64,000 nucleotides of DNA from assembly GCA_043228905.1 (NCBI GenBank), contig JBHGNT010000004.1:18910001-18974000 (forward strand), written 5' to 3'. This DNA is from Azolla caroliniana (taxonomy: Eukaryota; Plantae; Polypodiophyta). The notes below the pieces were generated by a model. The model worked only from the letters and a program-made list of their open reading frames with translations. It did no database searches and was not told the origin of the DNA. Below are positions 1-64,000 of the stretch, piece by piece; position 1 is the stretch's first letter, and each line of letters starts with the position of its first letter. The position numbers and the translations under genes were made by a program.

Positions 1-2983
1 TGGAAAGACAACACCGTGGAATGCTGATTTTGTATTGTAAGTGAATGCAATTTGATCTCCTTTAGCAATCATTCTCTTTTGTTATCCCTATTTGAAAATA
101 AGGCCGCTTTTCACTATCTTAAATATTGCAGTCCTGTCTTGAACCTTCGGGATAATCTTCTGGTGGAATTAGTAGATGATGCAGGAGAGATGATTTCCAA
201 AAATGGTGTGTTTTTGTATCAGATAAAATATTTGAATTAGAAGATTAAAAATGTGGCTAACTGTTTCGATTTGATATGTACAAGCAGAAATTAGTACAGC
301 TGCTATTGTGGAGGGACATGTCTTTGATGTTGATCTTGCTTTAGATAAAGGTGGTAAAATAAATCTAAAACTTAAGTTCATGCTCACAGAAGAGGAACGT
401 CAAAGGATTGATATGATGGTAAAGTTCTATTTATGCTTATGATGAAGCCCCCGCCCCCAAAAATGCTAATATCTTTCAATCTATGATAATGTGAAGTATA
501 ATGTATTAGGCATGCATTCTGTATAAATGTACACAAGCTGTATACTGCAAACTTAAGGTGATATCAGTTTATACGCTCTATAATTGGAAGTTCAAAGTAG
601 GTTCAAAATAGGTAAGACATATTTTCTGTTCTACATGCATCAGATTTTAAATCCTCGAGAAGGGTTGATGAAGCAAATTGTGAGAAATAAACATGAGTTG
701 ATTAAGATTATATACCAGCCCAATTGAAAGATGGAGGATCTACTTTAGAAGATGATTCAGAGGACTCCATGGACTATCTTCTGGAAGAATGATTAACAAA
801 CATTCTTCAATATTTGGCCAATGTGAGGGAATGCTATATCTATTGAAACACTGTGAGGAACAATTAAGGGCTTTAAGATACTGGACAATTAAGGAACAAT
901 GCAGAGGAGATTCATGCTCTCGTTAATCAATATATAAAAAGTATAACATACGCCTAGGGATCTGCATTATTTTATCATAAAGAAGCTTCTATAGAGTTTT
1001 TATTTTACAATCAAGAATTGAGAAACTGCATGATACATACCAACTAACCTATGTGAACCGTTGATCGTAAGCTCTGCCCTTTGTTCCTTTATAATATACT
1101 TCAACACACACTTAAAGAGAAACAACATAGTGCAGACAATAAAATATGGAGAATTTAGATTAGTCTCTCAATTAGAGAAATACAGCCCTGAATATAGTGT
1201 GGGAGATGTCTTGAAAATGTATTGATTTACTTTTTCCTTCCATGGAGCTTATCTTGGGGGGACTTTGTGCAGAGAGCAGCAGCTCTAAAGAGGAGAGAGG
1301 AGGCACAAAAGAAGAAGGAAGCTGCTTCGACAGAATTTTCTAACTCTAAAGCATTAATGCCCATGAATAGAGAAAAGGAGATGAATGATTCTGTAGAAGC
1401 GCATATTCAAATTGGTGACAAGAATGATCTTAGCTCTAGTGCCTTGCAAGGCCTCAATAATGCAGGCAAAAGCAAGTCTGTATTACATAAAAATAATCAT
1501 GAGCCTGTAGTTTTAAATCATGACAGGAGCGATGATACCATGGCAATGGTGAATGATGTTGTTGCTGACAGTCAGAGTGAGAATACTAATAATGGCGCTA
1601 GGAATGAAAAGAATATCCAAATGCCAATTTTTGCTGATAACACAAATGATCGTGAAACATGTCCCATGGAAGAAACAGTGTCATTTGAAGCAACCAATCT
1701 TTCTGGCTCTGTTGGATTACATACCCTGAATAGAGAAATTGCACAAGGTGAAGCGGGTAATGAATATACTATCCTAGATCTGATGATTTTTCGCCACTTG
1801 AATATACCTTTATATTAGATTTTGGTTTTGAAAATTATAAATAAGCTGTATTGTTCAGCCTTTTACATTTTGGTTGTATGTTAGAAGATGGAGGATCACA
1901 GTTGGAATTTCATAGTTCTGAAAAAGCTCTCTCCGAAGCTTTGGTTGTCATGGATGAAAGGGACTGTAAACTAGAGCAAACCTGTGCAGGTGAAGCATCA
2001 ACATAATGTTCATATACAATCTTAGTTATTGAATTAAGCATAACTGATAATCCATATGAAAGGTGTGTTGCTATTGCTTTTTTGTATAACAGAAGATAAT
2101 AGAGAGAAGAGACATTCCAAAACCTCTGAATCCCGAAAAGATGCTTCTTCTAAAAGTGTGAAGGAGAAGATAAAAGCCTTTGAGAGTTCTACACAGGTAT
2201 CAATGCCAATCTCTAAGGAAAGACAAAAAAAAACTTTTGAAAATTGCACGTATGTATTGCTGGTAATCTTGTAAAGTGGCAGGGTGCCGTTCATCTAAAC
2301 AAAATGCTGCTTCAATCGAGCAGTCAATACCATAGGACAGATGATGGAAACCTTAAACATAACAACTCATCTGGCAAGAAAACAGAACAAAGAGAGGAAG
2401 AGGAACCTTTGGAGGGAAAAATGTCACTTATATATCTCAAGTCAGGTGATGGAGAGCAACTAAACGGCACGATTTTAGATGGAGAAACTTCATCTGTGGA
2501 GAATGAAGATCATTGTTTTGTTAGAAAAGCTATGGAGGATGAGGTGCTGGTGCTTGAAGAAACAGAAAGTGGTTGCAAGATGGAGGTCATCAAGAAAACG
2601 AAAGAAGAAAGGTGTGAGAATGTGAAGATCAAGGAGACCAAGAACTCCCCCTTGTTGGGTACACTGACACAGGTCCTTATGCATACAGTTAGCTAACTAA
2701 GCTAACTAGTTATTTTGCCCTATTTCTGGCAATTGCTTAAAGAGTTTATGAGAAAAACGAAACCAGTCATTGCTTACAGATTATTGCTGGAGTTTCTCTC
2801 ATAGTTGCCGGAGCACTTCTATGGTCTTCAACAACAAATAAAAGGTTTGAGTTTTACCTCTTTCTCTTTTCCTCTCATTGTCTTTGATACGATGTAGATC
2901 TGCTAAACAAGAAAACTGACATTGTGTCCTTTTCTGCATCATATTCATAATCTAGGACACATCAAAAGAGACCACAGGTATTA

Positions 2984-3024
<41 letters not shown>

Positions 3025-3774
3025 CATATATACACATATACGTATATACATATATACATACAAACATATATATACATATATACATTTATACATATATACA
3101 CACACACACGCAGTCTTAAGGGGTTTTGATATCTTCATCTTCAGCAAAAATTCTTCATTCTTTGGAAATTTCTCAGCATCACTATTAAATCATTTATAGA
3201 TAAATTATGTGCATATATGTATGATTATTAATTATTTACTTCCAAATATTGATAATGCTGATGTCTTGAGGATACCACTACTGATATGTGGAGACATTGA
3301 TCACAATTATTTGTTTTCTAACACCTGATGTTTCACATTGCTTGACATATTTTTCCAGTCCTCACTGATTGGTATTTATAGTAGATGATAATGGGTTTTT
3401 ATTGGTTGGTGGTGAGAACACCATTAGAATAAATATAACCCCAATTTTCCTGAAAAACACCTGACTTATTCTTTATTTCCCCGAACGTGCCTGAGTTTTT
3501 ATTTTTCCTCCAAATGGCCTCAGTCAACAGTCTTAAAAAGCACAATAACTGTTTTTCCTCCAAATGGCAATTGTGCTTTTTAAACAGTTATTTCTGAATT
3601 TCCACGATCCTTGGGTTCCATGCCTAGAATTTCTTTTGAACCATAATGCTTGCTAGTATTTTGAAGCATTGTGAAACATGTGTCTTTTTCAGACTAGAAC
3701 TATGGAACACAGTTGAAAAGCTAATTGGCCTTATTAACAAGATTGGAGGTTTGATATTGTATGAACTTGTTTGA
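1..3774 (+). CDS. Partial multi-exon gene: N-terminal C2-like domain, long low-complexity middle, C-terminal transmembrane anchor (uncharacterised plant protein)
   Basis: GT-AG exons in a consistent frame: <1-36, 132-205, 288-418, 1273-1756, 1885-1989, 2093-2196, 2283-2672, 2780-~2844, and a tentative last exon 3693-3774 (TGA). Peptides PVLNLRDNLLVELVDDAGEMISK, GGKINLKLKFMLTEEERQRIDMM-RAAALKR and SVKEKIKAFE resemble a plant C2-like family (recalled, not searched). IIAGVSLIVAGALLW is a TM segment. The 5' end lies outside the window. Confidence 0.62.
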
Positions 3775-5683
3775 CATCAGAAATGTCTTCCTTTTTTTAA
3801 CAATCATGCTAATGGAGTGTGTGTGTTAGTGAGTGAGATAGAGAGAGAAATGTGTGAGCTTAAAATCAATACATAAAATGTGTGCAGAGGAAGCTGTAAC
3901 GAGGAAGCAAAGATTATAATGCATTCGTGAAGACAACAAAGTTTACTTGTTGCATGTAAAACATTTAATTCTTCGTATGGTCTTTTCAACCATTTTGATT
4001 CATTCACAGTTGCACATGTATTTTCCCCATTAGGTGTAGCAGAATGTCTAAAGCCCCTTTTATATAATATTTTAAATGATTGTGATTAGAATTGTATAAT
4101 GTAATGTACAGAAGAACAAAATGACTTCAGAGAACAATGTTCCATTTGTTCTAGATACAACTATTTAATAATGAAATTGAGAGACAATTGTCTAGTACGA
4201 AGTTGAGAGATAAACTTGTCCAATAGTACATGCATGTGGTCAAATGTTAACATGCATTAAAATTTAAATAATCGTGAAAAGATCCACATTGAGAATACTA
4301 CTCGCATAATCCTCATGTGGGCATTACCTATCGAATGCTAGCATGCCTTAAATGATTTGGAAACTGTCCCAATGATTTAATCTTGAAAAAGACCATAATC
4401 CTAATGGGAAGGAAATCTGCCTTACGTACTGCTCATGGTGTATTAAGTAATTGTAAAACAATTGTTAACTGTTAGATAACTAACCATAACCTTCTCATGC
4501 AAGTAGACAATCATTGTTGTAATCTTGAAGAACATGATCCTAATGGAAAGGAGTGTTGCTTTCGTGATCTGGTGCTCATGTTGTATTAGGTAATTGTGAA
4601 GTAATTGTTAACTGACGGTAACCCTATAACCGTAACTGTAGGTACGGCCATTTTTTAAACCAGATGATTGTATTGCCAAATGTTCTTGACTTCACACCTT
4701 GATTGGCTGAATGCTCACCAGTTATATTTCTGTGTAACTATTCATTATATAACTAAATAAATCATATTGTGAGATGTTTCTATCTTCTCGTATAAGCTAT
4801 GCAACTCATGAGGTACTTCAATAAATTAAATAAATTTTGCTTTTGAATATACATATGGAATTTAGTCATATCGGTATGGAATGTTGACAGATTTCATTTG
4901 CATAAAAAAGGAGAGATATTGCGCCATCAAAATGTTGCATGGATTATACAGAATTTATGTTATTGCTAAATGAGATTGTCAAGTCTCGCACCATCAAAAT
5001 GTTCGCATGGGTCGTACAGAATTTATGTTGTTGTTGGTGACAATTAATATACGATTATTGCAAAATGAAATTGGCAAGTCTATCAAAGGCACTTACCAAA
5101 TTACTAGATCACATTTTTTTATTGATCTAACTATTCACTCTCAATCATCAAGACTTCCTAATCCTCAAATTAAACCTATCAAACCTAGAATGACCTAAGA
5201 TTCTATGATAGAAAACAATACATTGCAAAAATAAAATCCCATGAATTATGACAGTCAACCCCAAACGTTGCCTCTTGCTCACTCAACTTTGCAATCACAT
5301 CCAACCAATGGAAAACAATATATTCAGAGCTTTATAAGATAACATCATAAGAGTAGATGCATGAATAATTAGGTTTTTGTAGATCATATAAAAAGTCTAT
5401 TATGAGGTACTGAACATGCGCTTTCAATATAATGATGAGAGAAGAAAGGTTACTTCATCCAACATCCCATGCTTTATAACATGACTTTCATGACATGAGG
5501 AAACATCTGAGCTTCAAAGGAAGATTACGGAGGGTGCTTTGCTAGGGCCCATCATGTCCAAGAGGAACAATGTCTTTAGGTTTCCTACAAGACTTCAACC
5601 TAATTCATTTTCCTTTATTTTTGTATCGATCTAGGATATGATGAGCGATGTATATAATAAGATTGTTGTGATGTATATAGATC

Positions 5684-8374
5684 CTATCGGATGATGGCAA
5701 AGCTAACTTCGTCATTGGGCGCATTTTTCATTGGCGATTCAAGTGTGGTGTTGGTGGTGGTGGTCGGAGGTGTTGTGCCCGATGCAGTTGTCCTAGTAGT
5801 CACCACGGGTGGTAATACCAACGTGGGGGGCACCGATACATGTTCCGACGCTTCGGTTTGTTGTTCATTAGGAATCAAGGGTCGCCTAAGATCTCCTCGC
5901 ATTCCTTCTAGTTCCTCATTGGCACCACCCCTAAGCCCATCCAATCCTCTATAGGAACTCGACAATGGCGATCTCGGAGTCTCGACCAACCTCTTCAAAT
6001 AAATCACCCTATTGATGTTTGCTAAGGCTCCAATCACCAATAGAACTGATCCAAATATCGCCAAAACTATCGCCGTATACTAAAAAATAAACACACATAA
6101 AAAAACAAAACATTCCACTTTGTATATAACACCACCACCCTCCTTTGGATCACCAAAAAATGTGAGATGGAAGAGGAAAAAAGGGTCTTTAATATACAAC
6201 TTTAATAATAATTTTTTACTTCCTTGCCTGTGTTGTTCCTGTGAGTACAAATTGTGGCCAGCTCATCATCCACATTATGCTACTGACTACATAAATGGTA
6301 GATGCCATCAAAAGAGGAATGTAGACAGCTTTTTGATAGATTTGGACTGCCAAGTTCGATCTCTCATACACTTGAAATGCATCGAATATGGAACCCGACA
6401 ACCAGAGTACCGAACCCGATACAAGTAGTCGAACCCCACTCTCGTACCTTCCTCCTAGTGCATAGTCTGTGCTCTGTCACAAATAAATAGCAGTTTTTAC
6501 ATGGATTCCATCATTGGAGATGTTATAACTGAATTATGAAAGACCATACATTAGTGTGTACATGGCTCCCATCATTGTAGATCTTATAAGTTTATTATAA
6601 AAGGATCCATACATTAGTGTATATGGTCATTGCAAATTGTTATTCCTTAGGTGCAACATAGGTCTTGATCAAGGTGAATTTTACGCGTTTTTATCTATGA
6701 AGTTCTTCCAAAGACAAGGTGTTGGTTCAAGAACCAATCACATATACCTTGGAACTACATTCAATCGTCATGATATTAAACCGACTATAAGTATGAAGAT
6801 GAGTACTTCAATGATGAAGTCAAGGCAAATAGAATAGGCATGATTCCCTAAAACTCATAGCCGAATGAACTAGGAATAACCTAAACCATGAAAGCGGGTT
6901 GCTAGATTTTGGGAAGAAAGGCTTGGCGAGTAGGCTTTTCTTTTTGGGGGATAGGATGCAAATGATTTGGTAATTTGTAGGAGAAGGACAGGTTTATTGG
7001 GTTGGATGTTTGAGAAGGTCCCTACTCCCGAGCTGAGCCAAAAAAACCTTAAACCCTATAGATTTTACATCAATAGTAAGGTAAAGGAAGGCATTATTCA
7101 AGGAACAATTTGGAAATGGTAAAAGTTTCACAGGTCATCTCTTACCTCAAGTTTATATAGTACTCAATATCAATAGTAAGGTAAAGATGTTACTCACCTA
7201 ACAATTTACAAATGGTAAAAGACAAGCCCTGTCATTTGGTCAAGCAAATTTGGAAATATAGTTGAGACAACAGAATCCAATGAATAGACGTATTCTCCAT
7301 AGAAGTAAAACACGCTATACATTGCAACTTGCTATATGTACACTATTAACATATTTATTTATGTTGTTTACGCTTCATTGTGTACATAGTCAACGTACAA
7401 ATATAACTTACATGTAAAAATAAGTCCAAGTATATACCTTACATGTAAAAATACGTCCAAGTATATACCTTAAATGTAAAAATAAGTCCCAAGTATATAC
7501 CTTAAGTATAGAATCCAACATACACACGATGTGCCCATGTATAAGTATATACACATACATACAATGTGCTAGCGGATATGTTTACACATTCACTACAAGT
7601 AGTAAAAAAGCATATAGGATTCCAACATACACCCAATGTGCCCATGTATAAGCATATACACTTACATACAATGTGTACATGGACATGTATACATTTAGAT
7701 ACGCAAATGCAAGTAAATGGAAACTTGATAATTGACGATATTTGCAAGTCAATAGAAACTTGACGATTGACGATTGTTTGAATGCTCTTAGCCAAGAGCC
7801 TATACTTGAGACAAGTAGCTAAGTTTTGACTTTGTCTCTGCAGGTCTTATTGGTTTTTCTTTTATCAAGGGTATATTTCTTTTTGTTAAATCGGTTTACT
7901 AGAGGTAGACTCAAAGTAAAATACATATGTTATATACAAGAAATAAATATTATAATAGACTTCATAGGAGAATCTTATAATTTGACTTTAGTAAAGAGAC
8001 CCAACCTTTAAGAGAGTGATGGTTGCAATGAGAAGGAGCACACCGCCAATGATGTGGAAAATGGGGGCGCCAAACTCGACAAACGCCAATTGTGGGTCGT
8101 ACGTTAGGAACCGAAGGTGGAAATTGATCCCAACTGCTTGAGCAAAGAGATCATGTACGTTGACCAAGATGACAAGACAAAGTCCGATCGAGAGGATGAT
8201 AAGGGGCGCATAAGGATGGTTTTGGAGGCGAAACCCAGGTAGCAGTAAAATCAAGCCCCCTAACAACATGAGGGTGGCTATTAAGTAAACCACCCCATTC
8301 AAGAATTCAAATAACCCTTCTCTTCCCCTTGGGCCATATGTTCTATTTGATCTAACTGCAACAAGTTTCACCAT
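5684..8374 (-). CDS. Conserved plant multi-pass membrane protein of unknown function, 3 exons, ~336 aa
   Basis: Exons 8374-8006, 6473-6228 and 6079-5684 join in phase 0. MVKL...RTYGPR, NVHDLFAQ..GI, QLAFVEF, QVYERSN and LRGGA motifs match a recalled land-plant membrane family, with several hydrophobic helices. Intron 2 needs a GC donor. Confidence 0.85.
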
Positions 8375-10850
8375 ATCTAGTATAAATTGTTCCCCTCCCC
8401 TACTCTTTTGTTTTCTTCTTCCTCTTCCTCTTCAAATCAAAGGAGATGTTATAGCAACATCTCCCTTCTCAATACTCAAGAAAACAGAAACTAAACTACT
8501 CATTAATTATATACATACAAACATATATAAGTCATCAACCTATTGACACAACCTTTTGATATGGTAAAGAAAAAACTCCCATGTAACAACAATATCTTCT
8601 ATATTTCTTCGGTGTTTAATGTTTTTTAGTCTTCTCTGTATTCGATCATCGTTTGAGATATTTTTGTAATGCATAGAAATATCCATAGCCTAGTAAAAAT
8701 TAGATTTTGTTAGTTTGTTTTAGGAATGGCTCTTTGTGTCACGTGGATTCATGCACGTGTCACAACTTTCTACTTTTGTCCAATACGTTTGCATTTGTTT
8801 TCCAACATATATATCCCCCTCCCCAACACACAAACACCTTTGTTATTGTACAATTCCAAAGAGGGGAAAAAAGAGAGCCCACAAGGCATGTTGCTCACTT
8901 AGTAAGGTTGTCGTCGGGAGGAGACGAGAAAATTAATGCATCCCACTCTAAAACATCCTCAACACAAAGAGAGAATACCTACATTTTGCAGTGGCATCTA
9001 ATAAAGTATTAGTGAGATTTTGGAAGTATGAGAGAGAGAGAGTGTGTGTGTGTGCATGTGACCTCGCTTTTTACCAATGCCAATGGATTTTGAACCCCTT
9101 GCCATCTCTTTTGCGGTTGTGAGGTCAATGGGGACTAATTTAAATTATTTGGGAATAACCTTCTAGTCTAGTCGCCTTTTTTGGTTTTCCCTTCAACCCT
9201 AGTTATGTTGTGACGAGTGCTTTTATGAATTATGATTGTTATTTTGGATGTTTCAAATCTAACATGGCATAGGCTTTGTTTCTTGGTTTTCATATTAATT
9301 TGATGTTTCTTAACAATAACCTTGTATGATGTTAAGAATATGCATGTGCATGTGACATTGCTTATATACTTTACCTAGTTCAGTTGTTATTCCAAGACAT
9401 TAGCTTATCGTCATGCATGACATTGAACAACTTTATGCACACCTTGTTTGGCAATTTACATGCTTCTATAATTCATGTGCATACTACCTACTTAATGTAG
9501 AAGATTGAGCTAGAAGTAATGATAGATACACAATCTACATGAAAAACTACAGAGAAAAAGTGGTTTTTTAACTTTTGTAGATGGCTAAACAACAATCAAC
9601 ATCTCTAGCGAACAACAATCAAAGGGTACATGGCATAAAGTATACAAAGATTAGCAAGAAACCATAATTCTTAAGCACTTATGTATATTCCTTTCAATAT
9701 TCAACAGGCCCAAAAGAGCAACCACATCTATGTCCCAAATGTAGCTATCTCATTATCAGTTCCATACAAACATGTGCTATGAAATATTTCATTGCTTCAA
9801 TGTCATTAGCACTCAAAATAGGATAAAAGTGATCAACTACTAAACAAAAATGAGCGTATTAAGGCTTGGTAGACTGAACATGACACCGTTATGACACCAT
9901 AGCATGGCATTCATATAACATATCATATAGGAAAAGTTTTCCACTGTCAAGATTTTTCAAAAACATGGAATTATGCCGCCCCCAAATTTCTTTTCCATTT
10001 TAACTAGTGGGTTCTCAAGATAACATACCATTAGGTGGTGACACAACTGCCAAAATGATTGGTCTATCAATTACCACACTAAACTACTCGTTTTGAGGAG
10101 TGATGATTTTATTCATTGTTCAAGTATATAGATTCCCATCCTTGTAACTCTTATATGGGTTCGCATAGCTTATTGACATAATAAAATATCACTTAAAGAG
10201 CAGCAGCAATATTTTGGTCTTGCTACCATATCTCAATTAGGATCATCAATCCCATCTGTCATTACCCTTGATTTCATTGTTTCACAGCTATGGCATCAAA
10301 TCCCTGGGAAAAGATATAGCATTCACCCTTTCATTCACTAATACATGCTTAAGTAGCAAACCTACATGCATTCTTAGGTTTTACTCCATGAGCAAATACT
10401 CCATTATAAAAACATCTGGCTAACTTAAAGAACAAGAAACTATTCCATTGATGTCCAAAACATCATTTACACCATGAGTTTTACTAAGGAAAAAAAATAA
10501 GGAAAATGTGACTAATTACAGCACGTATTCAAGAACGATAATTCATTCCATTGATGTTGAAAACAACTTTATGCACAAGGAATGTATACAAGCTTTTAAA
10601 CAACTATAAGGTATCCCTGGGGATGTCACAAATTTCACTTAAATATTTCTTAACAATCAAAATAATGAATTTATTAAATTTTAGATATAACAGAATCACA
10701 TAGAAACCGAACTAGAATAAGACCGGTCCCAACTCATAAAGGTTCATATGATTCATTCATTTGTATTCCACATCTTAGTTGTAAAATTAGGTAGGACTTC
10801 AAACTGAAGAACGTAATATACATGTGTGGCATGGAAGAATTACTGATGCT

Positions 10851-13800
10851 TCATGCTGACTGCACCCATGCAAATTCTTCAACATATGCCTGTGATGACT
10901 TACATGAAGACTCACATGAGTAAACAGCAATGGTGCCCCAATCCAGAGCATCAGCATCATTTGATATTCGAAAGAAGTACAATAATTGGGGCAATATCTG
11001 GATTTGACAGAAACAAAAATTGTTTAGGTGAGATGAAACACATGGACCACCCAAATCTATTGAGGCATACTTTTGACATAGAACCTCACCTGAAACTCAA
11101 AAATTCGACGTCCATTACAAATAGAACAAGGCGGTATGCTTCCATTTATAGGTCTCTCATCTAATCTGGGCCACAGAGGTTTCGCATCATATGACCTACA
11201 GTACCTGATTGGGAATAGTATAAATCACACAGTCAAGCTTTATATAGCTTCAAATCTTGATTTCACACTCTCCCCGAAATATATATATATATATACACCT
11301 TAGAATCTGGTCAGGGGCACGAGACAATCGTGCCTGAAAATCTGCCCAATGTTTCTTCTCTACTGATGGCTACAAAAAAAGGTCTTCCAATCAAATGATG
11401 ACAATGTTTACAGTTACAAGCTTCAATATTCTCTAATGAAAAACCAGATTCATTGAGAGAGAAAAAACAACATTCTATTAATAATTCTTACTTCCTGAAA
11501 CTGCATGGAAATTTCATCTTCCTTCCCGCTGCTGATAATAGCCATATCTCCCACCGTTGTTAAATCCTCATCACAGTCTTCCTCTTCATCAATAATCTCA
11601 AACTCTGGCCATAATTTAAGTGCCACACGACTATTTGGATCATTATGTATGCCAGATTTCTGTCCTATGTTCAGATTTTTTGTTGATTTGTGAGCATTAA
11701 CTAGATTCTTGCAGTCAGAAGCATGACCTGATTTCCAATGCTTCAACTGCAAAGAAGGAATGAATCAGTTATATGCAAAAACTTGACTACACAAATGATG
11801 TTCACTGGAAAAACAAAATTAGGAGAGTGATTAGTCAATACAAAATTGATGTATTTTCCCCTACCTGGTGCTGTCGTGAACAATACCGAACTTGCTTACA
11901 ATCACTGCAAAGTTTTTGACCTTTCCATGTCCCACACCAACTACAAAGAGATGCTTCAAAATATAGAAGGTGTTGTCACTAGTTGAACCTAAATAATGCA
12001 ATTTATATCACATGTCAAAATACCCACCTCCAGATGTGACTGGTGTCGTTTGGTCTTTTCTAGGAGGTTCTTTTGAGTAATAGTCATTTACTTGAGGGAG
12101 TTGACACCGGAAAACCTTCACACTATAGAGCTTATCATTCAGTGCATATTTAAGTTGCTATCAGTACATAATACATATTCGTTAAACAACCACCTGCGGA
12201 TTACGTTCTCTCCTAAAGGTTTAGATTGGTGATTTCTCTTGTCTTCTTGAAGACAAGCCATTTCAGGACACATGAAGACAAACAACGTCCTGTGAAATGT
12301 AGCTTGGTCTCCTTCTAGTGGTGCATATACCTGAGAGCTTGATTGAAAAATGATCAAATATATTAGAAGATGTATGGTAAACCTTAGTGAATAAGAATAG
12401 ATAACTAGGAAAAACTCAGAACTCTAGACAGGAGAGGGATGCATCCATTTGCACAGAGCACTCCAATATTCCGAACGCAAGGTGAGATGATCCTATTATT
12501 TTAACCTCAATGAATCAGATACAAAGTGACTTCCCAAACCAAAGAGATTGCTATCAGTGGAATATACAACATTTAATGCAAGCTGTTAATCTGTTACCAA
12601 CTAAGATGATTGAGGATTTTCAGACACTAGAATCTTGTGTCCTTCATTTTTTGCCCTCGTACTAGTAGCAATAATCTTGCAATGGAATTCAGGGTTGAAA
12701 TTGCAATATAAGAATACTTGTAATAACAGGAGCAACTATTACGAGGGCATCAACCTAGGGAGCCTTATTGGAAATTCTGGATACACAAGGTGAACAGTGT
12801 CAAGAGAGATCCATTAAAAGATGACATGGTTTAGGGTTTCGGGTCTATTGGTATCTACATGAAAGACTACCTTTAAAAAATGTATAGATGGAGAGCCTTA
12901 GTAGATTAACAAACGCCAATCTAGGGATAAAACTTCAATGCTAAGAGTTAATGGCTTCTCTAGGTAATGTTTATAATGCAGATGACCATATCTAGCCTGT
13001 CACAATGAAGACGTAATCTCATGAGAGAGGAGCATCTTAGCTTGAAGAGGGACTAAAAAAGTGTTCCCTTTTCTATCCTTAGACAGCAATGCTTTGACAA
13101 AATTAGACTTGTAGTAGGACAAGACGTTGAATTCTACATCAAACATTCTGAACCACAACAGTGATTACCAAGACCTTTTCCCAATCAGGAATTACCCACG
13201 TTGATATCGTGATCCTCAAAGGTATAAATAATGTGAAATGCATGGATGTCGAATAGATGATTTTATGTTGACTGATCCAAACTCTAGATTGTGATGTGTA
13301 TGTGCAAGGTGATAATAAGGGATTACTCTTAACAACAAGATTCATCTCAACGTTTTGCCTCCACCTCAGTCTTCTGTTCAACCCCTTCAATGGTATAGAA
13401 ACAGCACGAATTGCACACACGATTTCTCAAATATATGCACTTAAGAAACATGAGATGAACTGATCATATATTTTCTTTTTCAGGAGTTAAAAGGTGGAGA
13501 TTTGGGAAAACCCGGGTGCATTTAGGGATATGAAGAGAACTCCAGGGCATTCCAGGGTTTTTACTCCCAAAAGAAAACTAAATTTCCCAACTTACCTGCA
13601 ACAAGAAGTGCAGTGGATTACGGCATATCCCACACATTATGTCTTCTCCCTGTGGTAAGTGGACAGGGTCAAGCCAAGCCTACAGAGAAAGAAGAATAGG
13701 AACATTAGGAAAAAGAATGAGATATCAAACAGAGGCAGCAGCATTACGAACATCAGAAGAAAGGATGGAAAAAGAAAACACTAATATGAACATGAGAAAC

Positions 13801-14181
13801 TACAGTCATGCAAGAACAACAACCATACCAATATACATATAAGAAAAAAGATGAGAAAAATAAGAAATAAGGCGAAGAACATGGAAGCGTACATACCGGA
13901 GGTCCACCGGCTTTGCTTGGAAAGTATTGTCTGTGGAGAGAGGAAGGTCGATCTGGCTTCTGCAAGAAGCCAACTAAGACGGTTTGATCGTCTTCTCCTT
14001 CTTCCGCTTCTTCGGCATCAAGATGATCGTTGTTTTCTTCATGTTCTTCTTCTTCTTCTTCGTCTTCGACGAGGTTGAGATGAGAGACTCGGTCTGATAT
14101 GGTCGCCTCCGGTACCTCCTCCTCCAAGGCCATAGCCATAGCCATAGCCATAGCCATAGCCATGGGCTCTTCTTGTCCCAT
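10851..14181 (-). CDS. PDCD2: Programmed cell death protein 2 (zf-MYND + PDCD2_C; uS5 chaperone family), 9 exons
   Basis: Exons 14181-13897, 13679-13596, 12330-12194, 12122-12028, 11953-11865, 11746-11492, 11369-11299, 11204-11090, 10997-10851, all GT-AG with consistent phase. Motifs: FPSKAGGPPAWL, LLQVYAP, FHRTLFVFMC, VKVFRCQLP, MYND finger CSWC...CSDC...YCSRQHQ..HW..GH..DC, PDQILRY, FEFQILPQLL, LDWGTIAVYSC..SC, YVEEF. Confidence 0.93.
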
Positions 14182-14293
14182 ATCAGTCAGTGGTGGACAC
14201 ACTCTCCTCTCAGTTTTCTTTTTCTTTCTGTGTTTTGTTCTTAAACCTTGTGGTGCTTGCTAGGGTTCAAACATCAAAACATTGCTCACAAGG

Positions 14294-15740
14294 GATAGAT
14301 AGATACATAGATTATATTATCGTCTTCGGATGTCAAATATGACCTATGAGACCAAAAATATTACATTTCACACGTGATACGTGTGAAGGTGAGTAGCTAC
14401 TCTCGATGTTCAAGAACTTCACCAATGAATGTTGCAATCGAGAGTTCACATCGTGGTTGTGAGAGAAATTCGTGCAAGGATTGGGCTCGATCGAAGAGAT
14501 GTGGAAAGCATGGTCGAATATGATTAAAGGCAGAGCACTGTATCAAAGTGTGATGCTCACACTCTCGAACTTGTTTAGGGCAAAGTGTGCATAGTCGGCC
14601 ACTCTCATCACTTGTGCCCCAACGCCCCGTCTCACATCTCAATGCGTGCGAGCTAAGTCGCATGGAAGCAATGGTTCGAATGGCAGATATCGGGATGGGC
14701 TCTAACATGTATTGATGTGTACAGCTTCCCCGTTCCGTGAAGAATATGGTTTTGTAGTTAGGTGCAACATTTGTAGTATAATGTGTGAAGTCTGAGCCAC
14801 CACATTTGTCACATGTCATGATACATTGGCGTTGCAAAAAGGCCTCATTTACAGAGGAATCTAGTGACGCATCATGAAACAAGTGTTTTGTATCCCATCT
14901 ATCAAACCATTTTTCTAAATCTTGCATCCAATCGGAACACAACATTTTGCTTTTATGCGTCTTTTGGATCTTTTTGCTTGATTCCCATGCAATTCTAGGA
15001 AGTTGATGTGAGAGGCTTTTTTGAACCTTAAGCATGTATTCCACAACCCTTTCCATGGCCATGATCTCAATAGGAAGCGATCCCGTCTCAAGGAGGAGGG
15101 GGGTGTAGGGCATTTGTTTCTTAACTTGTAGAAACTTTGTAAGAAAATGTTTTTGGACATTTTCAAACTCTTTCCATGTAGATTTAGGGATGCTACCACC
15201 CCATACTTCCACCCCATAGAGAAGAACCGGGGTCCACCAAAGTGTCAAAAAGATATTTCTTGAGGACCCAACACTTCATATCTCCAAGATTGCATGTGTT
15301 CTCAAATGCATAATATGCTTGCTTACTCGCCTCTAAGCGGCGTGTAGCACATTCATTCCATGTATGATTTGAAGGAACTTCAAGGCCAAGATATTTGAAG
15401 TTTTCCACACATTCAAGTGGCTCATTGTTGTACATAATGCATGGTTTATCTCTTTTTTGACTCTTCCCAAGCATAATCTTTGTTTTAGAGCTATTGACAC
15501 TTAATCTAGTATGCATGCAAATTTTTTCCAATGCCTTCATAAGCTTTTGTGCATCTCTTGAAGTATTTGCAAAAAGCACTACATCATCCGCATATAACAA
15601 AAACATAATCACAACATTCCCAATGACAACTTCTTCAACACATTTTTCCTTTACAAACTTGGTAACCATTTCTTCTAATTCATCAATGCATAGACCAAAT
15701 AATGTTGGTGAGAGTGGGCATCCTTGCTTGACACCAATAG
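14294..15740 (-). mobile_element. RTE/RTEX-type LINE copy A, 3' part (RT, C-terminal Cys/His finger, 3' tail)
   Basis: GVKQGCPLSPTLF, LLYADD, FKYLG, RLSSHALRCETGRW and RLCTLC..E.EHH...C in frameshifted ORFs 15193-15867 and 14397-15248. Ends in a (TATC)n tail at ~14294. Confidence 0.9.
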
Positions 15741-16211
15741 TGTTATGTACACATAACGTTGGTGAGGGTAGGTCACTAATATTTACATTAGTGAAGGGTA
15801 TGTTCACTATTATTAAAAAGGAGACTAATGATTGGATAGAATGAATGATATGTGCATGCACTATCATGATTTAGACAACCAATGAATAGAGAGCCTTTTA
15901 GAAAGGCACATCTATTCAAGGGGCCTAGGAAAAGGTATAAATATGAGGCTTAGCTACCCTCATAGGAATCACGTCGGAAGGCTGCTGTCGTAGACACCGG
16001 TGGTGCGGGCTAGGCTTTCGTCTCGAGGATCGTGTTTATCTCTTCCAAGGTATTAGTCATCCTAATATCCGGCGGTATGGGACGTCGGTGGTAGGTTGGC
16101 TATGTCTAGATCATAGCTCGGGGGTGGTCGGGTGGAACGGGTTCTTCTATCCAATCTATTTTCTTCCTTTTTACTTGATTTGGTCTATTGATTAGTAATA
16201 GACTCTTAACA
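15741..16211 (+). repeat. 5' LTR of the 7.3-kb chromovirus
   Basis: TGTTATG...TTAACA; two substitutions seen versus the 3' LTR; TATAAATA at ~15936. Confidence 0.97.
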
Positions 16212-16212
16212 T

Positions 16213-16224
16213 TGGTATCAGAGC
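16213..16224 (+). promoter_or_regulatory. Primer-binding site, tRNA-iMet
   Basis: TGGTATCAGAGC just after the 5' LTR. Confidence 0.95.
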
Positions 16225-16644
16225 GATTACTAACAATTTTTTTGTTGTTTTGATGTTTTTTGCGTGTGAGCGAGGGGGATCTAACAAGGCTCGTCATGCT
16301 CTTCTCAGGATCAAAACAACACTCTAAACCCGGTATTCTTCTTTTTTGATCTCTTCTCTTTTTCTATTATGCGTTCTTTATGGTCGAATCAAATTGGTAT
16401 TACGTTTTATTCTCTTTCTTTCTACCTCCTACTACGCTACGATTTTACTTATTATTATGCATCGGGCCGAGCATGTTTGCACTAATCGCACACGCTCAAC
16501 TCATGGCCTTTTGCATATTGCGATATATATCCCACTCTCTCCTCTCTTGAACTCTTACGATAATATTATTCTTGTGCATTGGGTCGAGCGTGTTTGCTCT
16601 AATCGCACACGCTTATCTCATGGCTGTTTTGCATATGATGTTGA

Positions 16645-17060
16645 GTATACCACTCTTCCCCTCTATTGAGCCATCACTTGGCCGATTCTAAGGGATGATG
16701 TGGCCTTGATGAGGTGTATGTTGCCTACCTATGCCACTCTACTCTCTATTAAGCCATCAATTGGCCGATTCTATGGGATGTTGTGGCCTTGACAAAGTAT
16801 ATGTAGCTTACATATGCCACTTTCCTTTTTAATTAGCCATCAATTGGCCGATTCTAAGGGATGATGTGGCCTTGACAAGGTATATGTAGCTTACATATGC
16901 CACTTTCCTTTTTAATTAGCCATCAATTGGCCGATTCTAAGGGATGATGTGGCCTTGACGAGGTATATGTCACTTACCTATGCCACTTTCCTCTTTAATT
17001 AGCCATTACTTGGCCGATTCTAGGGATATGTGGTGGTCTTGAGGAGGTGCATGTCAACTA
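16645..17060 (+). repeat. 83-bp tandem array (~5 copies) in the chromovirus 5' UTR
   Basis: GGCCGATTC recurs at 16680, 16763, 16846, 16929 and 17012. Confidence 0.9.
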
Positions 17061-18039
17061 CCCTAGGGTTTCGTATCTTAGGGCATGTTTGATTCCATAC
17101 ACCTAATTGTTGATTATTCTAATTAAATTTTAATTTCATAAGTATTGTTTCACTTATATGATTTTCTAGTAATTATTATTTACCCGCCCACAATTAACTC
17201 TCCTTTTTCCACTTCCTTTTCATGTATAAAGTATTTACATCGTTTATTTTTAATGTAACCTTTACGTGTAGACTATTTTTTTCGTATGGAGTGGCTTGTT
17301 GAACGATTTTTTTTTCAACGGGTCATCTAGGTTTAACTCTTATCATCAAGCCTTAGAAAACGAGTAAAACCATATGAGTTCCCTTATTGATGTTTTACTC
17401 ATGGATTTGAGTATTACATCTTTGCGCACAACACCGTCATCACTTGTATCAATTTGTGGCTTATGTCACAATTGTGCAAGTTATAACAATCATATTGGGA
17501 TGTATATGTGCATACCTTGCACTTCCCATTTATTTGTGACATTGTTTTTTTTCGTAGGTAACACATGGGTTTTTTTTTATTTTTTTACCCTTGTTTTCGT
17601 CACTACTTAACTCTTATGAGTAGTGCCTTATTTTATCATTTTATCATCACGTTTGCTTATTGTTCGCAAGACTAGAATATTACTTGTGAGTGCACTTGTT
17701 TTTTCACGTAATACACTTTCTCGACCATATAATACATGATGGGTTGGCATTAATATAAGGCTATCTAGGAAATTTCATTGATGTAAGAACCATGGTTGAG
17801 CCTCGGGGAGCCGCCATGATTACTCAAGATAGAGATCCGAGAAATACATCTTAGCTATGTTTTCCCCCATGGTTTTTAAAACACCATAGTGTTACCATAG
17901 TTATCGGATCTCGAATTACATCTCATATGTCTAGAGGGGTAAAGACATGAGATACTTTCTTGCATAAAGTTCTTTCAATCAAAATTTCAAGCATTCATTT
18001 TGCTTGTGTATTTTTTGAACCTCCTTATTTTATTGCATA

Positions 18040-18275
18040 CCCACAGCGTGCATCATGGAACAAGTTTTGAACGCAGTTGGAACGATCTCTCCAAATGAGA
18101 CCTCTCAACCCCAATCCGCATCTCGCACACAAGCTGAGATCACTATTGAGCAATTGCCCCACAGCGTGCATCATGGAACAAGTTTTGAACGCAGTTGGAA
18201 CGATCTCTCCAAATGAGACCTCTCAACCCCAATCCGCATCTCGCACACAAGCTGAGATCACTATTGAGCAATTGC
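18040..18275 (+). repeat. Exact 118-bp tandem duplication spanning the gag start codon
   Basis: 18040-18157 equals 18158-18275; ATGs at 18055 and 18173. Confidence 0.93.
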
Positions 18276-21200
18276 TCACTACTACCTTGAATCAATTGGC
18301 CGAAATGAGACAGGCCAATATGGCATTGGAAAAGAAATTCCAAGAATTAACTATTGAGTCCAAGAAAGAAGGTGAACCTTCCTTCGTAGTCACGCCTTTC
18401 AAGGGAGATAAGAAAGAAAGAACCGAGGAGGCCATTAGCACTTGGCTTGGTCGTTGGGAGTCTCACTTTGAGCTTCATCCCAAGCCCGATGCAGTAAAAA
18501 TTGGTTATGTCGGTCGTGAGTTAGGTGGCCGAGCTGCTGCTTGGTGGCGTGGCCTAAGGACCGCAAAAAACTTACCCACAACTTGGGAAGGTTTCGTTGA
18601 TGTTTTTAAGAAACAATTCTTGCAGCCACCTTCTCAAACCGAACAATCGCAACACTTGCTCACATTGTCTAGTAAGCCATTTACCTCTCTCGAGGATTAT
18701 GTGCATCACGCTTGGACCCAGATCCAAAAATCGGGACTTACGGGTGAGAAATGGTTTGTCGCTTGTTTTTTGAATGGTATTCCCAATGGGGATTATCATT
18801 GGATTGTCCATGACAAGGACCCCACAACTTTCGAGGAAGCCGTCAACATTGTGCTGCGATACCATAGGACTTCCAAGAAAGACCACAATAAACCTGAGTT
18901 CGCCAAAACTCCGAATGTCAAGTTCATTGGGAAACGTAAGCAATCCAGTGACACTCTTGACCGCGACTCAAAGAAACCGAACCTCTTCTGTGCATATTGC
19001 AAGAAGCGGGGCCACACAAAGGATACCTGTCGTCGTCTTGAGAGGAAGTCAATGAACACCCCTCCTCAAGACAAATCTACGAGTCACACAGGTGAGTCTT
19101 TTGATATTGTTGAAGTTCATACCAATCACTTAAGTTTATGTGAATGCACTTTTCCTTCACATTTACTTGGACCTAATGATTTACTCCGAGCAGTCGGATA
19201 TATCAATGGAACACAAGCACATTTCTTGTTTGATTCCGGTAGTTCTCACAATTTTCTTAATGATCACTTTGTGCAGCAAATGGAGCTCCACATAAACGCA
19301 AGTGATCATATCTATCAAGTTCACATGGCAAATGGAAACGTTCAATACATCAGTGGCATTGTTTGTCAACTGCCAATTCAAATAGATACTTATTTGGAGA
19401 AGCTTGACTTTCATGTTATGAAATTACAATCCGCAGATGTCATTTTAGGATATCCTTGGTTTTTTAATAAAAACCCTTCTTTGTCCATTGATTGGGTTAA
19501 TCACTCAATCACATTTGAACTTAATAATTGTAAACATTTTATTCAATGTTCCAAACTTCCTTCTCATTCACTTGTGTCTTCTAAATCTTTAAGTGAGTAT
19601 TCTAGTTCATTAATTTATTCGTGTGTAATTGATCCTGCGGTTCAATTTTATTATTTTAATATTGACGCCACACAATTACCACATTTTGAGCAACGATTAC
19701 TCGACTCTATTTTAGAGGATTTTCAAGATGTGTTTCCTACTGAATTACCGCTTACTTTACCACCTAAACGTAATGTGGACCATCAAATTGAACTCATCCC
19801 TGGGGCTGCTCCTGTGAGCATTCCACCTTACCGACTTAGTCGATTAGAAGAGGATGAGATCGCTAAACAACTTAAGGAATACTTGAGTATGGGCCACATT
19901 AGGTATAGTAAATCACCTTGGGGTGCGCCAATTCTATTAGTCAAGAAGAAGGAAGGTTCGTGGCGAATGTGTATCAATTATCGCCGTTTGAATAAAATGA
20001 CAATTAAGAATGCATATCCATTACCTCGTGCCGATGATTTGATTGATCGTTTGCACGGGGCTCGATATTTTACGAAAATTGACTTACGAACTGGTTATCA
20101 TTAGATTCGCATCGCCGAGGATGATATTCCTAAAACCGCTTTTCGTACGCGCTATGGCCATTATGAGTTTTTAGTCATGCCGTTTGGGTTGACTAATGCT
20201 CCAGCCACATTCCAACAAGCGATGAATGATGTTTTCCGAGATCAACTCGGTGATTTTGTTGTCGTCTTCTTGGATGATATTTTGATATATAGCCGTACCT
20301 TGCAAGATCATGTTCAACATGTTCGATTTGTTTTGCGAAAGTTGCGTCACAACTCTTTCTATGCAAAACATTCAAAATGTGACTTCTTCCAAAAATCTAT
20401 TGTGTACCTAGGTCATTTAATTACAGAAAATGGCGTTGAAATTGAACCTTCTCGTATTGAAAAGGTTAAACTTTGGCCCATTCCTCGTAATATTCGTGAA
20501 CTTAGATCATTCTTAGGGTTTGTTGGATTTTTACGAAAATCAATTCGTAACTATTCCAAATTGACTACGCCATTAACTGACCTTTTAAAAGGTCATCCAC
20601 GTAAGTCTGTCAAACCAATTTCATGGAATGAACAACTTGACAAATCATTTGAGACACTCAAGGAGCATGTGTGTCAGGCTCCCACTCTTCTATTACCAGA
20701 CCCTTCTAAGCCTTTCTCAATTGAAACCGATGCTAGTGATTATGCTATTGGTGCCGTTCTTTATCAAGGTGGTCACCCTATCGCTTTTGAAAGTAAGAAG
20801 CTTGATGCTGCTCAATCTCGGTATTCGGTTCAAGAGAAAGAGTTGTTTGCGGTGATACACGCACTTAAAACATGGAGGCACTATCTCTATGGAAATAAAT
20901 TTGTGGTTACAACAGACCATCAATCATTAAAGTATTTTTGTGACCATCCCGATCTTGTTGGTCGTAAAGGCCGTTGGGCTGACCTTATGCAAGATTTTGA
21001 TTTTTCCATACGATATCGCAAGGGTTCTATGAACACCGTTGCTGATGCTCTTAGTCGCATTAAAGAAGTTAACATGCTTAGCTTCACGGAAATAAAATCT
21101 GATCTTTTAGATCACCTTCGAGGGAAATACCTTGATGACAGTTATTTCTCAAAATACTGGACGAAAGCCGAATCTGGTTTAGATGCCGATACTAGCACCC

Positions 21201-22576
21201 TACCCTCGAAGGCGACCTTTCACATTACAAACGGTTTGCTCTACCGTAGTGGAAAGGTCTGTGTTCCAGATTTACCAAATGTTAAACAGAAATTTTTTCA
21301 TGAATGTCATGATGCACCATCTGCTGGTCATCCTGGAATACAACGCACACTCGTTCTCATCTCGTGTACTTTTTTCTGGCCTAAGATGCGCTCTGACGTG
21401 CATAAATACGTAACTCAATGCTTACAATGTCAGATTAATAAGTCGGAACGACTTAAAGTTGCTGGTCTTTTACATCCCTTAGATATTCCCAACAATAAAT
21501 GGGAAAGTATCTCGATGGATTTTATTGTTAGTTTACCTCGTACACAGAGGGGTCATGATGCCATATGGGTTGTCGTTGACAGGCAAACAAAATTACCTAG
21601 ATTTATTCCTACAAAAACCACGGTAACCTCTCAACAGTTGGCTTATCAATTTGTTGATGAGTTATTTCGTTTTTATGGATTACCGATGGATATTGTTAGT
21701 GATCGAGATTCCAAGTTTACTAGTGACTTTTGGACTCAGGTCTTTAAGAAACTAGAAACTACGTTGAGCATGAGTTCCGCAGATCATCCTCAGTCTGATG
21801 GACAAACTGAACGAGTTAATCAAATTATTGAGGACATGCTTCGAGCTTATGTAGCAAAAACCCCTTCTAAGTGGGAACAATACCTTCCTATCTTAGAATT
21901 TGCCTATAATAGCTCTAAACATACATCCACTGGATATAGTCCTTTTATGTTGATGTATGGTTTTCAGCCACGTGCCCCAGTTGATGTCACGATTCATCGT
22001 GATACATTAGACAGTACACGCAATTTTTTGCAAGACATGAACCAAATGTTGCATATTGCCAAAGAAAATGTCAAGACAGCTCAAGATCGTGCTCGATTTT
22101 ATGCTGATCAGGATAGACGTCCTCGTGCATTTACTATTGGTCAAAAAGTTTTTTTGCGTGTCCCGACTGATTCTACGTCATTATCTACGGGCAAGTGCGC
22201 TAAGTTAGCCCCACGATATTGTGGCCCATTTGAAATCCTTAAGCGAGTTGGGTCATCTGCTTATCACCTTGCCTTACCTCGTAACGTTGGTATTCATCCT
22301 GTTTTTCACGTCAGTCGTCTAAAACCATTTTTAGGCTCTGGTGATAACACCATCACAATCCAAGATCTTGTAACATTAGAGGATTTTTCTTACAAACCTC
22401 ATGTTCCTGAACGAATTCTTGATTCTCGTACTAAACGTTTACGTTCTAAAGAGATTCGGCTATTCAAGATCAAATGGATGGATAAACCTATTGATGATGC
22501 CACATGGGAACGCGAGCATTCGCTTAAGGCACAATTTCCTCACTTTATATTGCAAGAGTGCAATCTTTTGAAGTAG
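18173..22576 (+). pseudogene. Single-frame gag-pol polyprotein with one premature TAG (20102-20104)
   Basis: Gag, CCHC knuckle [14 protein letters not shown], protease LFDSGS, RT (KIDL..GYH*IRI, VFLDD), RNase H TDASD, integrase HHCC and SDRD..F, GPF motif, chromodomain PERILD...KW....DATWE. ORFs 18077-20104 and 20177-22576 share one frame. Confidence 0.95.
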
Positions 22577-22583
22577 GGGAGTA

Positions 22584-23054
22584 TGTTATGTACACATAAC
22601 GTTGGTGAGGGTAGGTCACTAATATTTACATTAGTGAAGGGTATGTTCACTATTATTAAAAAGGAGACTAATGATTGGATAGAATGAATGATATGTGCAT
22701 GCACTATCATGATTTAGACAACCAATGAATAGAGAGCCTTTTAGAAAGGCACATCTATTCAAGGGGCCTAGGAAAAGGTATAAATATGAGGCTTAGCTAC
22801 CCTCATAGGAATCACGTCAGAAGGCTGCTGTCGTAGACACCGGTGGTGCGGGCTAGGCTTTCGTCTCGACGATCGTGTTTATCTCTTCCAAGGTATTAGT
22901 CATCCTAATATCCGGCGGTATGGGACGTCGGTGGTAGGTTGGCTATGTCTAGATCATAGCTCGGGGGTGGTCGGGTGGAACGGGTTCTTCTATCCAATCT
23001 ATTTTCTTCCTTTTTACTTGATTTGGTCTATTGATTAGTAATAGACTCTTAACA
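22584..23054 (+). repeat. 3' LTR of the 7.3-kb chromovirus
   Basis: 471 bp, preceded by the polypurine tract AAGTAGGGGAG at 22571-22581. Confidence 0.97.
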
Positions 23055-24050
23055 AATAGTGCTATTGAAAAAAATAAATCTGAAAGTCTACCTCTCATAC
23101 GCACAGAACATATAACCTTCTCATATATTCGGGAAATTGCAAGCATATATTCACTTGGCACCTCAAGTTCTTCCATCCGCCTCCAAAGATGCTCAAGAGG
23201 CACCATATCAAAAGCTTTCTTGAATTCTACAAAGCAACAATATAAACCTTTACCTCTAAGGCGACTTTCCTCCATTAATACTCGAAGAGTGACAAGATGA
23301 TCAATGGTGCTATGGTGTTTTCGAAAACCAGCTTGTCCATAAGCTCTCTTACCATTTTTTTCTACCTATACACTTATCTTTGATTCCATTATACATCCAA
23401 ATAGTTTTGCCATTACTGAGCCAACCATGATGGTTTGATAGTTGTTTACATTATTTACATCTTCGCCTTTATGTAAAGGTTTGATCCAATTTGTAGTCCA
23501 ATCATATGGCATACCATGTTGCAATGCATCATTAAACATATCGCATATCCATATATGTGCTTCCTTTTCCCGTCCATTTGAGCATTTCAGCTTTTATACA
23601 TTGAAGATCGATTGCCTTTCGAGAGGCCAATTTCTTAAGTCCAATGCATATATCTTCAATTGTAAAGGAGGGAGACATATGTGAAAGAGAACCATAACAC
23701 ATCATTTTTCTGGCAAGAGATAACTCATATAAATTCTTATAATGCATAGACAAGTCATGAAGAGGTAAGTCACCATAACTTTCAACACGTTTCCCCTTTA
23801 GATTTCCCCAAAATTTAGCACATGCATGTGTTTTCTCTTGCATTTGGAGAAGTTGTCGAGTAACTTCCTATATTGGTTTCTTTCTTTGAATAAGCCTTTT
23901 ATAGTCATGCAAATGCTTTTGGTAATTTTCTTTATCCTTAACTACATCCAAAACCATAAGGCACTTTCGAGCTTTATGACATTCTTTATCAAACCATTTG
24001 TTCTTACATTTCTTGCTGCATTTCCATGATGTGCGGTTGGTCGAAAAACA
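23055..24050 (-). mobile_element. RTE-type LINE copy A, 5' part (5'-truncated, degenerate)
   Basis: KWFDKEC and LYCCFVEFKKAFDMV RT peptides. Removing the LTR element restores NSTIGVKQG across the TSD. Confidence 0.88.
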
Positions 24051-24080
24051 TTTGTTTCTACAAGAGAGAGCCCAGATGAG

Positions 24081-24151
24081 ATGGATGTATCTCAATTAGG
24101 TAAGGTTGCCCAATGGAGCCCAGGTGGTCATGGGTTCAACCCCTACATTCC
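24081..24151 (+). other. Degenerate tRNA-derived (SINE-head-like) sequence
   Basis: A-box-like TATCTCAATTAGG (~24088-24100), B-box GGTTCAACCCC (24133-24143), partial acceptor pairing GGATGT/ACATTCC. No intact cloverleaf. Confidence 0.4.
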
Positions 24152-25399
24152 ACGGTGGCATCTAGAGAATTAAAAGACATATGTATGAAGTATATATATG
24201 TACTAGAAAAATGAGAAATTTGGGTTTCGAACCCAAGGTGTAGTGCTAGTAGTGTAAAGGAGGATGTGTGTGTGGATTGTGATTAGAATCTTTGGGCGGA
24301 TTGGATTGGATCGAGTTTTTGTTGTTCTCACCTCGGATTATAGTCTGATCGAACCCCTCCTTGTCAATTCGCGTGGCAGTCCTTGGGACCACACATCAAC
24401 TCATCGATCAGATAAGATAGTAATTTGTCTTGAATAAGCTTCCAATTTTTTTTATGTTCTTTGCGAGGGCTTTCACATAAAACCCAAGATGGTTGTTGCT
24501 GCTATGAGAAACTGTATTGTTACTATTACATGCCCCGCAATGACCGTTCGATAATCCAATTGTTGCATTTGGGGACAATGGTTGCAAATCATAAGCTTTA
24601 CCATTATATCGTGTCCCATTTACTTGTTAATGTACAAGAAATCATTGTTTAGACATTTCAGGACAATGTCTAAACTCTCAAACATTATGTATGAAGGTTG
24701 GTTTCACATTTTGCTTTAGAATGTAATAGTTTGCTCCTTATCAATATTGTATTATGGATATGTAAGGCTAGAGTACATACATTACATAAGGTTATGCTCT
24801 AAACATTAGTCTTAAGGTTGATAAAGGCCTGACCACCCTTATCTTTGTTTATTAATTTTTAGTTAGGTATCTATGTAATGCCAATTTGCCTTTCAGTTGT
24901 TTGATTTTATTCATTTGAGTCACTCTTTTATAGCATCTCCCGTGACTAGTTTAAAATAAGGTTTTCTTTTATGATGGAATTTCTGTTTGAATAATATAAT
25001 TACATCAAGGGTTAATTAAGTCTAGAGCATGTGGACAACCTTATTTGCTAAAATTTCTATGGTTAAGGTTGAGGTGGAGATCGATCGAATGAGAGATAGA
25101 AGTCGAATTTCGACTCGGACACATACTAGACTTATCACAAATATAAAGGGTTGGGTCTCTATTGTTGGTTCTTAAACCTTCATGATATATTGTAAAGAAG
25201 GTGAGACGTAGGTGGTGCTATGCAATAGAAGCGAGTTGTGTGTGTGTGTGTGTGGGTGAGAGAGAGAGAGAATTAGAATTTTTATCGTCCATAAAGAGGC
25301 CAATTTTGACCTATGGGACCATGGTATACATGTGTTCTTGATATGTGTCTCCTTCCTAAGAAGGGGTATTCAACGAGATAGATTGCTCTTCACAAAAGA

Positions 25400-26460
25400 G
25401 ATAGATAGATTATATTATCGTCTTCGGAGGTCAAATATGACCTATGAGAAATGATATATTAACACCTTCTAAGGCCAAAATTTGGCCCATGAGACAATTG
25501 GTGTACAATAAAATCGGGTGTCTATCTTATCATCGAAATACAAATAAAAAATAAAAATGGAACTTAAGCTAAAAGAGTTCTAGTATTTGTACAAAACAAT
25601 GTTATGGTGTAACATATTCGATAAAGGGAATGACTTTCTGCTAGGCTAGTTTCATTTCCACCCAAGCCTCTCGAAAAAGAAGTGGGAGGTCAAAGGGTTT
25701 CGGTTCGGGTGCGACCCGTGGTCCTGATGTAGAAGGTACCCCAACCATGGTTTCCAGGCGGTGTAGCTCACGTTCCCTTATTTTCTTAATTGCTTCTGCA
25801 CCACGTCGAATTGTTTTGAAACCCGACATCCGAGGGCGTTTGGTTCTTCTTTAGTTTTCTGCTTCATCAAGGAAGTGGTTGAGTGTTGCAGGTGTGTCCA
25901 CATTCATCGTCTCCCCCTGTCCCTAAAAAACTTCATTTGTTACATGTTGGTTAATATTAGAAACGTTATTGTCAACATTTTGTAGTATATTCTCTCTATG
26001 TTGTTTTAGCTCTAAGATATATCTACCTAATTTCTTTATATCTAGAGTATGTAATAGTTTGGGGAGGGTGGGAGAGGTACCGAGTATGTCTCGGTATTTT
26101 TCCCTTATCTCGGCATAAGTTGGACACTTGCATGTAAATTGGTACTCATCCTTTATCTCTATGTTACATAATCTACATATCCTTTCCTCTCTAGGGACTC
26201 CATTAGTACGACCATTCTCAATCTCAAGTTTGTGAGATGATATTCTAAGTTGTCCAATGGCAATCCTTAGTGCATTTGGTAAGAATGCATCTAGATAGTT
26301 TGGCTGTGTAGTAACACCTAACTTAGAGAAGTGCATGAAGTGTTCCTTATAGTACAACATTTTTTATGGGAGTGGCTCTAATGGGGTGATCCATTTATAC
26401 CGAGTGTAAATTTGCCATATTTCTTGGCGTATTACTTTATTACGGTCCTCATGAGAGATT
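25400..26460 (-). mobile_element. RTE/RTEX-type LINE copy B, 3' fragment
   Basis: QLRISSHKLEIENGR..RICRLC..DEY.F..KC (ORF 25923-26360). Same 3' terminus and (TATC)n tail as copy A at 25400-25448. Confidence 0.85.
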
Positions 26461-27623
26461 AAAGTGTTAACACCGGGTCATTTGAAACAGTTAATATGTC
26501 GCATTCTCTTTTTCATATCTTAGTGAGATGTTAAAAAATGCCTTATTTAAGCAGAATTTCAAAAAGGCACGACGCATGCGTATGTGGTTTATGAAAACAT
26601 ACTGAAAAATATAACTAACTAATATCACGTCAACAAAATCATCCGACGCATATTCTATCTACGATGTTTTTGTCCAAATCTTAGATTCGTCAATGCAAGT
26701 ATAATAGTAACACGAGTCCTTGTGCATATTCTAAAACGGATACCCCACTGAGTAAGTGACTTCTTCTAATTATGTGTGTATATTTATATATAATATATCT
26801 TAAAGCAAATTGTGAACCTTGCAATTAAGAGATACTACTATGCCAAGAGAAAATTTCCATTGGCACGTGATCATGACACCGTCAATGTATAAGTAAACTA
26901 GTCTACGATAACATTCCAATCATATGAGTAAATGATAGAGTATAATTTTATCTCCCATATACCCCAAATGATAAAGGAGACTTTAGACAACATGTACACA
27001 TACAAATTATACTTAACCTCTAAGTTCAATCAGTGTTACATGAAAATTATAAATAAGCTCAACTTATATATTACGTCAAAGTTTAACAATTCATATTATT
27101 CAAAATTTACAATAAACCATAACCATTCAATCGAATAATAAGTTTGGTAATGTCGTCTCTTCAAGATTAGCTCTTTCATCAAGATTGTCTTCATTGGCCT
27201 TGTTGATGCGTTAAGTTGAATCATTAGTATGTTCAGACTCTGACACGTCTTCTAATGCAACAAGGTCCTTTGCTTCTTCATCTATAGGTTCCATAGGTTC
27301 TCTAGAAGTCATCTGAAACATCTCAGTTTCATTGATCTATACTTTGACCCAACTTCTTGGTCTTGATCAGGACAGTCCCAAATACCTTGGATCCTCATTT
27401 TGATGAAAATAACTTGCTCAGGGTTCGTCTCTAATGCAACAGAGTTCCTGAACATCTTTAAGGCGCATGTTGTAGTAGTACATGACAGTAGAATGAAATT
27501 GCACATGTAACATCAAACTGAAGAATAGACTATAACGTTACACTAAATTGATGTGACAAGTTTTATATACCTGTGTCGGAAAACAAATCTAAAACCCATT
27601 CAAAATTTGAAAAAATAAAAAAT

Positions 27624-28627
27624 CTTGGATTTTCAACTGGAATCCAATGCAATGGACTGGATTCCAGTTAAAAATCCAAGATTTTTTTAAATTTTATAAT
27701 TTAAAAAAAAAATTCCATAAAAAAGAAGAAGGATTTTCAGCTTAAATATGATGCACTACATTGTATTTTAGTCTATACAACTAGAATCCAATGCAATGCA
27801 TTGGATTAAAGTCGAAAATCCTTTTTTCTTTTTTCTTTTTTCAATGTATTTTTATTTATTTATATTTTTTTTCCATATAAAAAATAATAATAAATGGCTT
27901 TTCAACTGAAATCTGATGCACTGCATCGGATTGTAGTCTATACAGCTAAACATCGATGTAGTGCATTATATTTTAGCTAACAATCCTTTTTCTTTTCAAT
28001 TGTTTTTCATTTTTTCGACAAATAAATAAAAATATTAAAAAAAATGGATTTCCAACTGAAATTGGATGCACTGCATCGGATTTCAATTGAAAATCCAAAT
28101 TTCTTTTAGTTTTTTCATAAAACAATGAAATAATAAAAAAATATTGCATTTTCAACAGAAATCTGATGCATTGCATCGGGTTTTAGTTGAAAATCCATGA
28201 TAAATGAAAAAAATAAAAGAAAAAGCTTGGACTTTCAACGGAAATCCGATGTAGTGCATCAGATTTCCATTGTAAAGCCTATTGAAAATGATGGATTTTC
28301 AACGTGCATCAGATTTCCGTTGAAAATACATCATTTTAAATGGCCAAAATCCATGATTTGTTTATTTTTAAAGTTTTTTTATGGAGAAAATAAAAAAATA
28401 AGAAAATTTCAAAACAAATAAGAAAAAGTGGATTTTCAACTGAAATCCAATGCATTGCATTGGATTTCCATTTTTTCAATTTTTATTTATTTATTTATTT
28501 ATTTATGGGAAAAATAAAACAATTCAAACAAAATTCAAAAATTAAGAAAATTTGGAAACAAATAAGAAAAAGTGGACTTTCAACTGAAATCTGATGTAGT
28601 GCATTGGATTTCTATTGAAAATCCATT
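27624..28627. repeat. Array of ~10 degenerate ~53-bp palindromes separated by AT-rich spacers
   Basis: Consensus ~TGGATTTTCAACTGAAATCYGATGCA-N-TGCATCRGATTTCAGTTGAAAATCCA. Units begin near 27625, 27730, 27894, 28044, 28144, 28228, 28291, 28428 and 28572; two are double. Confidence 0.88.
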
Positions 28628-28676
28628 TTTTCAATTTTTATTTATTTATTTATGGGAAAAATAAAAAAATAAAAAA

Positions 28677-29481
28677 TTCATCTTGGAAAGTCATTACAGC
28701 TCCAAAGGACGAGGGGGGTCTTGGGTTGATTGATCCTCTATTACAATGTAAGTCTTTTTTGGGAAAATTTATTATAAGAGGCTTGTTGCTAGGTGGGGAG
28801 CCTTGGAAAAAAATCTTAAGGCATAGAATGGTTAAGATTATGCCTTCTACAGGTGGCAACTGGCAAGATAGTATTAGATGGTGGTTTTTAAGAGATTTTA
28901 ATCATTCCCTTGATATTTTTCTCCAGGATAAGTTTTTTAGGGGTATCATGAAGGCATGGTGGGATTTGAAACATAACATGGTCCAATCTCTACCATCATG
29001 TATGGAGGAATGATTGCGACAACCCCTAATAATGAACCCATTATTTCTATCAAATGTGGTGGGAATGTTAGGGAAAAGAACTAGGTTGAAATGGGCTGAT
29101 TTTGATAGAGGAGAAGCTGGATTAGTAAGGAACTGGCCGTATTTTTCTTCTTCGATGATCGAAAACAAAACCCAGATTTGTTGCACAATTTGGGGTGGAA
29201 ACATTATGTATACAGAAATCGATAGAGTGTTTACGATGTATTCCTTTTAGCCTTCTCAAAGTGGTCTATTTTGGTATGGTATCTTTTCATCTTTACATGA
29301 CTTGTTGGGGGTTAGAGGTTATAAAAACTCTCATGACTATCTATATTTCGATGTTTTGCAGTCTGGACGGCTCCATTCTATCGTTATGGAAGATGAAGTT
29401 GTATCTCAAAAGGAGTATGTTGCCTGTTCGTATATTGTGGAAAAACGATAACAAATGGATGTTGAATCCGTGGACACCCAA
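28677..29481 (+). mobile_element. L1-clade LINE 3' fragment, left part
   Basis: SWKVITAPKDEGGLGLIDP...EPWKKIL motif typical of the L1 ORF2 region after RT; stops and frameshifts present. Confidence 0.8.
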
Positions 29482-32400
29482 AACACCTTTGCATTCACAA
29501 GTGGAAGGATTGCACATTCCACTTATAGATTCCTTTTATAATCTTGCGATTTTAGACAATTTCCAAAAACTTGATACACTAGTATCACATGTTTTAAATA
29601 GCATGTAAATTTTGCTATTTTTTTGAGATTTAACAAATTTCAAAATGATAATTTCTAAAATTAAATAGTTTAGGGATAAATGTTTATATTTTCATGGTTT
29701 GCAGATATGAAATGTAGTTAACTTAAAGAAAATCACAATTATGGTCAACTCAAGGCACAAGTTAAGATTAATGGTTTCACCATCTTGAGGAGATTAAGAT
29801 TACATCTATTGTTAGACTTGAAAATGTTTTAAGTATAAAAGGTAATATTGCAATCCTTAATGTCATCATCTATAAATTAGTGCTCATTAACATCCATAAA
29901 TTCACAACTCAAGAAATGTAGAAAATATTCATAAACAATTTTGATAAATCCACAACTCCTAAAATGTAGACGATATTCATAAACTGTCAAACTTTAGATG
30001 TGAACATTAATATATCAATTTGAACATAACACATAGTTATCAGGGTATCTACAATGTTATAATCTTATTCCTTATAAGAATTCCCCTTCAAAATTTGTGA
30101 AGTAAATGGCATTTGCAAAGTTTAATTACCATCAACACAATTATTAATGGTTTTCTTCTAATAAATGAAGCACATGTTTACCATAAAGTATCTTGTTGTG
30201 CAACATACATCTTTAAAAAACCTCTTTTATTTGAAAAACAACAAGAGTTTTAAACATGGACATGATATGTTGTATTGAATTGATGTAAAAAATAGAGTTT
30301 TCATCATAACTCTATACAATATATTGAATTCATGTTCAAAGTTTTTTTACCGTATTTAAAAAATAATAATAATAATAAATTAAGCTTGAGTTCATAGAAA
30401 AACCAGATGTTTTATCACAATTCGATACAATGTATCAAGTTCATGTTTAAAGTAATTTTTTTTAATTTTTAAAAAAACATTTTCAATTTGTTTCAATTTT
30501 TTAAAATTTTTAAAATTTTAAAATTTTTGAATTTTTTTTGAATTTTTTATGGAAAAAATAATAATTTTAAACATGAACTCGATACATTGTATCGACTTGT
30601 GATAAAAAGTCTGGTTTTTTCATCACTTATTAAAGCTCAAAAAAAAAATTCTAAGATAGAAACGAAATTGGTACTAAGAGAGAAATATTAGTACTAAGAA
30701 GAATTTAAGGTGTAGAACACTTGAGAAAAGAAGAGAGAGAGAGAGTGAGAGAGAGGGAATGATGATGACAGCGATATACTATGTGAGAAGAATATACAAG
30801 GAATGCTCGATATAGTAAAAATGAAAATAAAAATTCTATATATTACAATGTATGGTCTAATGGTCAAGAGCTTGACCCATGTAGCATAAGGTCATGGGTT
30901 TGAGGCTTACCATATCATGACATGAGCTAATCTAACTTTTTGACATGAACTCGATACGCTGTATCAAGTTCATGTTTAAAGTTTTATTTCGGATTTTTTT
31001 TTAAAAATAATTACATTTTTTCCTATTTTATTTTGGTATTTTTTTTTTTTTCTAAAAAAAAATTGAGCTTTAATAAGTAATGAAAATAATATTTTATGTA
31101 TTACAATGAATGGTCTAATGGTCAAGAGCTTGACCCATGTAGCATAAGGTCATGGGTTTGAGTCTTACCATATCATGACATGAACTAAGCTAACTTTTTA
31201 TAAAATAATTACATTTCTTTCGATTTTATTTTGGTATTTTGTTTTTTTTTCAAAAAAACATTTAGCTTTAATAAGTGATGAAAAAACCAGAGTTTTTATC
31301 ACAAGTCGATACAATGTATCAAATTGATGTTTAAAAAATAAAACAAAATCAATAAAAGATTGAAAAAAATTAGAAAAAATTACTTTAAGCATGAACTCAA
31401 TACATTATATCGAATTGTGATGAAAATTATGGTTTTCTAGATGAACTCAAGCACAATTTATTATTATTATTATTATTTTTTAAATCCAGTAAAAAAAACT
31501 TTGAGCAAGAATTCAATACATTGTATGGAATTATGATGAAAACTCTATTTTTTACATCAACTTGATACAACATATCGAGTTAATGTTTAAAATCTTGTTG
31601 TTTTTCAAATAAAAGAGGTTTTTTAAACATGAACTTGAATCGTACTAAAATGTTTGTTTTAACAAGAGAAAAAGATGCATATCGATAGTGCAAACAAGTA
31701 TGTTGTACAATAAGATACTTTATGGTGAACATGTGCATCATTGATTAACAAAAAACTATTAATAATTGTGTTGATGGTAATTGAACCTTGCAAATGCCAT
31801 TTACATGGTCCATAAAGTGTTCGCGGGTTCTCAATCACTACTTAATGTTAATCTTTATAGTTGGAACGAAGGATGACAACACAAGCATAACTCAGATGAC
31901 AAGGAAACTTGCAAGAACTCAAGATGGGGATATTAATAGCTACACATGTAGATGGCCATGACCTAGGGTACCAATTCTGCATTGGTAAAGTTTTGGACGT
32001 GATGATGTATTAAACCTTTGTAATACATCTATCATTGACATTAATGAGGTGGATATCATTATGTATGACTTTACACAGACAAAAGTTAGATGTTTAAGGA
32101 CAACAACGATATACATAATAAAAGAGATATTAGCTAGTCTAGAAGATATCTCAGATTAAAGGAGAAGAAGATTTATTGCACAAAATTTGGAGATACCATT
32201 TGGTGAAGACAATGATTTGATTGGTACATTGGAAGATGAGGAGGAAGAGTCACAATTGTATATTATCTATAGTAGTGATTCTCATGAAAAGAATGATGAT
32301 AGTCATGCAAATAACTCCCAAATGTATTTGTTGTGCAACTATATGTAACAAATTTAGACAACATTTTATCGAATGGAATAAAAACGTTCATTGTTTTGAA

Positions 32401-32675
32401 ATATTCTACTTTGATTTCTTTAAGATCTAAAAACTTATTAGCTGTCATTTTTCTTTAAAAAACCACAAAGTTACTTTTCATATTTTACCCAAATTTGGCA
32501 TTTTTCAATTTTACCAAATGGTGAAATTTTCAACTTTTTCATCAAGTTTTGGAGAACATGTGATACTAGTATCAAGATGTTTTGTGAAATGGCAAAAAAA
32601 ACCCCAAAATCAAACGGAATATTTCTTATCCTTCCACTTGTGCGCGATCCTTCCACTTGTGAACGCAAACGTGTT
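29482..32675. mobile_element. Non-autonomous fold-back DNA transposon (3194 bp) inserted in the L1 fragment
   Basis: 29-bp TIR AACACCTTTGCATTCACAAGTGGAAGGAT (29482-29510) versus the reverse complement of 32647-32675, two mismatches. CCAA on both flanks (29478-29481, 32676-32679). Subterminal IR ~29570/~32560; internal ~540-bp IR arms ~30101-30638 and ~31263-31804. Confidence 0.82.
30841..31199 (+). repeat. Two direct copies of a ~100-bp tRNA-like Pol III cassette
   Basis: Copies at 30841-30941 and 31099-31199. A box TGGTCTAATGG (30853, 31111), B-box-like GGTTTGAGKCT (30897, 31155) 33 nt downstream, then TTTTT. Confidence 0.6.
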
Positions 32676-33940
32676 CCAAATGATATAAACAATTTATCTG
32701 AATTGTGGGTGTACGAGAATAAGCCCATTAACAAACTTTTGTGGGATCCCAATGAATGGAAATGGCAAAGCATATTACCACAAGGAATGCTAGGCAAGCA
32801 AATCCCATTTTTTCAGTACTCCGTAAAAATGGGTAGAGAATTGTTAAGGAGGCGTGTGGCTGTTACGCCAACAGCATGTAAATTTTGGAACTTGGGTAAT
32901 GTATGACACTCTTGGTTAAATGCTTATTGGAAAGGCCATGCAAATTCCTAGAAAACTTGTCTTGTTTAGATGGTTGTTGGTACATTATGGCACCCTTGTG
33001 AAGTCATGGATGAAGGGACATTGCCATGATTTAAAATGTGACAATTGTGGTTTTCCTAATCAAACGGTGCACCATGTTTTATGGGTATGTCCTATAGATA
33101 GAGCAGTATGGAAAAGAGTGTTGAGAATTTGGTATCCTATTTATGGTAAACAGGCGTACACATGGGGTTTTGTGAGATGGGGAAGGTTGGCTGAAGAAAT
33201 ATAGAATTATGAAAGGGACTGTGTTGATTTTCTTCTCCTCTCTGATGGAAGTCATGTGTTGGAGGCCTCTTATACTACACCAATCCATTGTTTGGAAGAA
33301 AACAAGGTTTGGTCTACTGTATCTTGTGTTGATTTTCTTCTCCTCTCTGATGGAAGTCATGTGTTGGAGGCCTCTTATACTACACCAATCCATTGTTTGG
33401 AAGAAAACAAGGTTTGGTCTACTGTATCTTGTGTTGATTTTCTTCTCCTCTCTGATGGAAGTCATGTGTTGGAGGCCTCTTATACTACACCAATCCATTG
33501 TTTGGAAGAAAACAAGGTTTGGTCTACTGTATCTTGTTTAGTAGTTTGGATGTTATGGAAGCCAAGATTTAAGTGTGTATTTCAGAATGTCAAACCGAAT
33601 GCGGTTGAGTTAGTCAAGGAGATATGGTTGATGCTCCTGCATACTCTAAGAGGTTAATATGAGGCAATACATGGTGAGCCTGATGTTGTGTTTCGCAAGC
33701 AACAATAATTTCGAGAAATTTGGAAAAAGGCATAGGTCTTCACCTATTTTGGGGACAGAATAAAATGGAGATATGCTCCACCAAGTTGCCTTTTTCCGCC
33801 CCCTATCTTGAAAAGACCATGCATGAGGGTTTCCGCTACTAGACATGTCCATTCATGTGGGTAGGAGGGTTGTATGGATACTTTGTAGCCTTTGGGCATC
33901 TTTTCATTAATACCACGATGAATCTTGACTTAAAAAAAAA
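32676..33940 (+). mobile_element. L1-clade LINE 3' fragment, right part (zf-RVT region, poly(A) tail)
   Basis: IPRKLVLFRWLL...CDNCG...TVHHVLWVC....VW, then VWMLWK.R.KCVF; A-run at 33932-33940. Confidence 0.82.
33220..33537 (+). repeat. Perfect 105-bp tandem triplication
   Basis: Unit starts at 33220, 33325 and 33430, with TGT junction microhomology. Confidence 0.95.
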
Positions 33941-36900
33941 GAATAAAAGGGGAGGGTAATGGGAGAAAATCAAGAAGAGAATCTAGAGGGACAACAACGA
34001 AAGGTCATTAAAACCTGATGTAACGGCCGTCCCTTACGCTATAAAAGGGGCGGCCCCAGACTGTTTTAGGGGCGATGTGGAACGGGGGAGAAAACTCTAC
34101 CGTTCAGGGTACCAAAGCTCTCTCTCGATCTCTCGATCTCTCTCTGATTACGACCGACAACTGAACTCCGGAAGGTGCATCCTCTGCTTGCGTCAGATGC
34201 CCGTGTGCTCCCGACCAGAGGGTCATCACTCTGCGTGTGTTTACTGTAGAGATCGAAGCTTTGTTCCCGGCTCAGACCGGTTGTACTCTTTGTGCATCAC
34301 GCACACATTCTAACTAATACTGTTATTCTATTCTATTGTCTTGTGTTGCAATTCCATCATTTCGCGCTGTAACGGTGACCTACCACCGTCTCCCTCTTGT
34401 CCCTCTCTATTTTGTCTACGGTCTGTGTGTACACAACGCGAGGGATATTCCGCCTCTTTGCTCAATTCTGTGGGTCAACACCCGTGTGGTCCTGCCCCAT
34501 TTCCACGCATCCACGTGGAATTCCGCGACAACGTGTTGATTGGTTGTGGCCGGCTTCATATTCCGCATATTCATGTCACATCCAAAACCAAGTCATGATA
34601 TCTGAAGAAGCCATTCGACAATTAAGTGCTAAGTTTTTCTACATTTCCCTACTGTGTTTAGCTTTATGAGAAGTTTTCAATGTGGTTGTTCTTTCTTTGA
34701 GTTGTTCCCTATCCAATGCCAAATGAAGGTGCATTGTGTTGCTTGATAGTTGTTTTTGCATCTAGTCTCGCGCTAAGGAGAATGAACATATTGGAGACCC
34801 CCTAAAGTGGGATGCTTAGGAAGACACAATACAATATTGTTGTCTATGTTTACAAACCCTTCCAATGGCCACAATCTAGAGGTTTATATACATGCTCACC
34901 TCTAGCAAAAGGGCTAGGGATTGACACTTTAATGTGCAGGACATGGGCAAATGAGCCGTTGTTTGGATCTTAATTCAAGAAAATCTGAGAAGAAAGTTAG
35001 AGAGTAGGAATTGCTTGATGGGGTGGCTTGTAAGGTTAAGTTATTCCAATTGCATAACAAAAGTAGGGTACACCTAGGTAGGTATGCATTCCTCGTCTCA
35101 TCAACTACCAAACATCACATTGTTGGGTCCACCCCTAATCTGGGAGTCAGAACGAGAATAATTTATAATTCCACTCGAGGCAAACCTGATCTAGGTATGC
35201 TTCCCATTGCATGCACATGATGTTGGAGGTCCCCCCTAGGAAAGATGTGATATAAGACTTTCATGTGCATGGTTGACCTTGGATGGACATCCTAGCATTA
35301 TAATCTTTGCAAATCTGCTATATATGGTTCTACATCTATAATTTCTGAGGTTGAATCTGCAAAGTTCAATCAAAATCAGTTGTGATTGAACGCAAAGGCT
35401 ACTTACTGTGACCATATCTATGAAATCTCAAAACATGAAGAAAAAGCAACCTCTCTCTTCCAATGTCACTCAACCAAATTCAAGCAAGACTCACAAATCA
35501 AAGGAGATATGTAGAGGGGATTGCAAACCCATCAAAGAGTATAAGGTAGAATGCTTTATGTCTAATGATGGCAAGATTTCAGCTGCTAATGTACCTCAGC
35601 TAAGATATTGTTGCAGTTCGATATCCACAAATGTCTTTCGTCCGGACTCCCGATCGTCCACTAGAAGCCGACGGCACCTAGACATCCTTCATCCTGACCC
35701 CCGGTCTAGTGCCAGAGGCCATAGGATCGAGAAGCCACAACCGAGCCCGGGAAACGTCCTGCCATTGACCAATGAGCCGCCATGTGGTCAAGTTCCAATT
35801 CATGTGGAAGAGAGGCTTCGTTCTGAACACCCTCTTCACAATAATGGCAATGATGCTTCTCTTGGTCAAAATGGTACTGAAACCAATACTAACACAACTA
35901 ACACTCTGACAGGAACCCAATGTGCAACAACAATTCTCTTCATATGCTTCCTAGTGGTGGTAATGAACTATTTCTAATAGTATCACCTGGAATAACCCAA
36001 TAAGGACCACCAAAGGTCTTCATATTCTTGTTCAAAATACTAGTACTAACATTTCGCATATTGTGGTCTTCATATTCAGGGCATGACGAGGAGATTGACC
36101 TAAGCACTGTGATGGATGATCATGATGTGTGGATTCTACATAACCAGGAGAGTTTAGGTTCAATTACCTCCCATAATTCCCTACTTCTCTACCACAAGAC
36201 TCTTAATATCCACGGGAATGTTGAGGATAATATTTTGGCACACAATGTTATATAGATGATATTCATAATGTAGACATAAGTTTGTTGAGTTCAACCACAA
36301 TTGGGGCCACGGAAACTTCCACAAGCAGGAATAATACTTACAACTGACAACGAGACACTTTCAAGTTCATGGTTTTGGAGAGTTCACGAGCTTCTATGTT
36401 ATATTTAGTATTGCCTTTCAAGCATTGGCTTTGACTTGGTAGTTTCAGGTTTATGTGAAGGAGAAAGGATCACATGTAGCAAGGTTATAAATATGTATCT
36501 ACAATATTGTAATTAACTTAGACGTATAACTGGCTTCAGCTCCTAGGAGGTGAGGAACGGGGATCATCACATAAAAGAGGTACTGGTAATTTGTTTGTAT
36601 AAACTAATAAGACCCTTGTGCAAGGGATAGTATGTAGGATTTCTGGATTGTTTACATAAAATAAAAGGGTTAATAAAGGATTGTGTACGTCAAGGATGGC
36701 AAAAACTTTGCAATTGATTGTCAACAAGTTGGATAAAATCTAAGATGACTATCAAACCAAACATGTTACCTTTTCTTACAATTGATATGTTTGTTCATTC
36801 ATAATCTACACAGCTATGTGCACAAATACTCATTCATTCGTGCCAGCATCCATCCATACATGCATATAATCGTTCATACAAACGTACATAGTATCGTAAA

Positions 36901-38345
36901 TGTATAAATTCGTAACGCCTGATGCAGACCTTACATTGAGGTGATATGATATTCTTCAATTTTGAAGATTGTACTGATGATTATAAATAATTGAAGCCGC
37001 TTGCTTAAATATATATGCTTCATTCCAATGATGATTTTTACTACCTACGTCTTAGATACCCTATCTTCATACCTAATGAAATTCACACAATTTGCTTCAA
37101 TTAACAAACTACATGTGGGTGATAATATTGATCACCCTGGTCATAGTAACATTGGTTGTCATGAAGTTAAGATGGCTTTCCAATGACTAATTTGTGACTC
37201 AATGGTGCCAAATCTAGTATGATTCTTGCCAGATATCATTCTGAGAGGGAGGCATTAATTCCAGATGCCTCCACTCCCTGGTTTCCCATTACATTTTCCT
37301 TGGCTATTGTTTGGACTATTCCACATTTCCAACTATTTTGACAGGGTGGTATTTTTCCTTGGTTGAGTCACGTCTACAGGCCAAAGATTCTTGCATTTTG
37401 TTCATCTGCTTGTGGAGTTCTGGATATTGAGAACATGCTTGCATGCTTTGCCTCTGTCTCCATAATCTCATTCTCTAGTTCATCGTGTACTTTGCACTGT
37501 ATGGAACTGCAAGGAAGATCAGAAACTTGTTCTGGTGCAAAATTTCCAGCATCAAAATTTATAGACCAAAGCAAAATGATGAAAGACATTCTCTTGTCTC
37601 CTCATTCCTTATCAAGGTTAATCTTAACACGTAAAAAACCTTGCATAATAAGTCACGACGATACAGAAACATAATATAGGTCTTGAAACATTGTGACATG
37701 ATACAAAAAAGGTTGAAAGTTATAATGTCATATCAAGGCATTGTTCCAACATGCTATTTCGATCTTTCCCTATTCTAAGTGATGACTAAGGACAATTTAG
37801 TTTACCAGTCAATATCTACAACAGCAAACCCAGCACATTACCAATATCACTTGAAATTTTCCAGTCTGATATTATGAATTATACATATGAGGAAATTTCA
37901 AACCATTGATTCTTAAACGTTATCAATAGCAGTCATCACAAACACATCTACCATCTGCAAAAATGTGAACATGGTTTATAATCATACACTTAGAATCCTA
38001 CAGTTTTCTATTATTAATATAAGGGATGTGGTAGAACGGCAGTCACCACAAACCCGTGTCCTCAGTAACATGCATTGGAGGGTCTTCAGTTACATTGATC
38101 AAGGCACATGCAATAGCTGACTTCTCACTATGGCAACACAAAACTTTTTCCTTTTTATCAGCCAAAATGTTTTGTGGTATCCAATGTAAACCCAGAAAAC
38201 AACCATTTAGTAATAGTTTCTGATGAATCTATTCCAGCTTTGCATGTAGCTTCATACTTTTGAGTGTGACTTTTATCTGCTACAAGAAATGAGTGCACAT
38301 TTCTAGTGAAATCAGTCCAACAACATCCTGGCTCATTTTGATGTT

Positions 38346-40576
38346 CTATTCTTCACTGCTGAAGTTTTGATTACATTTGTTTCTGCTTGTTCCTGCTGTT
38401 GCATATATATTTTCCATACAAACATAAGCTGCTGCACAATTTTCATCCAACTTTACTGATTTCTCAAATGCCCATTTCCCAAGTTTTACATCCCTCCACT
38501 GTCTACAAGCACTCAATATAGCCAAAAATAGTGGAAGACGTTCAGAATTTGGCACCTTGTCAGTTAAGGCTTTCACCTCATCAACATGACCTGCACGGAC
38601 ATACAAATCAATCATACATGTATAGTGCTCAAGTGTTGGTGTAAGACAAACAGCACACATTTCATCAAACAACTTTTCCCCCTGATTCACTAGGCCTGCA
38701 TGACTACATGCCGTCAGCAAAAGAATGAACGTAACCACACCTGGCATAGCACCTCCTGCCCTCATTCTTCTATACAAGTACAAAACCACATTGGCCTCAC
38801 CTAACTGGGTATATCCAGCCATCAGAGCACTCCAAGAAACTATATCCTGAAAGGGAAGCTCTTGAAACACTTCTTGCGCTTTCTCCAGTACACCACATTT
38901 TGAATACATGTCCACCAAAGCAGTTCCAAGCACAACATCATTTTGCAGTGCCCCCTTCTTTCTGACCTCGGTATCTATATCTTCTCCAACTTTTAGAGAT
39001 CCAACAATGCCACAAGCTTTCAAAACGGATAGATAAGTTACATCGTCAGGACGAACTTGTGCATCTTGCATCTGACTGAAGCATTTTAGAGCTTCATCAC
39101 CAAGCCCATTTTGGGCATACCCAGCAATGATTGCGCTCCAAGCCACAACATTCCCTGCTGGAAGCTGATCAAATACTTCTCGTGCTTTCTCTAGTGCTCC
39201 ACACTTGCAATACATGTCCATCAATGCAGTACCAAGCACAACATCCTTCTGCAGTAACCCTTGCTTTCTCACCTTGGTATCTATATCTTCCCCAATTTCA
39301 AGAGATCGAACAATGCTACAAGCTTTCAGAATGCAGACATAAGTTCTTGCATCTGGAATTATCCCTGCATCTTGCATCTGTCTGAAGCCTTCCAATGCTT
39401 TATCACCAAAACCATTTTGAGCATATCCTGAAATCAATGCACTCCAAGTCACTACATCTCGTTTGGGAAGGTCCAGAAACACTTTTCGTGCTTTCTCTAT
39501 TGCACCGCATTTGCCATACATGTCTATCAATGCATTGCCCAACACAATATCTCTTTGCAATAACTTACGCTTTCTAACTTGTGCATCAACATCTTCTCCG
39601 ATGTCCAGAGAGCCAACATTGCCACAAGCTTTCAAAATGTGGGCATAAGTTACCGCATCTGGATGGACACCAGCATCTTGCATTTGGGTGAAACATTTCA
39701 ATGCTTCATTACTCAGACCATTTCTTACGTATCCCGCTATAAGGGCACTCCATGTCACAACATTTTGCATTGGAAGATTCTCAAACACTTCTCGTGCTTT
39801 GTCTAGGTTACCACATTTGGAGTACATGTCTACCAATGCAGTGCCAAGCACAACATCCTTCAGCAATAGCCCTTTCTTTCTGACCTCAGCATCGATAACT
39901 TCTCCGATCTCTAGAGATCTAACAATTCCACAAGCTTTCAAAATGCATACATAGGTTATCACATTCGGACTAACTCGACCATTTTGCATCTGTCTAAAAC
40001 AATTCAATGCTTCATATCCGAGTCCATTTTGAGCATATCCTGTGATTAATGCATTCCACGACACAACATCTCGCACTGGAAGTTTCTCGAATACTTCTCT
40101 TGCTTTGCCCATAGCACCACATCTGGAGTATGCTGTAATGAGAGCATTGACAACATAAGAATCTGCGAGAATCATACCTTTTTCCAGAATATCAGCATGT
40201 ATACTTCTTGTCTTTGATACGTCCTTTTCTCTCCCACATAATTTTATGCGATGAAGGAGCTCCAATCGATAACAAGAATGCAGTTTCGGAGGATCGTGAT
40301 AGTTGGGATGTTTAGCATGTGAGCGAATCAAATGAATTTCTTTGAGCTGCCCTTTGGCCGAATTTCCGCTGTGGTTGTGAGGCTTGGAGCTTCTCCGCAA
40401 TGATCGTAGAAGAGATTTCGTCTGAGATGCAAAACAAGAGATTCGGATCTTGCGATAAGATAGAGCGAGATAAAGAAAGGAAAGATTAGAGAGAGAGAGA
40501 GAGAGCTTACAATGAGATGGTTGCAGAGCTGTGGTGGATCGCTGAGGAGCTCCTGCTTCATCGTGGTGGCCATCAT
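38346..40576 (-). CDS. PLS-class pentatricopeptide repeat protein with E1 and truncated E2, no DYW domain (candidate organellar RNA-editing factor)
   Basis: Four similar P-L-S triplets (VVSWNALI.GY, TY..ILKAC, ALVDMYSKCG), then P2-L2-S2 (LTACSHAGLV, LEHYTCMID) and E (LAILSAC...AAAYVCMENIYA). Preferred model is exon 40576-40511 plus 40421-38346 (~713 aa); the unspliced ORF from 40610 is also open. Confidence 0.92.
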
Positions 40577-42148
40577 CCATGGATCGATCGATCGATCGAT
40601 CGCATAACATTATAATTTCTGTACATATGTAGTATGTACATACATACTCTGCTTTTTCAGATGTTATGTTGGATGAAGAAGAAAATTATCAATAATTATG
40701 GAAATAGGCCTCCTCCACCATCCATAACCCATTATAACCAACCCCCAAGAGGGCACCCCAATAAATTACAAAACCCCACCCGAAATCTTCTAACACGGCC
40801 CGATGATGTGGTCGACTGAGCGGCCACCCATACAACACGGCCGGACACTCTTGCCCGCCTACGGCTCACGCCTTCACACTTTGTCCTCTTCATGACCTGC
40901 CTAACTTCTCCCGCCAACAAAAAACTGCCCAATCTACCTACCATTCATCCGGTCTTCGGATTGTCCCATAGCTTAGTAACTATAGAGAGTGACTGCCAAT
41001 CGTTTCTCACCCGTCTCTCTAACAAAAGGGTAGATGGAAGTCTGTTCCAACACACAAACTTCGTGGTGGTTCCCAAGAAGAACACTGGAGCAAGACATAA
41101 CTTTCCAATCAAGACATTGAAGGACCCTAGTCTCATCCTCGCCTCGACTCTACATCAACTTATATGTCTTCTTGGTCGTTCGACTATCATCATCTCATGT
41201 CTACTTCCTCAACCTAGGTGAATTTTCACAAGAAAAAGAATTGTGCCTACATCAATTCACAACAAGTCATCAACTACACCACCGACTTCAATCATATGAT
41301 AATTATCATGAAATGTTCATAGTGAATCACAAGGAAAACTCAAGGTGGACAAGTTTGGTTCCGTCTCAATGACCTCAAATACAAGCTTCAACTAGTCCCT
41401 CATGGATGAAATGAAGGATGAACATTATCCTTTACGAGAGAAAGATGAAATCTACCATTTTTGCAAAAGGGCACAAGATTGAGATTAACATTGAATAGTG
41501 GCACAAGCAAATTGGCTAGTGGCCACATTAACCTCTAAAGGTTGTGGATGATGCAATCAAAAGAAGTGATCATAAGATTCTTGTTTTGAAAAGAGATGTA
41601 TATACAAAAGACTGATGCTACTATGCATGCAATCACTATATTCTAGATCCATACACAACAATCTGTGATCGATCGAATTATTGTTGTTTTGTCGCAACAT
41701 CTAAACTCTACCAACATCACACAACAATTGGGTTCATGCAATATTGTGATGCTTTGGTGCCACAACTTAGTTTAATCACATATATTGCAAGAACAATTCA
41801 CATCCATGTCAAGTATCCATCAAACATCTTACTTTGATTCTAGAGTCCAAGGATAGACTAAAGATGCCTTATAAATTTATGACAATAGAGAGACAGCCTA
41901 ACATTGTTATGAGTATAAAGGTAATACCTATAAACTTTATACCCCTTAAGTTTAAAAGGGACATAGTTGTTCTTTATTTAAATAAGGAAGATGTCTCAAG
42001 ATGGTTCTCAAGAAGGGAACCCTAGTAAGAAGTAGCCTATGGTAAGGACATCGAAAGATGTTACACATGTACCTCAATCTTATGAAGCATTGTAATCACA
42101 AGTAAACATATTTAAGAATTACGTTTTTTGGCAATTCTTCTATCATAT

Positions 42149-42389
42149 TGTGAAATGCACATAAGAGATCAAAACCAGTCTACTTAGCTTCTTACTTAAT
42201 CAATTTATAGTTGATACAACGGAACCCATTTGGGTTGGCTAGGCTAAAAAGGGTGAGCTAAAAGGGTGGGTCATTTTGGGCACACACATCCTAAAAAGGG
42301 TGTGCTAAAAGGGTGGGTCGACTTGATGCACACACATCCTAAAAAGGGTGAGCTAAAAGGGTGGCACAAAGGAACACATGCACACCACA
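42149..42389 (-). mobile_element. Solo LTR (241 bp) of the TRIM family at 50467-51708
   Basis: TGTGAAATG...CACCACA, clearly homologous to the TRIM LTRs, with ATAT on both sides (42145-42148, 42390-42393). Confidence 0.92.
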
Positions 42390-43469
42390 ATATACCCTCC
42401 TATCATTCACCTTGCAAATGCAAAACTAATGACAACATGTGATTCTTTTATTTTGTAATAAATTATAATTAGGAAAACCTAAGAAGTTGAAACAACCAAT
42501 CATAAGGACAAATCTCCAAGCCAAAAAACATAGAGAAATTGATTGATGATGATCATCACTTCACTTAGGATCACCTACTAGTAGTGTCCAAGAAGAAATG
42601 AAACAAATGCACTTGAACGACATTATGAGCCCCAAACAAATTGTTATAAATAACATGAATAAACATCTTGTTGGCAAGTCCCACTAATGTGCATCTCAGG
42701 GCATTCATGCCCCTTGAATAAAAACCAATATAATGTAAATTGATTGACAATTAAATCCTAAATTAGTTAAGGCTTAACGTGTTTAGTTTGGACAAGGCTT
42801 AACATGTTTGGTTTGGAAAAGTCCAAACCGATTAAGTTGAAACCGAACCATTGCCGATTCCTACTTCCTAGATTCACTTTTTCAATATCGTTTTAGTACA
42901 TAAGTAATGGGGTTTACCATTTATGTTGAGATTCAGATCTTGTTATAAACCTATCTTAAGTGTACATACTTTTATCTAAATCACACAAAAGCATGAGTAT
43001 GAAGCAATAGGTAGCATGCAAGCACACTTTCTTAACATGTTTTCACCTATACAAGCATCTCATTTAGAGGGGAGTGAGACCTATGAGGGGAGAAAAACCA
43101 AAGCTAACAAAGAGTTTTTTTACTAATTTGTAATTTTATGTATTATACTTCTCTTCTTCTCTTTAATTTTGATCCTAAGATTTAAAGCTCCATTCTTTTC
43201 TTCTTAAGCCTATTCAAACTTCCACTATAATATTGATTTTTTTTCTTTCGTTAAACCTTCACTTTCCTATATCATCTCAAGTCAAATCATAAGTTATCTC
43301 TCTAATACACAATCATCCTCATTCCTCCACTTCACTAGGGAAGAAATGCATTTTACATGTTCGTAAGTATGTGACACCATGATCCTACAATCGTGCTCGT
43401 GAAATGTTGCCAAAAGGAAATCAAAAGGGGGATGACATGATCCAACCACCATAGAACTTGAAATGGAAG

Positions 43470-43471
<2 letters not shown>

Positions 43472-43529
<58 letters not shown>
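43472..43529. repeat. (GA)n microsatellite
   Basis: Uninterrupted GA run. Confidence 0.97.
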
Positions 43530-43533
<4 letters not shown>

Positions 43534-43937
43534 GTTATCTGTGGGAAGTGTTGAGGGATGGGGGGTGGAGCCAAGAACGGCTCCACCCCCTTCCCAAGGG
43601 GGTTGAGCGTGAAGAAACTAGAGAGAAAGAGAAAGAGAGAGAGAGACAAAACAATGTTGAGAGGAAAACTAGTGTTCTCATTCATGTCCCCTATGGTGGG
43701 GTTATATAGGTACATTCCATGAGGGTTACAATCCAAGAACATCCAATGAGGGTTGTAGGTTAGTTACATAACCTTGTAACAACCTACCCACTTTACATAT
43801 TATTATACTCACACTTATGTGCACATGTGCACATAGACTTACACATGACTTTTAATACAAAGACTTTACACTTATCTCGTACCATCACTTATACACTTAT
43901 ACATGTATAATCCCACGGATAACAATATCAAAGTACG

Positions 43938-44580
43938 TTGTATAATACATTCCTTGTTGAAACATGGCAGCATGATACTCAAAGGATTCAAGGTTTAAGA
44001 AACTATAATGTACACTCGTTGATATGTGAGAAAAATCCAAGACAAAGAAGAGGACAAAGAGGGGTGGCATGTTTGATTAAGAAGGAAATAGAGAAATATG
44101 TGCCGATCATAAAAAATGATGAACATAAATGCTACATATGGCTCATAATAGAAACAGCTAATGACTTGCCCACTTTTGTAGTTGGATGTTACATTCCTCA
44201 TAAAGATTCTAACTTTTATGCTTGTTTGGATAAAGGTCAACCTTTTGCCAATCTAGAATATGATATTGCTTATTTCAAATCCAAAGGGGAAATTATTGTC
44301 CTTGGTGACATGAATGCCTGTACAAGAAGTTTCCAACTTGATGCACAATAATACTTCATGCCACATATCTCGAGGATGCACTTAGAGGATATGCAGATGT
44401 ATCGTTGCTCTTCTAGTAATGAAAAAGATCCGAACCAATTTGGGAAGTTACTCCTACAAATGTGCAATAGTATTGGATTGTTTATTGCAAATGGTGTTTC
44501 CTTATGACCCAACACTAATGGTGTTTCCTTCTTTTTTGCCTCATAGGTAATTTTTGACCTCCAAAGATGATAATAGAATC
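43938..44580 (+). mobile_element. Internally deleted RTE-type LINE: APE endonuclease fragment joined to the RTE 3' terminus
   Basis: FLVETW, GVACLIK, VGCYIPH, LGDMNA and GKLLLQMC..GLFIANG peptides, followed at 44540-44580 by the 3' motif shared with LINE copies A and B. Confidence 0.75.
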
Positions 44581-45166
44581 TGTTGTTCGGTCGACAATTA
44601 CTACTTTGCCAACAGAGTATAAGACGAACGTTCTATCAAGAAGTTGTGGTTAGACGAATAGGATATGAATTAGTTGTAAAACTTATCGGTGATAATAGAC
44701 ACCAAGATCGTGACTTATGTAATATAGCTTAGCAAAAGAAAATAGATAGCAAGAACGATTCATACACAGAGGTTTCCTAACTAAACTTTATATTACTAAA
44801 TACAACGATAGATTTTTACAATGCCTTGGGTTCCTTTTATAGGTGTCACGGATCATAAGCTCAAGAGACAAGCAAGAAGATAACCAAATGGACAAGAAAG
44901 AAGATAGTATTAAAGGAAAGACTCCATAACTAGTGTTGTTCACCTTGAATTCCTTCAAGGTGATCTCCTCTATTTATACTACATGGCATGCATACTTGTT
45001 GCACGCATGTGAATCTACAATAGAGCATGTAGGTATGCATGCATGTGCCAAGTGTAAATACTACAAGGGAGCAACTATGCACATGATGCTAGCAAAATAA
45101 TAAGGACCAATTACATACATAACTATGTACTAGATATCTTGGTTAACTCATAATACTAGATTATAA

Positions 45167-48100
45167 CTATGTCGTGTCAAGAGTTCGAATCTTGACATTA
45201 TCCCCCCTCCTACGCCGCCTTCCCAAATCGGCCGCTGGTTTGTGGGGATATCGGTGATGAAAATCTTGGACGACCTCTAGGGCATTTTGTAAATTTGCCG
45301 ATGGTTCCCATGTGGCCTCAGACATGGGGTAACCCCTCCATAGGACGAGGTATTGCAAGTGTTGACGGTGCCAATGTGAGTCAAGGATTTGGTCGACCTC
45401 GTATTCCTCCCTTGTCGTCAATTGCACAGGTGGTGGTGGTGGGGCCTGACGTCTCGGGAGTTGTGAAGCATAATGGGGTTCGAGGAGGGAGACATGAAAA
45501 ACATCGTGAATCCGGAAGTGGGATGGAAGGGCGAGCCGGAAGGCGACGGGATTGATGCACTCGATGATACGGAATGGTCCCAACTTCTTATAATCAAGTT
45601 TCGCACATGGACGAGTAGTAGAGATGTGTCGACGTAACAACCAGACCATGTCTCCAACGACAAAGTGTGGAGTGGAAGATCGATGGCGATAAGCCTGCCT
45701 CTTGTATCGTTCACTAGCAAGACTAAGCTCCAAGGATAAATCATGATGTAGTTCTTCCAAAATGCGGGTGCGATCCTTCGCCGAAGGGTTCACGGAAGTG
45801 GTAGGAAGGGAAATCTTGAAGCGAGGATGTAAACCATAGTTGGCAAAGAAGGGAGTGACACCAGTCGATGCATGGAGAGAATTATTGTAGGCGAATTCCG
45901 CGAGCGAAAGTAAGTTGACCCAATCATCTTGTTGGTAACTAACCGAGCACCGAAGATACTGCTCAAGGATTTGGTTGACACGCTCCGTTTGCCCGTTAGT
46001 TTGGAGGTGATAAGCGGAGGACAACTTGACAGAGATGCCTAAAGTTTGTAGCAGGCGCTGCCAGAAGTGAGAGACAAACTGGGGTCCGCGATCCGAGATG
46101 ACATCATCGGGGAGTCCATGCAAGCGTACCACATTGTTGAGTAGTAGATGCACCATTCCTTCTCCGGAAATGGTTTTGGAGCATGGAGTGAAGTGAGCCA
46201 TCTTCGTAAACCGATCGACAACGACCAACACCGAGTCATAGTTATTGACTAAGGGTAGATCAGTTATCAGGTCCATAGATATAGAGGCCCAAGGACGACG
46301 AGGACATGGAAGCGGCTGTAGTAAGCCGTATGGCCGATGATTAATGGCTTTGGAGCGAGCACAAACCTCACAACTCTTTATGTATTATTTGACCAACTTC
46401 CATGGTTGTGGCCACCAATACCCCCGAGAGATTAGCTCGAGGGTTTTCACAACCCCGAAATGACCTGCAAGTGGGTCATCGTGGCATTCCCGCAACACCC
46501 GGGTGCGACATGGGCCCTCTGTGACATATAAGAGATGATCTCGGAACAACAAACCCTCTTGTATGGTGAAGGTGTCAAGATCCTTCCTTTTGGTCGCCTT
46601 GGAGGGGTTTTGCAAACTATCTCGAACCTCGTTGGCGAACACATCGGTCTTGGATGCATCAGTGATTTGTTGGAGTAAAGAATCATCCTGCAACATACAA
46701 GTGGCAAAAAGATGCAATTGGTCGGGTTTCAACAAACGTCTAGATTGTTGAGCATAAGCAGCATCCCCAGGGCGGAGTGCAAGGTCATCTCGGCGAGAAA
46801 GGGCATCGGCCTTCCCATGTTGGCCACATGGTCGAAATACAATCTCAAAATCGTAGTCGGCGAGAAATGTCGACCAACGGGCCTGCCTTCGATTCAAAGT
46901 ACGAGTGGTGGAAAAATAAACTAAATTTTTATGATCAGTCACTACCTGGACACGATGTTGTGCGCCGGCCAAGTAGGGTCGCCATTCTTCAAAGGCAACA
47001 ATGATAGCAACAAGCTCCTTGTCGTAAATGGGATAATTGATTTCGGATGCCGTAAATTTTCGGGAATAGTAAGCCACTGAGTGCATTAGGTTGTTGTCGT
47101 CTACCTGGGATAAGATGGCGCCAATGGCAAAGTCAGAGGCATCGGTTTCGACTTGGAAGGGTTTTTGTGGGGTCAGCATGTAGCAGCACCGGGGCAGTGA
47201 TGAATGCGTGTTTGAGTGAGTCGAACGCATTTTGCGCCTCCGAGGTCCATAAAAATGGAGTGCATTTATGGGTGAGAGCGATAAGAGGTTGTGCTAGGGT
47301 GGAAAACCCCTTGATGAAGCGACGGTAAAAATTCGCGAAGCCGAGGAAGAATTGCACATCTTTAAGTCGCCTTGGAGTCGCCCACGCCTGAATGATAGAG
47401 ACCTTCTTCATATCCATGGTGATGCCAGTGGGCGAGATGATGTAGCCCAGAAATTCGATCGAGGTACGGTCGAACTCGCATTTCTCGCCTTTGGCATAAA
47501 GGCCATGCTCGCGAAGTTTGGCAAGAACTAATCGGACTTGGCGAGTGTGCTCCTCCATGTTTGGCGAGAAAATGAGAATATCATCGAGCTAAATGACAAC
47601 AAAAAGATCAAGATATTCCCGGAATATATCGTTCATCATATGTTGAAAAACTGGGGGAGCGTTAGTAAGACAAAAAGGCATTACCTTGTATTCGAAATGC
47701 CCATACCGTGTTCGAAATGCGGTTTTCCATTCATCCCCTGGCTTGATGCATACTAGATTGTACGCTCCACGCAAATCAACTTTGGAGAAGACACGCGCAA
47801 CTCGGAGCCGATCAAGGAGTTCGGGGATCAGAGGTAGCGGATAACGGTTGTGCACAGTGAGTTTGTTGAGACCTCGGTAGTCGATGCATAAGCGTAGAGA
47901 GCCATCCTTCTTCTTCACAAATAAAATGGGGGCCCCGGCTGGTGACTTAGAAGGTTGAATAAATCCTTTCTCGAGGTTCTCATCGAGATACACACGAAGG
48001 GCCTTCAACTCTGGTGCAGACAACGCATATAGAGGACCAAAGGGTGGACACGCACCTTCTTGAAGATCAATCGGACAGTCGTAGAGCCGGTGTTCAGGCA

Positions 48101-48743
48101 AACGATCAACATTACATTTTTCAAATACGTCGGAGAAGTGTTGGTATTTTTCGGGTATAACATGGAGTGTGTTAGAAATGGCGCCACAAACAAACCCATC
48201 CTGGACTGATGATGGGGTAGTCAATTCGGAGTCGACCGTCTCCGAAGGATAGGAAACTGAATTTACCTTCATACTTTTGCACGAGCATCTTGGCTTGCTA
48301 AATGTGATCGAGCGGTTGCACCAATCCACTATTGGATTGTGCGCCTCCAACCACGTTAGTCCTAAGAAGATCGGATGTCGAGGAGATGCGATGAAGTAAA
48401 AGGCGAGCTCCTCCTGGTGTGAGCCCACCCGAAGCCCTAATGGGATTGTAGCTTGAGTAATTGCACCTGACGAGAGGACGCACCCGTCGATGGCTTCAAT
48501 TGGAATGGGTTTTGAGAGGCCAACGATAGGTACGCCATGTGCTTGGGCAAACGCGACGTCGATGAAGCAAGAAGATGCCCCAGAATCAAGTAAAGAAACA
48601 GACTGAATGGAACTAGAGTTAAACGAAAGTCATACCTCCAATGTGAAATTGCTTGATGGTCCGGCAATGGAACCAACAGAATGTGGGTGACGGGAGATGT
48701 CCAGTTGCATGGCTCCTACTGCAACCGAATGATGTCGTTTTCC
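45167..48743 (-). pseudogene. pol (PR-RT-RH-IN-chromodomain) in the -1 frame of gag, with several disabling lesions
   Basis: [56 protein letters not shown]...YLVLWRGY. Stops at 48632-48630, 47591-47589 (YLDD to *LDD) and 46387-46385; frameshift near 47165. Confidence 0.92.
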
Positions 48744-49732
48744 AGATGTTGGGGTCCGTTAGCTCGATGGAATTGTGGGCGAGTACTCCTAGGACAATGG
48801 TGAACGACATGACCGGAAGCGCCACAATACATGCACAAGCCATTAGCCCGCCGAAATTGTCGTTCAGCATCAGTCAATGGCCGAAATCGGGCTTGATCAA
48901 TTTCCATGGGGACAGGAGCATCTACCAAAGTAGGCGAGTGTGAGGATGCCTGGGGTTGTATGATCGGGGCGTGGCGTGGAAGTGAATGAGGTGGAACCCA
49001 AGTCCGGCGCTCTTCTTGGCGAAATTCGAAAAGACGATTGTCACAATGGACTGCTTGTGAAATCGCTTGGGATAACGAGGTGGGCTCCGGAAAGTTTAAG
49101 AGAAGATTCTTGACATTGCTTCGAAGGTCGCGCCGAAAGTGATAAACTAAAGCTTGATCATCCCAATTGACGTCGCATGCTAGTTGTCGAAATTCTGAAG
49201 CATAGACCGAAGCTGCACGCGAACCTTGTTCGAGTGCATAAATCTTGTTAAGAGTTGTACGTCGTCGGTCCGTCTCTCCAAATGTGGCCTCTAACTCGGC
49301 GAGGAAGGTGGGAAAGTCCTCCAATAGAGGTGACGAGGTTTCTACCAATGGTGCAAACCAAGCTTGGGCCGGACCGGAGAGAAGGGTGCCCACAAGGCCG
49401 ACTTGTCGAAGACCATCTCCATAACGTTGAGGTTGTAGCCGAATGATAAGTCGAACTTGGTTGATGAACCCTTGGAAACGCGACCTCGTTCCATCAAATT
49501 TTTCTGGGAGGCTAACCTTAAGCTCAAGAAACTGTGACGAAGCTAGACTAGATGTTGGTAGAAGATCGGGCTCTAGGTTAGGTTGTTGTGGGAGACTAGG
49601 GTTCGGGGGTTGTGAGGATAGGGAGGTACCGACTTGAAGTTCTTGTAAAGAATTTCGAAGAGCTTCATTTTCAAGTTGTAGCTGTCGTAAGGCTACCATT
49701 ATTTGGCCTAACTCACTAGTTGAGTCGGACAT
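48716..49732 (-). CDS. gag (338 aa) with a CCHC zinc knuckle
   Basis: PEKFDG.R, LLSGPAQAW, YASEFRQLA..V.W, VPMEID, NGLCMYCGASGH...HC. Confidence 0.92.
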   Translation of the reverse strand: MSDSTSELGQIMVALRQLQLENEALRNSLQELQVGTSLSSQPPNPSLPQQPNLEPDLLPTSSLASSQFLELKVSLPEKFDGTRSRFQGFINQVRLIIRLQPQRYGDGLRQVGLVGTLLSGPAQAWFAPLVETSSPLLEDFPTFLAELEATFGETDRRRTTLNKIYALEQGSRAASVYASEFRQLACDVNWDDQALVYHFRRDLRSNVKNLLLNFPEPTSLSQAISQAVHCDNRLFEFRQEERRTWVPPHSLPRHAPIIQPQASSHSPTLVDAPVPMEIDQARFRPLTDAERQFRRANGLCMYCGASGHVVHHCPRSTRPQFHRANGPQHLENDIIRLQ

Positions 49733-50466
49733 AGCTATGGATTATGAGAGGGAGAGCTATGAGGATGGGAAGGTGAACAAATTGTCACGGATCATAAGCT
49801 CAAGAGACAAGCAAGAAGATAACCAAATGGACAAAGAAAGAAGATAGTATTAAAGGAAAGACTCCATAACTAGTGTTGTTCACCTTGAATTCCTTCAAGG
49901 TGATCTCCTCTATTTATACTACATGGCATGCATACTTGTTGCACGCATGTGAATCTACAATAGAGCATGTAGGTATGCATGCATGTGCCAAGTGTAAATA
50001 CTACAAGGGAGCAACTATGCACATGATGCTAGCAAAATAATAAGGATCAATTACATACATAACTATGTACTAGATATCTTGGTTAACTCATAATACTAGA
50101 TTATAACTATGTCGTGTCAAGAGTTCGAATCTTGACAATAGGTAACCCGAAGGTCTTTTCTCATCAAGAAATCCTACTGCCTATAATTATCAAGAATTAC
50201 AAAACTTCGTAACTAACTATATCCTATTTGGCTTATCTGCTGAGTCATCGATCCGACTCCGACTCCAACGCATCCATACTTGTCTGGGTAACAGATATTT
50301 GTTGTGGAGAAAGAGGGATAAGATGGGAATCACATGAGTTACGTGGAATCATCTAGAAAGCCCTAAGTGCTTGGGGGAGCTACAATATAGGACTTATCTA
50401 TGCATATGATGGTTCATAGAGTTTCATTATTGCGAAACATGTGTTTAGACTCACAACCAAGGATAT

Positions 50467-51708
50467 TGTGAAATGCACATAAGAGATCAAAACCAGTCTA
50501 CTTAGCTTCTTACTTCTTAATCAATTTATAGTTGATACAACGAAACCCATTTGGGTTGGCCTAGCTAAAAAGGGTGTGCTAAAAGGGTGGGTCATTTTGG
50601 GCACACGCATCCTAAAAAGGGTGTGCTAAAAGGGTGGGTCAACTTGGGTACGTGCATCTAAAAAGGGTGAGCTAAAAGGGTGGCACAAAGGAACACATGC
50701 ACACCACATTTCCCCCCTGCGAGAAACAAGAGATTGAGGGGCATGAGTGACCATGTGTGGTCCTTGCCGGGAACTGGAACGGTCCTCACTGAGAGTTGGA
50801 ACACGAACACCAACGGGCGTGAGCAACCATGTTGTCCTCACCGAGAATTGGAACACGAACGAGTGAGTGACCATGTGGCCCTCATCGGGAACTGGAACAT
50901 GAACAACAACGGGCATGAGCGACCATGTCGGTCCTCACCGGGATCTGGAACACGAACAATAGTTGGAGTGAGCGGCCATGTGCGGTCCTCACCGGAGATT
51001 GGAACACAAACGGGAGTGAGCGACCATGTGGCCCTCACTGGGAACAGGAACACGAACGGGAGTGAGCGGCCATGTGCGGCCCTCATCGAGAACTCGAACA
51101 CGAACGGGCGTGAGCGACCATGCGGCCCTCACCAGGAACTAGAACACGAACACCAACGGGAGTGAGCAGCCATGTGTGGCCCTCATCGGGAACTCGAACA
51201 CCAACGGGAGTGTGAGTGGCCTTGTGCGGCCCTCATCAGGAACTAGAACATGAACACGAACACGAAAGAAACTAAAAAATAGAGACAATGAAGCGGTGGA
51301 TATCGGGAGGCCTAACTAGTGAACTAAGGCGGTGCTAATAGAAGAGATACTACTACAAGAGACTAACAAGAGTGTCGGTGATGGTGGTGAAGGCGATGCT
51401 ACCTACGAAGCGGAAGAGGCGGATGCTTGGATGTGGGGGACTGGTACCCCGTCATCTCCACCAATATGTGAAATGCACATAAGAGATCAAAACCAGTCTA
51501 CTTAGCTTCTTACTTCTTAATCAATTTATAGTTGATACAACGAAACCCATTTGGGTTGGCCTGGCTAAAAAGGGTGTGCTAAAAGGGTGGGTCATTTTGG
51601 GCACACGCATCCTAAAAAGGGTGTGCTAAAAGGGTGGGTCAACTTGGGTACGTGCATCTAAAAAGGGTGAGCTAAAAGGGTGGCACAAAGGAACACATGC
51701 ACACCACA
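50467..51708 (-). mobile_element. TRIM (non-coding miniature LTR retrotransposon, 1242 bp)
   Basis: 242-bp LTRs 50467-50708 and 51467-51708 (one substitution seen), ATAT TSD, minus-strand PBS TGGTGGAGATGACGGGGTA (51463-51445), purine-rich PPT at ~50718-50709. Confidence 0.93.
50744..51266. repeat. Tandem array of ~10 units (mostly 44-53 bp) inside the TRIM, each a predicted stem-loop
   Basis: GTGAG-C-GRCC-loop-GGYC-CTCAY followed by GGGAACTGGAACACGAAC, recurring near 50744, 50820, 50864, 50916, 50969, 51017, 51063, 51111, 51163 and 51213. Confidence 0.9.
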
Positions 51709-52468
51709 ATATCTATAGTTCAATGTTCCATAGTGAATGCGAATATAACACATGGGAGGACAACAATTAAGGCTTCATGGTGCCATTACTAAACAGGGTT
51801 TGCCTTAGGAATTAGCTCTAAAGTGACTTGGACTAACAACAGGCAATTACTTATTTGTATTGTTCAAGTGGAAGATAGTACTCATTGTTTCGGACAACAT
51901 TTGATTGCTTGTCAAATTTGGAGTTACATTTCTCAAATTTGGCAAGTTTTGTCTCAATGTTACTTGATGCCAAGATAGTGGGTGTTTGCACAATTTGCAC
52001 AAGTCAACCTAGAATCAGAGAAGGAGATTATGTTCGTATTTATGAGGTATTCAGGATTGCATCATACTTGGGATATGCACAATGCTTTTGTATTTCATGG
52101 TAGGCATGGAGCCAAAGCATATTTACAAACTTTGGAGTACTAATGTTGTAGTTGTCTAAGTTCAAATATAGGACCTCATTGTTATAGATCACCAATGGTA
52201 TATAAAGAGGACCCTTAGCACACATGGAGCATGTGAGAAATAATAAGTTCCTTACCTAATGTTTAAGCTCCTCCTTAATCTACACTTTCTCCTTACACAA
52301 CTATAAGAAACATTAACAACACTCTTTTCATACCTCAATCATTAAAAATGTTTGTTTATTTATGACACAAAAAATATTGACTCTAACACCATGCAATTCC
52401 AAATGTTTGTTCTTATGAATTTAAAAGAAATATCTCGTTTTTCTAGGTTTTGGTAAATATGTGGTACT

Positions 52469-55400
52469 TGTCGAATACGACTTCATAATGTATTCACATT
52501 GTCCTATTGGGAATACTAGGTCTAGGCCATATCTAGATCAGGTTGAATTTAAACTGAACTTCGTAACCTAGTTGTATTTGTTGTTGTTGCTATTGTAACT
52601 TTGAGTTTGAATAATACAGTTACACTATGCTTTGATTCTTTGACCTTGATCTTTGCTATGTTGTCTCCATTTCTAATCTGTTCATTCGATTATTTAATAA
52701 TCAATTTGGTTTTCTTCATCACATGATGTTGTTCTCGTCTCTACACTGACAACCTTATCTCCAATATCTGGTATTAGAGCTTGGTTTTGTATTCTACTGC
52801 TGGCCACTATCTGTCTTCAACAACATCTTTGGTCTCAACACCTTGAAGACTCCAAGTCGATTCAAGTCTCTGAATAGAGTCTAGATTTCAGTTAGACAGA
52901 AACCTTCTGATCAACAACTTACAAGACCTTATCTAGTGAATTGAGAAGCCACCTTGTTGATCCGCACTCCACTGAACTAAACGACACCTCAAGTAGGCCA
53001 ATCGGTTATACTCTTCTTGGTGGTTGTAGTCGCTCAAAGTGGGATCTTGTGGAAATCGGCCTCATCTGTGCTCCATCCGGCTAAGTGAAACTCGGGCAAA
53101 CCAATCGGTGTTGTCCCCTCATTCACTCTAGTCACTCAGAGCAGGATTGGCATTACAAATAACACATAATCTGTAATCGATACCTTAAAATTGACAATTG
53201 GAATAGGACTGACAATTAAATATGCTCAATTTGGTTAGGTGATATTTGGGAAGACCAGTCGGCTCTGTCCCTCCACTCAGCGTAGCCACCCCGAGCAAGT
53301 TTAGTACCCAACTACCGTTCGAAATCCAATCGGCTAATCGATCGGTTAATTCGGGTCCAATTGGTTGTAGTCACTTTGGACAAAACCCGCTAATAGTCGA
53401 AACTGATTCGGCTTGTGTTCAAATTTGGCTAGAACATATTTAGGTGAGCCAATCGGTTGCACCCTCCTACCATTCGTAGCAAACTCAGAATAGAGCTTAC
53501 CAGCCAACACAAATGGCATCAACATCCGACTCATCAAAGATGAGTCAAGACTATTTGGTAGTCAAGGGTTAGATTGACTCAATTGAAATTGAAAATGCTC
53601 CAGAAGGTTACAAGCCAAATGAGTGGACGAAACTAGACAGAATTGTCCATGCCACCATTTAGATGCATCTATCTGAATCCGTGTATTACAAGGTGTGGTC
53701 GTGTACGACAACATTTGAACCATGGAAAACGTTGTCAGACACCCACGAGAAGAAGGTAGCCACGACAAAGATATACTTGATTGAGCGCCTCTACAACGTT
53801 CGGATGAAAGAGTCTGATTTGGTCCATGCACACATCAATGAGTACGAAAGCTCCAGATTTCGTCTCAGGGAACGACAATTGAAGATGAATTGAAAGCAAT
53901 GTTGCTAATGAGTAGCCTTCCCTCCTTCGTGGGAAACTTTTGTCACAACAATGTGCAATGCTTCACTTGCCGCCGTGAAGTACTCCGAAGTCATGAGCTC
54001 AATCTTGACGGAAGTTGCTTGAAGGAATCATTCATACACAATTCGGCTAGCGATACTTACATAGTACAAGGTTTGGCTGACCAACCAAACAACCAGGGAA
54101 GAAGTTCTTCCCAGCCGCCGACACATTCACGAAGCCGAAGCAAGTCTTGAGATAATCGAACTTGCAACTAATGCAAGAAACCTAGACATATCAAAGCCGA
54201 TTGTTGCGCCCTCAAAGCCAAGAATGATAAAGCTGAGCAAGCTTATTAGAAGAGTGACCAGCATGAGGAGGTCAACTACATCGGTTCATCAGCCGAAGTA
54301 CGAACGGGTGATCCGAACATCCAGTTTATAGAGTCTAACTCAATCAAATCAGAAGTTCTGATTATAATTGAGGAATTGAGCACATGGCTCTTGGATTCGA
54401 TTGCATCCTACCACGTGACCCCTCATCGATCCCAATTTCGGCAATTATTATTCGAAATTCGCAGCTTTGCGTTATAAATGGAATCAACATTGTCGAGCTC
54501 AACCTTCCGGGTGTCTCTACACCTGTACTACACAACGTCTGACATGTACTTGAGCTCTCAAGTCCATTGATTTCAATCAAACAATTAGATGAAGATGACA
54601 TCCATGCCGACTTCTCATTAGGAGGTGGACACTCCACAAGGGGAACCTCTTGCTTGCTCGAGGTCCAAAAGTACATTTCTTGTACTTGCTATATGTCACA
54701 CTCAGAGAGGGTGACTTGTTTCTAGTTGATATCCTCATGTCATCACTATGGCATGGACGACTCAGACACCTCAGTAAGGTCAACATAACATACTTGTCCA
54801 GAGCCGGATACATTCCCAAACTCTTCTTCTCGGACCACCAATTATGCGAGCACTACCAATACGGCAAACAAACCACAGCCTCGCACCTGATGACATCACC
54901 ACGAGAATCGAGCCCCATCGATTTGGCTCATTCGGACATTTGTGGCCCGATGCCGCATCAGTCTCTTGGTGGCGCTTTCTATTTCGTCAACAATTCAACT
55001 CGCAAGGTGTGGGCATATCTAGCCAAAACCAAAGATCAAGTGTTCTCAATCTTCCAAGAATGGCTTGCCATGGTCGAGAATCACTTGGCCAAAAGTTGAA
55101 ATGTTTACGGTCCAACAATGGAGGAGAGTACAAATAAGAGGAATTCGTCAGATTTTGCCAACAACGCAGCATTTGATGAGAATACATGGCACCACATAGT
55201 ATGGAACAGAATGAAATTGACCAACGAATGAATCAAACAATTCAAGAACGAATTGTTATTATGCTCCAACACTCCGCACTGTCGGATGACTTCTGGGCAG
55301 AGGCCCTACTTACAGTAGTACACATAATCAATATGATGCCGAGTAGGCCTCTAGGACCTCAAATACCTCTGGAATTATGGACTGGAAGTAAGCCAAATTA

Positions 55401-57897
55401 CGAGAAGCTGAGCATTTTTAGATGCGAGGCATACGCCCTCATACTGAAAGACGATCGCCGAAAACTCAAACCGAGGTCCAGGAAATGCATTTTCCTTGGC
55501 TATGGACCACACGGCGAAATCAAATAGAATAGACAGATCGTCCGAAGTTCAGATGTTGTCTTCAACGAGTTAGTCATGCACAAGACGGCCGAAAGGCCTA
55601 TTGAAGTCCGAAGGGTAACTTTTTCAGAAGTGCCAACCCTTCATGACGACCCAGCTTGTAACACGAGGTCGACTTCATGGGTAGTTGAATCTTTTAGCAC
55701 GGAATCAGCTCCAACTGATTTGGCATAGCCAAATATTTCAACTCTGGACCATCTGCCTTACACACCCGATTAGGCTAGCCCAGTCACTCCAAGGATATCC
55801 GAAAGAATGTCGTAGCCTTTGAAGAGGTACTCTCCTGGAATCTTCTTCATGGATGCCGGCAAGCCGACATCATATGAAGAAGCATCAACATCAGCTGATT
55901 CAGCCACCTGGCATCTGGTGATGGAGTCAGAGATTAACTCCATTTAGCAAAACAAGACTTGGGACTTGGTCGAATTACCGCAACATCAACGTGCTCTTCC
56001 GTGCAAGTGGGTCTACAGACTAAAAGAGATGTTTGATTCAACCACCCCAAAATTCAAGGCCATATTAGTAGCAAAAGGGTTTCAACAGGAATACCGCATC
56101 GATTTCGACAACATCTTCACCAACGGTGAAAATGACCACCCTTTGCTTCATGCTTGGCATCGTGGCAGCTGAGGAGTTAGAATGGATCCAGCTAGATGTC
56201 AAAACGGCATTCCTCCATGGTGAACTAGAGGAGGAGATTTATATGGAACAACCGAAAGGCTTCGTGGTATCCGGGCAGGAACATCTAGTTTGCAGACTCA
56301 TGAAGATTCTATACGGCCTCAAACTAGCTCCCCGACAGTTCTACAAAAAGTTCGATGACTTCATCCAATCGGTTAGCTTCTCAACGAGCGATGAGGACCA
56401 CTGCCTCTTCACCAAAACAACTCGAGATGGGTCACCCATCTTCCTCATAATTTATGTGGAAGACATGCTACTCTCCTGCCGGCATGCGAGAGAGCTCACC
56501 AGACTTGTTCAACAACTGGAATTGAAGTTTGCCATGAAGGACCCCGGTCTACATATTCTAGGGATGAAGATTAGTCGGCTTCGGAATCGGTGACAATTGC
56601 TTCTATCGCAAGCGAACTACATTGGACGTGTCTTAGAATGCTTCAACATGCAATTGGCAAAATCTACTTTGACCACAATCCCAATTAGTCTTCAACTATC
56701 TCAAACGGACTGCCTAGCATCCGGTCCAGAGGGGAAATTTATGAAGTTGGTGACATATGCACTAACTGTCGGCTCAATGTACGCGATGGTCGCCACACGA
56801 CCGGACTTAGCTCGCGCCTTGTCAGTAGATTTATGCACAATCTCGGCCGATCGCATTGGACTGTAGTAAAGCATGTGTTCAGATATCTGGTGGGCACAAA
56901 AGACTACGACATCCTATTAAGCTCGAACAAGACTTCTGGCATAGTTGGATACACTGATTCAAACTTTACCAACTACCTAGACAGTCGAAAGTCGACAACC
57001 GGGTACTACTTCAAATTCGACAATGGAGCAATCTTGTGGAAATCAAAACTACAGGAATGCTTCAACGACCGAGGCCGAATATGTAGTAGCATCCGACGCA
57101 ACGAAAGAGGCCTTATGGCTCAGTCGACTGGCGTGCACGTTTCGACAAGCCAACTCCGAGTCAACTCTAATTGTCTATAGTGACAGTCAAGGTGTTGTTG
57201 CTTTGTCCAAAAATATGGTTCATCACAATGCCTCAAAGCATATAGACGTGAGGTATCACTTTTTTCGGGTCTACGTCATTTCAGGGAAAATCGGCCTCGA
57301 GAAGATATCTACATCCGATAATGTCACAAATGGGATGATCAAGGGTCTTCCGGCATACCATTTTTGGTCTCTTTGGCACCAAATGGGTGTTCAGAGAAAT
57401 CGGTCTGATTGAGTCGAACATTTAGGATGGTTTCGGACATTCGGCATCGACATTTCAAGATTCGGTAATCAGTATAGCCAACTCAGCTTTAGACTCTCCA
57501 ACTAGGACTCTCTTTCGAACTAGCCGATTCAACCTTAGCCCTTTCAGCTTCGGCCAATCTGGCTTCTTGTTTTTTGGACATTGCCGAATTCAGACAAAAG
57601 CCGACATGACAAGGGAGTGTCGAATACGACTTCATATTGTCCTATTGGACATATTAGGTCTAAGCCATATTTGTAAATATTGGAAAGAGCAGTTGCCCTA
57701 GTTTAGCTTGTATTTAAACTGAACTTTGTAACCTGTAGTAGTTGTACTTGCCATTGTATCTTTGAGTTTGAATAATATAGTTACACTATGTGTGCTTCTC
57801 TCTCTCTCTCTGATTCTTTGACTCTTTGATCTTGATCTTTGCTAAGTTGTCTCTGTTTCTAATCTATTCATTCGATTATTTCATTATCAACTTGGTG
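52469..57897 (+). mobile_element. Degenerate Ty1/copia LTR retrotransposon
   Basis: 5' LTR 52469-52766, PBS TGGTATTAGAGC (52769-52780), fragmented gag, knuckle, protease WLLDS, LWHGRLRH, HSDICGP, RALPCKWVY, QLDVKTAFLHG, GYTDS, SKHIDVRYH (IN before RT). Diverged, apparently truncated 3' LTR from 57618; no TSD found. Confidence 0.92.
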
Positions 57898-58415
57898 TTC
57901 ACTTGCAACCATCGTGTGTGTGTGTGTGTGTGTGTGTGCACATGCACTACTCTAAAACACCGAAAACATGTATTTGCCTACATGTATCTTTGAAACACTA
58001 AGTGTGTTACTAGTGTGACATTAATAATCTTGTGTAAAGACAATATTGTTTTAATACAAATGAGGTGGTGCACAATATATATTCTCTAGATGTGTAAGGT
58101 TAGTACCCAAGAATATAGGATAGTTAATGGGCCAATGCATAGCCATCTAGATGAGCATCTAACTAATTGGTATAATATGCCTAAGAGTTATGTATGAGAA
58201 GGGGAAGCGTTCCTCAAGGGAACTCCATTATATAATGAGAGATATGCATGAGTCAATGAGAAAGAGAGGTGCGGTAAAATGAGATATGATTCAAGTATTA
58301 AATGACTCGATGTCAATGGGGGATCATGCAACCATAAGCATAGTTCAATGCTTGCCTTTGACCACCAACTTCTTCTTGTCAATATTAGCATTGTTGTAGG
58401 GTTCAAGAGGAGCAC

Positions 58416-58735
58416 ATTGGATCTAAGTCATGAATTGTGTTATCTATATTAAGTATATCATTCATTTGTATGTCTATTGATGAGTACTTAAGCATCGATA
58501 ATCACATCTGATAATGTAAGCAACTCAGAGCAATGGAATGAATGACCTTGATTATGTTCATGTACACAATTCCCTGTATTGGATCTAAGTCATGAATTGT
58601 GTTATGTATGCTAAGAATATCATTCATTTGTATGTCTATTGATGAGTACTTAAGCATTGATAATCACATCTCACAATGTAAGCAACTCAAACCAATAGAG
58701 TGAGTTACCTTGATTATGTTAATGTACGCAATTCT
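58416..58735. repeat. Diverged 162-bp tandem duplication
   Basis: ATTGGATCTAAGTCATGAATTGTGTTAT starts at 58416 and 58578. Confidence 0.85.
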
Positions 58736-58953
58736 CCTTTATTTTCTTGTGGATTCATCTTGTCTTATAAAATTACATTTATTCTTGGAACAATTTGGAA
58801 AATTTAAAAAAGTTCAATCACATATAGTGCAACAAATGTGATAACACACAAATCAATTCTTTTTTATTCATGAATAGCTATTAGCATTACATGAAAGAGA
58901 GGGAGAGAGGGAGAAAGATCATCAATGATGACAATCCATCAAGGTTGATGATA

Positions 58954-61228
58954 TCAAGATATATAATACATCGGATTCGGCAATTTGAAGACACGACTTC
59001 CCACGGAGTAGCCAGTGATGTCACTCCATTGATCCCCAATATTGCCTACAATCACATATCCCAAATCTTGTAGAGCTTTCCGCTTTCGTGACTTGTAATA
59101 TATTGCATCCACACCATGATCCTCATTTTGTCTGGTGTCAAATACAGAAAACAAATATGTGAGACCTATCATTTAGCAGTGGATCTCTCTTGTACAACAG
59201 ATTCCAGTATACATTTGTACATACGAATCACTAAAGATGGTTAAAGTGACATAGATTCTTCTTTGCTGTTTTAAGGCAGCCCATTCATTGCCCATTACAA
59301 CAATGGTAGAGATGGAAGGCCGCCATGTAAGGGAGTACAATTCATGTAGAAATTCTTGCCATAAATCTCACAGAGATTTCATCCATAGCACTGATATTCA
59401 GAGAATAACGATATAATATTATAGTTACTGACAGCAAGATTTCTTTATTGGCGACTTTGTCTCAATTACAGTCGGCTAGTAATAACCAAAAGAAAACCCA
59501 AGTACTTAACTGATTGTATTCTTCAGGGCAAACAGCAAATGTAGCTACTATGGAGAGACAATCATATAAATAATCAATGTGGGTTTTCGCAGCGAGATAA
59601 ATTTCCTACCACTCGATCCACCATTTCATATAAGCAAAAATTTCAGTAATTTTGAAGGCAGCCAGAATGACTGACACTGGAGAAACAACTTGGAAATTTT
59701 ATCGACAAACTTCTCCAACCATAATCTCAAGACAATAGTAGTGCTCAGATAAATCCTTTTCAGAAAAAACGCAGCAATCATGATGCCATGTAAAAGAAAA
59801 TAATGTCCTTATCCGTCAAGTGTCTCGTCAGTTTCAAATTTTCCAATCCATGTGTTTTTAACTAGCTCGGTCTCTAAAAGCACAGTTTTGTTCAGAAAAA
59901 GCAACGCTCGTCCAATCCTCACCTATCAAAAGCTATGAAAAATAAAATACAAGGAAAAAAAACAGAACTAGGATCTTACCTCAAGATTAATCCTTCCCAA
60001 CCATGATAGCCTGCAGTCTTTAAATTCTCAACAGTTACATTGCGTTGACTCTCACTTCGTCCAGTCAAGAAGAAGACAATAAACCCAAGGTCCCTAAGCT
60101 TGTTGAAGAGTTTGAGAGATGATGGGAGGGCTGGTGCAATACCTTGCTCCACCCAAGCCTCAAACAGCGTGTCATTATACGCTTCTACTCTGTGCAAAGA
60201 TTCAAGGTGAGGATTCCATAAGTGAGAACAAAAACAAAATTCTCAAAAGAGTCAAAATCTACACTAATATGAAGTACAAATTCCAGAACATTACACAAAA
60301 GCAGAATCAAAGAAAGACAAAATTTACACTAACATGAAGATATGCATGATAAAAATATGAAGCACAACACAGAATCGGAACCGAAAGAAGAGACTCTAAA
60401 CTGATATGAAGGTTATGGTTCACAAAGCAAAATAAAAAAGGAAGAAAAATCTACAGTAGTATGAAGATATTGAACTTAAAAACACAAAACAGGGCATGGG
60501 AATAGAACTAAAAGAAAACAAAAATCTTCATTAATACGAAGGTTATTCTCTATAAAGCCCAAAAACGCAGCATACATCAAAGAAAAAAAGATTGCACTGA
60601 CATAGATCAACCATGCATATCCATATAACCAGAAAAAAGATGGACCATCAAGTTAAACCTGAAGAAATCCAAAAGAAGCATGAAAATTAACTCCAAGGAA
60701 CCAAACCTGCAAATTAGAGGGAATCGTTGCACGGAAATGCAAAATCCACAACAACACAGAGAATAGTTTTACATACCCGAAGCGATGGTGAGCATAGTAA
60801 GGAAGGTTGGAAAGGCTAGTTTCATCAATATCGAAGATCCAGACAAGAGGAGGAGAAGAAGAAGAAGAATATGTTCTTCCTTCACCTTCTCCATGGCCAT
60901 TCTCATTCTCAATGTCAACGAGAAGCGAGAAGTTGTAAGAGGTAGCATAGTCGAGGGCCTGACTAATGGCGACCTTCGAGTCTTCAAGATAACCATCGCC
61001 AGTCATGTAAGAAGCAACATAGCTCTCACAAGAGTCCGGAACGTTAGTCCAACCTCGCAGGTTGTTCACCTCCACATTGAATTTCCAACTGTAGCAGAGG
61101 CGCTGTCTGTGGGAGCCTCTCCTTTGGATGGACGGCGATGCTTGAGGGGTTGAAGGGAGGAGGAGGAGAAGAACAAGAAGAAGAAGGTGGAGAGGGAGAA
61201 GGGAGGGTAATGTACAGAAGAACTCCAT
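58954..61228 (-). CDS. Secreted class B acid phosphatase (HAD subfamily IIIB, APS1/VSP-like), 3 exons, 279 aa
   Basis: Exons 61228-60777, 60189-59980 and 59131-58954 (840 nt). Hydrophobic signal peptide, CYSWKFNVEVNN, intact motif I WIFDIDET, FLTGR, GDQWSD, FKLPNPMYY. Confidence 0.95.
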
Positions 61229-61310
61229 GGTTTCTTCTTCTGTGTGGGTTTCTCTTGCTTCTTTTCTGATGATCTTGTCGATCTGCAGTGGCTTCACTTC
61301 ACAATCTGCT

Positions 61311-61346
61311 CTTTATACAGACATACATATACGTCGCCCCCTCCCC

Positions 61347-61377
<31 letters not shown>

Positions 61378-61426
61378 GATCTTTATACATACATACTGAT
61401 ACAACATATACCCCCCCTCCCCTGTT

Positions 61427-61474
<48 letters not shown>

Positions 61475-61509
61475 CTTTATACATACATACATATACCCCC
61501 TCCTCTGTT

Positions 61510-61544
<35 letters not shown>

Positions 61545-61573
61545 GAGAGAGAGTTTGTGTGTGTGTGTGATCC

Positions 61574-61645
<72 letters not shown>
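61311..61645 (-). promoter_or_regulatory. Acid phosphatase upstream region: three TATA-like/GA-repeat modules plus a long (CT)n run
   Basis: CTTTATACA (minus-strand TGTATAAAG) recurs at ~61311, 61381 and 61475, each followed by a C-rich CCTGTTTC-type linker and (CT)n. Confidence 0.5.
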
Positions 61646-64000
61646 GAGAGAGAGTTTGTGTGTGTGTTGTGTGTGTGTGTGATCCCATGGTATCATCATA
61701 TGTCCACAATAGGAGACCAAGAGTGGGCTCGCCGGTTCTTGACCAAGAGCCGGCCATTCTAGCACTCGCTCGTGACCTATGCCACAATTATCCGAGAGGG
61801 ACATGGATATGCTATTCTATTCCCCAGACACAACAACCTAATTCACAGAGATTGAGCATATTCATTCCATCCCCACCATCCCCGTTCGTGTAATACCCCA
61901 TGTTTTCACACGTACGGCACACGCGGGGGGTCTGTTTCTGAGAGAGGTTTTGAGTCTGGACCATTCGTGTGCCATGTCATGCAATTCTCAGGAGGGTATG
62001 AAAGCTTCTCTGGTGTGTATCTGTCTCGGTCAAACTTCGGAGACGCGGATAGAGCACCCCATATTGAAATATAGGGCATTTCCGTGCCTATTACAAGATA
62101 TCTATACCTTGCCATCTCCATCCATCCTTATACATGGAGTACTTTGACCGTATATTCATAACATGCAAAAAAAATCTTCGCTTCACCTTGCCACATAACT
62201 AACCGCACACATTGTGTACCTTCAAAAGACATTATAGACAACTCTTCAACAACCCATGCCTTCAACTTATTGGGCCATCATTGTCCTTACACATCCATGC
62301 TATCATTTGCGTGCATCCTAATCTTCTTCCTTAAGAAAAGCAAGCCAATTACTCAACATTAAAGACATTGGGTAGCTAAAAAGAAACCAAAAGGAAGTCA
62401 TCATTAGATTGAATATATATCCCATTTCATGGCCAAAAGAAAGGCTCGTTGAAGACTTTGTTCGGTGCTCGTACTTGTCGTGCAACATTCTCTTATTTGC
62501 ACCCCAATCTTCCTTGAGAACAAAAGGAAGCAATCATTATGTGTAACATGTTGTAGACGGTTAACAAGAAAGGACAAGAAAGTCATCCCAACATTGACTC
62601 TAGGTATATGCCTTTGTTGATCTTCCTTGTGCGTGTAACAACAATCTCTTCAGCATTCCAATCTTTAGCAAGAAGGGAAAAGGAAGTAACCATGAAACAA
62701 ACAATCTCTCCATATATGTACTTAAAAAGATTACGGAAGGAAATTCAACCTCATACGTTGCCCTAAAGCTAAAGATATGGAGATTGAAAGTACATCTTTT
62801 TGTTAGAAATGTTGATCCATAACTTTATGCAAAATCAATGAATCTCATCAAAAAGCAACAAGCTATGGAACTGCACTTAGGCTCATGTTTTTTAAATTTC
62901 ATTTGTTTCACTCAAGGTTTTCATGATTTTGATGGGTTAATGCCATGTTTAAACAATGTAAAATAAATTGGCCAATTACAATCTTTTGCTCCATGTACAT
63001 ATTTGAACTGATTTCTTAGAAAATCAACTCATATCTCGCTTTCAAATATAGGAAAAATAATAGGAACTACACGAGAAAATGCCCCAAATTTATAGGAAGT
63101 TTATCGTAAATTTCTTCATCATGTACATATTTCCATGCCGAGAAAAGTTCATAGAAAATAGGAATCAAACGTAATTTTCATAGTCTATATTATACGAATT
63201 ATTAAAACTCAAAAAAACTGATTCAAGAATACCCAAGCTTTGCTTTATTTCCTCAAATACTCCTACATTGTATTTTTGTTTCGGAAGTGCTTTAATCTAG
63301 GCCCCCATATTGGAATTGGAAAATCACATCATGTAATTGCTCAAGTACCACATGTAGTTAAGGAAAAAGGAATGAAGCGACCATGTAATAGCATATGCAA
63401 CCAAACCACTGCTCTTCATAGGGTTGACCAAGGGTGATTGGGGAAATAATGAAAACCATATGCTATAACAAGCAATCAAGAAAAATTATGGGCATTTCAA
63501 GGTTTTCCGGACGAAGCATTACAAGGATTTGGCTCATAGAAAATGGAAACGAGTATGTTGTTAGCATGGGAATGACTCGTTAATTGCAAGAAAGTAGGGG
63601 CAATTTCAACATACAAACAAAGATCCATCAACATATTAGAAACAAACATTTATATACCTAACCACGTGAACTTTGTGAACAAGATCAAAGAGATCCCTAT
63701 AACGCCTTGTTTGAAGAGTACAAAATTGCAACAAAGTTATGGACAATTCAAGTTTTACATTTGAAGAAGATTCATGTGCATATGTTGTTCACGTTGGAAC
63801 TCTCATGTCTGCGAATAATTATTAACAAATATAAATAAACTTTGCATTACTTTATGCATTGGAGGTATTGATTCATTGCTTGTAATTGGACAAAAGGTTT
63901 GGCAACATTTTCGTGTCAAACAAATTCCTATTAACATTAAGTGTGAGTCGCTTGCATGCAATCCATGAACTTGGGAAGTGGAGACTTATTAACAATAGAA

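What the first reader, a model, noticed from the sequence alone, without database searches (positions are those of the whole stretch)
49770..49918. tRNA-independent, self-primed reverse transcription signal in a plant Tcn1-like chromovirus
Seen: the minus-strand 5' LTR is followed by AT-TTGTTCACCTT (49780-49770), with no TGG tRNA-type PBS. This 11-mer is exactly complementary to AAGGTGAACAA inside the LTR (49886-49876), which begins 32 nt after the start of a TATAAATA box (49918-49911). Known: S. pombe Tf1 primes cDNA by folding the first 11 nt of its mRNA onto the PBS, with RNase H cleavage releasing the primer. Inference: this element starts transcription at 49886 and self-primes the same way. 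A perfect hairpin CACCTTGAA-TTCC-TTCAAGGTG (49881-49902) also straddles the predicted TSS. Self-priming may already be predicted for this lineage, so novelty is unverified.
Basis: partly seen in the sequence, partly recalled or inferred. Interest (0 to 1): 0.82.

Follow-up and report, generated by a model that had tools for sequence, protein, structure and literature searches.

The report
Self-priming plant retrotransposon with primer-masking hairpin
This broken jumping gene in a probably non-seed plant has, where a tRNA would normally dock, 11 letters that pair with its own end-repeat; dozens of relatives keep that pairing with different letters, so the family likely starts copying itself with its own RNA, a mechanism already predicted for this plant lineage, and most relatives also carry a hairpin predicted to hide the spare copy of the primer.

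Summary
Observation confirmed at every coordinate; 1 of 20,000 shuffles gives an 11-nt match. The element is a young but broken chromovirus (LTRs 50137-49783 and 45197-44844, TSD CCTAT). Its RT-RH groups with fungal and vertebrate elements, as Tf1/sushi/Tcn1 do. Of 79 related loci, 33 have a perfect 10-12-nt LTR/PBS pair, in 7 primer sequences. TATA spacing is 31-33 nt in 22 of 24 tested, and a U5 stem flanks the pair. Self-priming is therefore very likely but not new: Neumann et al. 2019 predict it for 83% of 1,500 plant Tcn1 elements, and this scan reported it earlier in other genomes. The start site could not be mapped, and no labelled Tcn1 reference was available. The extra result is the hairpin across the predicted start: present in 20 of 24 elements and covarying with the primer. 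It would form only where U3 is present (3' RNA end, plus-strand strong-stop DNA), likely masking the second primer copy. I found no description of it, but could not read the key Tf1 structure papers.

The parts
49783..50137 (-). 5' LTR, 355 nt, TG...CA
   Evidence: differs from the 3' LTR by 1 substitution and 1 indel
50138..50142 (-). target-site duplication CCTAT (left)
49911..49918 (-). TATA box TATAAATA, 32 nt before the predicted +1
   Evidence: spacing 31-33 nt in 22 of 24 elements
49894..49903 (-). U3 arm of the hairpin across the predicted start; pairs with 49889-49880
   Evidence: 4 of 12 pairs change on both sides; 94.3% of cells paired; 0 of 500 shuffles as stable in this copy
49876..49886 (-). 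predicted self-primer AAGGTGAACAA, predicted first 11 nt of the RNA
   Evidence: start site inferred, not mapped
49863..49870 (-). 5' arm (GTTATGGA) of the inner stem, U5-IR-like
   Evidence: (7 pairs counted, 92.6% paired, 3 change on both sides)
49784..49791 (-). 3' arm (TCCGTGAC) of the inner stem at the U5 end
49781..49782 (-). 2-nt spacer between LTR end and PBS (AT here; GT or GA in relatives)
49770..49780 (-). primer binding site TTGTTCACCTT, non-tRNA type
49754..49801 (-). possible U5:leader duplex (49801-49792 with 49762-49754), seen in this copy but not conserved
   Evidence: shuffle P 0.005 here; P under 0.05 in only 2 of 21 elements
48716..49732 (-). gag ORF (Retrotrans_gag, Ty3_capsid, CCHC knuckle), open
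45167..48755 (-). pol remnant (PR-RT-RNase H-IN-chromodomain), broken by 3 in-frame stops (near 48632, 47591, 46387) and one frameshift (near 47165)
45201..45211 (-). polypurine tract, followed by TAA before the 3' LTR
44844..45197 (-). 3' LTR, 354 nt; holds the second copy of the 11-mer (44946-44936) inside the hairpin
   Evidence: fold z = -4.0
44839..44843 (-). target-site duplication CCTAT (right)

Best explanation
This is a 5.3-kb chromodomain Gypsy retrotransposon whose PBS pairs perfectly with an 11-mer in its own LTR, and which likely starts transcription at that 11-mer and likely primes reverse transcription Tf1-style from its own RNA. Shown: the pairing, its conservation through matched changes, an inner U5 stem, and a conserved U3:primer hairpin. 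Inferred steps: (1) Pol II starts at 49886, 32 nt after the TATA box. (2) Nucleotides 1-11 fold onto the PBS across a 95-nt loop closed by the U5 stem. (3) RT's RNase H cuts after nucleotide 11, at the invariant CAA|CAC junction, releasing a 3'-OH primer, by analogy with Tf1. (4) Plus-strand synthesis copies the primer, so the PBS is rewritten from it each cycle. (5) The U3 arm is absent from the 5' end of the RNA, so the working primer is free. It is present at the 3' end of the RNA and in plus-strand strong-stop DNA, where it would fold over the second primer copy and keep it from pairing with a PBS. Step 5 is my hypothesis (about 0.45). This copy's pol is broken, so any movement would have needed RT from another copy.
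For: The exact 11-nt complement is reached in 1 of 20,000 shuffles. 33 of 79 related loci show a perfect 10-12-nt pair, in 7 different primer sequences, each matched by its own PBS. On 25 aligned rows, 8 of 11 pairs change on both sides; rows were chosen for pairing, so the sequence diversity counts, not the 99% figure. The inner stem was not selected on: 92.6% paired, 3 of 7 pairs with two-sided change. TATA-to-start spacing is 31-33 nt in 22 of 24 elements while the loop ranges from 89 to 216 nt; all 24 have C|A at the predicted +1. Modelled RNA from the predicted start pairs primer with PBS at mean probability 0.86 or more in 23 of 24. The U3 hairpin is reached by at most 3 of 500 shuffles in 20 of 24 elements, including distant L075, which has a wholly different primer; 4 of its 12 pairs change on both sides, two of them between U3 bases that primer copying cannot template. 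In DNA models of plus strong-stop DNA the arm beats the PBS in 19 of the 20 hairpin-bearing elements. The RT-RH tree groups the element with fungal, frog, fish and amoebal rows (SH-aLRT 100), apart from dicot and algal rows and the window's tRNA-primed neighbour. The chromodomain has the three aromatic residues of the cage type (criterion). The Tf1 mechanism is as described in PMC7175516.
Against: The start site is not mapped, and no cleavage or cDNA was observed. 46 of 79 loci lack a perfect pair: 12 have too little upstream DNA, 4 have the PBS near a contig end, and 2 have one mismatch. Of the remaining 28, 3 (L041, L056, L057) have the PBS and long upstream DNA but no partner, 15 JGI loci share another leader with no convincing pair, and 10 show none. 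The third duplex of the Tf1 'pretzel' (leader with LTR) is not conserved here. The hairpin is missing in 4 of 24 self-pairing elements (L058, L065, L066, L071), so it is not required. In RNA models that include U3 and the PBS in cis, the arm wins in only 11 of 24 and loses in this copy. The tree is the quick version with long branches and no labelled Tcn1, Tf1 or sushi rows. At 5,294 bp the element is just under the published Tcn1 range of 5,466-9,444 bp.
Confidence: 0.88

Rival explanations
1. The PBS binds a host tRNA fragment or tRNA half, and the LTR 11-mer is a secondary structural partner.
For: Half-tRNA priming exists in plant copia lineages. The host tRNA set could not be searched.
Against: There is no TGG, so a mature CCA end cannot pair. 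Seven different PBS sequences each match their own LTR at a fixed distance from the TATA box; they would need seven different tRNA fragments. Half-tRNA priming was found only in copia elements.
Confidence: 0.03
2. Self-priming, but transcription starts upstream, so the hairpin sits in the 5' end of the RNA and acts as a switch between a closed form (translation) and the primer:PBS form (reverse transcription).
For: The hairpin is conserved and tolerates G-U pairs. With U3 included, models split evenly, 11 to 11 of 24, between the two folds.
Against: The arm begins only about 13-15 nt after the TATA start, too close for a Pol II start from this box (established knowledge). Complementarity to the PBS stops at a conserved C|A, 31-33 nt from TATA.
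Confidence: 0.06
3. Self-priming is real, but the U3 hairpin does something other than masking: it shortens the distance between an upstream A-rich poly(A) signal and the cleavage site in the 3' LTR, or it is kept matched by template switching with no function.
For: The 3' LTR folds into a longer stem that reaches the TATA/A-rich stretch. Six of 19 rows carry a persistent mismatch in the stem. 4 of 24 elements lack the hairpin.
Against: The arm tracks the primer letter for letter in three unrelated variants (the C variant, the L023 group, L075) at a fixed position. That is more than any stem at this place would need, and a neutral inverted repeat would be expected to decay.
Confidence: 0.4
4. 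Chance complementarity in one decayed element.
For: None beyond the many elements a genome scan examines.
Against: 1 of 20,000 shuffles; conserved with matched changes in 33 loci.
Confidence: 0.01

Closest known systems
Plant Tcn1 clade of chromoviruses (REXdb; Novikova 2010, Neumann 2019)
   Same: No tRNA PBS, with an LTR complement starting 0-5 nt after the LTR (Neumann's criterion, predicted in 83% of 1,500 elements); 5-bp TSD; overlapping gag and pol frames (in L001); aromatic-cage chromodomain; RT closer to fungal/vertebrate than to seed-plant elements.
   Different: Slightly shorter than the published size range. The host may be a fern, where Novikova 2010 found no Tcn1 by PCR in 26 monilophytes, but the host is unplaced. 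The U3:primer hairpin is not mentioned in the passages I read.
Tf1/Tf2 of Schizosaccharomyces pombe, with Tj1, Tosmo1-3 and Tcry1 (Tf1/sushi group)
   Same: An 11-nt 5' primer complementary to the PBS and a PBS-adjacent U5 stem; chromodomain integrase.
   Different: Tf1 is proven by experiment; this element is inferred. The third 'pretzel' duplex is not conserved here. Tf1 has one ORF, while this family has overlapping gag and pol. A covarying U3 arm is present here.
TAR (Houba/Osr-1) copia lineage of plants
   Same: Predicted self-priming in plants (89%).
   Different: Copia domain order and unrelated RT; this element is Gypsy order with a chromodomain.

Membership tests
Ty3/Gypsy chromovirus | gag, then PR-RT-RH-IN order with a C-terminal chromodomain; LTRs, PPT, TSD | tested here: met
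Tf1/sushi group (incl. Tcn1) | RT-RH groups with fungal/vertebrate chromoviruses, not with seed-plant clades | tested here: met
   SH-aLRT 100 for 72 of 85 rows; quick tree, rows named by host only
Tf1/sushi group (incl. Tcn1) | PBS complementary to an LTR segment, not to a tRNA 3' end | tested here: met
Tf1/sushi group (incl. Tcn1) | duplex between the U5 end and sequence just after the primer | tested here: met
   helix 2
Tf1/sushi group (incl. Tcn1) | third 'pretzel' duplex between the leader after the PBS and LTR sequence | tested here: inconclusive
   present in this copy (P 0.005), P under 0.05 in only 2 of 21 elements; a short duplex could escape this test
Tf1/sushi group (incl. Tcn1) | [quoted passage not shown] | not testable with these tools
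   only contigs were offered; TATA spacing and C|A context fit
Tf1/sushi group (incl. Tcn1) | RNase H cleavage after nucleotide 11 releases the primer | not testable with these tools
   needs biochemistry
Tcn1 clade | monophyly with Cryptococcus Tcn1, PpatensLTR2 or SM-Tcn1 | not testable with these tools
   no labelled reference among the hits or cluster members
Tcn1 clade | group I chromodomain with aromatic cage | tested here: met
   Y, W and Y seen in the translation at about 45403, 45340 and 45331; criterion; read by eye, not modelled
Tcn1 clade | gag and pol in overlapping frames; 5-bp TSD | tested here: met
   L001 overlap 3729-3771; TSD CCTAT; published values
Tcn1 clade | moss or lycophyte host | tested here: inconclusive
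   the neighbouring PPR gene has fern proteins as best-scoring named hits at only 34-48% identity; no moss name among the 120 listed
tRNA-primed plant chromoviruses (Tekay, Reina, Galadriel, CRM) | PBS beginning TGG, complementary to a tRNA 3' end | tested here: not met

The most novel reading that the evidence does not exclude
These plant self-priming retrotransposons carry a fourth, undescribed structural element: an anti-primer arm in U3 that covaries with the primer. It folds only where U3 is present (3' RNA end, plus strong-stop DNA), and so solves a problem of all self-priming elements, namely keeping the second primer copy from pairing with the PBS. The family may also extend the Tcn1/Tf1-sushi group to ferns. 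The L037 mosaic suggests that the PBS is rewritten from the primer after U3 swaps.
Probability: 0.3. Interest if true: 0.55.

Novelty: new member of a known kind. Interest (0 to 1): 0.3.

Why it matters
Self-priming in plant Tcn1 elements has rested on a single-sequence complementarity scan (Neumann 2019), and Novikova 2010 found no sign of it in SM-Tcn1. The matched changes, fixed TATA spacing and invariant CAA|CAC junction seen here strengthen that prediction and name an exact start and cut site to test. If the U3 arm masks the spare primer copy, it adds a step to the self-priming model that can be checked in other Tf1/sushi elements. Otherwise this is an ordinary member of a lineage already described.

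Tried and rejected
No genome is held for the window, so same-genome copies and host tRNAs could not be examined; within the window there are only the two LTRs. The viral contig scan found no relatives. Sequencing runs: no RNA holder listed; four contig sets laid on the element show many family variants but cannot give a start site or strand. Rfam: no match over 49600-50200 at E up to 1; ARAGORN: no tRNA in the window. Cluster look-up gave no organism names for close relatives. L045 and L072 (8-nt calls) were rejected as chance. I first read the C-variant primer as three independent origins from the RT tree, then dropped that because L006, L009 and L037 share U3 sequence; it is counted as one. 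A conserved leader duplex was tested two ways and not found. Literature searches for the hairpin or for prior work: self-priming; Tcn1 host range; no listing or passage I saw described a U3:primer hairpin or a fern Tcn1. The Esnault and Levin review is not held.

Full report
Observation. On the minus strand the 5' LTR runs 50137-49783 (355 nt, TG...CA) and the 3' LTR 45197-44844 (354 nt). They differ by one substitution and one indel, and both ends are flanked by CCTAT. After the 5' LTR come AT and TTGTTCACCTT (49780-49770). Its exact complement AAGGTGAACAA lies at 49886-49876, 32 nt after the start of TATAAATA, with a 95-nt loop between them. One of 20,000 dinucleotide shuffles of the LTR gives an 11-nt match. 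The neighbouring chromovirus at 15741-23054 has a TGG-type PBS and 5 nt of self-complement.

What the element is. Pfam finds gag, protease, RT, RNase H, integrase, SH3 and chromodomain in Gypsy order. Gag is open; pol has three in-frame stops and one frameshift. L001, 94% identical over the whole element, has open, overlapping gag and pol frames. In an RT-RNase H tree of 85 rows (quick IQ-TREE run; the careful search did not finish; long branches flagged), the element falls in a group of 72 rows with fungal, frog, fish and amoebal sequences (SH-aLRT 100). Dicot and algal rows and the window's tRNA-primed neighbour fall outside it. The named rows were 25 that I picked from the 120 hits, plus 20 unnamed ones, less those with short matches. 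No row is a labelled Tcn1, Tf1 or sushi, so the tree supports the Tf1/sushi side but not the Tcn1 clade as such. The chromodomain shows the three cage aromatics. The host is a land plant, probably non-seed: a flanking PPR protein has fern proteins as best-scoring named hits, but at only 34-48% identity, with Cryptomeria at 42-45%. Ferns have very many PPR genes (own knowledge), so this is weak.

Relatives. A Gag alignment of 48 proteins brought 79 metagenome loci, the best of 419 confirmed. 33 of the 79 have a perfect 10-12-nt pair between the PBS and the LTR. Seven primer sequences occur, each with its own matching PBS; all end in CAA and are followed by CAC. Of the 46 others, 12 lack upstream DNA, 4 have the PBS near a contig end and 2 have one mismatch. 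Three have a PBS and long upstream DNA but no partner (assembly breaks or true loss), 15 share a different leader with no convincing pair, and 10 show nothing. I aligned 25 rows: the window and 24 of the 33, leaving out near-duplicates, one wrapped contig and one short one. On these, 8 of 11 primer:PBS pairs change on both sides. An inner stem between the bases after the primer and the U5 end is 92.6% paired, with 3 of 7 pairs changing on both sides; slid controls fall to 30-51% paired. The rows were chosen for the primer pair, so only its sequence diversity and the unselected inner stem count as evidence. Among 24 elements the TATA box lies 31-33 nt before the predicted +1 in 22 (38-40 nt in L065 and L071), and all have C|A there, while the loop spans 89-216 nt. 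That is the indirect case for the start site. Sequencing data offered only contigs and could not map it.

Mechanism. [quoted passage not shown] The structure has three duplexes (bioRxiv 2022.12.06.519325, passages). Here two of the three are conserved. The leader duplex is good in this copy (shuffle P 0.005) but passes P under 0.05 in only 2 of 21 elements. I infer the same route: start at 49886, fold, cut at CAA|CAC, extend. Because plus-strand synthesis would copy the primer, the PBS should follow the LTR 11-mer by templating. Matched primer/PBS changes are thus a signature of self-priming and not necessarily of selection on each pair. L037/L038 fit this: U3 resembles L006/L009 (local scores 49-59 against 23 or less), while R-U5 and RT resemble L032, yet the PBS matches the L006-type primer. 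These are metagenome contigs and could be chimeric.

The hairpin. In 19 close rows the U3 arm pairs with the primer and the 3 bases before it: 94.3% of cells are paired and 4 of 12 pairs change on both sides, two of them between U3 bases that primer copying cannot explain. Six of 19 rows carry one mismatch (distant loci were not in this alignment). By shuffling, the hairpin is significant in 20 of 24 elements, including distant L075 with an unrelated primer; it is absent in L058, L065, L066 and L071. Independent changes are few: the C variant (counted once), the L023 group, L075, and the loop-side pairs. Models pair primer with PBS when the RNA starts at the primer (23 of 24). They pair the 11-mer with the arm in U3-R RNA (20 of 24) and in plus strong-stop DNA (19 of the 20 hairpin-bearing elements). 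In read-through RNA the two folds split 11 to 11, and this copy favours the PBS. The 3' LTR segment folds at z = -4.0. My reading is that the arm masks the spare primer copy (about 0.45); a role in 3'-end formation, or no role, remains open.

What is known. Neumann et al. 2019 (PMC6317226; passages and Additional file 5 read, Additional file 1 too large to open) state that most plant Tcn1 elements lack a tRNA PBS and are predicted to self-prime: 83% of 1,500. Novikova et al. 2010 (PMC2864245; passages and section 7) found neither tRNA nor self-priming signs in SM-Tcn1, and no Tcn1 in 26 ferns and horsetails by PCR. I also read passages of PMC4600332, PMC3601003, PMC3350952, PMC8282616 and PMC13469084. 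[quoted passage not shown] Eight searches showed no description of it. This scan has noted self-priming in several other genomes (unchecked AI notes) and nothing resembling this sequence.

Verdict. Real and very likely self-priming (0.88); a new member of a lineage for which this was already predicted. The covarying U3 arm and a possible fern host are the only parts that may be new. Interest 0.3.

Noticed in passing
L037:64-229 and L038 against L006, L009, L032: Mosaic LTR: U3 and primer are of the L006/L009 type, R-U5 and RT of the L032 type, and the PBS matches the primer. The switch lies near the predicted cleavage and strand-transfer point; an assembly chimera is not excluded.
   Followed up: partly
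window 49876-49873 and all 33 paired loci: The primer always ends in CAA and is followed by CAC, while the rest of the primer varies; possibly a sequence requirement at the cut or priming site.
   Followed up: partly
window 15741-23054 (+): Second chromovirus, LTRs 471 nt and about 99% identical, TSD AATAG, TGG-type PBS, one stop in pol; tandem repeats in its leader (83 nt at 16656-17070, 118 nt at 18040-18275).
   Followed up: partly
window about 52469-57990 (+): Decayed copia element (gag_pre-integrase and RVT_2 remnants) with diverged LTRs and a TGG-type site after the left repeat.
   Followed up: no
window 38346-40685 (-): PPR gene with four 306-nt repeats at 71-75% identity; best named relatives are fern proteins at under 50% identity.
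   Followed up: partly
window about 58954-61228 (-): Intron-containing class B acid phosphatase gene next to long (GA)n tracts.
   Followed up: no
window 50467-51708: A 242-nt direct repeat 1,000 nt apart, enclosing 44-101-nt imperfect tandem repeats, with a diverged copy at 42146; unexplained.
   Followed up: no
window 13753-15870 (-): RT-bearing remnant on the minus strand abutting the left LTR of the neighbouring chromovirus.
   Followed up: no
L045, L047-L049, L051, L053-L055, L060, L063, L069, L070, L072, L074, L078: A group of Gag relatives (44-48% identity) sharing one leader with no TGG and no convincing self-pair; priming mode unexplained, possibly decayed copies.
   Followed up: partly
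L065, L071: 10-nt primer, TATA 38-40 nt upstream, and a U3 hairpin that ends at the predicted start without covering the primer.
   Followed up: no
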